Part shown: piece by piece, positions 1 through 56,557 of the stretch
Layout: each line of letters starts with the position of its first letter
How positions within the stretch are numbered: the first letter of the stretch is position 1
Origin: Octopus bimaculoides
Lineage: Eukaryota
Assembly (NCBI RefSeq): GCF_001194135.2
Contig: NC_068984.1
Span: 140,667,352 to 140,723,908 of the forward strand
Direction of reading: 5' to 3'
DNA: 56,557 bases
Translations under genes and position numbers: made by a program
Notes under the pieces: model-generated
Seen by the model: the letters and a program-made list of their open reading frames with translations, nothing else
Told to the model about the DNA's origin: nothing
Database searches by the model: none

Positions 1-233
1 GGCACATAAAAGACACCATTTCGAGCGTGGCCGTTTTCGTGCGGGTGACACGTAAAAGCACCCACTACACTCTCTGAGTGGTTGGCGTTAGGAAGGGCAT
101 CCAGCTGTAGAAACTCTGCCAAATCAGACTGGAGCTTGGTGTTGCCATCCGGTTTCACCAGTCCTCAGTCAAATCGTCCAACCCATGCTAGCATGGAAAG
201 CGGACGTTAAACGATGATGATGATGATGATGAT
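1..233 (+). mobile_element. RTE-clade LINE 3' UTR fragment, young copy, (GAT)n tail
   Basis: About 99% identical over about 212 nt to the reverse complement of the copies at 23978-24200 and 56249-56484. Confidence 0.8.
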
Positions 234-831
234 ATATATATATATATATAAATTGCTTAGACATAAATGTTAGTGTACTCTGGTGCAAACTCAGTACTCC
301 AGACTAATACCTTGTCATATTTAGGTATTCTGTTATGACAAATTATTTTCCATTATGTCCAAAATAAACTTACTTGATAAACAAATATCAACAAAATGAA
401 CCCCAGTCTGAACTCTGAGGTTGATACCAATTAAAACCCATGAATGTGGTGTTCTAGCATCAGCACACTCCACCGATAAAAACCAATATAAACCTTTGTG
501 AATATATTTTCTGCTAAAGCTCTGAGTAGACCTATAGCTTGTAAGTGAATTCGGTTGATGGAAACTGTGAAGAAGGCCATCATATATTTGTCCATGTACA
601 TGTGTGTCTTTCACTGCCAGACAACCAGGGCTTGATTGAGTGCTTGTAACTTAGCAGTTCAGCAATAAGGAATCAACAGAATGCACCAGACTTAAAGAAA
701 TGCTGGGGTCAATTTCATCAACTTGCTTAGACAGTGCTCCAGTATGGCTACTTTCTGGTTACTAAAAGAGTTGAAAGAAAAAAAAATACATACCTTTGAG
801 TAGATTGGAATGGAAACTTCAAAGTTTGATA

Positions 832-1514
832 TCATCATCATCATCATCATCATCATCATCGTTTAACATCCTCCTTCCATGCTAGCATGGGTTGGATGAT
901 TTGACCAGAAGGCTGCACCAGGCTCCAATCTGGTGTTTTTTATGTGCCACCTGCACAGGAGCCAGTCCAGCGGCACTGGCAATGACCTCGCTCAAATGCT
1001 TTTTCACGTGCCACCGGCACAAGTGCCAGTAAGGTGATGCTGGTAACGATCATACTCAAATGGTGCTATTTATGTGCCACTGGCGCGGAAGCCAGACAGC
1101 TGCTCTGGCAATGATCACGCTCGGATGGTGTTCTTAGCGCTCCACTGGCACAGGTGCCAGTCATCGAATTTGGTTCAATCACGATTTTGATTTCACTTCC
1201 CCCAACAGGTCTTCACAAGCTGAGTTTAGTGTCCAATGAAGGAGAGGTTGGCATGGGTGCCAGTCGTCAAATTTGGATTGATTTCATTTGCCTCAACAGG
1301 TCTTCGCAAACAGAGTTCAGTGTCCAATGAAGGAAAGGTACGCATGAGTGGGCTGGCTAACCCCTGGCAGAGGCCTCAGATTATGGTCTCACTTGGCTTG
1401 CCAGGTCTTCTCACACACGGCATATTTCCAAACGGCTCGGTCACAAGTCATTGCCTCGGTGAGGCCTTATGTTTGAAGGTTGTGCTTCATCACATCCCAG
1501 GTCTTCCTGGGTCT
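832..1514 (-). mobile_element. 5'-truncated RTE-clade LINE: ORF C-terminus, 3' UTR with internal tandem units, tail
   Basis: Minus 1514-1389 translates RPRKTWDVMKHNLQT*GLTEAMTCDRAVWKYAVCEKTWQAK*, typical of RTE ORF ends; followed by ~100-bp x2 and ~60-bp x4 units and a (GAT)n tail. Confidence 0.75.
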
Positions 1515-2448
1515 AATTCTTAAAAATCTAGAAACTTTTTTTAAAAAAAAAAAGGACAACAAAAATGAAATTTGTCTGTAGTGACTCATTTCTATTAAAT
1601 ACATACTGTACATCTTTATTGCAGGACTAAATACATTTTACAGGGTGTATATAAGATATATATATGTAATTAATAAAAAAAATTGATCACAAATTTTGTA
1701 CAAAAGGAAAAATTAAAATGTATAAAATAAGCCTGATACAAGAAGAAACATACAAAATATTACATTGGTGTTTGAACCTGTTGTTCTGGAAAGTAATTGT
1801 GTCAAAGAAGGTAAGAGTAGCTAATATCTGATGGTGGAGATAAATTTCATATGGTGGTATAATTAAATTTGGCAGTTGAAACAGTCAATTTTAGACTCCC
1901 AGAATATGACTGGTATTTCATTTTATCGACTTATTAAAGGTAAAGTGGTGGGAATTTAATGAGGAATATAACTAAATACTGCAAGGCATATTTGGTTTGA
2001 TGTTGAAATGTGTCTGTGCTAGATATTAACCTCTGCAACATTAAAAGGTGAAGTTGGTTACAGTAATAGGAATGGAACTTTGGATGTCAAAGTATGGCAG
2101 ACAATTTTTTTATAGGTTGACACTCATTCTGCCATCTGGCCTCCTCTGACAGGGATTGTAATTATGCCAAAGCAAGATAGAAGTCTTTGGAATTTTGGCA
2201 ATGTGAAGGATGGAAACATAGTGGGGTGACCAGGTACTAGCCAGATTGGGGGAAGATTAAATTCTAATAGAGAGGGCAGTGGTGGAATGAAGGAATCGGT
2301 CAATTTTAACTAAAAATTTGTCTGACTGGACACTAACTGGACACTTACATATTTGACATAGTATACCAAGAAATTTTAATTGCAATTGTCTTAAAAAATT
2401 ACTATCTTTAAATCTCACAACGTGAGATATTCACCAACAGTACCTTGG

Positions 2449-2534
2449 AGTAAAGATTGTTTGCCAACATAACATGGCAGCAACATTAGTCCTAGACCAG
2501 GACTGCCATGTTATGTTGGCAAACAATCTTTACT
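2449..2534. repeat. Perfect 32-bp inverted repeat with 22-nt spacer
   Basis: Arms 2449-2480 and 2503-2534. Confidence 0.95.
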
Positions 2535-3052
2535 ACAATTGTCTTAGAGAGGATAAAATATTATCATGTAATTAATTCTGGTACAAAACAGCAAACTTTA
2601 AAATTTCAATTCTAGAATAATTGTATTTAGTGTGGACTGTCTTGTCTTCAGCTGAATGACAGTAACTGAAGATAGTCATTACACCATCATTGAAGGCTTT
2701 TTTATTCCCTACATGTCTACAGTGACCTTTCTGTAAATCACTACAACTGTTCTTTTTCTACTTGTAATGACTCCAGTAACATTAACTCATTGTTGTGGTC
2801 TGTTGTTGCTTTCTTCAATTATGCTATCCACGAAGAAATTTGAAGTCAGTGTAACCAACAAGTATTTCAATAGCTTTGCAATGGCTCCTTCCTTCCCCCA
2901 TGGTACTTATTAACAGCTAATAATAATAATTTAGTCTCTGCTCTCTCTAACTGTCAATGTTTGTTGCTCTGACTGATTTGGGAAAGCTTTCATAACTTAT
3001 GGATGCTTCCTCCTCTCAACACCCGATTAACAAAAGAAAAATTAACGAAATA

Positions 3053-3333
3053 GGCACAGGAGTGACTGTGTGGTAAGTAGCTTGCTTACCAACCACATAG
3101 TTCCAGTTTCAGTGCCATGGAAACTGAAAGAAGCCCGTTGTATATTTATATATGTTTGTGTGTCAGTGTTTGTCCCCCCACCATCGCTTGACAACCGATG
3201 CTGGTGTATTTACGTCCCCCGTAACTTAGCAGTTCGGCAAAAGAGGCTAATAGAATAAGTCCTGGGGTCGATTTGTTCGACTAAAGACGTTGCTCCAGCA
3301 TGGCCGCAGTCAAATGACTGAAACAAATAAAAG
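3053..3333 (+). mobile_element. tRNA-derived SINE family B, internally deleted
   Basis: Head GGCACAGGAGTGACTGTGTGGTAAGTAGC and shared 3' body. Confidence 0.75.
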
Positions 3334-4459
3334 GACATGATGTAGTACTGTTGTTGGGATGCAGAGCAATTAATCATTTCATTTGTTATCCTACCAAAGT
3401 TGTATATTTTGCACATCATGAACACCAAGAAACTAGAATATAGGGGACATCAAGTTGAGGAAGAGTCCTCATGATTACTTATTTTGCTAGAAATAGAGCC
3501 AAGTCTCCTTCAATTTATACACCATTAACCTTAAAAGAGACATGGTATAGACAAAAGAAGAAAACAAGGCAGGAAGGTCATGGTTGGAACATCTCTGATC
3601 ACTACTAACTAGGGATAAACCCAGAGATTTCTAAAATCAGTTGGTTGAATGAATTCTTTGCAATAAAAACTTAATTACAACCCTCCCCCCCAAAAAATCT
3701 AACATTTCAGTATATGTAATGTTGTTGTTGTTTAATTATTTTAATTACTCTAATTGGCAGATTATGGTGATTCACAACAAACTCTTCCAAACAAAAGAGT
3801 TGAATTCTAGAAAGGTCAAAAGTACGAGAGTATTATAAGAAAGTTTTAAACTGTGAGGACTTAAAGTGAAAAGTTGACCTTCGGTTTCAGGTTTAGTCTA
3901 AAAGCTGGTATCAAGAGTTCAAGCTTGAGGCAGTTCCAGTCGAAGGATTCTAAACAAAATAACAAAAATGTTTAGAAAATTGTTGTCAATAACCAAATAA
4001 TCATGACCTCAAAATTATAAACATGCAACGACTGGTTTGGTTCGTTATTTTAAATGAACTGTTTAACCTTTTCTATTTAAATCTGTTTAAGACTGCTTCT
4101 GGGTCTTTGACACAAAACCTGTTCATTTTTAAATTAAAACTTTCTAAACATCAAATTACTAATTACAACAGACTTATTTATTTTATTGAATCCTTACAAA
4201 TTATTGATTATTAATTAAGATAGAGACAGTGTGTTTTGTTAGATATATTGGCTTCACATTTTGGTACAAGGCTAGCAATTTTGGGAGAGTGGGGGGGGGG
4301 TTGATTCCATTGATCCCAGTGCTTGGTTGATATGACTGGTACTTAATTTATCGACCCCAAAAAGCAGAAAGGCAAAGTCAACCTCGGCAGAGTTTGAACT
4401 AAAGACAGACGAAATGTCGTTAAGTATCTTTGCCCAGTGTACAAACACTGTAAGGATTA

Positions 4460-5075
4460 CATTATTTACGTTATTTACATTTGACGTATGTTTGTCCTCA
4501 TCTTGTTTGTTGGTAACACAATCTTCAATTTCAACAAACAAGATGAGGACAAATATCCGTCAAATGTAAAGAATGTAGTTAATTCCTCATCTCTTAGATA
4601 TAGAACTGTATTATCTAATCGGTATGGAGCCGACATTAGACTTCAATGGAGGCATATAGAGAAACTCCATCAAAAACTAGCTCGTCTTTCAAACCATCTA
4701 ACTTTCCTGTGTAGATGTAGAGACTCGAAGCTAATACCACCTGGCTTGAATATAATGACACCAGTGGATTCATTTTGAAGTTGAAGATTGTGTTAACAAC
4801 AAACAAGATGAGGACAAATATCCGTCAAATGTACATAATTCCTCATCTCTTAAATATAGAACTCCATTGAAGTCTAATAATAATAATAATAGTAATAACA
4901 TCGTAAAATACCTGAGAAATGAGAACCCAGGTTCGAAATTTCCCCAAGACACCTGATGAAGGCTGGAGCGTATATCAGCCGAAACGTTGTGTTAACAACA
5001 AACAAGATGAGGACAAATATCCATCAAATGTAAATAATGTAAATAATTCCTCATCTCTTAAATATAAAACTGTAT
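4460..5075. mobile_element. Rearranged Penelope-like element (PLE) terminus cluster with N-terminal ORF fragment and hammerhead
   Basis: Four partial copies of the AACAAACAAGATGAGGACAAA module (one inverted). ORF 4488-4778 contains RLSNHLTFLCRCRDSKLIPPGL, resembling PLE ORF N-termini. Confidence 0.65.
4948..4993 (+). ncRNA. Minimal type I hammerhead ribozyme (Penelope-type)
   Basis: GACAC-CTGATGA-A-GGCTG(10 nt)CAGCC-GAAA-CGTT-GTGTT: stem I GACAC/GTGTT, stem II GGCTG/CAGCC, palindromic AACGTT in place of a closed stem III, predicted cleavage after GUU (4988). Confidence 0.7.
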
Positions 5076-5620
5076 GAAAGGATTAATGAATGAAAAAAGA
5101 AAAAAAAGAAAATGAAAAATATTAGATACTTGTTAATTAGTAACACAAAACTATTTTAGTGTGGAATCAAACCTGAGTTGTCATCAACAGAAAGTATAAA
5201 AATTAATGAATTAATTAATGAAACGATCATCAACATCTTGTTAGAATAGTTGTATGGTGAGGTCAAGGATTGGTTATCATTTTTGTGATTTTAGCAGGTT
5301 AGCATTGCTTTTCATCTATAAAATATTGATCCAGGGCAGTAATGGACAGGTAAAACTATAAGAACATCAGACTAGATACCTTGTGGTATTTGTTCTGAGT
5401 TCAAATCTCACCATAGCCTAATTGGCTGGTAGTCTTATCTGTCACTTTGTTTAACCCCTGTCCCTCTCGGTATTTTAGATGCTTTTAATAGACCCAAGCA
5501 TTCAGTTGGGCCAAGTCTTTGGTTTAAGGATACCTTCCTCCATCTGCCCCCACCCCACTAATCTTGAAGGCCCTGTAAAGGATCATGGACATCACCTTCC
5601 CACTTGACTCTAAAGTTACA

Positions 5621-5653
<33 letters not shown>

Positions 5654-5842
5654 TAGTTTCAAATTTTGGCACTAGGCCAGCAATTTTGGGGAGGGGGTCA
5701 GTTGATTAGTTTTATTGACCCCGAAAGGATGAAAGGCAAAGTTGACCTTGGCAGAATTTGAACTCGGAATGTAAAGATGAATGAAATACTGCTAGGCATT
5801 TTGTGCTGTGTTCTAATGATTCTGCCAGCTTGCCACACACGC

Positions 5843-5895
<53 letters not shown>

Positions 5896-7085
5896 GACTG
5901 AGGAATTAGAGAAGAAATGTATCAATTTATAAAGAATTAACACCAAGAATTTCGCTTCATTCCATATTATTTATATTTACAGAAAAAATTTTTCTATTTC
6001 TACTATTTCAAGAATTTCTCCACTGAAACTGAAGTTTCCTAGTTATAGGAATCACACTTGCAGTGGTGGGCATATTAGGAAATCAGTGATGGAAACTTAA
6101 CAGTCCATTGCTAATTTCTGGGGACAGAGAAAACAATCTACAAGAAACAGTTAAGAATAACTATGAATGGGTAAGAATACCTGTGAATGTTCTGGAGAGA
6201 GAAGGTGAAGTCTATACAGTAACATTGATAATAGTGTATGAAACCTGGTTTTTGGGTTGGCAGAACTGTGTTGAACAACAGACAGGATGTCTTGAAGAAG
6301 CTCTTCTAGTTGTTTAGGTTCTAACAGCACCTGTGACAGCACTGTTGCCAAGCTGTAACACTCTTTCCCTTGGACAACATCAGTGGTATGAAGAGGGAAG
6401 ACTGTCTGCAGGGACAACTGTCAGATTTCCACAAAAACCTTACACAATCCCCTGTGTACAAGTGCAGATATCTGGTCAGCCTGCATAAATGTAGACCCTT
6501 TTGTGATTATAGACTCATCAAAATCCTGACGTGAAGATTACCAAATAATTTTACTGATATTTGAATTTCATTTTGAAGATTAGAAATATTTCACTTAATA
6601 TATGTCCCCTATTCCCTGTCCTCTATCAAAAGTAATTAAATTTACCAAAACCTTTATCTCTCCATCATCCCTCCCCCCAACATTTTATATGTAGTTATAT
6701 ATTGTTTTGAAATTTTAATTACATTTATTTCACAGTAGATGTTGATCCTTCATCCATCTCCCTCACTTTCACCCCCACCCATCTCACTAAATTCCTCTTA
6801 TAAAAAAACATTGCCCTTATTAAATTAAGTCCCGATTTATTCAATAGCACCCCCTCCCACCTTCCTCACTGTGTTTCCCATTAAACATTCACACCACACT
6901 GTATAATCCGTGCGTTTCGATTTCCCACATTGGACCAAAGCCACAAATTCAATTATAGCTGGTACTTTATTTTATCCACCCCAGAAGAACAAAAAGTAAT
7001 CTTTGTTAGGATCTGAACTTAGAACCTTAAAGAGACATAATGCTACAAGGATTTGATCTGCTGGTCTTTCATTATAATAATAACT

Positions 7086-7260
7086 GTTCTAAATTTTGGC
7101 ACAAAGTTAGCAATATAAGGGTGGGGTTTAAATGGTTACATTGATCCCAGTATATAAATTCTGAAGGGATGAAAGATGCAGTTGACTTTGCTATGATTTG
7201 AGCTCAGAAGCATTTCTGAGCATTTTGTCCAATGTGCTAACAATTCAGCTAGCTCACCTC

Positions 7261-7297
<37 letters not shown>

Positions 7298-7749
7298 TTT
7301 AATAATAATAATCCTTTCTACTAAAGGCACAAGGCCTGAAGTTTTGGTGGAGGGGAGTAGTCCGTTATATCGACCCCAATGTGTCACTGGTACTTCATTT
7401 ACTGATCGCGAAAGGATGAAAGGCAAAGTCGACCTCGGCAGAATTTGAACTCAGAACATAGCAATGGGTGAAATACCGCTTAGCATTTCGCCATGCAGGC
7501 TAGTGATTCTGCCAGTTCATCGCCTTAAATAATCCTGTCTAGTGAAGGCACAAGGCCTGTAATTTTGTGGGGAGGGGACTAGATGATGTAATCGACTCCA
7601 GTGTTTCACTGGTACTTATTTTATCGACCCCGGAAGGATGAAAGGCAAAGTCGACCTCGGCAGAATTTGAACTCAAAATGTAAAGACAGATGAAATGCCG
7701 CTAAGCATTTCGCCCGGTGTGCTAACCACCCTGCTAGCTCACTGCCTTA
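7086..7749 (-). mobile_element. Three head-to-tail copies of SINE family D (core GAAAGGATGAAAGGCAAAGTCGACCTCGGCAGAATTTGAACTC on +)
   Basis: Copies at about 7086-7258, 7312-7527 and 7531-7749 with an (AAT)n spacer. Other copies at about 4262, 5652, 27555, 28931, 45508, 49310, 55795 (same orientation) and 53545 (opposite). Confidence 0.75.
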
Positions 7750-8456
7750 ATGGTGATAATAATAAATTATATATACATCTGTGCAATCATCATCAGCTTC
7801 CCATCTGTTCATGCTTGCATCATTGACTAGAGGGTTTTCTTCATATCATCATTTAACATCTGTCTGCTTTCCATACTTGCAAGGTTTGAATGCATTGTTG
7901 TGGCTTGAATTAGTTCTTATTGTGACTTACTCCCAGATAGGTATGGACATTTTGCACCTATCATTTTTGGCATGACTTATATAAGTTTGATGCCCTTTTT
8001 TGTGATCAACCACTTTACAAAATATACCGGATTCGTTTTTTTTGTGGCACCAGTACGAGAAATATCTTGTATTCTTGTCTCCGTGTGAATAGAAGTGCAA
8101 TGTATATTATTTGTACAATGTTGAGAACATCGATGTTGCTTTCTACATGGAATTACTGTCATAATTGATAAGAGAAAGAAACAGGTAACGGATAAACTGC
8201 TAGACAGATCTAGAATAGGAATCCACAAAATGGGATAGGTTTATATGCTGAGAGAAGAAAAATCTTAAGTATTGGCCGAGCTCCTCATTGGAGGGGGTCA
8301 GTGAAATGTGACCGTGGCAAAAATATGTACAGTGTTCTATTTTGGTAGAAGAATGAAGTGTTCTATTGTCAGTAATAAGGAATTCTGTTCCACATCTGTA
8401 AGAAATTTCCTTTACTACTCATCTTTTTCCTTATATCTATCTCTCTTCTTATATCT

Positions 8457-8498
<42 letters not shown>

Positions 8499-8559
8499 AG
8501 TCCAAAAACAAAAATAGAAGTTGTAATATTACATTGTTTTCTTTATTACAGTTGTTTCA

Positions 8560-8945
8560 GTGGCGGTGCAATAGCCCAGTGGTTAGGGCAGTGGACTCGC
8601 AGTCATAGGATCGTGGTTTCAATTCCCAGACCGGGCGTTGTGAGTGTTTATTGAGCGAAAACACCAAAAAACTCCACGAGGCTCCGGCAGGGTATGGTGG
8701 CGAACCCTGCTGTACTCTTTCACCACAACTTTCTCTCACTCTTATTTCCTGTTTCTGTTGTGCCTGTAATTCAAAGGGTCAGCTTTGCCACACTGTGTCA
8801 CGCTGAATATCCCCGAGAACTACGTTAAGGGTACACATGTCTGTGGAGTGCTCAGCCACTTGCACGTTAATTTCACGAGCAGGCTGTTCCGTTGATCGGA
8901 TCAACTGGAACCCTCAACGTCGTAAGCGATGGAGTGCCAACAACA
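8560..8945 (+). mobile_element. tRNA-derived SINE family C
   Basis: Head ATAGCCCAGTGGTTAGGGCAGTGGACTCGCAG...GGTTTCAATTCCC (Arg-like anticodon loop); related copies at 25225-25510 and 45125-45435 on the minus strand. Confidence 0.75.
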
Positions 8946-9212
8946 GTTGTTTTAACAACATGTAGTTCAGACCCACCATGAATGTAGCTGATTGTGTAAT
9001 ATATGACATTACAATATATTACATGTGATCCAAGCTCATCTCATCAGACAATGGCTAGCCAGTATTTGCAGGAGTGCTGCTGACTAAAGATACAGCTTAG
9101 GTTTACAAATCACATTTTGTCTGGTATGTATGCATGTGTTTGTGTCTGCATGCATATATAAAAAAGAGAGACAGGTGTAACAACATTATGTGGGGGAAAT
9201 AAAATAACTGCA

Positions 9213-9633
9213 GAGTGGCTGTGTGGTAAGTAGCTTGCTTACGAACCACATGGTTCCGAGTTCAGTCCCACTGTGTGGCACCTTGGGCAAGCATCTTCTA
9301 CTATGGCCTCGGGCCAACCAAAGCCTTGTGAGTGGATTTGGTAGATGGAAACTGAAAGAAGCTCGTCGTATATATGTATATATATATGTGTGTGTGTGTG
9401 TGTGTATATGTTTATGTGTCTGTGTTTGTCCCCCACCCCAACATCGCTTGACAACCGATGCTGGTGTGTTTATGTCCCCGTAACTTAGCGGTTCAGCAAA
9501 AGAGACCAATAGAATAAGTACTAGGCTTACAAAGAATAAGTCCCGGGGTCGATTTGCTCAACTAAAGGCGGTGTTCCAGTATGGCCACAGTCAAAATGAC
9601 TGAAACAAGTAAAAGAATAAAGAGTAAAGAGTA
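9213..9633 (+). mobile_element. tRNA-derived SINE family B (CORE-like ACCTTGGGCAAG block)
   Basis: A/B-box-like head, internal TA/TG microsatellite, (GTAAAAGA)-like tail. Confidence 0.8.
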
Positions 9634-11422
9634 ATCTACTGACCTCGAAGAATGATTTTTAACCAATGCCATCAATAAGTCTCGAGAATGTAATCATCCA
9701 AAAACCCAACAGAGAGTTGGCGCCCAAATCCAGTGCTGTTTGTAGACATCCATTATTACCACAAATGTTATTATGGCTTCAGAGAGGATGTTGGGATCCG
9801 TTTCTAGTTTATTTCTCTGCCCTGCCATATTCATACACAAACAAGCACTGAGTGGTCGATTAATGAAGAGTTGCCAAAATTTATTCCAGGTTTGAGACAT
9901 TTGTCTTTGAATAATCTCCTTGTTTCCATTAACAAAATCCTCTAGAGAACAATTTCTAAGGGATAGTAATGACTCACGAAAGTTTTAGGAACCTCTCTAA
10001 TCAAGGAGATCAAATGGGCCATGAATGCATGTCAAGTGATCAAATACTACTGACCACAGCAGACTGGGGAAGTATCAGTGCATTGGCGTGACAAGATTTT
10101 GGTGGTCAGCACTGTTCATAATTGTCTAAATGAGATGAACAGTTCAAGGTTGTCCAGCTGTCTGAAGTCATATTTAATAGTTAATATCAACAGGCTCGAA
10201 GTGTGGTCAATGACTTGAAGTGGTTAGCAGCCAGTAGATTGTATAGAAGTGGCCCAACATATTGATAGGCAACAGAATGTATAGTGGCATGGTGAAGAAG
10301 GGCCAAGATATTAAAACCGTCCACAAAGCAATCCATAGTTTATGGTCATATTGGTTAGTTGAAATTAAAGTCAATATGGGTGGACATCAGTTTAGAAATG
10401 TACAATTGAGGAATAACAGATTATCTGGGTACTTAATGAATATAAGACAACAGAAATATTTCATGTTTTTTTACAGAAGTTAAGGAAATTTTTTAGAGAA
10501 ACCAAATGATGATGATTTTGTGTTACATATCAGTCTGACTATTTAATAAAATTCCAGAATAAAAAACAAGACTGCATATAATGTTAGACTGTGTTAACGA
10601 AGAGAACTGTTAGTATTTAAATTAACAGTTTATCAAATTAACAATATCTCAAATGTTACTTACAATCAGTGTTTAGCAACACAAAACCATCTCGGGTTTG
10701 CTAGGGAGCTGAAGATATCAAAGGGAGCTGATCTCAATATGTTCAATGTATTAACTAAAGATAAATAATAAACCACAAATTCACACATTGTCTTGGAAAC
10801 AAGAATAGAAAGAGGATGGATAAATTACCAATAAAGAATTGTGGAGGCACGACCAATAGAAAGATGGGTCTTTGAGAAATTCTCAGATACTGATTTGGTT
10901 AGCTTTGTGCTAGAGATCTTACAGATTAAAATAATCTATGGATAATCAGAAACAACACAAAATAATATTGCCAAGAATTTAAACTAGATGGAATTTTGAA
11001 TGGTGCTAAATATATACCAACATCTATTTTGCCTTAATGCAAGATCAAGGATACTTAGTAGCCATCTGGTATGGAATTCTTCCAGTTGTCTGATCTGATT
11101 TGGCACCAATAAAGGGTCCAGCACTTAGACTCATTCATGCAGGAGGGTGGATGCACACACAGGGTTATAAATAGAGATTTTTGTACTTGCTCTGTGTGCA
11201 TATTGTATAAAGCTTGAAAATGCCAATTACATTTTCTTCGTTTATTTCGCACGCACGCACGCACACACGCACACACACACACACAATTCCATGTTGCAGA
11301 CTTGATAATTGTTGAGATTTCTGTTGGCATGAAACCAATGGTAGCCTTGCTAACCTACAAATAAAGAGTATTTATCCAGCAATGCAGTTTTGAGCACTCA
11401 TTCTCACTGGTCAATATTAATG

Positions 11423-11453
<31 letters not shown>

Positions 11454-11514
11454 CTTGAGGAGTTTGTTTCCTTTTTTGTCAATTTCCTTTTGTTCCTTTC
11501 AAGTTACCTAGCAA

Positions 11515-11690
11515 CCTTGCTAGTGCTGGTGGCATGAAAAAAAGCACCGAGTACGCTCTGTAAAGTGATTAGTATTAGAAAGGGCATCCAACTGTAGAAA
11601 CCATTCCAAAGTGGCTTTACAGATATTCAGATACTATCAAACTGTCCAACCCATGCCAGCATGGAAAGCAAATATCAAATGATAATTTGA
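11515..11690 (+). mobile_element. Degenerate RTE 3' fragment
   Basis: GAAAGGGCATCCAACTGTAGAAAC...CCAACCCATGCCAGCATGGAAAGC. Confidence 0.6.
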
Positions 11691-12331
11691 TAATTGTGTG
11701 TGTGTAGTTAAGGANNNNNNNNNNNNNNNNNNNNNNNNNNNNNNNNNNNNNNNNNNNNNATATATATATATATATATATATAACGTGTGCAAAGTAATAA
11801 AACAATTTGTATATAGTCAAATTATAACAAGGTTAGTACAAGTGTATATTAAGCAAACAATAATTGTAGACAATGTATAATATTATTAAAAAAAAAGTGT
11901 GTATAGTAACAATGTAAATGTGAAATAATTCCACAGTCACTTCAGATGTTTATTTAACTTGAATATTACAACAATAATGTTCTTCGTGGTGGAGGTTATA
12001 CCTCAACCCTATTTTGTTATAAATATATATATCAATGCATATATCCGTGTATGCATATATGTGTTAGTTATGGTATGTATGTATGTATGTATATCAAATT
12101 GACTGAGTACACAGCATTCTGGACAGCTGGAAAGATTCCAGACAGATATTAGAGGAAATAAATCATTAACGATGCATTTAATAGTAATAATTATGACAGC
12201 CAATGTAAAAGAAGTTATGCAATGCCTTAGAAAATTGTATAAGGTGGTCAGGATTTGACTATTATAATAACGTGTATTTCTGGTGCATATGAAATATGTG
12301 TGTGTGTATGTGTGTTTGCATACATTTTTAT

Positions 12332-12540
12332 ATATGAAGCAGTGTTGAAAAGTTCCTGGCTTTAAGGGTATCACAAAGGTCCTAGTTGGAGGCTTAACAT
12401 TTGGAGTTCTTTTACAGGGTTTAGAAAAACTGAAGGACCACTGACTCTGAGAGGGAAATATGTTGAATAAAACCATAACTGATCCTCCTGTATTTTCTTT
12501 TACCCAAAGCCAGAAACTTTTCAGCCCCACCCCTTCGTAT
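12332..12540 (+). mobile_element. mariner-derived MITE
   Basis: Imperfect TIRs (TGAAAAGTTCCTGGCTTT / AAAGCCAGAAACTTTTCAG) around a transposase 3'-end remnant. Confidence 0.6.
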
Positions 12541-13682
12541 ATATGTACACACACACACACACACACATTATTCAGGTATTAGTTGAATTTTTTTAAAATT
12601 ACCTCATACACTGTAGTATTTTGTACTTCTATTTTTTTGTTTATATCATATTATTAAATTTATTTCATTTCAGTTCAGTCTTACAGTCCATATTTTAATT
12701 TATAAAAAAAAAAAAAAAATAGAAAATTACAATTTCTAATTTTGCAAAACAGCAAAATTGTTTTTTTCTTTTGGCAAGGGGAAACAAGGGTGGGGGAAAT
12801 GTAAATCAATTGTGTTGACCTCAGTAATTGACTGATGTTTTATTTTATTGTCCCTTTAAAGGATCACTCGGTAAAGCTGACCCCGATAAGGTTTTGAACT
12901 CACAACATACATAACTAAATACAAGTTTTTAATCTATCGTTTTACAGAGTCTGCTACTCCTTTGCCCTAATACATTTGTCGAAGACACAAGTAAAAAGAT
13001 TAGATTTTCATGGAAGTCTCTACAATAGAACTGTTTTTCTCTTGAATATTCTGTGTATGTTCCCACAAGAATAATTAAACAAAAATCTTCAGTATTTAGA
13101 TCCTGACCACAGCCTTATTTCATAAATATATTGCTGTTTGTCCACTCTGTCTGTCTGTGCCATTCTTCTCTCATAGGTCAATTTCTGTAATGACCCAGTC
13201 ATGAGGACAGATTTTAGAATCTTCCTATAATTGGAACTGATTAGAGAAAATTTGGTAATTCCGAACCATTTATTTTTAAGATATTTTTTTTTTTAGTATT
13301 TTAAATTTCTTTTTATCTATTTTCATTCAATGTTTAAACAACAATTAAACATGCTTACAGAGCCATTAAGTGTTGTTGTTATTTCTCAAGATTAGTTCAC
13401 CGATCACTTCTAAAAGAACACAAGGCTAAGTATTTAGAAGTGGCCAAGGACAGGGAGGAAGTAAATTGGTAAGGTAGGCAGTTAGCTAGCTAGGCAGGTA
13501 GGCAAATAGCTAGGAAAGTAGGTAGGTAGATAGATGTTCCAGGTGTATTTACATAACTGAGTTAAAGCCAATGGTGGCAGAGGAACTTTGGTCAGGTTCT
13601 AAGTTTCCATATCTGAAAGAGAATTGTTATAGGAGTATATAGGAAGAATCAGAAGTTTATGTGTGAAAGAATTGTCTGATAA

Positions 13683-13698
13683 CAGCGCCCTCTGGTGA
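13683..13698 (-). promoter_or_regulatory. CTCF-like motif in the 3' UTR
   Basis: TCACCAGAGGGCGCTG closely matches the CCACCAGRGGGCGC consensus; motif match only. Confidence 0.35.
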
Positions 13699-13737
13699 TT
13701 TCTACATGCTGTTTCATCTATCTAATACTCTGGATAT

Positions 13738-13782
13738 TCAAGACTGGCTATCTTTGGACCAGTTGGTGTCCTTTAACTTCAC
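13738..13782 (-). CDS. COBL: COBL-like last coding exon (VKLKDTNWSKDSQS*)
   Basis: Strong polypyrimidine tract and acceptor (ttttttctgtttcttttcag); phase 0. Completes the WH2 LKGV motif; TGA at 13740-13738. Confidence 0.75.
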   Translation of the reverse strand: MKLKDTNWSKDSQS

Positions 13783-14560
13783 CTGAAAAGAAACAGAAAA
13801 AATGAAAGTGAAGAAGAAATAAAAGAAAAACCTTTCAGAAAAAATTTCAAAGAAGAATTAATTTAAAGGGAATTTTTTACCAAACAAAATTGTCTTCTTT
13901 TGCTGGTTTCAGTCATTCAACTACAACATTCCAGGGATGCTTCTTTCAAGGGTTTTAAATATCAACACTAAGACTTAGTTCAGGCTGGTACTAATTATAT
14001 CAATCACTATTTCTTGAACTACTAAGTTATAACTATAGGAGATTACAAAAAACAAACAACCCAGTTTTTAGACTGGTATAAACACACACACACACACACA
14101 CAAATATATGTTTAACACCTCACTCCTGTTCAAGAGTGAGGTGTTATACTTCCTCAGTTGCTTATATGCTATACAAACCAAAATAATCTCTGGTCTACTG
14201 AGCCTGTAGGACTGACAGATCTCAAGACTTGTCCACAGTGCCATGCAGTGAGATCAAACTCAGAGCTACATGGCTGAACCCACCCTTCTAACTGGGATGT
14301 ACACCTTTTTACTGCATCAGCCCCTTAATTGCCCTTTTTTTCTTTTTCTTTGTTGAAGCAATTCTAGGCTTGCTATTTCAGTGGTTGCTTCCTGATTTCA
14401 CTTCAGTTTTTCAGTAATTTAATTTTTTATGCTATAAAATTAATTTCTATTTTTTGAATCAGTTTATTTTTTTATACAATGTTGTTTCAGTTATTTTTCA
14501 ATGTTGAGCCACAAATTGGTAACTTTTTGTATTATCCATTGAATTAATTTATTCTTTATT

Positions 14561-15474
14561 CAGGGTGGGGCAGAGAGGACGGACGTTTTTGAAATGGTTA
14601 TTACTCAGCCCCAGAGGAAGAGACATATGTCCGAACAGATACCATTCCATCCGTGATGTCTTAGCATTCTTTTTTTCTTTTCAGGTGAAGCTAGGGCGCT
14701 GTGGATAATAAGGCATCACATGCTTGTCTACAACAGTTACGTGAAGAATAACGAGTCCATCACAGCAGTTGAGTATGAGTTTTGGTGTCACTTCAACATT
14801 CACCGAAATCAGGCTGTTCCCACCCATAACACAGTCATATGCTGACTGAATACACTTTGTACATGAAATACACTAATAAATAGGAGACTGGAAGGGGCAC
14901 TACAAACGGTACGGATCCCGGAAAATGTGGAATGTATCAGATCAGCTTTATATCAAGATGATAAACAACTTCTTTGTGCCTGAATTACAATGAAAATGCA
15001 TGCCTGACTGACATGTATGGTTTCAGCAGGATGGTGCGATGGCCCATACAACAAGAGCATCAATGGATGTTCTTCACCTCTTTGATTACCATCTCATTTC
15101 CAGGTTTGCTGCCAATCCTTGGCCCCTTCAGCCCCCTGATTTGTCCATGTGTGATTATTTCTTGTGGGGAAAATTCAAGGCATGTTTGTATACACATAAG
15201 CCCCATACATTGGACGATTTGAAGGAAGTTATTTACATGAAAGTCGCCCAAATCGACAGAGCAATGCTGGAGAGAGTGGAGGCCAACTTCCAAAAACGCC
15301 TTCAGAAATGCATCAATGAAAACGGACACCAAATGATGGACGTTGTTTTCCACACTTGATTTTGACAAATGCTATTTTAATACGAACATATTGATGTCAA
15401 TAAAATTTGTTTGCAGCTAAAATTAATGATTTTGTGAATTTTTCAAAAACGTCCGTCCTCTCTGCCTATATATA
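14561..15474 (+). mobile_element. Tc1/mariner-superfamily element, internally deleted, pseudogenised transposase
   Basis: Inverted repeats GGCAGAGAGGACGGACGTTTTTGAAA near both ends; WFQQDGAMAHT and WPLQPPDLSMCDYFLWG motifs (ORF 15039-15359). Confidence 0.85.
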
Positions 15475-15711
15475 CAAAATTAACATCAAATAAAACAATG
15501 ATTACGAAATTTTTCTAATGAAACTGAGGTTAAAACAGCATGCCAGCTTAATTTGAACTTCTCTAATTAGCAAACAAGTGGCATTGTCCTAAGATTAATC
15601 CTTTAAAGATAAGACTAAACTATTACAATCATTAGGCGTGTGCTTAGGGAGTTTGTCACATTGAACAGATAGAGAATCAATCAGAGATTCTTTCATTATT
15701 GTGTGAGATCC

Positions 15712-15923
15712 TTAACCGTCTCGCATTTAAACTGGTCATATCTGGCCCAAATATTCTCCCTATTCTATGTTGAAACTGGCCACATCTACCCTACAATGTC
15801 ATTTGAAAAATAATCCCATCTTCAAAATCTTGAAGCTACAAGATAACGCATGATTAATTCTTTAAAAAATGTGGATAAATAAGCATTACATTTGATAAAT
15901 TAATCTGAATGCTAAAGGGTTAA
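15712..15923. mobile_element. piggyBac-type MITE (TTAA ends)
   Basis: TTAACC...AAAGGGTTAA; second copy at 49070-49298. Confidence 0.6.
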
Positions 15924-17531
15924 ATTTGAAAATGCTTTGTTTGGTTGACGTATCAGATCATTATTTAACATCCATTCTCCATGCCAGCATGGGTTAGATG
16001 GTTCAACAGGAACCAGCATTTCGAGAGCAAATAATTTCTAGTAGTTCTCTCTGTTTTATGTGACTCTCCTAATTACAATACTATGTTGTGTTTTGATGGA
16101 GATTCTGTTGTTCAGGTACAGGTTCAGTAACTAGGGAAACAGTCCTGAGCTGAAGACCAAAGTGGAATGTGGCTGCCATGTTGAATGAACATAAAGCAAA
16201 TAAATAATAACCAAAACAAGTCTTGCTACAATTGAAAAAAATAAATAAAATAGAATAGAAACCATTGTGACTGTAAATGTAATTAGATTAACCACTTTAT
16301 TAGGGGAGAGATTTTATTGATTATTGAGATGTAAACATGTTTTTACATACCTTGTATTTGATTAACTATAGGTCTCAGATCAATAATGCACCTTCGGGAT
16401 TCCAGTACTCAAGTTACTGGAGATGAACTAGGAATAGGTATTGATGATGATGATGATGATGATTGTGGGGCTGGTGGTAATGGTGGGGGCAGAGACAAGG
16501 ATTGTGGTGATTGTTGTGATGATGGTTGGTGTAACAGTGTTAGTGGTAAATGAGTCAGTAGATGTAGTAGTGATGTTGTGGTGATTGTGCTAGTGTTCTG
16601 TACAAAGGCACAGGTTAGCATTAAAAAAAAACAAACATAAGGTGTGTGTGTGTATATATATGTATATATATATATATATCGACGCAGGTATGGCTGTGTG
16701 GCAAGATGCTTGCATCCCAACCATATGGTTCAGGGTTCAGTCCTACTGTGTGACNNNNNNNNNNNNNNNNNNNNNNNNNNNNNNNNNNNNNNNNNNNNNN
16801 NNNNNNNNNNNNNNNNNNNNNNNNNNNNNNNNNNNNNNNNNNNNNNNNNNNNNNNNNNNNNNNNNNNNNNNNNNNNNNNNNNNNNNNNNNNNNNNNNNNN
16901 NNNNNNNNNNNNNNNNNNNNNNNNNNNNNNNNNNNNNNNNNNNNNNNNNNNNNNNNNNNNNNNNNNNNNNNNNNNNNNNNNNNNNNNNNNNNNNNNNNNN
17001 NNNNNNNNNNNNNNNNNNNNNNNNNNNNNNNNNNNNNNNNNNNNNNNNNNNNNNNNNNNNNNNNNNNNNNNNNNNNNNNNNNNNNNNNNNNNNNNNNNNN
17101 NNNNNNNNNNNNNNNNNNNNNNNNNNNNNNNNNNNNNNNNNNNNNNNNNNNNNNNNNNNNNNNNNNNNNNNNNNNNNNNNNNNNNNNNNNNNNNNNNNNN
17201 NNNNNNNNNNNNNNNNNNNNNNNNNNNNNNNNNNNNNNNNNNNNNNNNNNNNNNNNNNNNNNNNNNNNNNNNNNNNNNNNNNNNNNNNNNNNNNNNNNNN
17301 NNNNNNNNNNNNNNNNNNNNNNNNNNGCATAGTATTCAAATATAAGGGGCATTTTCCTTGTTTCTGCCTGTCTCTGTCTCTCTTGTTTACTCTTGTGGGT
17401 AGATATATGTGTGTGTGTGTGTGTGTGTGTGTTTAGCATTGTCCTTTAATGTCTGTTTTCCATGCTGACAAGCTGGAAAGCTGCACCAAGTTCCAGTCTG
17501 GTTTGGCTTGGTTTGTAAATAAATGTATATC

Positions 17532-17576
<45 letters not shown>

Positions 17577-18349
17577 GTGCGTGTGCATATGCTGGGGAGG
17601 GAATGGTTCTACAAGTATCGACTCATCTTTATTTTTAAATGATAAAAACTCTAAAGGAGAACTAGTCATGGTGTCTGGTGTCAGCAAAAGAAATAAAAGT
17701 ATAGTTTGTAAGTCACAGAGAGAAGTAGAATCTGACATTTTGGTGTCATTCCCTCACTTGGGGCAGAGAGAGAGAGAGGGGGGGGGGTAATGTCCTGAAA
17801 TGTCAAATTCCATTTCTTCCTGTGACATATAAACTTATCCAGGTTGACAAACTTTGCTTTATTTCAAAAGCTTGAGTATCTAAGGAGGAGGAAAAAGGAA
17901 CTATAGAACAATTATAAGAGAGAGGGAGAGACTTGGAGTGGTTCAGGAGACAGAAAGATTACAAACCTTAGATTAACTGCCATCTTTATATACAGTGTTC
18001 TTGAAGAGGAGTGAGAGAGAGAGAAAGATCAATATTAATGGCTTCAGACCAATATTAATGGTTTAGGGATTAACCATGAACATGAAAGAGTAATGGCTGG
18101 TAAGGATGCCATCAACAACAATGATGCCTGATAATAACAACTAGACATACAAACAGATATACCAGGGTTTCTATAGATTGTTTTGGTTCCTATTTTACAC
18201 AGATGGACTCTCCAAGCCATCCGATCTTCAAAAAATCATAGTATATTTTTATAATTAAAATATTAGGAATGGTATAAAAAAAAAAAATTAACATATTTTG
18301 TGTATTTGTAGAAGTATGACCAATCTATTGCAGATAAATTTTTGCAACA

Positions 18350-18492
18350 AAATATTATTTACCATTTGACGGATATTTGTCCTCATCTTATTTGTTGTTA
18401 ACACAACGTTTCGGCTGATATACCCTCCAGCCTTCATCAGGTGTCTTGGAGAAATTTTGAACCTGGGTTCTCATTCCTAATGTATTTTTCGA

Positions 18493-18527
<35 letters not shown>

Positions 18528-18632
18528 TCCAGGGCATATGGCATAGTGGTTAAGAGCACGGGCTACTAACCCAAAGATTCCGAGTTCGATTCCAGGCAGA
18601 GACCTGAATAATAATAATATCGAAAAATACCT
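18350..18632. mobile_element. tRNA-head/PLE-hammerhead element, two partial copies back to back
   Basis: Minus: (AAT)n, hammerhead, tail. Plus 18532-18632: A box TGGCATAGTGG (18539-18549), B box GTTCGATTC (18584-18592), then GACCTGAATAAT..ATCGAAAAATACC. Confidence 0.75.
18400..18445 (-). ncRNA. Minimal type I hammerhead ribozyme
   Basis: Same intact core and stems; loop II GAGGGTATAT. Confidence 0.7.
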
Positions 18633-19377
18633 GGATTCTTGGCAAAGTAATAATGATTGTAACATGTAGAGAAAGAAGATGCAGCTGATTCTGTTGTTTA
18701 GTTTGCCTGCAATTGTTACCCTTGGGCTGTATAAGCAACTATTTATTTTTTTTGTTCAGGATGCCTGATGGAGAGCGAAGTTAGACAAAAGGGCCCAGGT
18801 CTGAGGGGTTTTAAAAAAACGAAGATCACATTGGACATTGTTGTCACTGATAAGCAAAATGATAGGGGGGGTTGAGATGCTTTTCATCACAGGTTTACTG
18901 AATTAAGTCTGACCTGTGACAGAGGCAAGATAAACCCATCCCTTGGTCCCAAACTCCTGATTGTAGACAGTTATTTCAATTACAACAATAATCATCTTGA
19001 GAAAGGCATGACTGTCATAACCACTCATCCAAAATCTAAGTCTTATAGGAAAAAAAAAAAAATTCTGTAAAAAAATTTCTTTGAACAAGAAAATTTATCT
19101 GGAATATCAAGAAGTAGGGTCGCAAAATGACAAATGATGAGCGAGATCATATGGTGGGGGATGGGGGTGAGACCATGAAATGACATGAACTGAGTGAAAC
19201 TGAAACCAGGGTGAGTGAGGTTATAAGATGATGGGGTTGAGTGAGGCTATTAGATGGAGCTGAGTGAAGTTACGAAACAATGGGATCGAGTGAGGCTTCA
19301 AAATAACAAGGTTGACATGTATTAAACTAGGTTTTCTGTATGAGTGACACTATAAAGTAACAAGGCTGTCAACTTAC

Positions 19378-22300
19378 CCCTTTCAGATTACTCCGGCTTG
19401 AATTTTTGATTTCCATTAATAATTGCTCACGAGGTGTGAGTTCTGGTTCTGGTAACTTCCGTTTTGGTTTTGGCGCTACTGAGGGTGGCTTCAATACAAC
19501 CATAGCAGGAACAGCTCGGACAACACCACTAACTTCTGTATCATTTTGTTTTCGAAAGAAATTCACCTCTGTTTTTATTGGAGGAGAATTCTCTTTTGGT
19601 GGTCCAACTTTTTTCAGATTCACTGTAAATGGAAGTTTTGGTGGAGGGGTCCCTGGTTTCGGAGGAACTGGTGGAACTGAATTGTTTGAACTTTTGGTTT
19701 TTGAGTTTTCTTTCTGCTTCTGTGATTTGTTACTGAATGTCTCTGGTGGAGGAGGAAAGTTTGTAATAGGCTTTATTTGGGGTTTAATCTCTTTGGGTGA
19801 AACTGGTCTTTGTGGAAGTTCTGGAGGAGGGGGCAATATACCTTTGGATGAACGCACCTTTGTCTGAGGAGATGATGGTGATGATCTCACTTGATTCTTC
19901 AAATTCTCTGGAAGGTGTTTCAAGCCCTCTTGGAAACTTTGAATTATCTCCTCTTGGCTTTTTAGCATCTGAGCCATTTTGTCTGCAAGAGGGTCTTCTT
20001 TAACATTGGAACCTTTGTTTAATATAGAAGTCTTGTGATCTTCAAGTTGTTGCTGCCATATTTCCAACTGCTCTTGCATAGCTTTCTGTTCTTCAGTGTG
20101 AGAACTAGGACCAAGGTGAGTTTTCAACTTGGCTTCCCACAAAGATATTTGTTCCTTCAGCAAATTTTGTTCCTGTACAGCTAATTTCTTTCGAATATTC
20201 AAACGATGCTGGATTGCAATCAGTTGGCGGTGCCACAGATTCACCTGTTTCTGCAAAAGGTCATACTCTGTTTCTGAATAATAGGAATTGCCATCAGTTT
20301 GAGACAACTTGAGACGTGCAAGATCAATCTGTTTTTCCAGAATCTCTTGTTCATCCGTGATATACTCAGCATTGTAATCCTCATCAAGGCTGCTCATTTT
20401 TGTATACAAGTCAATTTGACGGTTGACGATTGCGTTTTCCTGAGCAGTTATTTCAGGGTTGACATCTTTGTCAGTTTTAGAGAGTTTTCTCTGTAACAAT
20501 TTTATCTGTTTCTGAGGAACATTTTCTTTTTGATTTTGACTCTTCTCATAATCTAATAAGTCATTTTGCCAAAGTTCTATCTGTTGCTGAAGAATTTCAC
20601 TCTCAATTTTCCCCAGCTCATCAGTGTCTTTTTCTGTCTGGCACTTTTCTCGTTTCTTCTGCCAGACCATAATTTGTTGGTTTAGGATATCCTGCTGAAC
20701 AGAATGTGGTAAGGGGGTCTCTTCTACAGTAAACAGTTTTAGTTGTTTTTTCCAAATAGAAATCTGTTCTCTCACCTCAGACTCCTCCTCTCCAATAGAT
20801 GTGTCAGAGTTTCGTTTCATTTTGGTGTACCACAAATCAATATACTTCTTTAAAATGTCCTGCTCTGCAGCAAGGTGAATTATCTTCTTGTCTTTGTTCT
20901 CTACAAGACCCCTCTGCCAAAGTTCAATTTGCTGCATCAAAATCTCCCGTTCTTCCTCAGTGTACCCTAATGTGTTATTCTTGATAATGTCAAGATGGTC
21001 TTGCCACAGACGGATTTGATCTTTCTGGAGTTCTTCATTAAGTGATTTGAATTTTATCCTCGTCTCTTTCTTTTCTCTCTTCACATCAAGCCACCGCTGC
21101 CAAATATCAATCTCTTTAGCTAACAACTCTGATCCTTTCAGCTCTGTGCCTCTGAAGTTAGTATCAATATTTTGGTGAGCAAGTTTATCTTGCCACAATT
21201 CTATCTGAAACTTTAGAATATTTTGTTGCTCTTCATTATATTTCTGTAAGGATTCTTTCCTTTCTTGCATGGCTGTTAGCTTCTGCTGCCAAAGATCAAC
21301 CTGTAACTTTAAAAGGTCCTGTTCAATAGGTTCCACTGTGGAATTGGTTTCATTGCTTTTCTGTAACTTCTTCTGATAGAGGTCAATTTTATCACAAAGA
21401 ACATCCATTTCTTCAGCCAAGAAAGTCTCAGATTCAATATCAATGCCATTCAGCTTTTTATTCCAGAGTTGAATTTCTCTTTGAAGAAGTTTCTGTTCTA
21501 TCACCAGGAAATCATTATCAGAGTTCTGATTGTCTCGTGTTTGTTTCTTCCAGATGTCAATTTGTTTCATCACAAGGTCTTCACTTCCAGAATTCTTTTC
21601 ATTCATCTTATTCTGCCACAATTCAATTTGTTGTTCTAAGATGTCCTGCTCCACTTTGCTATCTTTATCTTGGTGGCTCTGGACATCCTGCAGTTGTGAG
21701 TGCCAAACATTCACTTGTTCTTTCAAGATCTCTCTCTGACTAGAAGGATCTCCATCCTTGTACCAATGAAGTTGCTTCTGCCAAACAATCAGCTGTCTTC
21801 TCAAGATATCTTGTTCTTGGGCACTGAAAGAATGTCCTGCAAATTTCTTATCCTTCAAATTTTTCTTCCACACTTCAATTTGGTGCCGAAGAAGATTCTG
21901 TTCTTTGGTGCTACTATCTGTGTCAGAACCTTTTTTATCAAGCTGGCTCTGCCACAGATCAATCTGTTCTTGAAGAACCTCTCTCTCTTCTATAGTGTAA
22001 AGGCTGGAACTTTTCTCAATGACTTTAATTTTTTGTCTCCAAACTTGAACTTGTTTCTTCAAAAATTCGATTTCTTGTTCTTTGTATTTCTTTGCACCAT
22101 CACTTTGGCGTTCTTTTGCAGACAACTTCCTTTGCCAAAGTTCTATCTGTTGCTTCATAACTTTCTGTTCAAGCAGTCTAAACCCAGAAGAATCTGCTAC
22201 GTTGAGTTCTTTCAATTGTTTGTTCCATTGGTCAACCTTCTCTCTGAGTTTCTCTTGTTCTTGTGCCGTGTACAAACCACTATTATCATTCAGGTGTTCT

Positions 22301-23261
22301 TGCAGTTGCTTCTGCCAGCGTTCAATCTGCTTCTTCAGATTTGTTTGAGCAGCTAATGGAATGCTGTCTTCTTGAGTAGATTCTGAGTCAATAGTATCTG
22401 ACTCGGAGTCAATTGACAGAGTGTACCCGTCCAGCCTTATCTTTGGAGACCTCTTCTCAGTTGATGGGGAAAACTTTTTGCTTTCTTCTTTCACTTCCTG
22501 TTTCCTCTGATTCTCAATCATTGGGGAGCCACGATAATCCAAAGATTTCCGATCCTCTTTTGTCAACACCAGTTCCTCTTTAGGACTGTTCATGTACTGT
22601 GCTAATTCAGCAGCACTTGAAGACCTACTTAGTTCTAACGAGGGACTACTTTCCAACACTGGCCGGCTAGCATTATCATGAGAAACCGACATGACTATTT
22701 CCTCTTCAATTCCATTGACCTCATGAGTTTCCACCTCATTTTCAACAACATGATTCATATCGGGCACAAATGATTCCATGCCATATGGAGCCCCTGTTTC
22801 AACAGTTTCTACAATTTCTGGTATCATGCGCGTTTCCTCACTAAGTGTGTCACCATTTGGCAACTGGTCATGAACGCCATTTATGTTGTAATCTTCTGAC
22901 ATACCAACTGTGGTAAAGCTGCCTTCTGACGAAATACTCTGCCTACGCCGATTCCCATTCTTGAAAGATTTCGGTGAAAGCGTTTCTCCCATTGATATAT
23001 TAGAGGTGACAGTGTCCGTTGTACTGAAGTCATCATCTGTGGCGCTCGCAATTGAGTTGCGATGTTTTCCAAGATATATTGCTGTTCCCTCAGTAAGTTC
23101 ATTTCCAGTGGTCAAGCGAGGTCTTGGTGACTGACTTCCATCAGGATTTCCTAAATTATGCACAGGTGTTGTCGGTCGGAAATTTTTTGCCTGTTCAGCT
23201 GTTATATTGTTGCTATATTCAACGAAGAGTCCCATGTCTGACTGCAATTCCTCTGCTACAA
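19378..23261 (-). CDS. COBL: COBL-like giant exon (3884 nt): acidic region, about 27 Trp helical repeats, Pro-rich region, N-terminal part of WH2
   Basis: 1292-aa ORF in the track. Acceptor ttttag before 23261 (phase 1), donor gtaagt after 19378 (phase 0). Ends TPREQLLMEIKNSSRSNLKG. Confidence 0.93.
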
Positions 23262-23322
23262 CTAAAAGACATAAAAGTTGTTTAATACATAAAAATCAAT
23301 CTGTTACAAATGAATGGATACA

Positions 23323-23365
<43 letters not shown>

Positions 23366-23375
23366 NNNNNNNNNN

Positions 23376-23415
<40 letters not shown>

Positions 23416-23930
23416 GTTTGCAGAAGAATTCATACACATGCTATTTTATTAATATAGAGCAATATTTATAAAATTTCAAGAGAACTCACACACACAAACA
23501 CACACATCTTCATATATAAACAAACATACGTACACATAAACACAAGTAGCTTATATGTAAAGACAATTAACAATCCCTGAAATTTATAATCAGGTTGTAA
23601 ATTTGGATGTTGTAAATATCATAACTTTAGCTGTGATACTGGCCATACACAAATGAATATCTTGCGGCAGTTCCCTATTCACTCACAAGAAGTAACTGCA
23701 AAGCACGATACACCACAAAAGAAAACTAGATAGGAAAACATTAGTGGACAACATGTCCCTTCAAAATTTCCTATAAAAATAGTCTGTTGATGATTGAAGT
23801 AATACTTGTAACAAGACACTGCTAAAAGAAAATCACAGATTACAAACAAACATTTGAATGATGTTGTATAAATTTGAGAAAAATTTTTTAGTAAATGCAC
23901 ACACACACACACACAGACACACACACATGA

Positions 23931-23977
<47 letters not shown>

Positions 23978-23978
<1 letters not shown>

Positions 23979-24200
23979 CATCATCATCGTTTAACGTCCG
24001 CTTCCCATGCTAGCATGGGTTGGACGATTTGACTGAGGACTGGTGAAACCGGATGGCAACACCAGGCTCCAGTCTGATTTGGCAGAGTTTCTACAGCTGG
24101 ATGCCCTTCCTAACGCCAACCACTCAGAGAGTGTAGTGGGTGCTTTTACGTGTCACCCGCACGAAAACGGCCATGCTCGAAATGGTGTCTTTTATGTGCC
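23978..24200 (-). mobile_element. RTE LINE 3' fragment, young
   Basis: Same family as 1-233; broken by the gap at 24201. Confidence 0.8.
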
Positions 24201-25224
24201 NNNNNNNNNNNNNNNNNNNNNNNNNNNNNNNNNNNNNNNNNNNNNNNNNNNNNNNNNNNNNNNNNNNNNNNNNNNNNNNNNNNNNNNNNNNNNNNNNNNN
24301 NNNNNNNNNNNNNNNNNNNNNNNNNNNNNNNNNNNNNNNNNNNNNNNNNNNNNNNNNNNNNNNNNNNNNNNNNNNNNNNNNNNNNNNNNNNNNNNNNNNN
24401 NNNNNNNNNNNNNNNNNNNNNNNNNNNNNNNNNNNNNNNNNNNNNNNNNNNNNNNNNNNNNNNNNNNNNNNNNNNNNNNNNNNNNNNNNNNNNNNNNNNN
24501 NNNNNNNNNNNNNNNNNNNNNNNNNNNNNNNNNNNNNNNNNNNNNNNNNNNNNNNNNNNNNNNNNNNNNNNNNNNNNNNNNNNNNNNNNNNNNNNNNNNN
24601 NNNNNNNNNNNNNNNNNNNNNNNNNNNNNNNNNNNNNNNNNNNNNNNNNNNNNNNNNNNNNNNNNNNNNNNNNNNNNNNNNNNNNNNNNNNNNNNNNNNN
24701 NNNNNNNNNNNNNNNNNNNNNNNNNNNNNNNNNNNNNNNNNNNNNNNNNNNNNNNNNNNNNNNNNNNNNNNNNNNNNNNNNNNNNNNNNNNNNNNNNNNN
24801 NNNNNNNNNNNNNNNNNNNNNNNNNNNNNNNNNNNNNNNNNNNNNNNNNNNNNNNNNNNNNNNNNNNNNNNNNNNNNNNNNNNNNNNNNNNNNNNNNNNN
24901 NNNNNNNNNNNNNNNNNNNNNNNNNNNNNNNNNNNNNNNNNNNNNNNNNNNNNNNNNNNNNNNNNNNNNNNNNNNNNNNNNNNNNNNNNNNNNNNNNNNN
25001 NNNNNNNNNNNNNNNNNNNNNNNNNNNNNNNNNNNNNNNNNNNNNNNNNNNNNNNNNNNNNNNNNNNNNNNNNNNNNNNNNNNNNNNNNNNNNNNNNNNN
25101 NNNNNNNNNNNNNNNNNNNNNNNNNNNNNNNNNNNNNNNNNNNNNNNNNNNNNNNNNNNNNNNNNNNNNNNNNNNNNNNNNNNNNNATATATATATATAT
25201 ATATACATACTAGATGTACCTGCT

Positions 25225-25510
25225 GTGACACCCACGATAAACATCGCCCTTTCGAAGCCTAGCCAGGCTCATGGGCCCAGTTTATATGGTGTATGTGTTC
25301 CCCCCGCTGGACGGGACACCAGTCCATCATAGCGTTACTCAAGAAACAGGAAGAAAGAGTGAGAGAAAGTTGGGGCGAAAGAGTACAACAGGGGTTGCCA
25401 CCACCCCCTGCCGGAGCCTCGTGGAGCTTAGGTGTTTTCGCTCAATAAACACTCGCAACACCCGGTCTGGGAATCAAAACCGCGATCTAACCACTAGACC
25501 ATTGCGCCTC
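25225..25510 (-). mobile_element. SINE family C variant with a different 3' half
   Basis: Matches the 8560 copy up to TTCCTGTTTCT, then diverges. Confidence 0.65.
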
Positions 25511-25539
25511 CTTGTGATACCCACACCAAGTTGAAAATG

Positions 25540-26215
25540 TTGATGCATCGTAGGAAAGGAAAAATAATATTTTGAACTTGATGCAATAAAATTCTTAAAT
25601 AATACAGTTCTTCAGCCTTTGGTGTGACAACATAAACACGACCAAGTGTTTCTTCTTTGAAAGCGTTTAAATGGACTTCGACATTTTTTTTCCTCGCTTT
25701 CTTCTTTGCCAATCTTTGTTACTTCTGTTCCAAGTGAACTACATGGTTACTCCAGCATAAAGTAAGGTTTTTGCANNNNNNNNNNAAGTGAACTACATGG
25801 TTACTCCAGCATAAAGTAAGGTTTTTGCAAAGTCATGATTGACGTACAATGAAAAGAATTCTGTCAATGTTGTTCTCATATGTCATTCATAGACAACCAT
25901 ACATATCCTCATTATTTCTGAGCAATATTCTTTGTTCATCTGGGAGATGAACTCACAGTCTCACTACTGCAGGTGCCCTTTCATGAACTGAAAATCCTAA
26001 AATAGATACAACTGCTTCCAGTGGTCCAATATAACAACCCATTAGATAGTGACTAATTCTGTTATCATTGTTTATTTGAACAATAGCTTGGTCATTTCTT
26101 TTCTGAGTGTACTTGAAGTACTTAACTGACCTCACTGAGGTACTAATTTTAATGCTGCAGTGACATTTGAATACTCTTAAAAGAGTCTTTTTATAACGTA
26201 CAATCCATTTGTTCA
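25540..26215 (-). mobile_element. Helitron Rep-domain remnant
   Basis: YIGPLEAVVSILGFSVHERAPAVVRL and LGRVYVVTPKAEELYYLRILLHQV resemble conserved Helitron Rep blocks. Confidence 0.75.
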
Positions 26216-26268
26216 TTATTTACATTATTTACATTTGACAGATATTTGGCCTCGTTTTGTTTGTTGTT

Positions 26269-26314
26269 AACACAACGTTTCGGCTGTTGTACTTTCCAGC
26301 CTTCATCAGGTGTT
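26269..26314 (-). ncRNA. Minimal type I hammerhead ribozyme
   Basis: Intact core; stem I AACAC/GTGTT is fully Watson-Crick; loop II GAAAGTACAA. Confidence 0.7.
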
Positions 26315-26506
26315 CTGGGGGGGGGGGGGAATTTCGAACCTGGGTATTNNNNNNNNNNTGCCAATGTTATTTTTGTTGTTGTTGTTGTTATTATTATTAT
26401 TATTATTCAGGTCACTGCCTGGAATCGAACTCGGACCTGAATAATGATAACAACAACAACGGAAAAATACCTTAGGAATGAGAACCCAGGTTTGAAATTC
26501 CCCAAG

Positions 26507-26552
26507 GACACCTGATGAAGGCTGGAGAATACATCAGCCGAAACGTTGTGTT
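26507..26552 (+). ncRNA. Minimal type I hammerhead ribozyme
   Basis: Intact core and stems; loop II GAGAATACAT. Confidence 0.7.
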
Positions 26553-27487
26553 AACAATAAACTAGATGAGGACAAATATCTGTCAATTGTAAATAATGTA
26601 CATAATTCCTCATCTCTTAAATATAGAGCTGAACCCATTTGTTGTTTGTTTTTCCACCCGTCCCATTGCAACTGATCTTTGTCTATAAAAAGATAGTCTC
26701 TCTGTTTTTCAGCCTTTTGAATAAGATGATAAAGATTTAGAAATGCAATATTTCTGATTCATATCTTATTTTAAATAAAATAGTAGTGTTCCTCTTGAAG
26801 AAAAAAAAAAAAACACTCAAGTACCCCGTGATTCAAAAAATATCTCATAAAAATATAAGAATTTCTTTCTTTCAGTCTCCAGGATTTGAAATTTGTATCA
26901 ATGATTAAAGGAAAAAAAAAGAAAGTAAGGCAAAAGCTGGTAGCGACCGATGACTCTTTGAAGTGTCAACATTTCCAATTTCATTTTTTTTTCTTAAAGG
27001 GGGAAATGACTATTTTATTTGAAATCTTTATCAATTTAATCAAATGACAGGAAAACNNNNNNNNNNNNNNNNNNNNNNNNNNNNNNNNNNNNNNNNNNNN
27101 NNNNNNNNNNNNNNNNNNNNNNNNNNNNNNNNNNNNNNNNNNNNNNNNNNNNNNNNNNNNNNNNNNNNNNNNNNNNNNNNNNNNNNNNNNNNNNNNNNNN
27201 NNNNNNNNNNNNNNNNNNAAATGGAGTAAAACGCATATGTTAAATGAATTCGAAACATATGTTGGAAATAAAAGAATTCATTTAACATGCATTTTACTCC
27301 ATTTACTAAATTTGTATATTTACTCAAGTACCCAAAATAACAAGGAGTTTCTACCTCATAAACAGGAGTTACACCACAGTCATTTTGTGATCTTTGCTAC
27401 CCTGGTATCTATTAACCAATTTATTTTGTCGAGGTTAATTATTAACTTAGAGAAAATAAATACATATAATATATATATATATATATC

Positions 27488-27539
<52 letters not shown>

Positions 27540-29305
27540 CACACACATAATTCTTTTCTACTCTAGGCACTAGGCCCGAAATTTGGGGGGAGGGGGCCAG
27601 TCAATTAGATCGACCTCAATACGCAACTGGACAAGCACTTAGTAGTTACTGACCCAGTACATCTAACTCAGCTTTCACTAACTCTAACTTCATGTATTCT
27701 CCCTTTCACACAATGGATCTGTCCACCAGTGGGAACAGTAAAATTGATGAATGTCATGGGTGTTTAGTGTAATCCTTTCTTTGCTTATAGCTTGGGAAGG
27801 AATGAGTTTCACCACGCTGATTTTCTCCAAAATTTCCTGTGATATGTTTACAACACAATGAAGACCTTACCATCTATTTGTGTTATTATTTTACATACAG
27901 TTGCGTGACATTCTTTATATCAACCAGAGATCAAGGTGACTGTCACCTTATTCAACAGCACTCTTCCCCCAGTAGCATTGATGCAACCGAAAAATGTCTG
28001 AGTTCTTTTGGCCTATACAATAGTAAACTTTTATTATATACATGTACTTTTATATGCACTAGTATGAACATATATGCATGTATACGAGAGGAAGAAAACA
28101 AAAAAAGTGTACTAAGTGTTGCTGGACTTGTGTTTGTTTAACACATTTTGTTAAATGACAGTCAATTCCTGAAAGCAGCCCACGTTTCTACACTTTCGTC
28201 TTTAGTGACAAAACAACTTCTATTGAATGAGTGACCAGATTACTTTAGTTTTATACAGTTGAGAGTTCTTATAAAAGGGAGATCATTAATACATTGTATA
28301 ATAGTGTCTAACCCATGCCAGCATAGACAATGGACGTTAAATGATGATGATGATGGCAGGGAATTGCCATCCTTCAACAATGAACATTCCGTTATTTGAT
28401 TAAGTAAATAACTTGTTCTTGAATTAATTTGTGAGTGGCTTAGCATTCTTCAGATATGCACACCCTTAACATGACTCTTAGGCAGTACAGCTGAATGCAC
28501 AAGAAGTCCACTATGCAGCGACAGAATCCTGGGTTCAATCCAGCTCGATGGTGGTATTTAGGTCAAATGTCATTTTCTATAGTTTTGGTTCAACCTATAT
28601 TTTGTGAGTATAATTGGGTGGCTGGAAACTGAATAGAAGCCTGTTGGGTAGATTGCTCCAGAAATTCGAAAGGTACAGCAGTCAACTGAACACAGTGAGT
28701 GATTGCATAAAGGGTCAGGCATTAAAATAAGAAGTCATTGAGTTGTGGTTAAGAAATGAAAAAGAGAAGTGTGTAATGTGAGTAGAGAGTCTTGTTGAAG
28801 GAGAGAGTGTGAAGTGTCATTAGGTGTACAATTAGAGAGACTTGCTAAAGAAGAGTGTGATTTAGTGTTACAAAGGAAAGAATAAAGGAAAATTACCATA
28901 TACAAAAGATGAATACAAAAAACAAACACCAAGGGCTAAAACATAGAGGGGACAAACAAGGACAGACAAAGGGATTAAGTCGATTACATCGACCCCAGTG
29001 ATTAACTGGTACTTATTTAATTGACCCCGAAAGGAAGAAAAGCAAAGTCAACCTTGGCAGAATTTGAACTCAGAACGTAACGGCAGACGAAATACTGCTA
29101 GGCATTTCGCCTAGCGTGCTAACATTTCTGCCAGTTTGCCACCTTAAATGATGATGATGATAATTATAATGGTTATGATAATGATGATGTAAATAAGACG
29201 AAGGTGTTGACAATTATGATGATGCTAATGGAGAAGTGATAGTATAAGACAGTGAAGATATGATAATGGTAGTTATGATGGATCTACTAATGTGCTATGA
29301 TCTAA

Positions 29306-29600
29306 AGAACTTTGGTCTAAAGTGACTTTTGGATAAATACACTATAGTCTAAAGTCATTTTTGTCTAAATGCCCTTTAGTATAAAGAAATTTTTGTCTAA
29401 ACTCACTTTGGTCTAATAACTATTTTGTCTAAAGAATCTAAAAAAAAAAATGTAAAAGACCTAAATAACTAAACTCTAATGAACCATTTTGTCTTTAGAC
29501 AAAAATGCTTAGACAAAAGTGTCTTTAAATGAAAATGCTTTTAGACCGAGGTGTCTTTGACCGAGGCACCTTAGACCGAAGTGTCTTAGACCAAAGTGCT
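29306..29600. mobile_element. Foldback element with short subterminal repeats
   Basis: Left arm has repeated GTCTAA units, right arm repeated TTAGAC units; ends ACTTTGGTCTAA / TTAGACCAAAGT. Confidence 0.55.
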
Positions 29601-29776
29601 GTATCCTGTTATGAAACAGGAAAACTTATGTTGGTGGTGGTGATGACTATGATGGTGATATTTGTTGATGACAGTTATGATGACAATCGCAATCATCTTG
29701 ATGACAATAAAAATGTTGACAGTTATGATGATATGACAATGATAAAGTAGTAGTAGTAACAGCAGTAGTGGTAGTT

Positions 29777-31143
29777 TACGAGGTGGTATCCAAATGTTCC
29801 CGGACTAGCTATGTTTAATAAAAAATAACATATTTACCAAAGTTTTAACACCATCTCCTTTGGAATAATCACCTCACACAACAGTACACCATTCCCAGGG
29901 TTCCCGTCACTTTTGGAATCCAGCCTGGATGTCGTTTTCTGTGAGTCGAGGACCTTCAGCAATTCACTCCAGATCTCGACAATGGTGCTTAAACGGTGAC
30001 CTTTGAGCTGCATTTTCATCTTGAGGAAGAGCTGGAAGTCTGCAGGTGAATAGGACAGCTGTGGAAGTGGTACCATGTTGTTTTTGGTGTGAAACTTACG
30101 AGTGAGGAGAACCCGGTGATGAGGTGCATTGTTATTGTGAATCCAATTTTTTGCCCTTCACAGATCCGGTCACTTTTGCCGAATGTCCCTCCCTCAAATG
30201 CTTCAAAATGTTATAATAGAACTCTCGAATGATGGCCTGACCCTGTGGGGTGAATTCTCAATGCACAATAGGCACAGGAGTGGCTGTGTGGTAAGTAGTT
30301 TGCTTACCAACCACATGGTTCTGGGTTCATTCCCATTGCGTGGCACCTTGGGCAAGTGTCTTCTACTATAGCCTCCGGCTGACCAAAGCCTTGTGAGTGG
30401 ATTTGGTAGATGGAAACTGAAAGAAGCCTGTCGTATATATGTATGTATATAAATATATATGTATGTGTGTTTGTGTGTCTGTGTTTGTCCCCCCCAACAT
30501 CGCTTGACAACCGATGGTGGTGTGTTTACTTCCCCGTAACTTAGCGGTTCGGTAAAAAGAGACCGATAGAATAAGTACTAGGCTTCCAAAGAATAAGTCC
30601 TGGGGTCGATTTGATCGACTAAAAAGGCGGTACTCCAGCATGGCCGCAGTCAAAGGACTGAAACAAGTAAAAGAGAATACTGTGGATGCCAAAAAAAAAA
30701 AACAAAAAAAACGATGGGGATGCTCCTGATTGAGCTATGGCCCTATTGTGCCTTTTGAAGCATCTGTGCCCCTCGAAACATTGCACATGACCCATTGCCT
30801 CGTCACCGTCAGCTTGCCGAAGCATGCCTAATGTCTCTGTAGCAGACTTCCCAAGTTTAATGGAAAAATTTCCTGTTGGCTCTTTGTTTTAACTTCCTGT
30901 CCATGACAAAACTTGCAGACTACAGCATACATCATCATCATGTGATCATCATGTGATCATCATGTGATCATTATGTGATCACAAAGACACAAATTTCACA
31001 ACTTGTGAAGTAAACACAGCGATGTCACTCAGTGCACTGTCACATGAAGGTCATTGCTAGCTCTCACTGTGCACATAACCACGTGCTGCTATCTGTGGGC
31101 ACCCTACAGAACTAGTCAGGGAACTTTTTGATACCACCTTGTA
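29777..31143 (-). mobile_element. mariner element with about 30-bp TIRs, TA target site and nested SINE
   Basis: TACGAGGTGGTATCCAAATGTTCCCGGACTAG ... CTAGTCAGGGAACTTTTTGATACCACCTTGTA; fragments LGKSATETLGMLRQADGDEAM and YSPADFQLFLKMKMQLKGHR. Confidence 0.85.
30271..30676 (+). mobile_element. SINE family B nested in a mariner element
   Basis: Full-length copy interrupting mariner transposase remnants. Confidence 0.8.
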
Positions 31144-31170
31144 ACTCCTTAACCGAGGGAGTCTACCTAC

Positions 31171-31362
31171 CTTCTGTAACAACTGCCCCATTCATATCAG
31201 GAGTTTGTTTGGAATATTCGGAGTGTGTGTTAACAACCTTGGCACTGGTTATGCTCTCCTCGAATGCAGTATCAAAGTCTTCTCCAGGGTCCAGGGAAGA
31301 CGTGGTGGTGGTGGTGGTGGTGGTGGTGGTGGTGCTCTCTCTACTGAGGTTACGGTTGTGCC
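31171..31362 (-). CDS. COBL: COBL-like exon with poly-Thr tract (GHNRNLSRES T11 SSLDPGEDFDTAFEES...VVTE)
   Basis: Acceptor ttttccag, donor gtaggt; 192 nt, phase 1-1, open frame. Confidence 0.75.
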
Positions 31363-31835
31363 CTGGAAAACCAAATGGTGGGGGTGGATGCTTGCAGAGC
31401 AGTCATACTGATGGTGGTGGGAGGAGGAGGAGGAGGGATACAAGAAACAATAACAGAAACTTGAAAATAACTTATTTTAACTGGTGATAGGAAAGAAGAA
31501 GAGGAGAAAGTCTCTAAGCCCCAGCTTGTGGATAAAAGATGTTACCTCAAACCAAAAATTACAGACATTTAATGGTGCTGAGGAGATAAAAAAAAAAGGG
31601 CCTTTGGTTCAATATTACAGGTTCTGCTTAATATTGGGAAAATAGTTAAACTTATACTCCCTAAAAACCTGGGTGGCATTTATCCCTCCATTACTCCCTG
31701 GTATTTAACACATCCCTGTAGATCCCAGCTATTTCATTGCCAACTTATTTAGTCTTCATTACTCTCACCTCAAGGCTGTATTCCCCCTTAATCAGCACAT
31801 TGCAATATTTAATTAAGAAATATCAATATTCAATA

Positions 31836-32043
31836 GGCATGGGTGTGGCTGTGTGGTAAGAAGCTTGCTTCACAACCACATGGTTCCAAGTTCAGTCCCA
31901 CTGCGTGGCACCTTGGCCAAGTGTCTTTTGTTATAGCCTCGGGCTGACCAAAGCCTTGACTGGTTTTGGTCGACAGAAACTGAAAAAAGCCCATTGTATA
32001 TATAAGTGAGGGCGTCTGTCTTCCCCCCCTACCACTGCTTGAC
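31836..32043 (+). mobile_element. SINE family B, 3'-truncated
   Basis: Head and CORE-like block present. Confidence 0.7.
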
Positions 32044-32595
32044 ATGTTGTTTGGCTGTTGTGAGCATGCTCACATTTTCGAGATAGGAAGCTTCACACTA
32101 GGGAGAGAGAGCACTGCGTGAATGACAGTGCTAATCCCAGTGTTCTGGTAAAAAGTAGTATTTCTTTTTGACACTGCGTGTGTTGTGCTTAAAAACGTGC
32201 TTATATTCTTGAATGTGATAAAGTGTAGAATTAGATTATTATCCTGCTCCCAGCTTCAGTGTTGCTGCAAGGATTTGAAAAATAGGACAGATTCCCCCTC
32301 CCCCTTATTTTGTGATTTAGTGGGGATTTTTGGAAAACAAGGAGGAATTCACAGTGGTGTTCAGTGAACAAATTAAACCCACTACCCGGCAGTGGCTAAG
32401 ACGTGGACTGATCAAATTTATGTACAAATTTTCTTTTTATATGTTTATTTCCTTTTACACAATATTAAAACAACAATTAAAAATTTTCTGAAGCACCCCC
32501 CCCCCCCCCCACTAATTTTATCTATGAACCGCCACTGGTACTGTACATGAACCTTTGATGAATTGTAGTGCACCTAAGCACTACACACAATCATT

Positions 32596-32639
<44 letters not shown>

Positions 32640-33140
32640 CATTGCTTGGGATGCCATATGCAACTACTATATACTACCAACTAGGTTAAAGGCTGATAAA
32701 TCAACACTGTGTCCCACCTGTGTTACTAGTGTGATTAAATTACTTTTTAAAGTCACTTCTACAGGTTTTCCATAGAAATTAGAACTAGCACTGAAAGTTA
32801 ACTTTCATATATGTAAACATCCGTATGTAAACAATGTGATCAAAGATATAAAATGCGATTGAAAACAGAAGACAGGCATTGTTTACATAGATGTATTTGT
32901 AAATGAAACATTGTAACTTTCAGTGTTGCCTCTAATTTCTATAGATTTTCTATAGAATAAATAACTTTAAAAAGTAGACTGAACCTGTTATGTTTAATAC
33001 CACCACCAGGCACCTTGGATCCTATTAACAGAGTTTGCTCTGTCGCAAGCATTCAGGCTAGGTTTCTTCCCTTCTGCTGGTCTTAGAGGCCCTGCTAAGG
33101 GTTACAGAAATAAAGGGTACATAACTTACTTGGGTTAGAC

Positions 33141-33381
33141 CAGAGGTTCTCAACCAGGGTTCATATGACTCTTAGAGGTCATATGCAGATTTTGTTAAAA
33201 TTTGCAATAAATTTGTTACACTCCTTCAATGCACAAAATATTTTAATCTTTTTTACACAATTCCTAATATCATATTTATATGATAAGATTTTTAAAACAT
33301 CAAATGATTATGGGGATCCAATAGAGCAAAAGAGGAATCAAAGGGGTTTCATTGGTAAAAAGAAATGGTTGAGAACCACCA
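33141..33381. mobile_element. hAT (Charlie-like) MITE
   Basis: CAGAGGTTCTCAACC ... GGTTGAGAACCACC termini. Confidence 0.55.
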
Positions 33382-34064
33382 GACTGGACAGAAGGTTAGC
33401 CAGTAATAAAAAAAAAGAAGCTAATGGTGATTGAGGTAAGAATTTCAAACTAATCAATAGCAATTACAATCATTAGGATTTATAAGTTTAATGGTACTTG
33501 GGGTGGGGGAAGGGGCATTGTCAGTAGAGTGAAATATAAATATTAATAGTTTAAGGGGCAACAGATGAGAAAAAAATGTTAAGGATATTGATGAGGAAGT
33601 TTTAAAAGGAAACTGAAATCAAACAGGTAACTACGACAACAAGCACCATGAGATGTAGTGTCAATGTCACAATAGCGAGGTGTAGATAGAGGCTGTGAGC
33701 AACAGGGGAGTAGCAAACAACAACAACAACAATAACAAAGTGTAGTAACTGTGAAGAAGAAGAACAACAACAAGGTGTATTAGCCATGAACAAGGGAGTA
33801 GTGAAGAACGAGATGTGCAGTTATTAATAACAACAACAACACTAATGGTAATGAGAGAATCCTCTCTCTCACCCTCGCTCCCTTTATCTTACTCTCCCAC
33901 TCACTTTATTCTGCTTTCCTGCTGGGGTATCCATGTAGCTACTCTACAGCAAGACACCTATGTCTGTGCCCTCTGTACCTGAACTGACCCAAAACCAAAC
34001 CCATCAATACTACCCCTCTCTCCATTCCAATTGAGGGGGTTTGCGTTTTGCAAGGTACTTGGTG

Positions 34065-34320
34065 ATTCTCTCAGTACTGGTGCCGCATAAAAAGCACTGG
34101 TGATGGTGCCACGTAAAAAACACTGGAGATGGTGCCATGTGAAAAGAACTGGAGATGGTGCTACAGAAAAAGCGCCTATACACTCTGTTAAGTGGTTGGT
34201 GTTAGGAAGGGCATCCAGCTATAAAAACTATACCAGAACATACCATGGAACCTTGTGCAGCTCCTGTGAAACTGTCCAACCTATGCCAGCATGGAAAATG
34301 GATGATAAAGGATGATGAGA
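34065..34320 (+). mobile_element. Degenerate RTE 3' fragment
   Basis: AGGAAGGGCATCCAGCTATAAAAAC...ATGCCAGCATGGAAAA. Confidence 0.6.
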
Positions 34321-34799
34321 GAAAAGATTTTTGAAAGGAAAAACAATACAAAAATTGGGAAGATGGTAACGCCATTTAACATCCCTTTTCCATGTTGGCA
34401 CAAGTTAGATGGTTTGACTAGAGCTGGTAAAACCTAAATTGGGAATTTTTGTGTATCAGAGTCTTAAGTTTAGGAAGTAAATGTTATATGTGGTAGGGGC
34501 ATAGAGATGAAGCCAGATAAAGGTAGACTCTGGATGAATGATGAGACAACTTGTGAGTCACATGAGTCCTGATAAAAATTGAAAGAGAGGAGGGTTTGAG
34601 GTGATAAGTGAGGGTATTTTGATGTAAGAAGAGTAGGTAGGATGAGATGACAAAGGCAGCTCGAGGTGAAAAGTGAACATAGAATTGAAGTGACGAGGAC
34701 AAAGTGAGGTGAGAAGGTAATTTATGAAAGCTTGAAGTTAAAGGAAGAGGTTAATAGATAGGGTTGACTGACTGAAAAGAAGGGTTATATAATATAGAA

Positions 34800-35150
34800 T
34801 AATGAACTTATTGTAGACAGTGCTCAGGTGCACTACAACTCATCAGAAAAGGTTTATGAATGGTGAAGACCAGGAAGTGAACAGTGAATGAGTTGTTAAA
34901 AGCAAAAAAAAAAAAAAAAAAAAAAAAAAGAGGGTAGAGGGGGTGGGTGGGACATGAAGTGTACTGTTGATGAATTTCAGGAAACAGAAGTTTTAAAGGA
35001 TGTAGTGCCCCAACAGTTAACAACTGATGCGGGTAATTTATTCCATGCTTCAACAATTCTGAGCACGAAAAGTAGAGTTGAAGAGACAAGAGAGTTCAGA
35101 ATTATATGTGAAAATAGTCAAAGAGATATAAGTATCACTTCAAGACATGT
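34800..35150 (-). mobile_element. CR1/L2-like LINE 3' end fragment
   Basis: Minus strand RIVEAWNKLPASVVNCWGTTSFKT resembles CR1/L2 ORF2 C-termini. Confidence 0.55.
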
Positions 35151-36128
35151 AATAGCAAAGAAATAGGAGCTTCAAAGTTGAAGTTAATTTGTTAGAAAAA
35201 TGAAAGGAATAGGTGAGAATTCAGAGAAATTCAAATTTTCAAGATTGTCTTGAAGATTTTGCACAAGCAACACCAAAATCAGTCAAAATACAAGAATATC
35301 GAAAACTTGTTTCTCTGTCGTGTTATTGTATAATGAAAGATCACATGACATCTAATGGTTTAAAGGCATATTTGAAGGTAATCTTGGATTACTGGATTAC
35401 CAAACCAATTCCACTTATACTCTATTACTGAAGAATTACACTTAAGAAAATAGAAAAGTTTCCATTATAAAAAAAAACAAAAAAACATTTGCTTGATGTG
35501 CTAAAAATAACAGGAGAATCTGCTCAAAATCTCATCCCAGTAGCTTTGATAAAAAAGAAACATTGACCATGTAGAACTGGACACACCACAGCTGAAAATC
35601 GAGATATTATGGTCATGGCTGGAAAGGCTGATCACTGGTATCTTAGATCAAATGAGCCTAAGCTATAGCTTCTCTACCTATCAAACCAATAATGTAGTTT
35701 CGAAGTGGTTACTCAGCCTGGGGTTAAACAATGACAAAAATGAGTCAAGCTTCTATGTGGTTGCTCAACCAGTTATGACCTTTAGGCCAGCTGCAGTCTC
35801 CAGACCAGTAGTAAATTTTAGCCCAGCTATGATTTATTCCCAGGCCAACTGTGACCTCTCTTCAGTTAGGTGTGGTCTCTACACTAGCCATGATCTTCAG
35901 ATAAGCTCTAACTATCCAGGCCATGGTCAAATGTGACTGTTAGTCAAGCTGTGGTCTCCAGATCAGTTGTGATCTTCAATGGGATTAGTCTATATTTTCA
36001 AAGTAAAAGAGACAAGCACTCTTCCTTATATTGTTATACCTTTCCAAAGATCTGACTCTAGAAATAACTGTTGTTGCTGTCGGCAACTTAGAGGGAAAGG
36101 AAGTGACGCTGTCCAAAGTTTTACTTAC

Positions 36129-36524
36129 CATTGACTGGAGGGGGAACATCAGTAGCGGCCAAAGACAGAGAATCTTCAGCAATGCCAACACTCTTGTCAA
36201 CCTTATCATACTCCATTACTGTGATGGGACTTGGGACATTGGATGGGGGTTCAGAAGGTGGTGGTGTGAGGGGAGGAGGAGGTGCAACAAAGGAACACGG
36301 ACGCTGTATTTTAGTCAGCTCTTCTAAACTATCAGACAGATCTGTTGCAGCTAGGGTGGAAGCGTCTGCAGGGTGTGCCATTCCATCAGTGCCATCTACT
36401 AAGGTGCATGCATCGGGTGCAGGTGTGTCAGCAATTAAGTCAGGGTCTTCAAGATTCTTCTCATCATTTTTGAAGTTATATTCTAGAACATCAGAATACA
36501 TTGTGTGTTCTTTGAATGAGGAGC
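36129..36524 (-). CDS. COBL: COBL-like exon, acidic/Pro-rich (GSSFKEHTMYSDVLEY...VPPPVN)
   Basis: Acceptor atttccag, donor gtaagt; 396 nt, phase 1-1, in frame with ORF 36121-36501. Confidence 0.8.
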
Positions 36525-36769
36525 CTGGAAATATGGGAAATTATAGTTGAACGAAAGACAAGACACAAAGAGCAGTGATTGGCAAATTAGGAGGGGAAGC
36601 AAGAAGAGAATAAATTGAAAAAGAAAATAGCTGTGTGGATATGTCTGAGTATATAAACTGATTTCTCAGTTCATACAAACAAACAGCAAATGCACAAGAC
36701 TGAGAAATCCAAAAACAATACCATAGAAGAACAAGCACCTTTCTGAGTGGTATCCTTAGTAAAGCTACA

Positions 36770-38120
36770 GCACATAGAGGTCGATGACTGTGGTTAGGTG
36801 ATCACTGCATCAGATTTTTTAAAAGCCTTTTGTCTAATCAAAAAACAGATTGATTTCCCTGTAATATCGATACTTGTATGTCCCTGCCAAGTAAACTTAT
36901 TTGTTGCTGTCTCTTTCTATGCATCTGCACTGATGTCAGTAATCTTTAAACTACATATGTGAATGTTCCTGTTGACTGAGATCCTGCAGAAAACTTGCCA
37001 AACAATCTATTTTGGGAAATGAAACCAATATGCAGGCAGCAGTTGTAGAGTTGTTACTGCTGCAAGAATAAGGGATACATACTTGATATTTTGGCCTGGA
37101 GATGCTCAGGATCCAATGCAGGTACTACAGAGGGTAGCAGTTAAGATGGAACCATTGGCAATATCTATATTTATGTATATTGTTCAACTCTCACTGCTAG
37201 AGAGAGGCACTCAGTACACAGACTGTATACTGCAATTTTATTGGCTGCTCATTGTTGAGTTTATTGTTTTCACACACTCTAGGAAAACTTGGTCAAAGCA
37301 GCAACAGGTTTCCTCATCTGTCCAGTGTGTTCTGGGTCAAGGGGAAAAGTTTTGGAAATTTTAAGTGGGTGAATTCATCCACCATTTGCAGGATGTAATC
37401 AACAATGCTGATGCTGAAAACTTCATTAACATCCTGGTCCATGATCTTTGTCTTCTTCAGACTATGTATGAGATATCAAAATGACATCCTCAGCAAAGAG
37501 TCTCTCCCTGATCAGAATCCAACACACTTTGGCCTTTGCCCTGAGGATTGCTAAGTCAAAGAATTATCTGTTGAACTTTGTGTGTACATATATTCCATTG
37601 TTGGGTGTCCTGAATGCATTTGCAGGTACAAAATATATCCCAAAATGTCTCAAAGCAATATACAGCTCCATTTTGGAAGATCAGTGGTTTTAAAAATGAT
37701 CGATCAAAATGATAGTCTCTGCAGGTCACTGTGGACATCTAATTTTGCAACATCTAATTTTTTCCAAGAGTGTGAAAGGACCTTTTTTTCCAAGAGTGTG
37801 AAAGGACCTTTTTTTCCAAGAGTGTGAAAGGACCTTTTTTTCCAAGAGTGTGAAAGGACCTTTTTTTCCCCCACTGATTCAAAGGCCTTAGTCATATGAA
37901 TGAAGACTTAAAAGTGATTTCTCAGTTCCTGACTCTGTAGCCTCCTGAGCAATACCATATTGGTCACGAGTTTCCCAATTGTGAAAATGCACTGAGACTT
38001 GTACCTGATATTTTCTGTAAGTGTTGTTGAAGACCTTGTCAATGAAGTTGGCCAAGATGTGCCTCGGTCATTATTGCTGTCTCATTTTCCTCTTACAGTG
38101 TCTCACTTTTTCTGTTACAC
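36770..38120 (-). mobile_element. Decayed RTE/BovB-like reverse transcriptase remnant
   Basis: Minus-strand fragments LRRLQ...FIHMTKAFESV, AEDVILISH, KKTKIMDQ and LQMVDEFTHL are degenerate RT motifs; many stops and frameshifts. Confidence 0.65.
37757..37867. repeat. 26-bp tandem repeat x4 (TTTTTTTCCAAGAGTGTGAAAGGACC)
   Basis: CCAAG recurs at 37764, 37790, 37816 and 37842. Confidence 0.95.
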
Positions 38121-38338
38121 CTCAGAGTTTGTGAGGAAGACTTTGGCTATTGGTGTGGGTATGACCATAAAGTTAAGAAGTCCAGAAACACGTGGCTTTA
38201 GGTTCAATTCCATTGTATGATACCTTGAACAAGCATCTTCTTCCATAATTGAGGGTCAACCAGAGCCCCGTGAATTAAATGCACATGACAGAAACTACTT
38301 GGAAGATCCTTCAAGATATGTGTGTATACACACATTAC

Positions 38339-38379
<41 letters not shown>

Positions 38380-38814
38380 GTGGGCAGATGGAATAATTGG
38401 AAAAAAGTTAGACAAAACACCTTGTAATATTTGGTTATGTCTCAAATTCAAATCCATTATTGTCTTTTGTCCTTTCACAATTGATAGATAAAGTACCTAT
38501 TGAAGTACAGGGTAGAATTTAAATATAATTGCTCCAAAAGCTGGAAGATGATGCCCCAGTATGGATAGAATCCAAAGATTGAAACCAATATTTAAAAATA
38601 AGCAAAAGAAAGAGATATAAAAAGCTATTGCTGTGCAAACAAGTGTGAAATATAGGAAACCAGAAACACTTGGAATGGCATTCCATTGTTGTAGCAGTGA
38701 CACAGATTTAGAGGAAATGATGTGTATTGCAAGCTGAGATATTCGGAGTCTAAGAAGAGATAAGCAAGCAAACAAGCAAGCAGACAACAATGTGAACGTC
38801 ACTACACAGCCTAC

Positions 38815-38994
38815 CTGTCTTGATGGCAATAACTGGAGTTTTGCACTCGCTTTCATAATAAAAGTTGGGGTCCAGTGAGGAAGTGGATGATCTGAAGGAA
38901 GTGCTCAGTGCAGAGTATAAGGAACAATCCAGCCTGGGTATAGGAAAGACTTTTCGGCGCATATTCTGAATGCTGGGAGAAACTTGAGGTCCTC
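38815..38994 (-). CDS. COBL: Probable COBL-like cassette exon (GGPQVSPSIQNMRRKVFPIPRLD...TPVIAIKT)
   Basis: Acceptor tttactcag, donor gtaggc; 180 nt, phase 1-1, open in the required frame. No recognisable motif and dispensable for frame, so less certain. Confidence 0.6.
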
Positions 38995-39027
38995 CTGAGT
39001 AAATCCAAAACATACATTTTATATATA

Positions 39028-39387
39028 TCATCATCATCATCATCGTCGTTTAACATCCGCTTTCCATGCTGGCATGGGTTGGATGATTTGAGTGAGGACT
39101 GGCAAGCTGGGAGGCTGCACCAGACTCCAATCTGATCTGGCAAGGTTTCTACAGCTGGATGCCCTTCCTAACGCCAACCACTCCAAGAGTGTAGTGGGTG
39201 CTTTTTACATGCCACCAATATGGGAGCCAGTCAAGCAGCACTTGCATCGACCACGCTTGAATGGTGGTCTTTACATGCCACCAGCATGGGTGCCAGTGAG
39301 ACGCCACTGACATCGGCCATGCTCAAACAATGCTATTTATGTGTCACCGGCACAGGAGCCAGTCAGGCGGCACTGGCATTGGCTGAC
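39028..39387 (-). mobile_element. RTE LINE 3' fragment
   Basis: GGATGCCCTTCCTAACGCCAACCACTC core and (CAT)n on the + strand. Confidence 0.75.
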
Positions 39388-39681
39388 TGTGTTATTATTA
39401 TTATTACTATTATTATTATTATTATTTAAAACGGTATGATTTGGTTCCATGTGAACAGAAACCTAAGTCGTTCAGGCTCAGATTATTGAATTTGGTAATC
39501 TGAGCCTGAACGAACCAAGTTTTTGTTAGAAGTCTGCAAAACTTTATGTCAGGTGGAACCGAATCGAGCTGTTTAAATAATATTACAAGCAGCTCCTAAA
39601 TATGTTGAGTGCCTTTTCTTTCATTTGTCCACTCATTTGTGTGTATGTGTATGTGTATATACATATACATATATATTTATA

Positions 39682-39748
<67 letters not shown>

Positions 39749-41229
39749 CAGTGGCATGCAGTCTCAGCCATGCAAGCTATGCGCTGCATGTCCTGTTCGA
39801 AATATTCTGTCTCCCCTTCCCCTCTCTCAGTGACTAGTAAAAGCTTTGAGAATCCAGCTTATAGACACCTAACTCCCTATCTATGTTAGTTTGTCCTTCC
39901 TTCCTTCCCCCCCTCTCTCTCTCTTAGTGAGATATGCTAAGACCGATAGCATATATATATTTTGTACCCCTTCCTCTCTCTGTCAGTGATTCCACAAATT
40001 TATCATAGGAAGTAATGATTTCTGATAATAGCATGGCCCCACCTCTCTATCTTTTTGTTAGCTGGTTTTGACCGGAACTAGAGCAGTTCTCAAGAACTGC
40101 TATAATTAGCCATAATTCTTGGAACAGCCTGGCGGTAAGTTTGAACCTTTTATCCAAAACATCTGTTTGCACTATTATATTTTTGGAGTGTTCTGAAAAC
40201 AAAAATATCTAATTTGACTAACGTCATTTTTTTTTTTTTTTTTTTTTTTTGAAATTTACTTACAATATACGCAGATGCTTACATGTGTGTTACTTTTTTC
40301 CAAATGAGTGAAATGTGTTATAAACGACATTTTGAGAAATAGTTTTTTGAAAAGAGACTTTGATGGAAAACAATTAATTATAAATGGTGGGTGACCAAAG
40401 AATTCGTATATTTAATCAGTATATATGACAAAAAATGGAAAGTCATCTAGATACAGCTTCTATCTTCACTGGTCTGTCAAACCAGTGATTTCTTATTTTT
40501 GTTAGAAGTATTCAGTGATNNNNNNNNNNNNNNNNNNNNNNNNNNNNNNNNNNNNNNNNNNNNNNNNNNNNNNNNNNNNNNNNNNNNNNNNNNNNNNNNN
40601 NNNNNNNNNNNNNNNNNNNNNNNNNNNNNNNNNNNNNNNNNNNNNNNNNNNNNNNNNNNNNNNNNNNNNNNNNNNNNNNNNNNNNNNNNNNNNNNNNNNN
40701 NNNNNNNNNNNNNNNNNNNNNNNNNNNNNNNNNNNNNNNNNNNNNNNNNNNNNNNNNNNNNNNNNNNNNNNNNNNNNNNNNNNNNNNNNNNNNNNNNNNN
40801 NNNNNNNNNNNNNNNNNNNNNNNNNNNNNNNNNNNNNNNNNNNNNNNNNNNNNNNNNNNNNNNNNNNNNNNNNNNNNNNNNNNNNNNNNNNNNNNNNNNN
40901 NNNNNNNNNNNNNNNNNNNNNNNNNNNNNNNNNNNNNNNNNNNNNNNNNNNNNNNNNNNNNNNNNNNNNNNNNNNNNNNNNNNNNNNNNNNNNNNNNNNN
41001 NNNNNNNNNNNNNNNNNNNNNNNNNNNNNNNNNNNNNNNNNNNNNNNNNNNNNNNNNNNNNNNNNNNNNNNNNNNNNNNNNNNNNNNNNNNNNNNNNNNN
41101 NNNNNNNNNNNNNNNNNNNNNNNNNNNNNNNNNNNNNNNNNNNNNNNNNNNNNNNNNNNNNNNNNNNNNNNNNNNNNNNNNNNNNNNNNNNNNNNNNNNN
41201 NNNNNNNNNNNNNNNNNNNNNNNNNNNNN

Positions 41230-41771
41230 TAAGATCGTTACGCCCTGGAAGACAAGTCAGGTGTTTTATCATGCTACTTGTCAATTCTGGGAAAATTATC
41301 GATACTCAAGCAGACTGTTCTGAGACTTACTGAACTCCGTATATTAAAAGACTACGTCTCACGCACACACATTGAAAATACACTCATATACATGAATACA
41401 CACACAATGAAAGACAGTGAAAATTCAACATTATAAAAATCCCCCCAAAACTGTTGTGGCAGAAGTCAACATCTCTGAGATTGAAACAAGACATTTACGG
41501 CCGTAAATGTCTTGTTTCAATCTCAGAGATGTTGACTTCTGCCACAACAGTTTTGGGGGGATTTTTATAATGTTGAATTTTCACTGTCTTTCATTGTGTG
41601 TGTATTCATGTATATGAGTGTATTTTCAATGTGTGTGCGTGAGACGTAGTCTTTTAATATACGGAGTTCAGTAAGTCTCAGAACAGTCTGCTTGAGTATC
41701 GATAATTTTCTCAGAATTGACAAATAGCATGATAAAACACCTGACTTGTCTTCCAGGGCGTAACGATCTTA
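41230..41771. repeat. 542-bp palindrome, zero spacer, 2 mismatches
   Basis: Centre CATTTACGG|CCGTAAATG at 41500/41501; the left arm abuts the N gap. Confidence 0.95.
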
Positions 41772-42285
41772 AAGCATGGCCATATAATGTAACTAAATGT
41801 GTTCTCTTAATTAAATCATTTCAATTTGATTCAGCTCAACCAATAGGTATAGGNNNNNNNNNNNNNNNNNNNNNNNNNNNNNNNNNNNNNNNNNNNNNNN
41901 NNNNNNNNNNNNNNNNNNNNNNNNNNNNNNNNNNNNNNNTACCTTTAAAAGAGATTCCGAATATGCAAAAATATTAACAGAATCCAATTTCATCTTTATT
42001 ACATTTCACTTATGATTTTTAGACTTTTTAAAGGGAGAGTGAGGATGGGAAAGTACTGACGTTTCGAAGAGAGAGAAAAATACAAACAATACACTTATTT
42101 CAGGCTCATCTTTACAGAGCCATTTTTTATTCCCTGTTTATTCTAGGTCATACGGGGGTGATTGTATATTCAGAATCTCTCATATGTAAATTGTAGGAAT
42201 ACGAAAATTTATTTACTGAAAAATTGCCGGGGGGGGGGGAGAAATTCATTGCATGCCCAACCCCGGAAGTCACCGCACGCCACTG

Positions 42286-42318
<33 letters not shown>

Positions 42319-42576
42319 CACACACATGTATTGATTTCTGGTAGGGACATTGAATTTTGTTTTGCAACCATATCAAGCTACCAAGTGTATTAAAGGTTTA
42401 GAAGTCAAAACTGTGTTGAACTTTCTGTGTTAGCAGTGTGATGCAATCACTTATAAATTTATATCTCTACAGATTTTGTATAGAAATTAGAGCCACCCTG
42501 GAATATTATGACATTTTGTATACCAATATGTCAATGTAACTAATGCAATCAAAGATAGAAAAGTAGGAAATGGGTG

Positions 42577-42858
42577 TCATCATCATCATCATCATCGTCG
42601 TTTAACGTCCGCTTTCCATGCTAGCATGGGTTGGACGATTTGACTGAGGACTGGTGAAACCAGATGGCTACACCAGGCTCCAATCTGATTTGGCAGAGTT
42701 TCTACGGCTGGATGCCCTTCCTAACGCCAACCACTCAGAGAGTGTAGTGGGTGCTTTTATGTGTCACCTGCACGAAGGCCAGTCAGGTTGTACTGGCAAC
42801 AGCCACGCTCAAGATGGTGCATTTTATGTGCCACCTGCACAGGAGCCAGTCCAGGGGC
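42577..42858 (-). mobile_element. RTE LINE 3' fragment
   Basis: Same family core and tail. Confidence 0.75.
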
Positions 42859-43238
42859 AAACACCGCTAAATACTGTTTGTGGATAATTAATGGATTAGA
42901 TGTGGTCTGAAGAAAGGGCAAGAACTCCCGAGATTTGTATATACATCCATTACCTATTTTTCTATCTTTGATTTCCTTGTTTCCATAGATGTATTCGTAT
43001 CCAAAATGTAACTTTCAGCGCTGGTTTCAAATTCTATAGAAAATCTGTCACCACCTATCTCTCCCTGGCTCTTCGCTACCATCTCATTTATATTCTGATC
43101 CACATTCCTTGTGAGTATGCCCTGACAATTTGCCACCATCTCTCCTGCTCTCTAACTCTCTTCCACCCTCTCTCCCTCTGACTAGTTAACCATGTATCTT
43201 CTCTGGAGCAACATACCTGTTCCTGGCCTCAAGCTTGA

Positions 43239-43285
<47 letters not shown>

Positions 43286-44058
43286 GAGCCTTCATGTATC
43301 TCCTCTACAGCAAGGCACCTGTTTCTGTCTCTCTGTCACATTCTAACCTTCCATCATCTGGCACAAGATCATCTCCTCCAATGTCCCATCCCCTCTCAAA
43401 GGATCAAGCCTGCTACATGGGATGTTGGTACTTGTGCCCATCTTGGATGAGAATACATGATGGAGATGAGTACTAACATATCATGTGGCATGCTTGATAA
43501 CTACTGAGAATTCTTTGCATGAAACCAATGGTAGACTTCTCAACAAACAAATAACGTGTGTGTGTGTGTGTGTGTATGAGTGTGTGTATATATATATATA
43601 TATATGCATGTATGTGTGTGTGTGTGTGTCTGTCTTCATATGATAATTGTAAAAGAGTGTCATTGTCATACAAGCAGTGTAATTCCTTTCCAATATTCCA
43701 TGAAACATGTCTGGCCACAGGAAGATATTACCTTGCTTGGAAATAGATAATTGTTGGCAACAGGAAGAGCAACCAGCTGAAGAAAAATCTGCATCGAATA
43801 AACTCTGTCCACCCCATGTAAGCATGGAAAAGTGGACATCAAATGATGATGAAACCCTGCAAGTGAGAGGTGTGAACTGAGCAAGTCACATGACTAAACC
43901 TGTAATTAAAAGCAAGTCTTAAACTTAACTCACCAACAAACTGCTACGACAAATGCATACCCAAATACCTTTGAACCCAACCCCAAACCCTCATACATAC
44001 AAAGATAGAATCAGATTGAAAATAAAATTTGAACTACTGTGGTGAAGATACAACTTAC

Positions 44059-44728
44059 CTGGTGGTGGTGGAGGAGCTGGTTTACGCTTTTTATAAGGAC
44101 TAGCGTACATATCATTTGCAGTTTTTTGTATATGTATACCAGATAAGGTTTTGCTTAACTGGACACTTCTCTTGGATTGTGGTACCTCATGAATTTCTGC
44201 AACATTCAATGATCTTTGTGTAATGTGTTTATCATTGTTGCTCTCCATGTATGTGATAGAATCAGTTCCAATCTTGTTGATTTCAGACTGCGTGTGAAGA
44301 TGGGGTGGTTGAGAGTGAAGTTGTGGTTGTTGTTGTTTTACATTGGGTGGGCTCTGAGGAGAAGGATAAAACTGGTGTGCATCAGGGGAAGGAGGAGTGA
44401 TATAGCTGCCAGTTGCAGAAGCTGGTTCAATACGACCACTCGATTGCGAACTGGATCTTGAGTCATAAGCTGGCTGGTTACTGTAACCCAAAGTGTGGCC
44501 TGTGTTTTGGAAAGTCTCACCTTGGGAAGAGCTGGAGCCAGGCCGTGGTAACGTGTTTGATGCATAGCTCTGAACTGAATTAGCAACACCAACAGGCACT
44601 GTGGATGTTGGTGGCGGTGGTGCAGGCTTGCTCTTGGTAGATTTCTTTGGCTTCTTCATGTAATTTTCAAGGCTCTCTGTGACAGGCGAAAACATTGAGG
44701 AAGGCCGCTGTTTACCTGAGTTTCCCGA
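44059..44728 (-). CDS. COBL: COBL-like exon with two Lys-rich PAPPPP motifs
   Basis: Within ORF 43991-44755. Acceptor tttcccag, donor gtaagt; 670 nt, phase 0 to 1. Encodes KSKPAPPPP and KKRKPAPPPPP. Confidence 0.85.
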
Positions 44729-45124
44729 CTGGGAAAAATAAAAATGATAAACCAAACGTAAGATTATTTGAAGAATTCAAAAATGGCTCATTTGTGTCAT
44801 ATTGCAAGTATTGAAACACAGTGGTTGTATTTGCAGTGATTCCAGTACTTCAAGACAGAGCAGCCAAATTTTCTATAAATCATACTTTGAGTTTTAAAAT
44901 AAATTGTAGGACATGTTGGATAATCTAGTCATACATACTTTGAATAAAATGAAGTGGTCACGGTTGGAATGTTTTTGATTCTAAGTGACCTAAATCAGAA
45001 CCAATCTGTAGTTAAATAACAGCAACAAAGCTGTTGATTAGTGATTGAATCTAAATCGCTAAACATCAGCCAACGAAAGAGCTTTTATCATGATTACTTA
45101 AAGAAAAACAAAAACAAAATTGTG

Positions 45125-45435
45125 GCAGTCTCTCAGTTACGATGATGAGGGTTTCAGTTGATTCAATGAACAGAGCATGAAATTAACATAGAAGTGGCTG
45201 AGCACTCCATAGTCATGTGTACCCTTCATGTAGTTCTTGAGGAGATTCACTGTGATACAAAATGTGACAAGGCTGGCCCTTTGAAATACAGGTATGACTC
45301 ATTTCTTTTGCCAGGTAGGTGAACTGGAACAATGTGAAATTAAGTGTCTTGCTTAAGGGCACAATGCACAGCTGGGAATCGAACTCATGACCTTGCAATC
45401 AAGAGTTGCATTCCCTAATCACTAAGCAACACACC
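45125..45435 (-). mobile_element. SINE family C, degenerate
   Basis: Matches the 3' half of the 8560 copy (GTGGCTGAGCACTCCA...GTGTACCCTT). Confidence 0.65.
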
Positions 45436-48400
45436 TTCACTAATAAATACTTAACCTGTTAGGAAATAGCAACCAAGTTTCCAGCATCTGAAAGAGAAGA
45501 CATACATCTTTTCTACTCTAGGTACAAGGCCCGAAATCTTGGGGGAGGAGGCCAGCCAATTAGATCAACCCCGGTACACAACTGGTATTTAATTTATCGA
45601 ACTCAATACTTTGACTTTGAAAAAAAAAAAGCCATGAATATTGACAATGGTCATAAGATGGATTATTGGCTGAATTGATTTATAAAGATCCATTCTAAAC
45701 AGAATGAATATGAAGGTGTAAAGTTGAAGAACCATATTTGTTTAAAAACGTTATATAAAGGGTCAAATCATATTAAGAAACAATAATACCAGGGTCTATG
45801 TCAAATGTTTAGAAAACAATAAGGTGTATATGAGATTATAATATTTAAATAAATTGATTAGACACTGTTAGATATAAATTTCAATTTTGTAACTTTGATA
45901 ATCTGCATTATAGAAGATATGCTTGAAGAAAGAAGCTGGAATATCACTAAAAAGAAATTGGAGAACTCTTACCAAAAATCTAAGTAAAATATTTTATTCT
46001 AATTGAAATAGTTTGTTGATCATTGATGGGATTGAACCTACATTCTATGAATGAGAGTAAGTTTACTATTTTTTGAATAACTGGTAACATGACCCCATGT
46101 TTACTTTAAGTAGAGTTTTAACACTTTATCAGTAGAAATATCTATTTGAAAAATCTACACAAAGTGGCAACTATATAACTAAGATCTACTCAAAGTGTTA
46201 TGGAGTGAAAAGTGGTAAATGAGAAGTGAAAATTTGCATAAACCAAGAAATGTCTTGAAATGCAGACTAAGTGATAAATGTGTGATAAAAATGTACACGA
46301 CGCAGTGAACTATGTGTGCTAAATGTTAATACAAAATCGTGAATGTGATAAGTGTATGTGTCACAAATCTTTGTAAGGTGGTAAAAAGATTGATGTGGAA
46401 AAAATAACGGCAGAGTTACACAGAAGTAAATGACAAAGCCAAAAAGTGGTAAACTATTTCATAGCATACAAAAAAGGAAGTCATCCAGTTTTCGATAGTA
46501 TCAGCCAGTTCGCTGAAAGAAGTTGGTGATAATGAGCGCTAAAAGAAAGAGAAAAATCAAGAGGTCTCTGTTAAGATTTTCAGAATAGAAACGTATTATT
46601 AGTTATGAATCAATATCTAAGTTGTCAGCTTACTTCTATCTTCATATTTTGACAAGAGGCAGGAACATTTTTGTTTTTCTATAAATTAGCGAGAATAGAG
46701 TTGGCAATAGTTGTGATCACGATAAGGTTCATTTCTCCTTTCCAGACAAGAGGGATTGATACGGTTTATGAGACACTGAGGGAATTTGCAGGTGAGAAGA
46801 ACTGGGAGAAGTATTTTATGTGGGAGATGGGATATAATAGAGATGGTGAGAGGATAAATGGATGGGTATACCAGAGTGGACATCCAGCAAATTCAGAAGA
46901 CCAGAGATCACTGTAACAATACTAGATGAGGCCGTTGTAGTTCAGATGAGGCTGTTGTATTTGTTGTAGTTCAGAAATTACTGTAGGGCCAACAGGAGAG
47001 GCTGACAGAAGAAACAATGGGCCAAAGGGTGAAATGTTAATATGCCATGGACGATCTTCTTTCAGATGTAATGTAAGATCTGTGTGTGTGTGTGTGTGTG
47101 TAGGGACACTGTCCCCAATATGTGAACCGTGCATCTCACTGGAGCAGGTCTGAAGTAGTTTCCAAGCCTGAAGAGGAAACCAGTACCAAGCAGCAGCGTA
47201 TGTTGAAGCAGAGACAGAAGAGGAGGTAAAGATGGGACAAAGCACATCAATGGAATAAGTGGTTAAAGTCTGTCAGTAAATTCCTGCCAGTCAGTCAAAT
47301 GGGTTTCCTTTAGATATCATCAAAGATCCTTACATTCAGTAGTTTACAAATTCTGAAGAATTTAGAATATATTTTTCTTTACAGTTTCTTCTTTTAACCT
47401 TTTAACACCAAAATTAGCAATATTCATTAAAAAGATATATTTGTTAGTCTTTTTGTTTTTCGGTTTATGAAAGAGGTATGTCAAGTGTGGAAAAATTAAA
47501 TTTTGTCAGATATTTTTTTATTGATGCTAATCACTGGGACTGTGGACATACTAGGACACTGCCTTCAAGAACTTTGAGTTGATTTTACACTGATAAAATG
47601 TACGCACACATAACTGTAAGATCAACAAACTAAAATGAAGAACTCAATATTAGTTTTAACATTTTTTCATGCTGTAATAAATTTATAAATTTGTAATAAT
47701 CAATAGATCTATTGGGTTATCCCATAAACGATGGGTTTTTTTTAATTGCGTGAACTAAAAGTTGGAAGTGGACAGGATAAACTGCTTGCATCAACTTGCT
47801 ATAAAAGAGCTGACCCCCTTTGGAAGAATTTGAACTCAAAATGTAGTGGATACAACCAAAGTCATTTTGTCTAGTAGTTCTACCATTTAAAAAATTTTAA
47901 TCTTTTCATGGCCCTTTGCAAAGCCTCTGAGACTTTATTGAGGGATTGAGGTAGGAAGGGAGATATTTTCAAAGCAGAGACTCGGCTTGAATACTTGGAT
48001 TCTTTTGCCAAAAACAGCAAAGGTGTCAGGGGTGATGGATTAAATCTACTATTCAAGTAGGCCATGCTGGGATTTGAACTCAGAATACAAAGAGACAGCA
48101 CAAATACCATAAGGAATCATCACTTGCAATGCTGTAATGTTTCCATTGGTGCACTGTCTTAAGCCGGTGAAGGTGCATAGTTTAGTTAGTGTGTTTGGCT
48201 TATGATCATGAAGTCGGGGGTTCTATTCCAAGTGGCACCTTGTATCCTTAAGCAAGGCACTTTATTTTACATTGCTCCAGTTTACTCAGCTGGCAAAAAA
48301 AGTGAGTAGTAGCAATTGCGAATCCCAACATTATTACAAAATGCAGCATAAAAGCTGGTCTTTACATGATTTGAACCCAGAACTTAGACACACAAAACTA

Positions 48401-49069
48401 AATACCTTTACATATTTAACATTTCATCATTTGCACCATTCCTCAACAACAGCAACCACTACGGCATTCCTTAATATCCTGTCGCAGGAGGGATAGTGTA
48501 AGTATGTAAGCAATGCAGACAAACAAACAGGAGAAATACTAGAAACAAGAGTGTCTAAAAAAAAAATCAATGGAGAGAGAGAGAGAGAGAGAGAGAAAAA
48601 GAGAGAGATAGAGAGAGAGAGAGAAAGAGAGAGAGAGTATAAAGAAACAATTGTTGAAATATGTTATGGCAGTTGTAAGACATAATTACAATGTTGAGAT
48701 AATAATATCACACACACACAATGTGTGTCATTGTATTTTAGAAAAATTCTACATTGTATTGTCCCCTCTGTGTTCGGCCCTGCGTGGCCTACTAAAGAAA
48801 TCTATCATGGACATGATAGTTATGGCTATGAAGTTAGGGTTGAGGTATGCTTTGTACTGTATAATACCCTGAGCAAGTAAGTGTCTGTGGAAGCTTCAGA
48901 GCAATCCAAACTTTGTCAATGAAATAGGGGAACCAGAAACTGTGTGAATGGATTATAATTGTTCTTGGGATGGCTGACTTTGATCTGTCACCTGTAATTC
49001 AAAATTCAATAGCTCAGCTCTCTCTCTCTCTCTGACACACACACACACACACGGTAATGCTGAGCCTGT

Positions 49070-49298
49070 CTAACCCTTTAGCATTTAAACCGGCCATATT
49101 CGGCCAAAAGTATTCTGCCTCTTTTATGTTCAAACTGGCCAGATCTGGTCTCTCACACCAACCCTACAATATTGTTTTAAAGATTAACAGCTACCTCATC
49201 GAAATCTCATAGCTACAAGATAATGCATGATTAGTTCAAAACGATGTGGATGAAAAAGCATTAATTTTGGCAGAATAATGTGAACACTAAAGGGCTAA
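49070..49298. mobile_element. piggyBac-type MITE, same family as 15712
   Basis: CTAACCCTTTAG...CTAAAGGGCTAA. Confidence 0.6.
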
Positions 49299-50001
49299 AC
49301 ATACTGATTTCTTTATTGCCCACAAGGGGTTAAACATAGAGGGGACAAACAAAGACAAACAGAGGTATTAAGTCGATTACATCGACCACAGTGTGTAACT
49401 GGTACTTATTTAATTGACCCCAAAAGGATGAAAGGCAAAGTCAACCTTGGTGGAATTTGAACTCAGAACATGATGGTAGATGAAATACCACTAAGCATTT
49501 CGTCCGGCGTACAAACGATTCTGCCAGCTCACTGCCTTCCTGCTTCAATATATTAAGGGTACAATATTTAGCCCCTTACATTAAGAATCAAGAGAGTTCA
49601 TCATGTGTGTGTGTGTGTGTGTGCAAGCGTGTATACACTGCAAAGTTATCAACAAGACTGAATCTGTGATTTAAAGGGCAAACTCTGTTGAATCTGTTCA
49701 ATATCTATTATTGTTTTGTTTGCTTATCTTTTTTTTTTTTTACATCTTAGGGGATGTACAGGATTAAGTTATTATTTTTTGGGTCAGTTTTGTTTTTGAT
49801 TTTTGGTTGGTGCTTTTTTGTTTTGACCTGGATTGGAATTTGTCCTGTTGAGTATCCATATGAAATGTCTGGGCAGATTTTTTGGGCTATATGTTTGTCA
49901 AATCTGCCCAGTGATTATATTAGAGATAAAACTATTTGTAATACGAGAAGGTTTTTCTATTTATTTAGAATGTCTGTCTGCCTGTCTGTATGTATGTATA
50001 A

Positions 50002-50063
<62 letters not shown>

Positions 50064-50619
50064 AAGTAAATAGATTTGTTTGTTTAATAGTGAGTATTTA
50101 ATTGCTCAATCAACTGAACTAGCCACAGTTTGCATTTAAGTTGTTTTATATTCTCCAGAGATGAGTATCTTTCATCCTTTCATTACTGTATTTTTAATGT
50201 AGTCCACTGCTTAATTATTTTCAAAGATAATTGAGATGTAAGAATGCGAAAAGATTCAATAGAACAATTAAGTTTCTCACTCATTGGTAAATGAAATTAG
50301 TGTTTTGAACACAAAGTGTTCAGAAAGAAAAAAAATTATGATGAAAGATTTAAAACTGAATATGAACGTCTTAAAAAATTGTATCTTATGACCAGAAGTG
50401 GTCTTGGCATTGAAAACGTTGCTATAAATGTTCACACCATTTAGGGTGCAGCCACCCATCCACCCAACTGCAAATAACTATTGATACACAAAAGAATTAA
50501 CAACATGGTATAACACAACCAACCTTGGATGATCTCAGGACACTGTGCCTTACAATGGACTGAGATATCTGGCATTTTGCTGTTCTCAAGAAGATCTGGC
50601 CATCACAGTAAAATTATTA

Positions 50620-50855
50620 ATGTTCACCTCTCATGCCAGTACCATGTAACAAAGCACTTGTGCTGATGCCTTGTAAAATTTACCCACACTGGCATCACAT
50701 AAAAAGCACCCGACATGCCCTGTAAAGTGGTTTGTGTCAGGAAGGGCATCCAGCTGTAGAAACCAAGCCAAAGCAGACTGAAACCTGGGTCCAGCTAGTC
50801 AGCTCTGGTCAAACCATCCAATCCATGCCTGCATCAAAAACATGTTAAATGATAA
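50620..50855 (+). mobile_element. Degenerate RTE 3' fragment
   Basis: AGGAAGGGCATCCAGCTGTAGAAAC core. Confidence 0.6.
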
Positions 50856-51431
50856 TGGTGATGGCCTTTGGCCTCTTTTGGGTGCCTTTAACAGAGTTCA
50901 CTCTATTGCAAATATTGGGTCAGGAATCTGGTCTGAAAATAAATTCAGCCCTCCCTTCCTTCCTTTTGCCAGTGCTGGAGGCCTTAAAAACTGTTGGTTG
51001 CATTGCCTCTCTTCTTTTGACTAATTTACATAAAACATAAAACTGAAACACCATACAAGAAAATAGAAAATACAAGAAAAAGATCCCTTCTTAAGCCAAA
51101 GCTAAAACTTTATGAATGGATTAGGAAATTAACCCTTTCAAATGACAAATGTTTGTAAATTACAAATAATTTTGAAAATCAGAATCTGTAGGGATTTAGC
51201 ATGATAACTTGTTGCCTGAAGCGCAAGTGACAACAGTACCTTCCCCACCCTCACACTTGAACAAAGGACTGATATGTCGAATTCTACCCACCTTACAGAA
51301 ATTGAACTTAAACACTTATAGGAATTTTTACCAACACACAATCACTTCCTGAAATTCCATATTCTACATTATTAAGTTTGTGTTTGGAACCTTATTTTAA
51401 AAGTTTTTACATAAAATTATGACAGAAGGGT

Positions 51432-51660
51432 TTAACCCTTTTGTTACCATATTTATTGTGAGATGCTTTGTGTTTCTTTCAAGTAATTTTAAATCTGACA
51501 AAGAATTTAGTAAAATAACTTGGTTATCATTAAGCTGGTGTTAGGAACATAAATTGTGATTAAGGTTTAGTGGAAGATTTTAATTCAAAACTTTTGAAAA
51601 CAAGACATTTGTACTACAGAGCCAAGGGCAGTTTCAGCCAGGTTGGTATCAAAGGGTTAA
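51432..51660. mobile_element. piggyBac-type MITE, second family
   Basis: TTAACCCTTTTGTTACCA...TGGTATCAAAGGGTTAA. Confidence 0.6.
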
Positions 51661-51766
51661 TGGAAGAAATACACCGTCATAGAAACAACCAGAGGTGGCA
51701 TCAGGAAGATTGATATGAGAAGGATTAAGAAATAAAATAAGTGGAAAACAGGGGTCAAATACTTAC

Positions 51767-51948
51767 TGATTTGTCCTTTTTGTCTTTTCTTAAGAAAGAG
51801 AAGAAGCCTTTCTTTCTATGAGAATCTCTTGGGGGTGGCATGTGGATGTAGTTTTTTGATGGTCCCTGGCTTTGGTTTGACTTTGTTGGGTCTGCAATCC
51901 AACTGGTTGCAGACAGATCTGGCACAGACATGTAATGATCAGTTGATG
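51767..51948 (-). CDS. COBL: COBL-like exon (ASTDHYMSVPDLS...HRKKGFFSFLRKDKKDKS)
   Basis: Acceptor ttttcag, donor gtaagt; 182 nt, phase 1 to 0, open frame not reported in the ORF track. The GFFSF motif follows the Ubl domain in Cobl-family proteins. Confidence 0.85.
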
Positions 51949-52503
51949 CTGAAAATTATAAAGAATGGTAAAGCTATTGGACACTGGCAGTAAATAGGGA
52001 GTTGCAGACTTGTGGATGTTGGAGACTATGACAAAAGAGTAGAAGATGACAATGATGATGGGTGATTTATTATGATAATGGTCTTGATGAAGGTAATGAC
52101 AATAGCTGTCACAGACGATGATGATATTCTCGTTAACGGTAGCGATACTCTGATAATTATGATAATGACAGTAAAGTGGAAGTCATTAGGGAATTATACA
52201 GAAGTTCTCTTGGTATTTGTTGTACTGAGGTCAACGTTTCCCTTCAACCTGTTGGGGGGTCAATGAAATAATCCCAGATGGTGGACTGGCAGAATTAAAA
52301 GAGTTTCAGAATGTCTTGCACTTTCTGTTCTAGGTCTTTACATTTTGAGAGCAACACCAGTGATGTCATTGTGCCAAGCTGTATCAGTCTTAAAAATGGC
52401 AGCCTTTCTCTTGGACAATTTCAGTGACTGACTTGGAGAAAAGAGACTTGCATGCAAAAATTATTGCCAGGCTTCTACTCACCTCATGCTGACATATACA
52501 GTA

Positions 52504-52821
52504 GGGTGGAGTGAAAATAAAAAATTGGGGAAATTGAAAATGCCTGAGGCCTAAAATCTTGCTATATACTATTACTAGAAAAATGCTTAAATTTTCGCTT
52601 AGATCAGTCAAGAGCATTTACTCCCTCAAACAACACAAACTCCGCTATTGTATAAAATTTACAAAAATTTGCCATTTTCAGCGTTTAGGTGGCTTGAGGG
52701 AGTAAATACCCTTGATTGATCTCAGCAAATATTTAGCATTTTTCTAGTAATTAAATATAACAATATTTTATCTCTCAGGCATTTTCAATTTTTACAATTT
52801 TTAAAAATGTTCACTCCACCC
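52504..52821. mobile_element. Foldback MITE with long imperfect arms and TA flanks
   Basis: TA-GGGTGGAGTGAA ... TTCACTCCACCC-TA; internal blocks mirror over roughly 140 bp. Confidence 0.7.
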
Positions 52822-53084
52822 TAATATACAGACAGCTACAAAGTCAAGTCTGAATCATTTAGAGCTCAACTCTATAATGATAGTAATGGATCTAATATTG
52901 GTAATGATTGTAGCATAAATATAAAAGGATTATTAAGGTGACGACCACAGTAACATCAATACTGATAATAACTGATAATTATGATAATACTCCAATATTT
53001 ATAATTATGATGGCACTTTAACGATGAGATCCTAAGTGATAAAAAATAACAGTATGGCAGTATCTCTTTTGGTAATACTCTTTT

Positions 53085-53492
53085 ACTCTTTTATATTCTT
53101 TTACTTGTTTCAGTCATTTGACTGCGGCCATGCTGGAGCACCGCCTTTAGTCGAGCAAATCGACTCCAGGACTTATTCTTTGTAAGCCTAGTACTTATTT
53201 TATTGGTCTCTTTTTGCTGAACCGCTAAGTTACAGGGACTTAAACACACCACCATCGGTTGTCAAGCAATGTTGGGCAGGGACAAACAGACACACAAACA
53301 TATACACACACATACATACGCATATATACGACGGGCTTCTTTTCAGTTTCCGTCTACCAAATCCACTCACAAAGCTTTGGTCGGCCCGAGGCTGTAGTAG
53401 AAGACACTTGCCCAAGGTGCCACGCAGTGGGACTGAACCCGGAACCATGTGGTTTGTAAGCAAGCTACTTACCACACAACCACTCCTATGCC
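53085..53492 (-). mobile_element. SINE family B, full length
   Basis: Reverse complement of the 9213 and 30271 copies. Confidence 0.8.
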
Positions 53493-54370
53493 TAATGGTG
53501 ATGATTTAATAATGTCGGTATAAATAATGCTGATGACAGAGAATAAAGGTGACGAACTGGCAGATCTGTTGGCACACTGGGCAAAATGCTTGGCAGCATT
53601 ATGTCCTTCTTTGTGTTATGAGTTCAAATTCCATCGAGATTGACCTTACCTTTCATCCTTTCAGGGTTAATAAAATAAGTAGCACTAGGGTCCATGTAAT
53701 CAGCTCATCTCCTCCCCCAAACTGCTGGCCCTGGCTCAAAATTTGAATCCATTATTGATAGAAGTAATCTTAATAATGAAGATCAGGAATGTCATTAAGA
53801 CAGCGCTGTAGGGGTCTGGCTTAACCCTGCCTGGGATTTGAAACCAAATCCATTGGCTTGTTGCTTGTCAAAACGAGCAGGAAATCCTCCACACTAGATG
53901 ACTGATGAGGAAACACTCCAGCCCCTAGGACCTGTACTGGTCAAGGAAAGGTCAGCCCTTTGTTTAAGGTTTGACCTACATTACTGACCATAGCCTATAT
54001 AACAGAGAGAATTTTCTATCTCTTCTTCTGATGTGTCAACTATGACCAAGGAACAACACCAGCTCTTTTATGTCAGCCAGACCAAGGAGCAACACCCACT
54101 TTTGCATCAGCCTTAACCAAGAGCAGCACTTCCTTTCATCCTTCACTTCATATGCTGAAAGAGGCTTTTGGCCGTAAGAAAGGTGATACCGCCTTTATCC
54201 TTTCTCCCTTTCTAGTCAGCACTATGACTACCTTACTCTTTCCCTCTCTACAGACAGACCACCTTTTTCTACATATCAACTACTAACCAGCGAGTCATCC
54301 TTGTCGTCACTATCACTAGAATTGCTGCCGTCTCTGTAACAACCTGTCAGGTAAATGAATAAATATATGT

Positions 54371-54468
54371 AAGGCTGGAGAGTACATCAGCCGAAACAAT
54401 GTGTTAACAACAAACAAGATGAGAACAAATATCCATCAAATGTAAATAATGTAAACAATGTAAATAAT
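54371..54468 (+). mobile_element. Truncated PLE-hammerhead element fragment abutting a splice donor
   Basis: Stem II and tail present; CTGATG missing and AACGTT mutated to AACAAT. Confidence 0.7.
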
Positions 54469-54475
54469 AAATTAC

Positions 54476-54704
54476 CTTTGTGAACAAGATTGAGCTCATG
54501 CTGTTGAAGACCTAATTCTTGGAGTGTATATTTGAGATTTATCACAGATCCAGGTTTGTCTGGACGTTGCAACACAAATACATTTGGGTCGAGGTTCTTC
54601 TCTTCACACACGCTCTGGTGCAACTCGTGCAAGGGATGGTTAGCGCTCATCCTGCGCACCACTTTCTGAGCATGTGGCAAGTTTATGGTCAGTCGATACG
54701 TCAT
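54476..54704 (-). CDS. COBL: COBL-like exon: ubiquitin-like/Ras-binding-type domain (MTYRLTINLP...HELNLVHK)
   Basis: Acceptor ttttcag before 54704, donor gtaatt after 54476; 229 nt, ends phase 1. Pattern RLxINLPxxQKxVxR...PLxEL...C..K.LDP fits the Cobl ubiquitin-like domain. Confidence 0.85.
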
Positions 54705-56248
54705 CTGAAAATAGCAGTAAAATGACTTGTTAAAAAAAACATCATCATTATTAATTTATACATAATCTCATCAATGTTTTAATGCCCACTGTCCCACGGG
54801 TCAGACAAAACTGCTGAAGCAGGTTTTCCTATGGTCAACAACCCTCACCAGTTTCCAAGCAAAGTAATATTTTCTCCAAGTTATATATAATTAATGAAGT
54901 GCCCAGACATACTTTTAAAGAGGATTATAAACAGATGACCTGTTTTATGAATAGAGGCTTCTGTTTCCAGTCAGGAGAATTCATAACTGTGCAACAAGCT
55001 TATCCCAGTTTCTGTCTACCAAACTCACAAGTGGTATAACAGAAGGCACCAACTGTGTACACACAGTGAACACTCCCTAATCCACATGATTTCCAAAGAG
55101 AACTTCTCAACCACACAACTATGAGTGTGTGTGTGTGTATGTGTGAGGAGGGGGTATAACATCCATGCTTAAGCGGGGATAAATATTACTTCTCGGTAAT
55201 GAAGGTGGGTATCAGAAGAATCAGCATCATAGATAAAGGCAAGAAGTGGGTGAAGTGATGATGGCAAAATTCAAGCTTGGGGTACACCAAATTTGATAGA
55301 CTGTGGCTCTGAGGAAGCTCTATCTATACACAAAGTGATGGTGGGATTTGACTGGAAGCAAATGATCTCTGGGGATGAGATGAGCTGGAAGGAAAGGGCT
55401 GACCAGAACAGAAAGGGGGAGAGAGGAAGTGAGGAAAGCAAGACCCGGGTTGTCCTCTTTCAACCTTCTGCAGTCGCTGTGAATGGATATCAGTGGAGCA
55501 AGCTAGCAGGATTGATAGTAGCAGCTGCTAACATTAGGTGATACGGGTAGGACGTGTTCTGACTTAGCACAGCTGGACAGTCAACGAGAAGCAGATGAAC
55601 TGTATCTCATTTCCTTGCATTACAGTTCCCTCATACCACATGATCAAAGAGATGAGACAGGAAAAGAGCCCCGAGGCAAACAGTTTTGCTAGGAGTTCAC
55701 TTATTGGTTTTAGTAAGTATTGTGTCTCTTAATGTAAACCCATAACAACCTAACTGTCTTTAGATATTAACAAGCACTAGAGTGTTGATAATACTGGTTC
55801 TAAATTTTGGCACAAGGCCAGCAAGTTCAAGGTGGGGGTATAATTTGATTACATTGGCCACCAATGTTCAACTGGTACTTATTTTATCGATTCCCTCCCC
55901 AGAAAAGGATGAAAGGCAAAGTTGACCACACTGGAAATTGAACTCAGGACATAAAGATAGATGAAATGACGCTAAGCATTTCGCCCGGCTTGCTAATGGT
56001 TCTTCTAGTTTACCACCTTCAATGGTGTTGTTAATATTGGCAAAAATCTTTGATGGGGGTGTTCCAGCATGGCCACACAGTACAACGAAAAAGAAACTGG
56101 TAAAACAATATACATACATATATGCACAATACAGGTAGACACAAACATGCACATAGACAGACAGACAGACACAGGTATGAGGAGACACACATTTAGCATC
56201 TGTGCAAGAAGGAAAACAAAAGCCACACCAGAAACAACAGAAAACTAA

Positions 56249-56557
56249 CATCATCATCATCATCATCATCATCGTTTAACGTCCGCTTTCCATGCTAGCA
56301 TGGGTTGGACGATTTGACTGAGGACTGGTGAAACCGGATGGCAACACCAGGCTCCAGTCTGATTTGGCAGAGTTTCTACAGCTGGATGCCCTTCCTAACG
56401 CCAACCACTCAGAGAGTGTAGTGGGTGCTTTTACGTGTCACCCGCACGAAAACGGCCACGCTCGAAATGGTGTCTTTTATGTGCCACCCGCACAAGCCAG
56501 TCCAGGGGCACTGGCAACGATCTCGCTCGAAAATCCTACAGGAGCCAGTCAGGCGGT
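56249..56557 (-). mobile_element. RTE LINE 3' fragment, young, runs off the window
   Basis: Same family core and tail. Confidence 0.8.

What the first reader, a model, noticed from the sequence alone, without database searches (positions are those of the whole stretch)
20044..22350. About 27 tandem Trp-containing helical repeats in a single 3.9-kb exon of a Cobl-like protein
Seen: ORF residues about 300-1068 contain 27 units (mean about 28.5 aa) with consensus EQx(I/L)LxxQI(D/E)LWQx(K/Q)L, e.g. EQDILEQQIELWQNKM, EREILMQQIELWQRGL, EQNLLKEQISLWEAKL. Trp is kept in 23 of 27. Linkers are polar and variable, often with an aromatic residue then an S/T-x-x-E helix N-cap (YTAQE, YTIEE, FSAQE, YTEEE). 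There is no obvious DNA-level tandem identity and no stops, suggesting an old, selected array. Established: vertebrate Cobl/COBLL1 have a mostly low-complexity middle region; I know of no such repeat there. Inference: a lineage-specific solenoid or multivalent binding array between the Ubl region and WH2.
Basis: partly seen in the sequence, partly recalled or inferred. Interest (0 to 1): 0.8.

Follow-up and report, generated by a model that had tools for sequence, protein, structure and literature searches.

The report
27-helix Trp repeat in octopus Cobl-like
The octopus version of the actin regulator Cobl-like carries 27 conserved copies of a short tryptophan-containing helix that bivalves and gastropods have only once, a real and undescribed repeat whose job is still unknown.

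Summary
On the minus strand, one ~3.9-kb exon (about 23261-19378) of Octopus bimaculoides LOC106877933 encodes 27 tandem units at 22353-20044. The gene has a Cobl ubiquitin-like domain and a single C-terminal WH2. The mean period is 29.0 aa, the consensus is E-Q-[DE]-[IL]-L-x-x-Q-I-[DE]-L-W-Q-[KR]-[KQ]-L, and Trp is kept in 23 of 27 units. There is no DNA-level tandem repeat.

The array is old and selected. O. sinensis, O. vulgaris, Argonauta hians and a more distant unidentified species all have exactly 27 units with nearly identical unit lengths. Cores are 72% identical in the distant species, against 38-48% for linkers and flanks, with no indel in any core.

The unit matches no Pfam family and no PDB sequence or fold. 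Among 1.84 billion protein representatives it occurs only in these orthologues.

New here: the last unit aligns with a single W-helix (LQxQFSxWQxQLxxNQxLL) present once in six bivalve and gastropod Cobl-like proteins. The array is therefore an amplification of an ancestral motif, and it carries a trace of a 12-unit block duplication.

AlphaFold gives one helix per unit at modest confidence, not a continuous coiled coil. Function is inferred only. I favour a fixed-length, self-packing helical rod between the targeting and actin-binding ends; a multivalent docking array is the main rival.

The parts
19378..23261 (-). Large coding exon (~3884 nt) of the Cobl-like gene LOC106877933. It encodes P0001 aa 493-1787: an acidic/Ser-rich lead-in, the 27-unit array, a second conserved helix, a Pro-rich region and the first part of the WH2.
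   Evidence: tblastn of P0001 gives 100% identity over 23262-19375. Acceptor TTTTAG| and donor GGG|GTAAGT were read directly.
20044..22353 (-). The array itself: 27 tandem units, measured core-to-core (P0001 aa 796-1565). The 18-aa unit cores lie at 22300-22353, 22210-22263, 22120-22173, 22024-22077, 21937-21990, 21853-21906, 21766-21819, 21688-21741, 21601-21654, 21535-21588, 21448-21501, 21361-21414, 21274-21327, 21178-21231, 21085-21138, 20989-21042, 20902-20955, 20815-20868, 20737-20790, 20647-20700, 20554-20607, 20479-20532, 20389-20442, 20302-20355, 20218-20271, 20122-20175, 20041-20094.
   Evidence: 27 HMM domains, 384 bits, against at most 10.3 bits in 1000 shuffles. In the AF2 model every Trp lies inside a predicted helix that usually starts about 13 residues before it.
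20020..20094 (-). Unit 27 (EEQKAMQEQLEIWQQQLEDHKTSIL). It is the positional orthologue of the single W-helix of bivalve and gastropod Cobl-like proteins.
   Evidence: MAFFT of the C-termini of 9 species. An HMM of the six non-cephalopod motifs scores unit 27 best (10.8 bits) and hits 18 units in register, and 0 of 1000 shuffles reach that. hhalign of A1 against A7 gives E=4.9e-5.
19912..19983 (-). Second conserved helix after the array (DKMAQMLKSQEEIIQSFQEGLKHL). It aligns with the Q-rich helix of other molluscs (QLKAQQEMMLQMQQSMQLL).
19630..19839 (-). Proline-rich stretch (ILPPPPELPQ ... GTPPPKLP) between the helices and the WH2.
   Evidence: Read from the translation. Vertebrate Cobl-like has an Abp1-SH3-binding Pro-rich region before its WH2 (PMC5748978); the link to that region is an analogy only.
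19378..19470 (-). Basic patch plus the first part of the WH2 (KPKRKLPEPELTPREQLLMEIKNSSRSNLKG). The motif is completed by the last exon.
   Evidence: Profile A5 of 7 species hits 4jhd_C 'Protein cordon-bleu' at E=7.3e-6, and also Cobl WH2 peptides and Spire.
13741..13782 (-). Terminal exon VKLKDTNWSKDSQS*. It completes the LKxV of the WH2 and keeps the V.V..T.W tail shared with other molluscs.
17976..17999 (-). Alternative terminal exon NTVYKDGS*. It replaces the Val of LKxV.
   Evidence: It is used in P0006 and P0008. Argonauta and the unidentified species have equivalent tails.
54471..54707 (-). Exon encoding the Cobl ubiquitin-like domain (P0001 aa 109-187).
   Evidence: tblastn. Pfam PF09469 matches aa 110-177 at 28.4 bits.
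44060..44740 (-). Exon for P0001 aa 268-492. It ends in the KRAP-like motif KKRKPAPPPPP.
51752..51949 (-). Exon for P0001 aa 186-251.
46470..46526 (-). Small exon for P0001 aa 251-269.

Best explanation
The feature is the central region of the octopus Cobl-like protein, an actin-assembly factor with N-terminal ubiquitin-like and KRAP-type modules and a single C-terminal WH2.

Shown:
- It consists of 27 copies of a ~29-aa unit.
- It arose by tandem amplification of one ancestral W-helix that bivalve and gastropod Cobl-like proteins carry once, next to a Q-rich helix and upstream of the Pro-rich region and WH2. An old 12-unit block duplication was part of this history.
- Copy number and unit lengths have since been frozen.
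- Each unit is predicted to be one amphipathic helix of about 18-27 residues that starts ~13 residues before the Trp, followed by a polar linker of 4-14 residues.
- The conserved residues E(-11), I/L(-8), L(-7), Q(-4), I(-3), L(-1), W(0), Q(+1), K/Q(+3) and L(+4) fill heptad positions c, g, d, a and e. Only the b and f positions are free to vary.

Inferred mechanism: the helices pack against one another, within one chain and possibly between chains, as the coiled-coil-like ancestral element probably did. This would give an elongated, segmented helical rod of fixed length. The rod would space, and perhaps oligomerise, the targeting end and the Pro-rich/WH2 actin end. Oligomerisation could let a single-WH2 protein bring several actin-binding sites together.
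For: Identity and context.

Reality of the repeat.

Frozen architecture:
- There are 27 HMM-detected units in every full-length model of O. bimaculoides, O. sinensis, O. vulgaris, Argonauta and the unidentified species.
- 21 of 26 W-to-W spacings are identical between octopus and the distant species, and the rest differ by 1-2 aa.
- Only 3 of 285 linker positions are gapped, against 22 of 303 and 38 of 222 in the flanks. No core position is gapped.

Selection:
- Core, linker, N-flank and C-flank identities are 98/94/94/97% (O. sinensis), 91/77/68/77% (Argonauta) and 72/48/38/47% (distant species).
- dN is 0.18 in cores, 0.41 in linkers and 0.60 in the N-flank, with saturated dS.
- Each unit keeps its own identity: 22 of 27 have their positional orthologue as best match.

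Conserved face: per-position orthologue identity is 0.70-1.00 at positions c, g, d, a and e, against 0.30-0.59 at b and f.

Ancestry. The ancestral motif has an invariant Asn in the a/d register (+7) followed by a Q-rich heptad helix, which are coiled-coil hallmarks (read from the alignment).

Structure:
- AF2 gives 24 helices for 27 units, with pLDDT 61.7 and pTM 0.40.
- The 9-unit fragment gives pLDDT 64.8 and pTM 0.48, with blocks at 74-86.

A fixed copy number and fixed linker lengths are what a cooperative folded rod predicts. They are not what beads-on-a-string binding sites predict.
Against: - No coordinates or PAE were available, AF2 confidence is only moderate, and the alignments were shallow (4-6 rows), so helix-helix packing is not demonstrated.
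- Foldseek finds no significant structural analogue (best E=0.14-0.2).
- About 31% of array residues are hydrophobic (ILMFVWYC). I judge that low for a globular fold and near the 2-in-7 of a coiled coil; this is my assessment, not a test.
- Trp at a core position in every unit, plus the near-invariant polar Q(-4) and E(-11), would also fit a specific ligand-recognition surface.
- Unit lengths vary from 22 to 32 aa, so the units cannot all be structurally equivalent as in a regular solenoid.
- There is no 2- or 3-unit periodicity.
- No experimental data exist for this protein (literature searches).
Confidence: 0.45

Rival explanations
1. Multivalent docking array. Each W-helix is an independent binding site for one partner, such as G- or F-actin, an EF-hand protein, or another cytoskeletal cofactor. 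The ancestral protein bound one copy, and amplification raised the valency to 27, for example to line a filament or to concentrate a cofactor next to the WH2.
For: - The motif L-x-x-Q-hydrophobic-x-x-W-Q-x-[QK]-L has been kept from bivalves and gastropods to cephalopods.
- Q(-4) is 100% identical and W 93% identical between orthologous units.
- Conserved polar residues sit in the middle of the hydrophobic face, which is typical of recognition helices.
- Linkers are polar, and 17 of 26 contain Gly or Pro.
- Vertebrate Cobl-like depends on bound cofactors, Abp1 and Ca2+/CaM, to work with one WH2 (PMC5748978).
Against: - Copy number is exactly 27 and linker lengths are frozen across all species seen, which is unusual for beads-on-a-string sites.
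- The cores have near-zero net charge, -5 to +4, unlike typical basic calmodulin targets.
- Pfam shows no similarity to WH2, RPEL, IQ, nebulin or Xin motifs.
- No partner is known.
Confidence: 0.3
2. Long dimeric or oligomeric coiled coil with skips. The array zips two or more Cobl-like chains in parallel, an extension of an ancestral coiled-coil dimerisation element.
For: - L(-7), I(-3), W(0) and L(+4) fall in an a/d pattern.
- The ancestral element has Asn in the a/d register and a following Q-rich heptad helix.
- 15 of 26 spacings (22, 25, 29 or 32 aa) would keep the conserved faces within 40 degrees of each other on a straight helix.
- Three linkers are predicted helical, fusing unit pairs 13-14, 15-16 and 25-26.
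Against: - Spacings modulo 7 are scattered over 0-6, so the heptad phase is not carried across units.
- AF2 breaks the chain into 24 helices with low-confidence loops.
- Most linkers contain Gly, Pro, Asn, Ser or Asp.
- Each helix offers only about two heptads of a/d core.
- Trp is a poor coiled-coil core residue (general knowledge).
Confidence: 0.12
3. Functionally neutral low-complexity or disordered spacer. A Q/E/K-rich expansion with no specific role, or an annotation artefact that is not expressed.
For: The composition is Q/E/K/L-rich, and Pfam finds nothing.
Against: - Cores show strong purifying selection relative to linkers and flanks, and no core has an indel.
- Unit-specific conservation and unit number are maintained although synonymous sites are saturated.
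- Spliced cDNA contigs contain the exon in the second species: P0011, P0014 and P0015 on contigs of 4.7-8.5 kb.
- All predicted isoforms in three Octopus species include the exon.
Confidence: 0.03

Closest known systems
Cobl-like (COBLL1) and the invertebrate 'ur-form' of cordon-bleu (Schultz & Terhoeven 2013, PMC3849942; Izadi et al. 2018, PMC5748978)
   Same: - It has an N-terminal Cobl ubiquitin-like domain, KRAP-type Lys/Arg-Ala-Pro motifs, a Pro-rich region before a single C-terminal WH2, and a long middle region.
- The WH2 profile matches the solved vertebrate Cobl WH2s.
- Orthologues in oyster-type bivalves and in gastropods are named cordon-bleu-like.
   Different: The middle region holds 27 ordered helical units (~770 aa) that are absent from the bivalve and gastropod proteins, which are ~1300 aa and have one W-helix. 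Nothing of the kind appears in the Cobl papers read or in Pfam. Whether vertebrate proteins keep the single W-helix was not tested.
Single W-helix plus Q-rich helix of bivalve and gastropod Cobl-like proteins (Argopecten, Mizuhopecten, Solemya, Mytilus, Haliotis, Lymnaea)
   Same: It occupies the same position relative to the Pro-rich region and WH2. It shares the key residues L(-7), Q(-4), hydrophobic(-3), W(0), Q/K(+1), Q(+3) and L(+4). Unit 27 aligns with it.
   Different: There is one copy rather than 27. The ancestral helix runs on (NQxLL) with an Asn in the heptad core, whereas most cephalopod units end 4-10 residues after the Trp.
Actin-associated helical repeat arrays (nebulin ~35-aa modules, Xin repeats) and spectrin-type rods with a conserved core Trp
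   Same: Many tandem helical modules sit in a cytoskeletal protein, and a Trp is conserved in each module, as in spectrin helix A and in Xin repeats (from general knowledge). Module number may set a length.
   Different: There is no sequence match to the Pfam models of these families. The period is 29 aa with one helix per unit, and there is no 3-helix periodicity. Foldseek shows no significant similarity; the alpha-actinin rod scores E=2.7.

Membership tests
Cordon-bleu / Cobl-like protein family | N-terminal Cobl ubiquitin-like domain (Pfam PF09469) | tested here: met
   P0001 aa 110-177 scores 28.4 bits against a gathering cut-off of 25, E=2.1e-6. The domain is encoded at window 54471-54707.
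Cordon-bleu / Cobl-like protein family | C-terminal WH2 actin-binding motif (LLxxI ... LKxV) | tested here: met
   The 7-species profile A5 hits PDB 4jhd_C 'Protein cordon-bleu' at E=7.3e-6, aligning to all three WH2s, and also hits Cobl WH2 peptides and Spire. The Pfam WH2 HMM itself gives no hit. That agrees with the difficulty reported in PMC3849942.
Cordon-bleu / Cobl-like protein family | One WH2 only (Cobl-like or ur-form) rather than three (vertebrate Cobl) | tested here: met
   Only one region of the protein aligns to the WH2 profile region. The repeat units are not WH2-like: Pfam and PDB searches with units found nothing.
Cordon-bleu / Cobl-like protein family | KRAP-type motifs that bind syndapin SH3 | not testable with these tools
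   KKRKPAPPPPP and KSKPAPPPP are present in the sequence. Binding was not assayed.
Known helical repeat families (spectrin, nebulin, Xin, RPEL, IQ, apolipoprotein, TPR/HAT, HEAT/ARM) | Significant match to the family profile | tested here: not met
   Pfam-A at E<=10 on the exon and on the full protein shows none of these families. With 54 units scanned singly, no family is hit by more than one unit. The PDB sequence search with the unit profile has a best E of 0.056, a phage DNA polymerase.
Canonical continuous coiled coil | Unbroken heptad register over the whole region | tested here: not met
   W-to-W spacings modulo 7 take all values from 0 to 6. AF2 gives 24 separate helices with 3-12-residue breaks. 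17 of 26 linkers contain Gly or Pro.
Alpha-solenoid | Regular stacking of structurally equivalent helical units, with similarity to known solenoid folds | tested here: inconclusive
   AF2 gives pLDDT 62-65 and pTM 0.40-0.48. Foldseek against the PDB finds no hit below E=0.1 and TM is at most 0.44. Coordinates and PAE were not available to inspect the packing.

The most novel reading that the evidence does not exclude
The W-helix is an ancient, so far unnamed functional element of invertebrate Cobl-like proteins. The lineage leading to octopods multiplied it into a 27-module array of fixed length. The array would act as a molecular ruler or as a 27-valent actin- or cofactor-binding scaffold, giving a single-WH2 protein a new way to build or template long actin structures.
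Probability: 0.2. Interest if true: 0.7.

Novelty: new variant of a known kind. Interest (0 to 1): 0.5.

Why it matters
- It defines a new repeat family, absent from Pfam and the PDB, and seen among 1.84 billion protein representatives only in this orthologue group.
- It traces the family to a single conserved helix in other molluscan Cobl-like proteins, an element the Cobl papers read here do not mention.
- Single-WH2 Cobl-like proteins need extra parts to act on actin. A frozen 27-module array next to the WH2 is therefore a natural experiment in how such proteins gain function.
- It is a clean case of motif amplification followed by very long stasis in copy number and spacing.
- It gives concrete constructs for biochemistry: one unit, three units, the whole array, and Trp-to-Ala variants.

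Tried and rejected
- **Shifted-window alignment for AF2.** An alignment of overlapping 8-unit windows (A2) was meant to give AF2 more depth. MAFFT staggered the overlapping windows by true identity (731 columns), so I dropped it and used non-overlapping 9-unit windows instead (A3).
- **Protein search with the N-terminal Ubl region** returned nothing, not even the protein itself. One search had also missed Argonauta and O. sinensis. That tool's word index is patchy, so absence in it proves little. The exhaustive search and the search with P0011 were the informative ones.
- **P0004**, the third hit of the exhaustive search, is a tandemly mis-assembled reverse-transcriptase ORF. It matches only the first half of the profile (positions 1-17) and has no Trp, so it is spurious.
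- **Units as degenerate WH2 helices.** The registers differ: E-Q-L-L-M-E-I in the WH2 against E-Q-x-I-L-x-x-Q-I in the unit. No profile match was found, so I rejected the idea.
- **Spectrin-like three-helix bundles.** I considered this because 27 and 12 are both multiples of 3. There is no lag-3 similarity (p=0.89), the fused helix pairs are not 3-periodic, and the Pfam spectrin model gives no hit. Rejected.
- **Calmodulin target.** The cores are not basic. This is unlikely, not excluded.
- **Naming the second species.** Searching papers for its run accessions (ERR12374250, SRR30931883, SRR8281668 and others) found nothing.
- **dN/dS.** No ratio could be given for cores because synonymous sites are saturated, with pS 0.73-0.92.
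Full report
**What is at the locus**

The window is Octopus bimaculoides genomic DNA. The finding lies on the minus strand, in an open frame running from 23295 to 19369. The translation is 100% identical to UniRef A0A0L8GBB2 / XP_014782497 (P0001, 1801 aa), named 'Cordon-bleu ubiquitin-like domain-containing protein', gene LOC106877933. A longer RefSeq isoform also exists (P0005, 2547 aa).

tblastn places the P0001 exons as follows:

| P0001 residues | Window coordinates |
|---|---|
| 109-187 (Cobl Ubl) | 54707-54471 |
| 186-251 | 51949-51752 |
| 251-269 | 46526-46470 |
| 268-492 | 44740-44060 |
| 493-1788 | 23262-19375 |
| 1788-1801 | 13782-13741 |

The big exon has a pyrimidine-rich acceptor (TTTTAG|) and a GGG|GTAAGT donor. 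It is about 3884 nt long.

**Checking the observation**

Anchoring on the Trp column gives 27 units.
- The W-to-W spacings are 30, 30, 32, 29, 28, 29, 26, 29, 22, 29, 29, 29, 32, 31, 32, 29, 29, 26, 30, 31, 25, 30, 29, 28, 32, 27. The mean is 28.96 aa.
- Core-to-core the array is P0001 aa 796-1565, window 22353-20044.
- Trp occupies the anchor in 23 of 27 units. Units 12, 22, 23 and 24 have Y, L, Y and A.
- The most informative columns are E(-11), Q(-10), D/E(-9), I/L(-8), L(-7), Q(-4), I(-3), D/E(-2), L(-1), W(0), Q(+1), K/R(+2), K/Q(+3) and L(+4).
- An aromatic residue at -15 occurs in 12 of 27 units. An N-cap residue (S/T/D/N) at -14 with Glu at -11 occurs in 8 of 27.
- Tandem Repeats Finder sees no tandem DNA in the array.
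- An HMM built only from the other species' units finds 27 domains and 384 bits in the octopus exon. The best of 1000 shuffles scored 10.3 bits.

**Conservation**

The array has exactly 27 HMM-detected units in every full-length model of O. bimaculoides, O. sinensis, O. vulgaris and Argonauta hians (P0003). The same holds for an unidentified species known only from public read sets: P0002, P0011, P0012, P0014 and P0015, from runs ERR12374250, SRR30931883, SRR8281668 and others.

Over the exon the octopus protein is 79% identical to Argonauta and 53% identical to the unidentified species. Argonauta is 51% identical to that species. The unidentified species therefore lies outside the Octopus+Argonauta group. 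I infer it is another cephalopod lineage, but I could not name it.

Between octopus and that species:
- 21 of 26 spacings are identical, and the others differ by 1-2 residues.
- Synonymous sites are saturated, with pS 0.73-0.92.
- dN is 0.18 in cores, 0.41 in linkers and 0.60 in the N-terminal flank.

The same conservation gradient appears at every evolutionary distance:

| Compared with | Core | Linker | N-flank | C-flank |
|---|---|---|---|---|
| O. sinensis | 98% | 94% | 94% | 97% |
| Argonauta | 91% | 77% | 68% | 77% |
| Distant species | 72% | 48% | 38% | 47% |

No core has an indel. Only 3 of 285 linker positions are gapped, against 22 of 303 and 38 of 222 in the flanks. Units keep individual identities. 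22 of 27 have their positional orthologue as best match, and the non-Trp anchors of units 12, 22, 23 and 24 are shared by Octopus and Argonauta. There is no concerted evolution.

**Transcription**

In the unidentified species the exon occurs on unspliced genomic contigs, where it reads on into ...LKGVSFSSLLFF. It also occurs on cDNA-like contigs of 4.7-8.5 kb. There it is joined upstream to the Ubl-encoding exons and downstream to short terminal exons (...LKG|SATYKNEPI and ...LKG|VQIHRFWTW).

**Is it a known repeat?**

- Pfam-A at E<=10 finds nothing in the exon. In the full protein it finds only the Cobl Ubl domain.
- With the 54 units of two species scanned one by one, no family is hit by more than one unit.
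- The unit profile (A1) finds nothing significant among PDB sequences.
- An exhaustive hmmsearch of 1.84 billion cluster representatives finds only P0002 and P0003, with 27 stretches each. The third hit is a spurious reverse-transcriptase concatemer without Trp.

The repeat is therefore confined to this orthologue group in the data available. Papers mentioning the gene, or cordon-bleu in cephalopods, were not found.

**Where the unit came from**

A search with the full-length transcript of the second species also returned Cobl-like proteins of about 1300 aa from Argopecten, Mizuhopecten, Solemya, Mytilus, Haliotis and Lymnaea. They match only the Ubl region, so they have no array.

Aligning the C-termini of nine species shows a shared layout. 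One helix, QQExLxxQYxxLQxQFSxWQxQLxxNQxLL, is followed by a Q-rich helix, a Pro-rich stretch, a basic patch and the WH2. Cephalopod unit 27 (EEQKAMQEQLEIWQQQLEDHKTSIL) aligns with the single W-helix. The helix after the array (KMAQMLKSQEEIIQSFQEGL) aligns with the Q-rich helix.

Four tests support this:
- The cephalopod unit HMM has its top hit on that W-helix in all five non-cephalopod proteins tested, although each score is weak.
- An HMM made only from the six non-cephalopod motifs hits 18 array units in W-to-W register. Unit 27 scores best at 10.8 bits.
- 0 of 1000 shuffles reach either the best score or the summed score.
- hhalign of the unit profile against the non-cephalopod motif profile gives E=4.9e-5 and probability 68%.

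The array is therefore an amplification of an ancestral single motif, in a lineage that includes octopods and the unidentified species.

Similarity between units is raised only at lag 12, with p<0.0005 in octopus and 0.02 in the other species. The rare 32-aa spacings recur at that lag, in units 3/15 and 13/25. This points to an old 12-unit block duplication.

**Family membership**

The Cobl Ubl domain passes Pfam's threshold. The Pfam WH2 model does not see the C-terminus. A 7-species profile of the C-terminus does hit the solved vertebrate Cobl WH2 domains (4jhd_C, E=7.3e-6, all three WH2s), Cobl WH2 peptides and Spire. With one WH2 the protein matches the 'ur-form'/Cobl-like architecture described by Schultz & Terhoeven (PMC3849942).

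**Structure**

AlphaFold2 was run on units 10-18 with 6 rows, giving pLDDT 64.8 and pTM 0.48. It was also run on the whole array with 4 rows, giving pLDDT 61.7 and pTM 0.40. Both runs predict one helix per unit.
- Each helix usually starts 13 residues before the Trp and ends 4-10 residues after it.
- Loops of 3-12 residues have low confidence.
- Three pairs with 32-aa spacing (13-14, 15-16, 25-26) fuse into helices of about 52 residues.
- Foldseek against the PDB gives no significant match. The best hits are E=0.14-0.2, to BAR-domain or SMC-arm-like long helices.

The spacings modulo 7 are scattered, and 17 of 26 linkers contain Gly or Pro. A plain continuous coiled coil is excluded.

On a helical wheel the conserved residues occupy positions c, g, d, a and e, with orthologue identity 0.70-1.00. 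Positions b and f are at 0.30-0.59. A polar stripe E(-11)/Q(-4)/K,Q(+3) runs between two hydrophobic stripes, I(-8)/L(-1) and L(-7)/I(-3)/W/L(+4).

**Interpretation**

Shown: the identity of the gene, the reality, age and selection of the array, its origin from one ancestral helix, and one predicted helix per unit.

Inferred: what the helices do. I favour a self-packing, fixed-length segmented helical rod, possibly also mediating oligomerisation, for three reasons:
- Copy number and every linker length are frozen although linker sequences drift.
- Five of seven heptad positions are constrained.
- The ancestral element looks like a coiled-coil-type association module, with Asn in the a/d register and a Q-rich heptad helix next to it.

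The main rival is a 27-valent docking array for actin or a cofactor. It is favoured by the invariant Trp and the conserved polar residues on the face. Vertebrate Cobl-like also depends on bound cofactors (PMC5748978). The tools here cannot separate the two readings, because no coordinates, PAE or complex prediction were available.

**Verdict**

The repeat family is undescribed, and the protein family and gene are already annotated. I rate it a new variant of a known kind, of moderate interest (0.5). It is a tidy evolutionary story with a testable structural and functional question, but it does not answer a long-standing problem.

Noticed in passing
window 36127-36645 (-): An open stretch encodes ...DASTLAATDLSDSLEELTKIQRPCSFVAPPPPLTPPPSEPPSNVPSPITVMEYDKVDKSVGIAEDSLSLAATD.... 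It is 55% identical to Argonauta P0003 aa 1221-1388, and the core motif RPCSFVAPPPP is also present in bivalve and gastropod orthologues. It is absent from the P0001 and P0005 models, so it is probably an alternative exon inside the 21-kb intron.
   Followed up: partly
window 17976-17999 (-) and 13741-13782 (-): There are two alternative terminal exons after ...SNLKG. VKLKDTNWSKDSQS* completes the LKxV of the WH2 and keeps the tail shared with other molluscs. NTVYKDGS* replaces the Val and so may give an isoform with a weakened WH2. Equivalent alternative tails occur in Argonauta and in the unidentified species.
   Followed up: partly
window 23324-23414: A (CA)45 microsatellite, interrupted by a 10-N gap, lies only about 60 nt upstream of the big exon's splice acceptor. 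CA repeats near splice sites can influence splicing. This was not tested.
   Followed up: no
window 20044-22353 (-), units 1-27: Unit similarity is raised only at lag 12 (p<0.0005 in octopus, 0.02 in the second species). The rare 32-aa spacings recur at that lag, in units 3/15 and 13/25. This indicates an old 12-unit block duplication, making the array about 2.25 copies of a 12-unit block.
   Followed up: yes
window 16755-17326, 24201-25186, 27057-27218, 40520-41229 and smaller runs: Assembly gaps (runs of N) lie within the introns of the gene. They create long artefactual 'ORFs' of X in the ORF list.
   Followed up: yes
window 12009-12566 (-): A 185-aa ORF lies in the region downstream of the last coding exon. 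It has no Pfam match and is probably chance or repeat-derived.
   Followed up: partly
window 7307-7714 and 37758-37869: Intronic or intergenic tandem repeats: a 222-bp unit present 1.8 times, and a perfect 26-bp unit present 4.3 times. They are unrelated to the coding repeat.
   Followed up: no
P0024-P0030 (non-cephalopod mollusc orthologues): Database names for the Cobl-like orthologues are inconsistent: 'titin-like' (Mizuhopecten), 'protein piccolo-like' (Haliotis) and 'unnamed protein product / WH2 domain-containing protein' (Lymnaea). All share the Ubl, the RPCSFVAPPPP motif, the W-helix and the WH2.
   Followed up: partly
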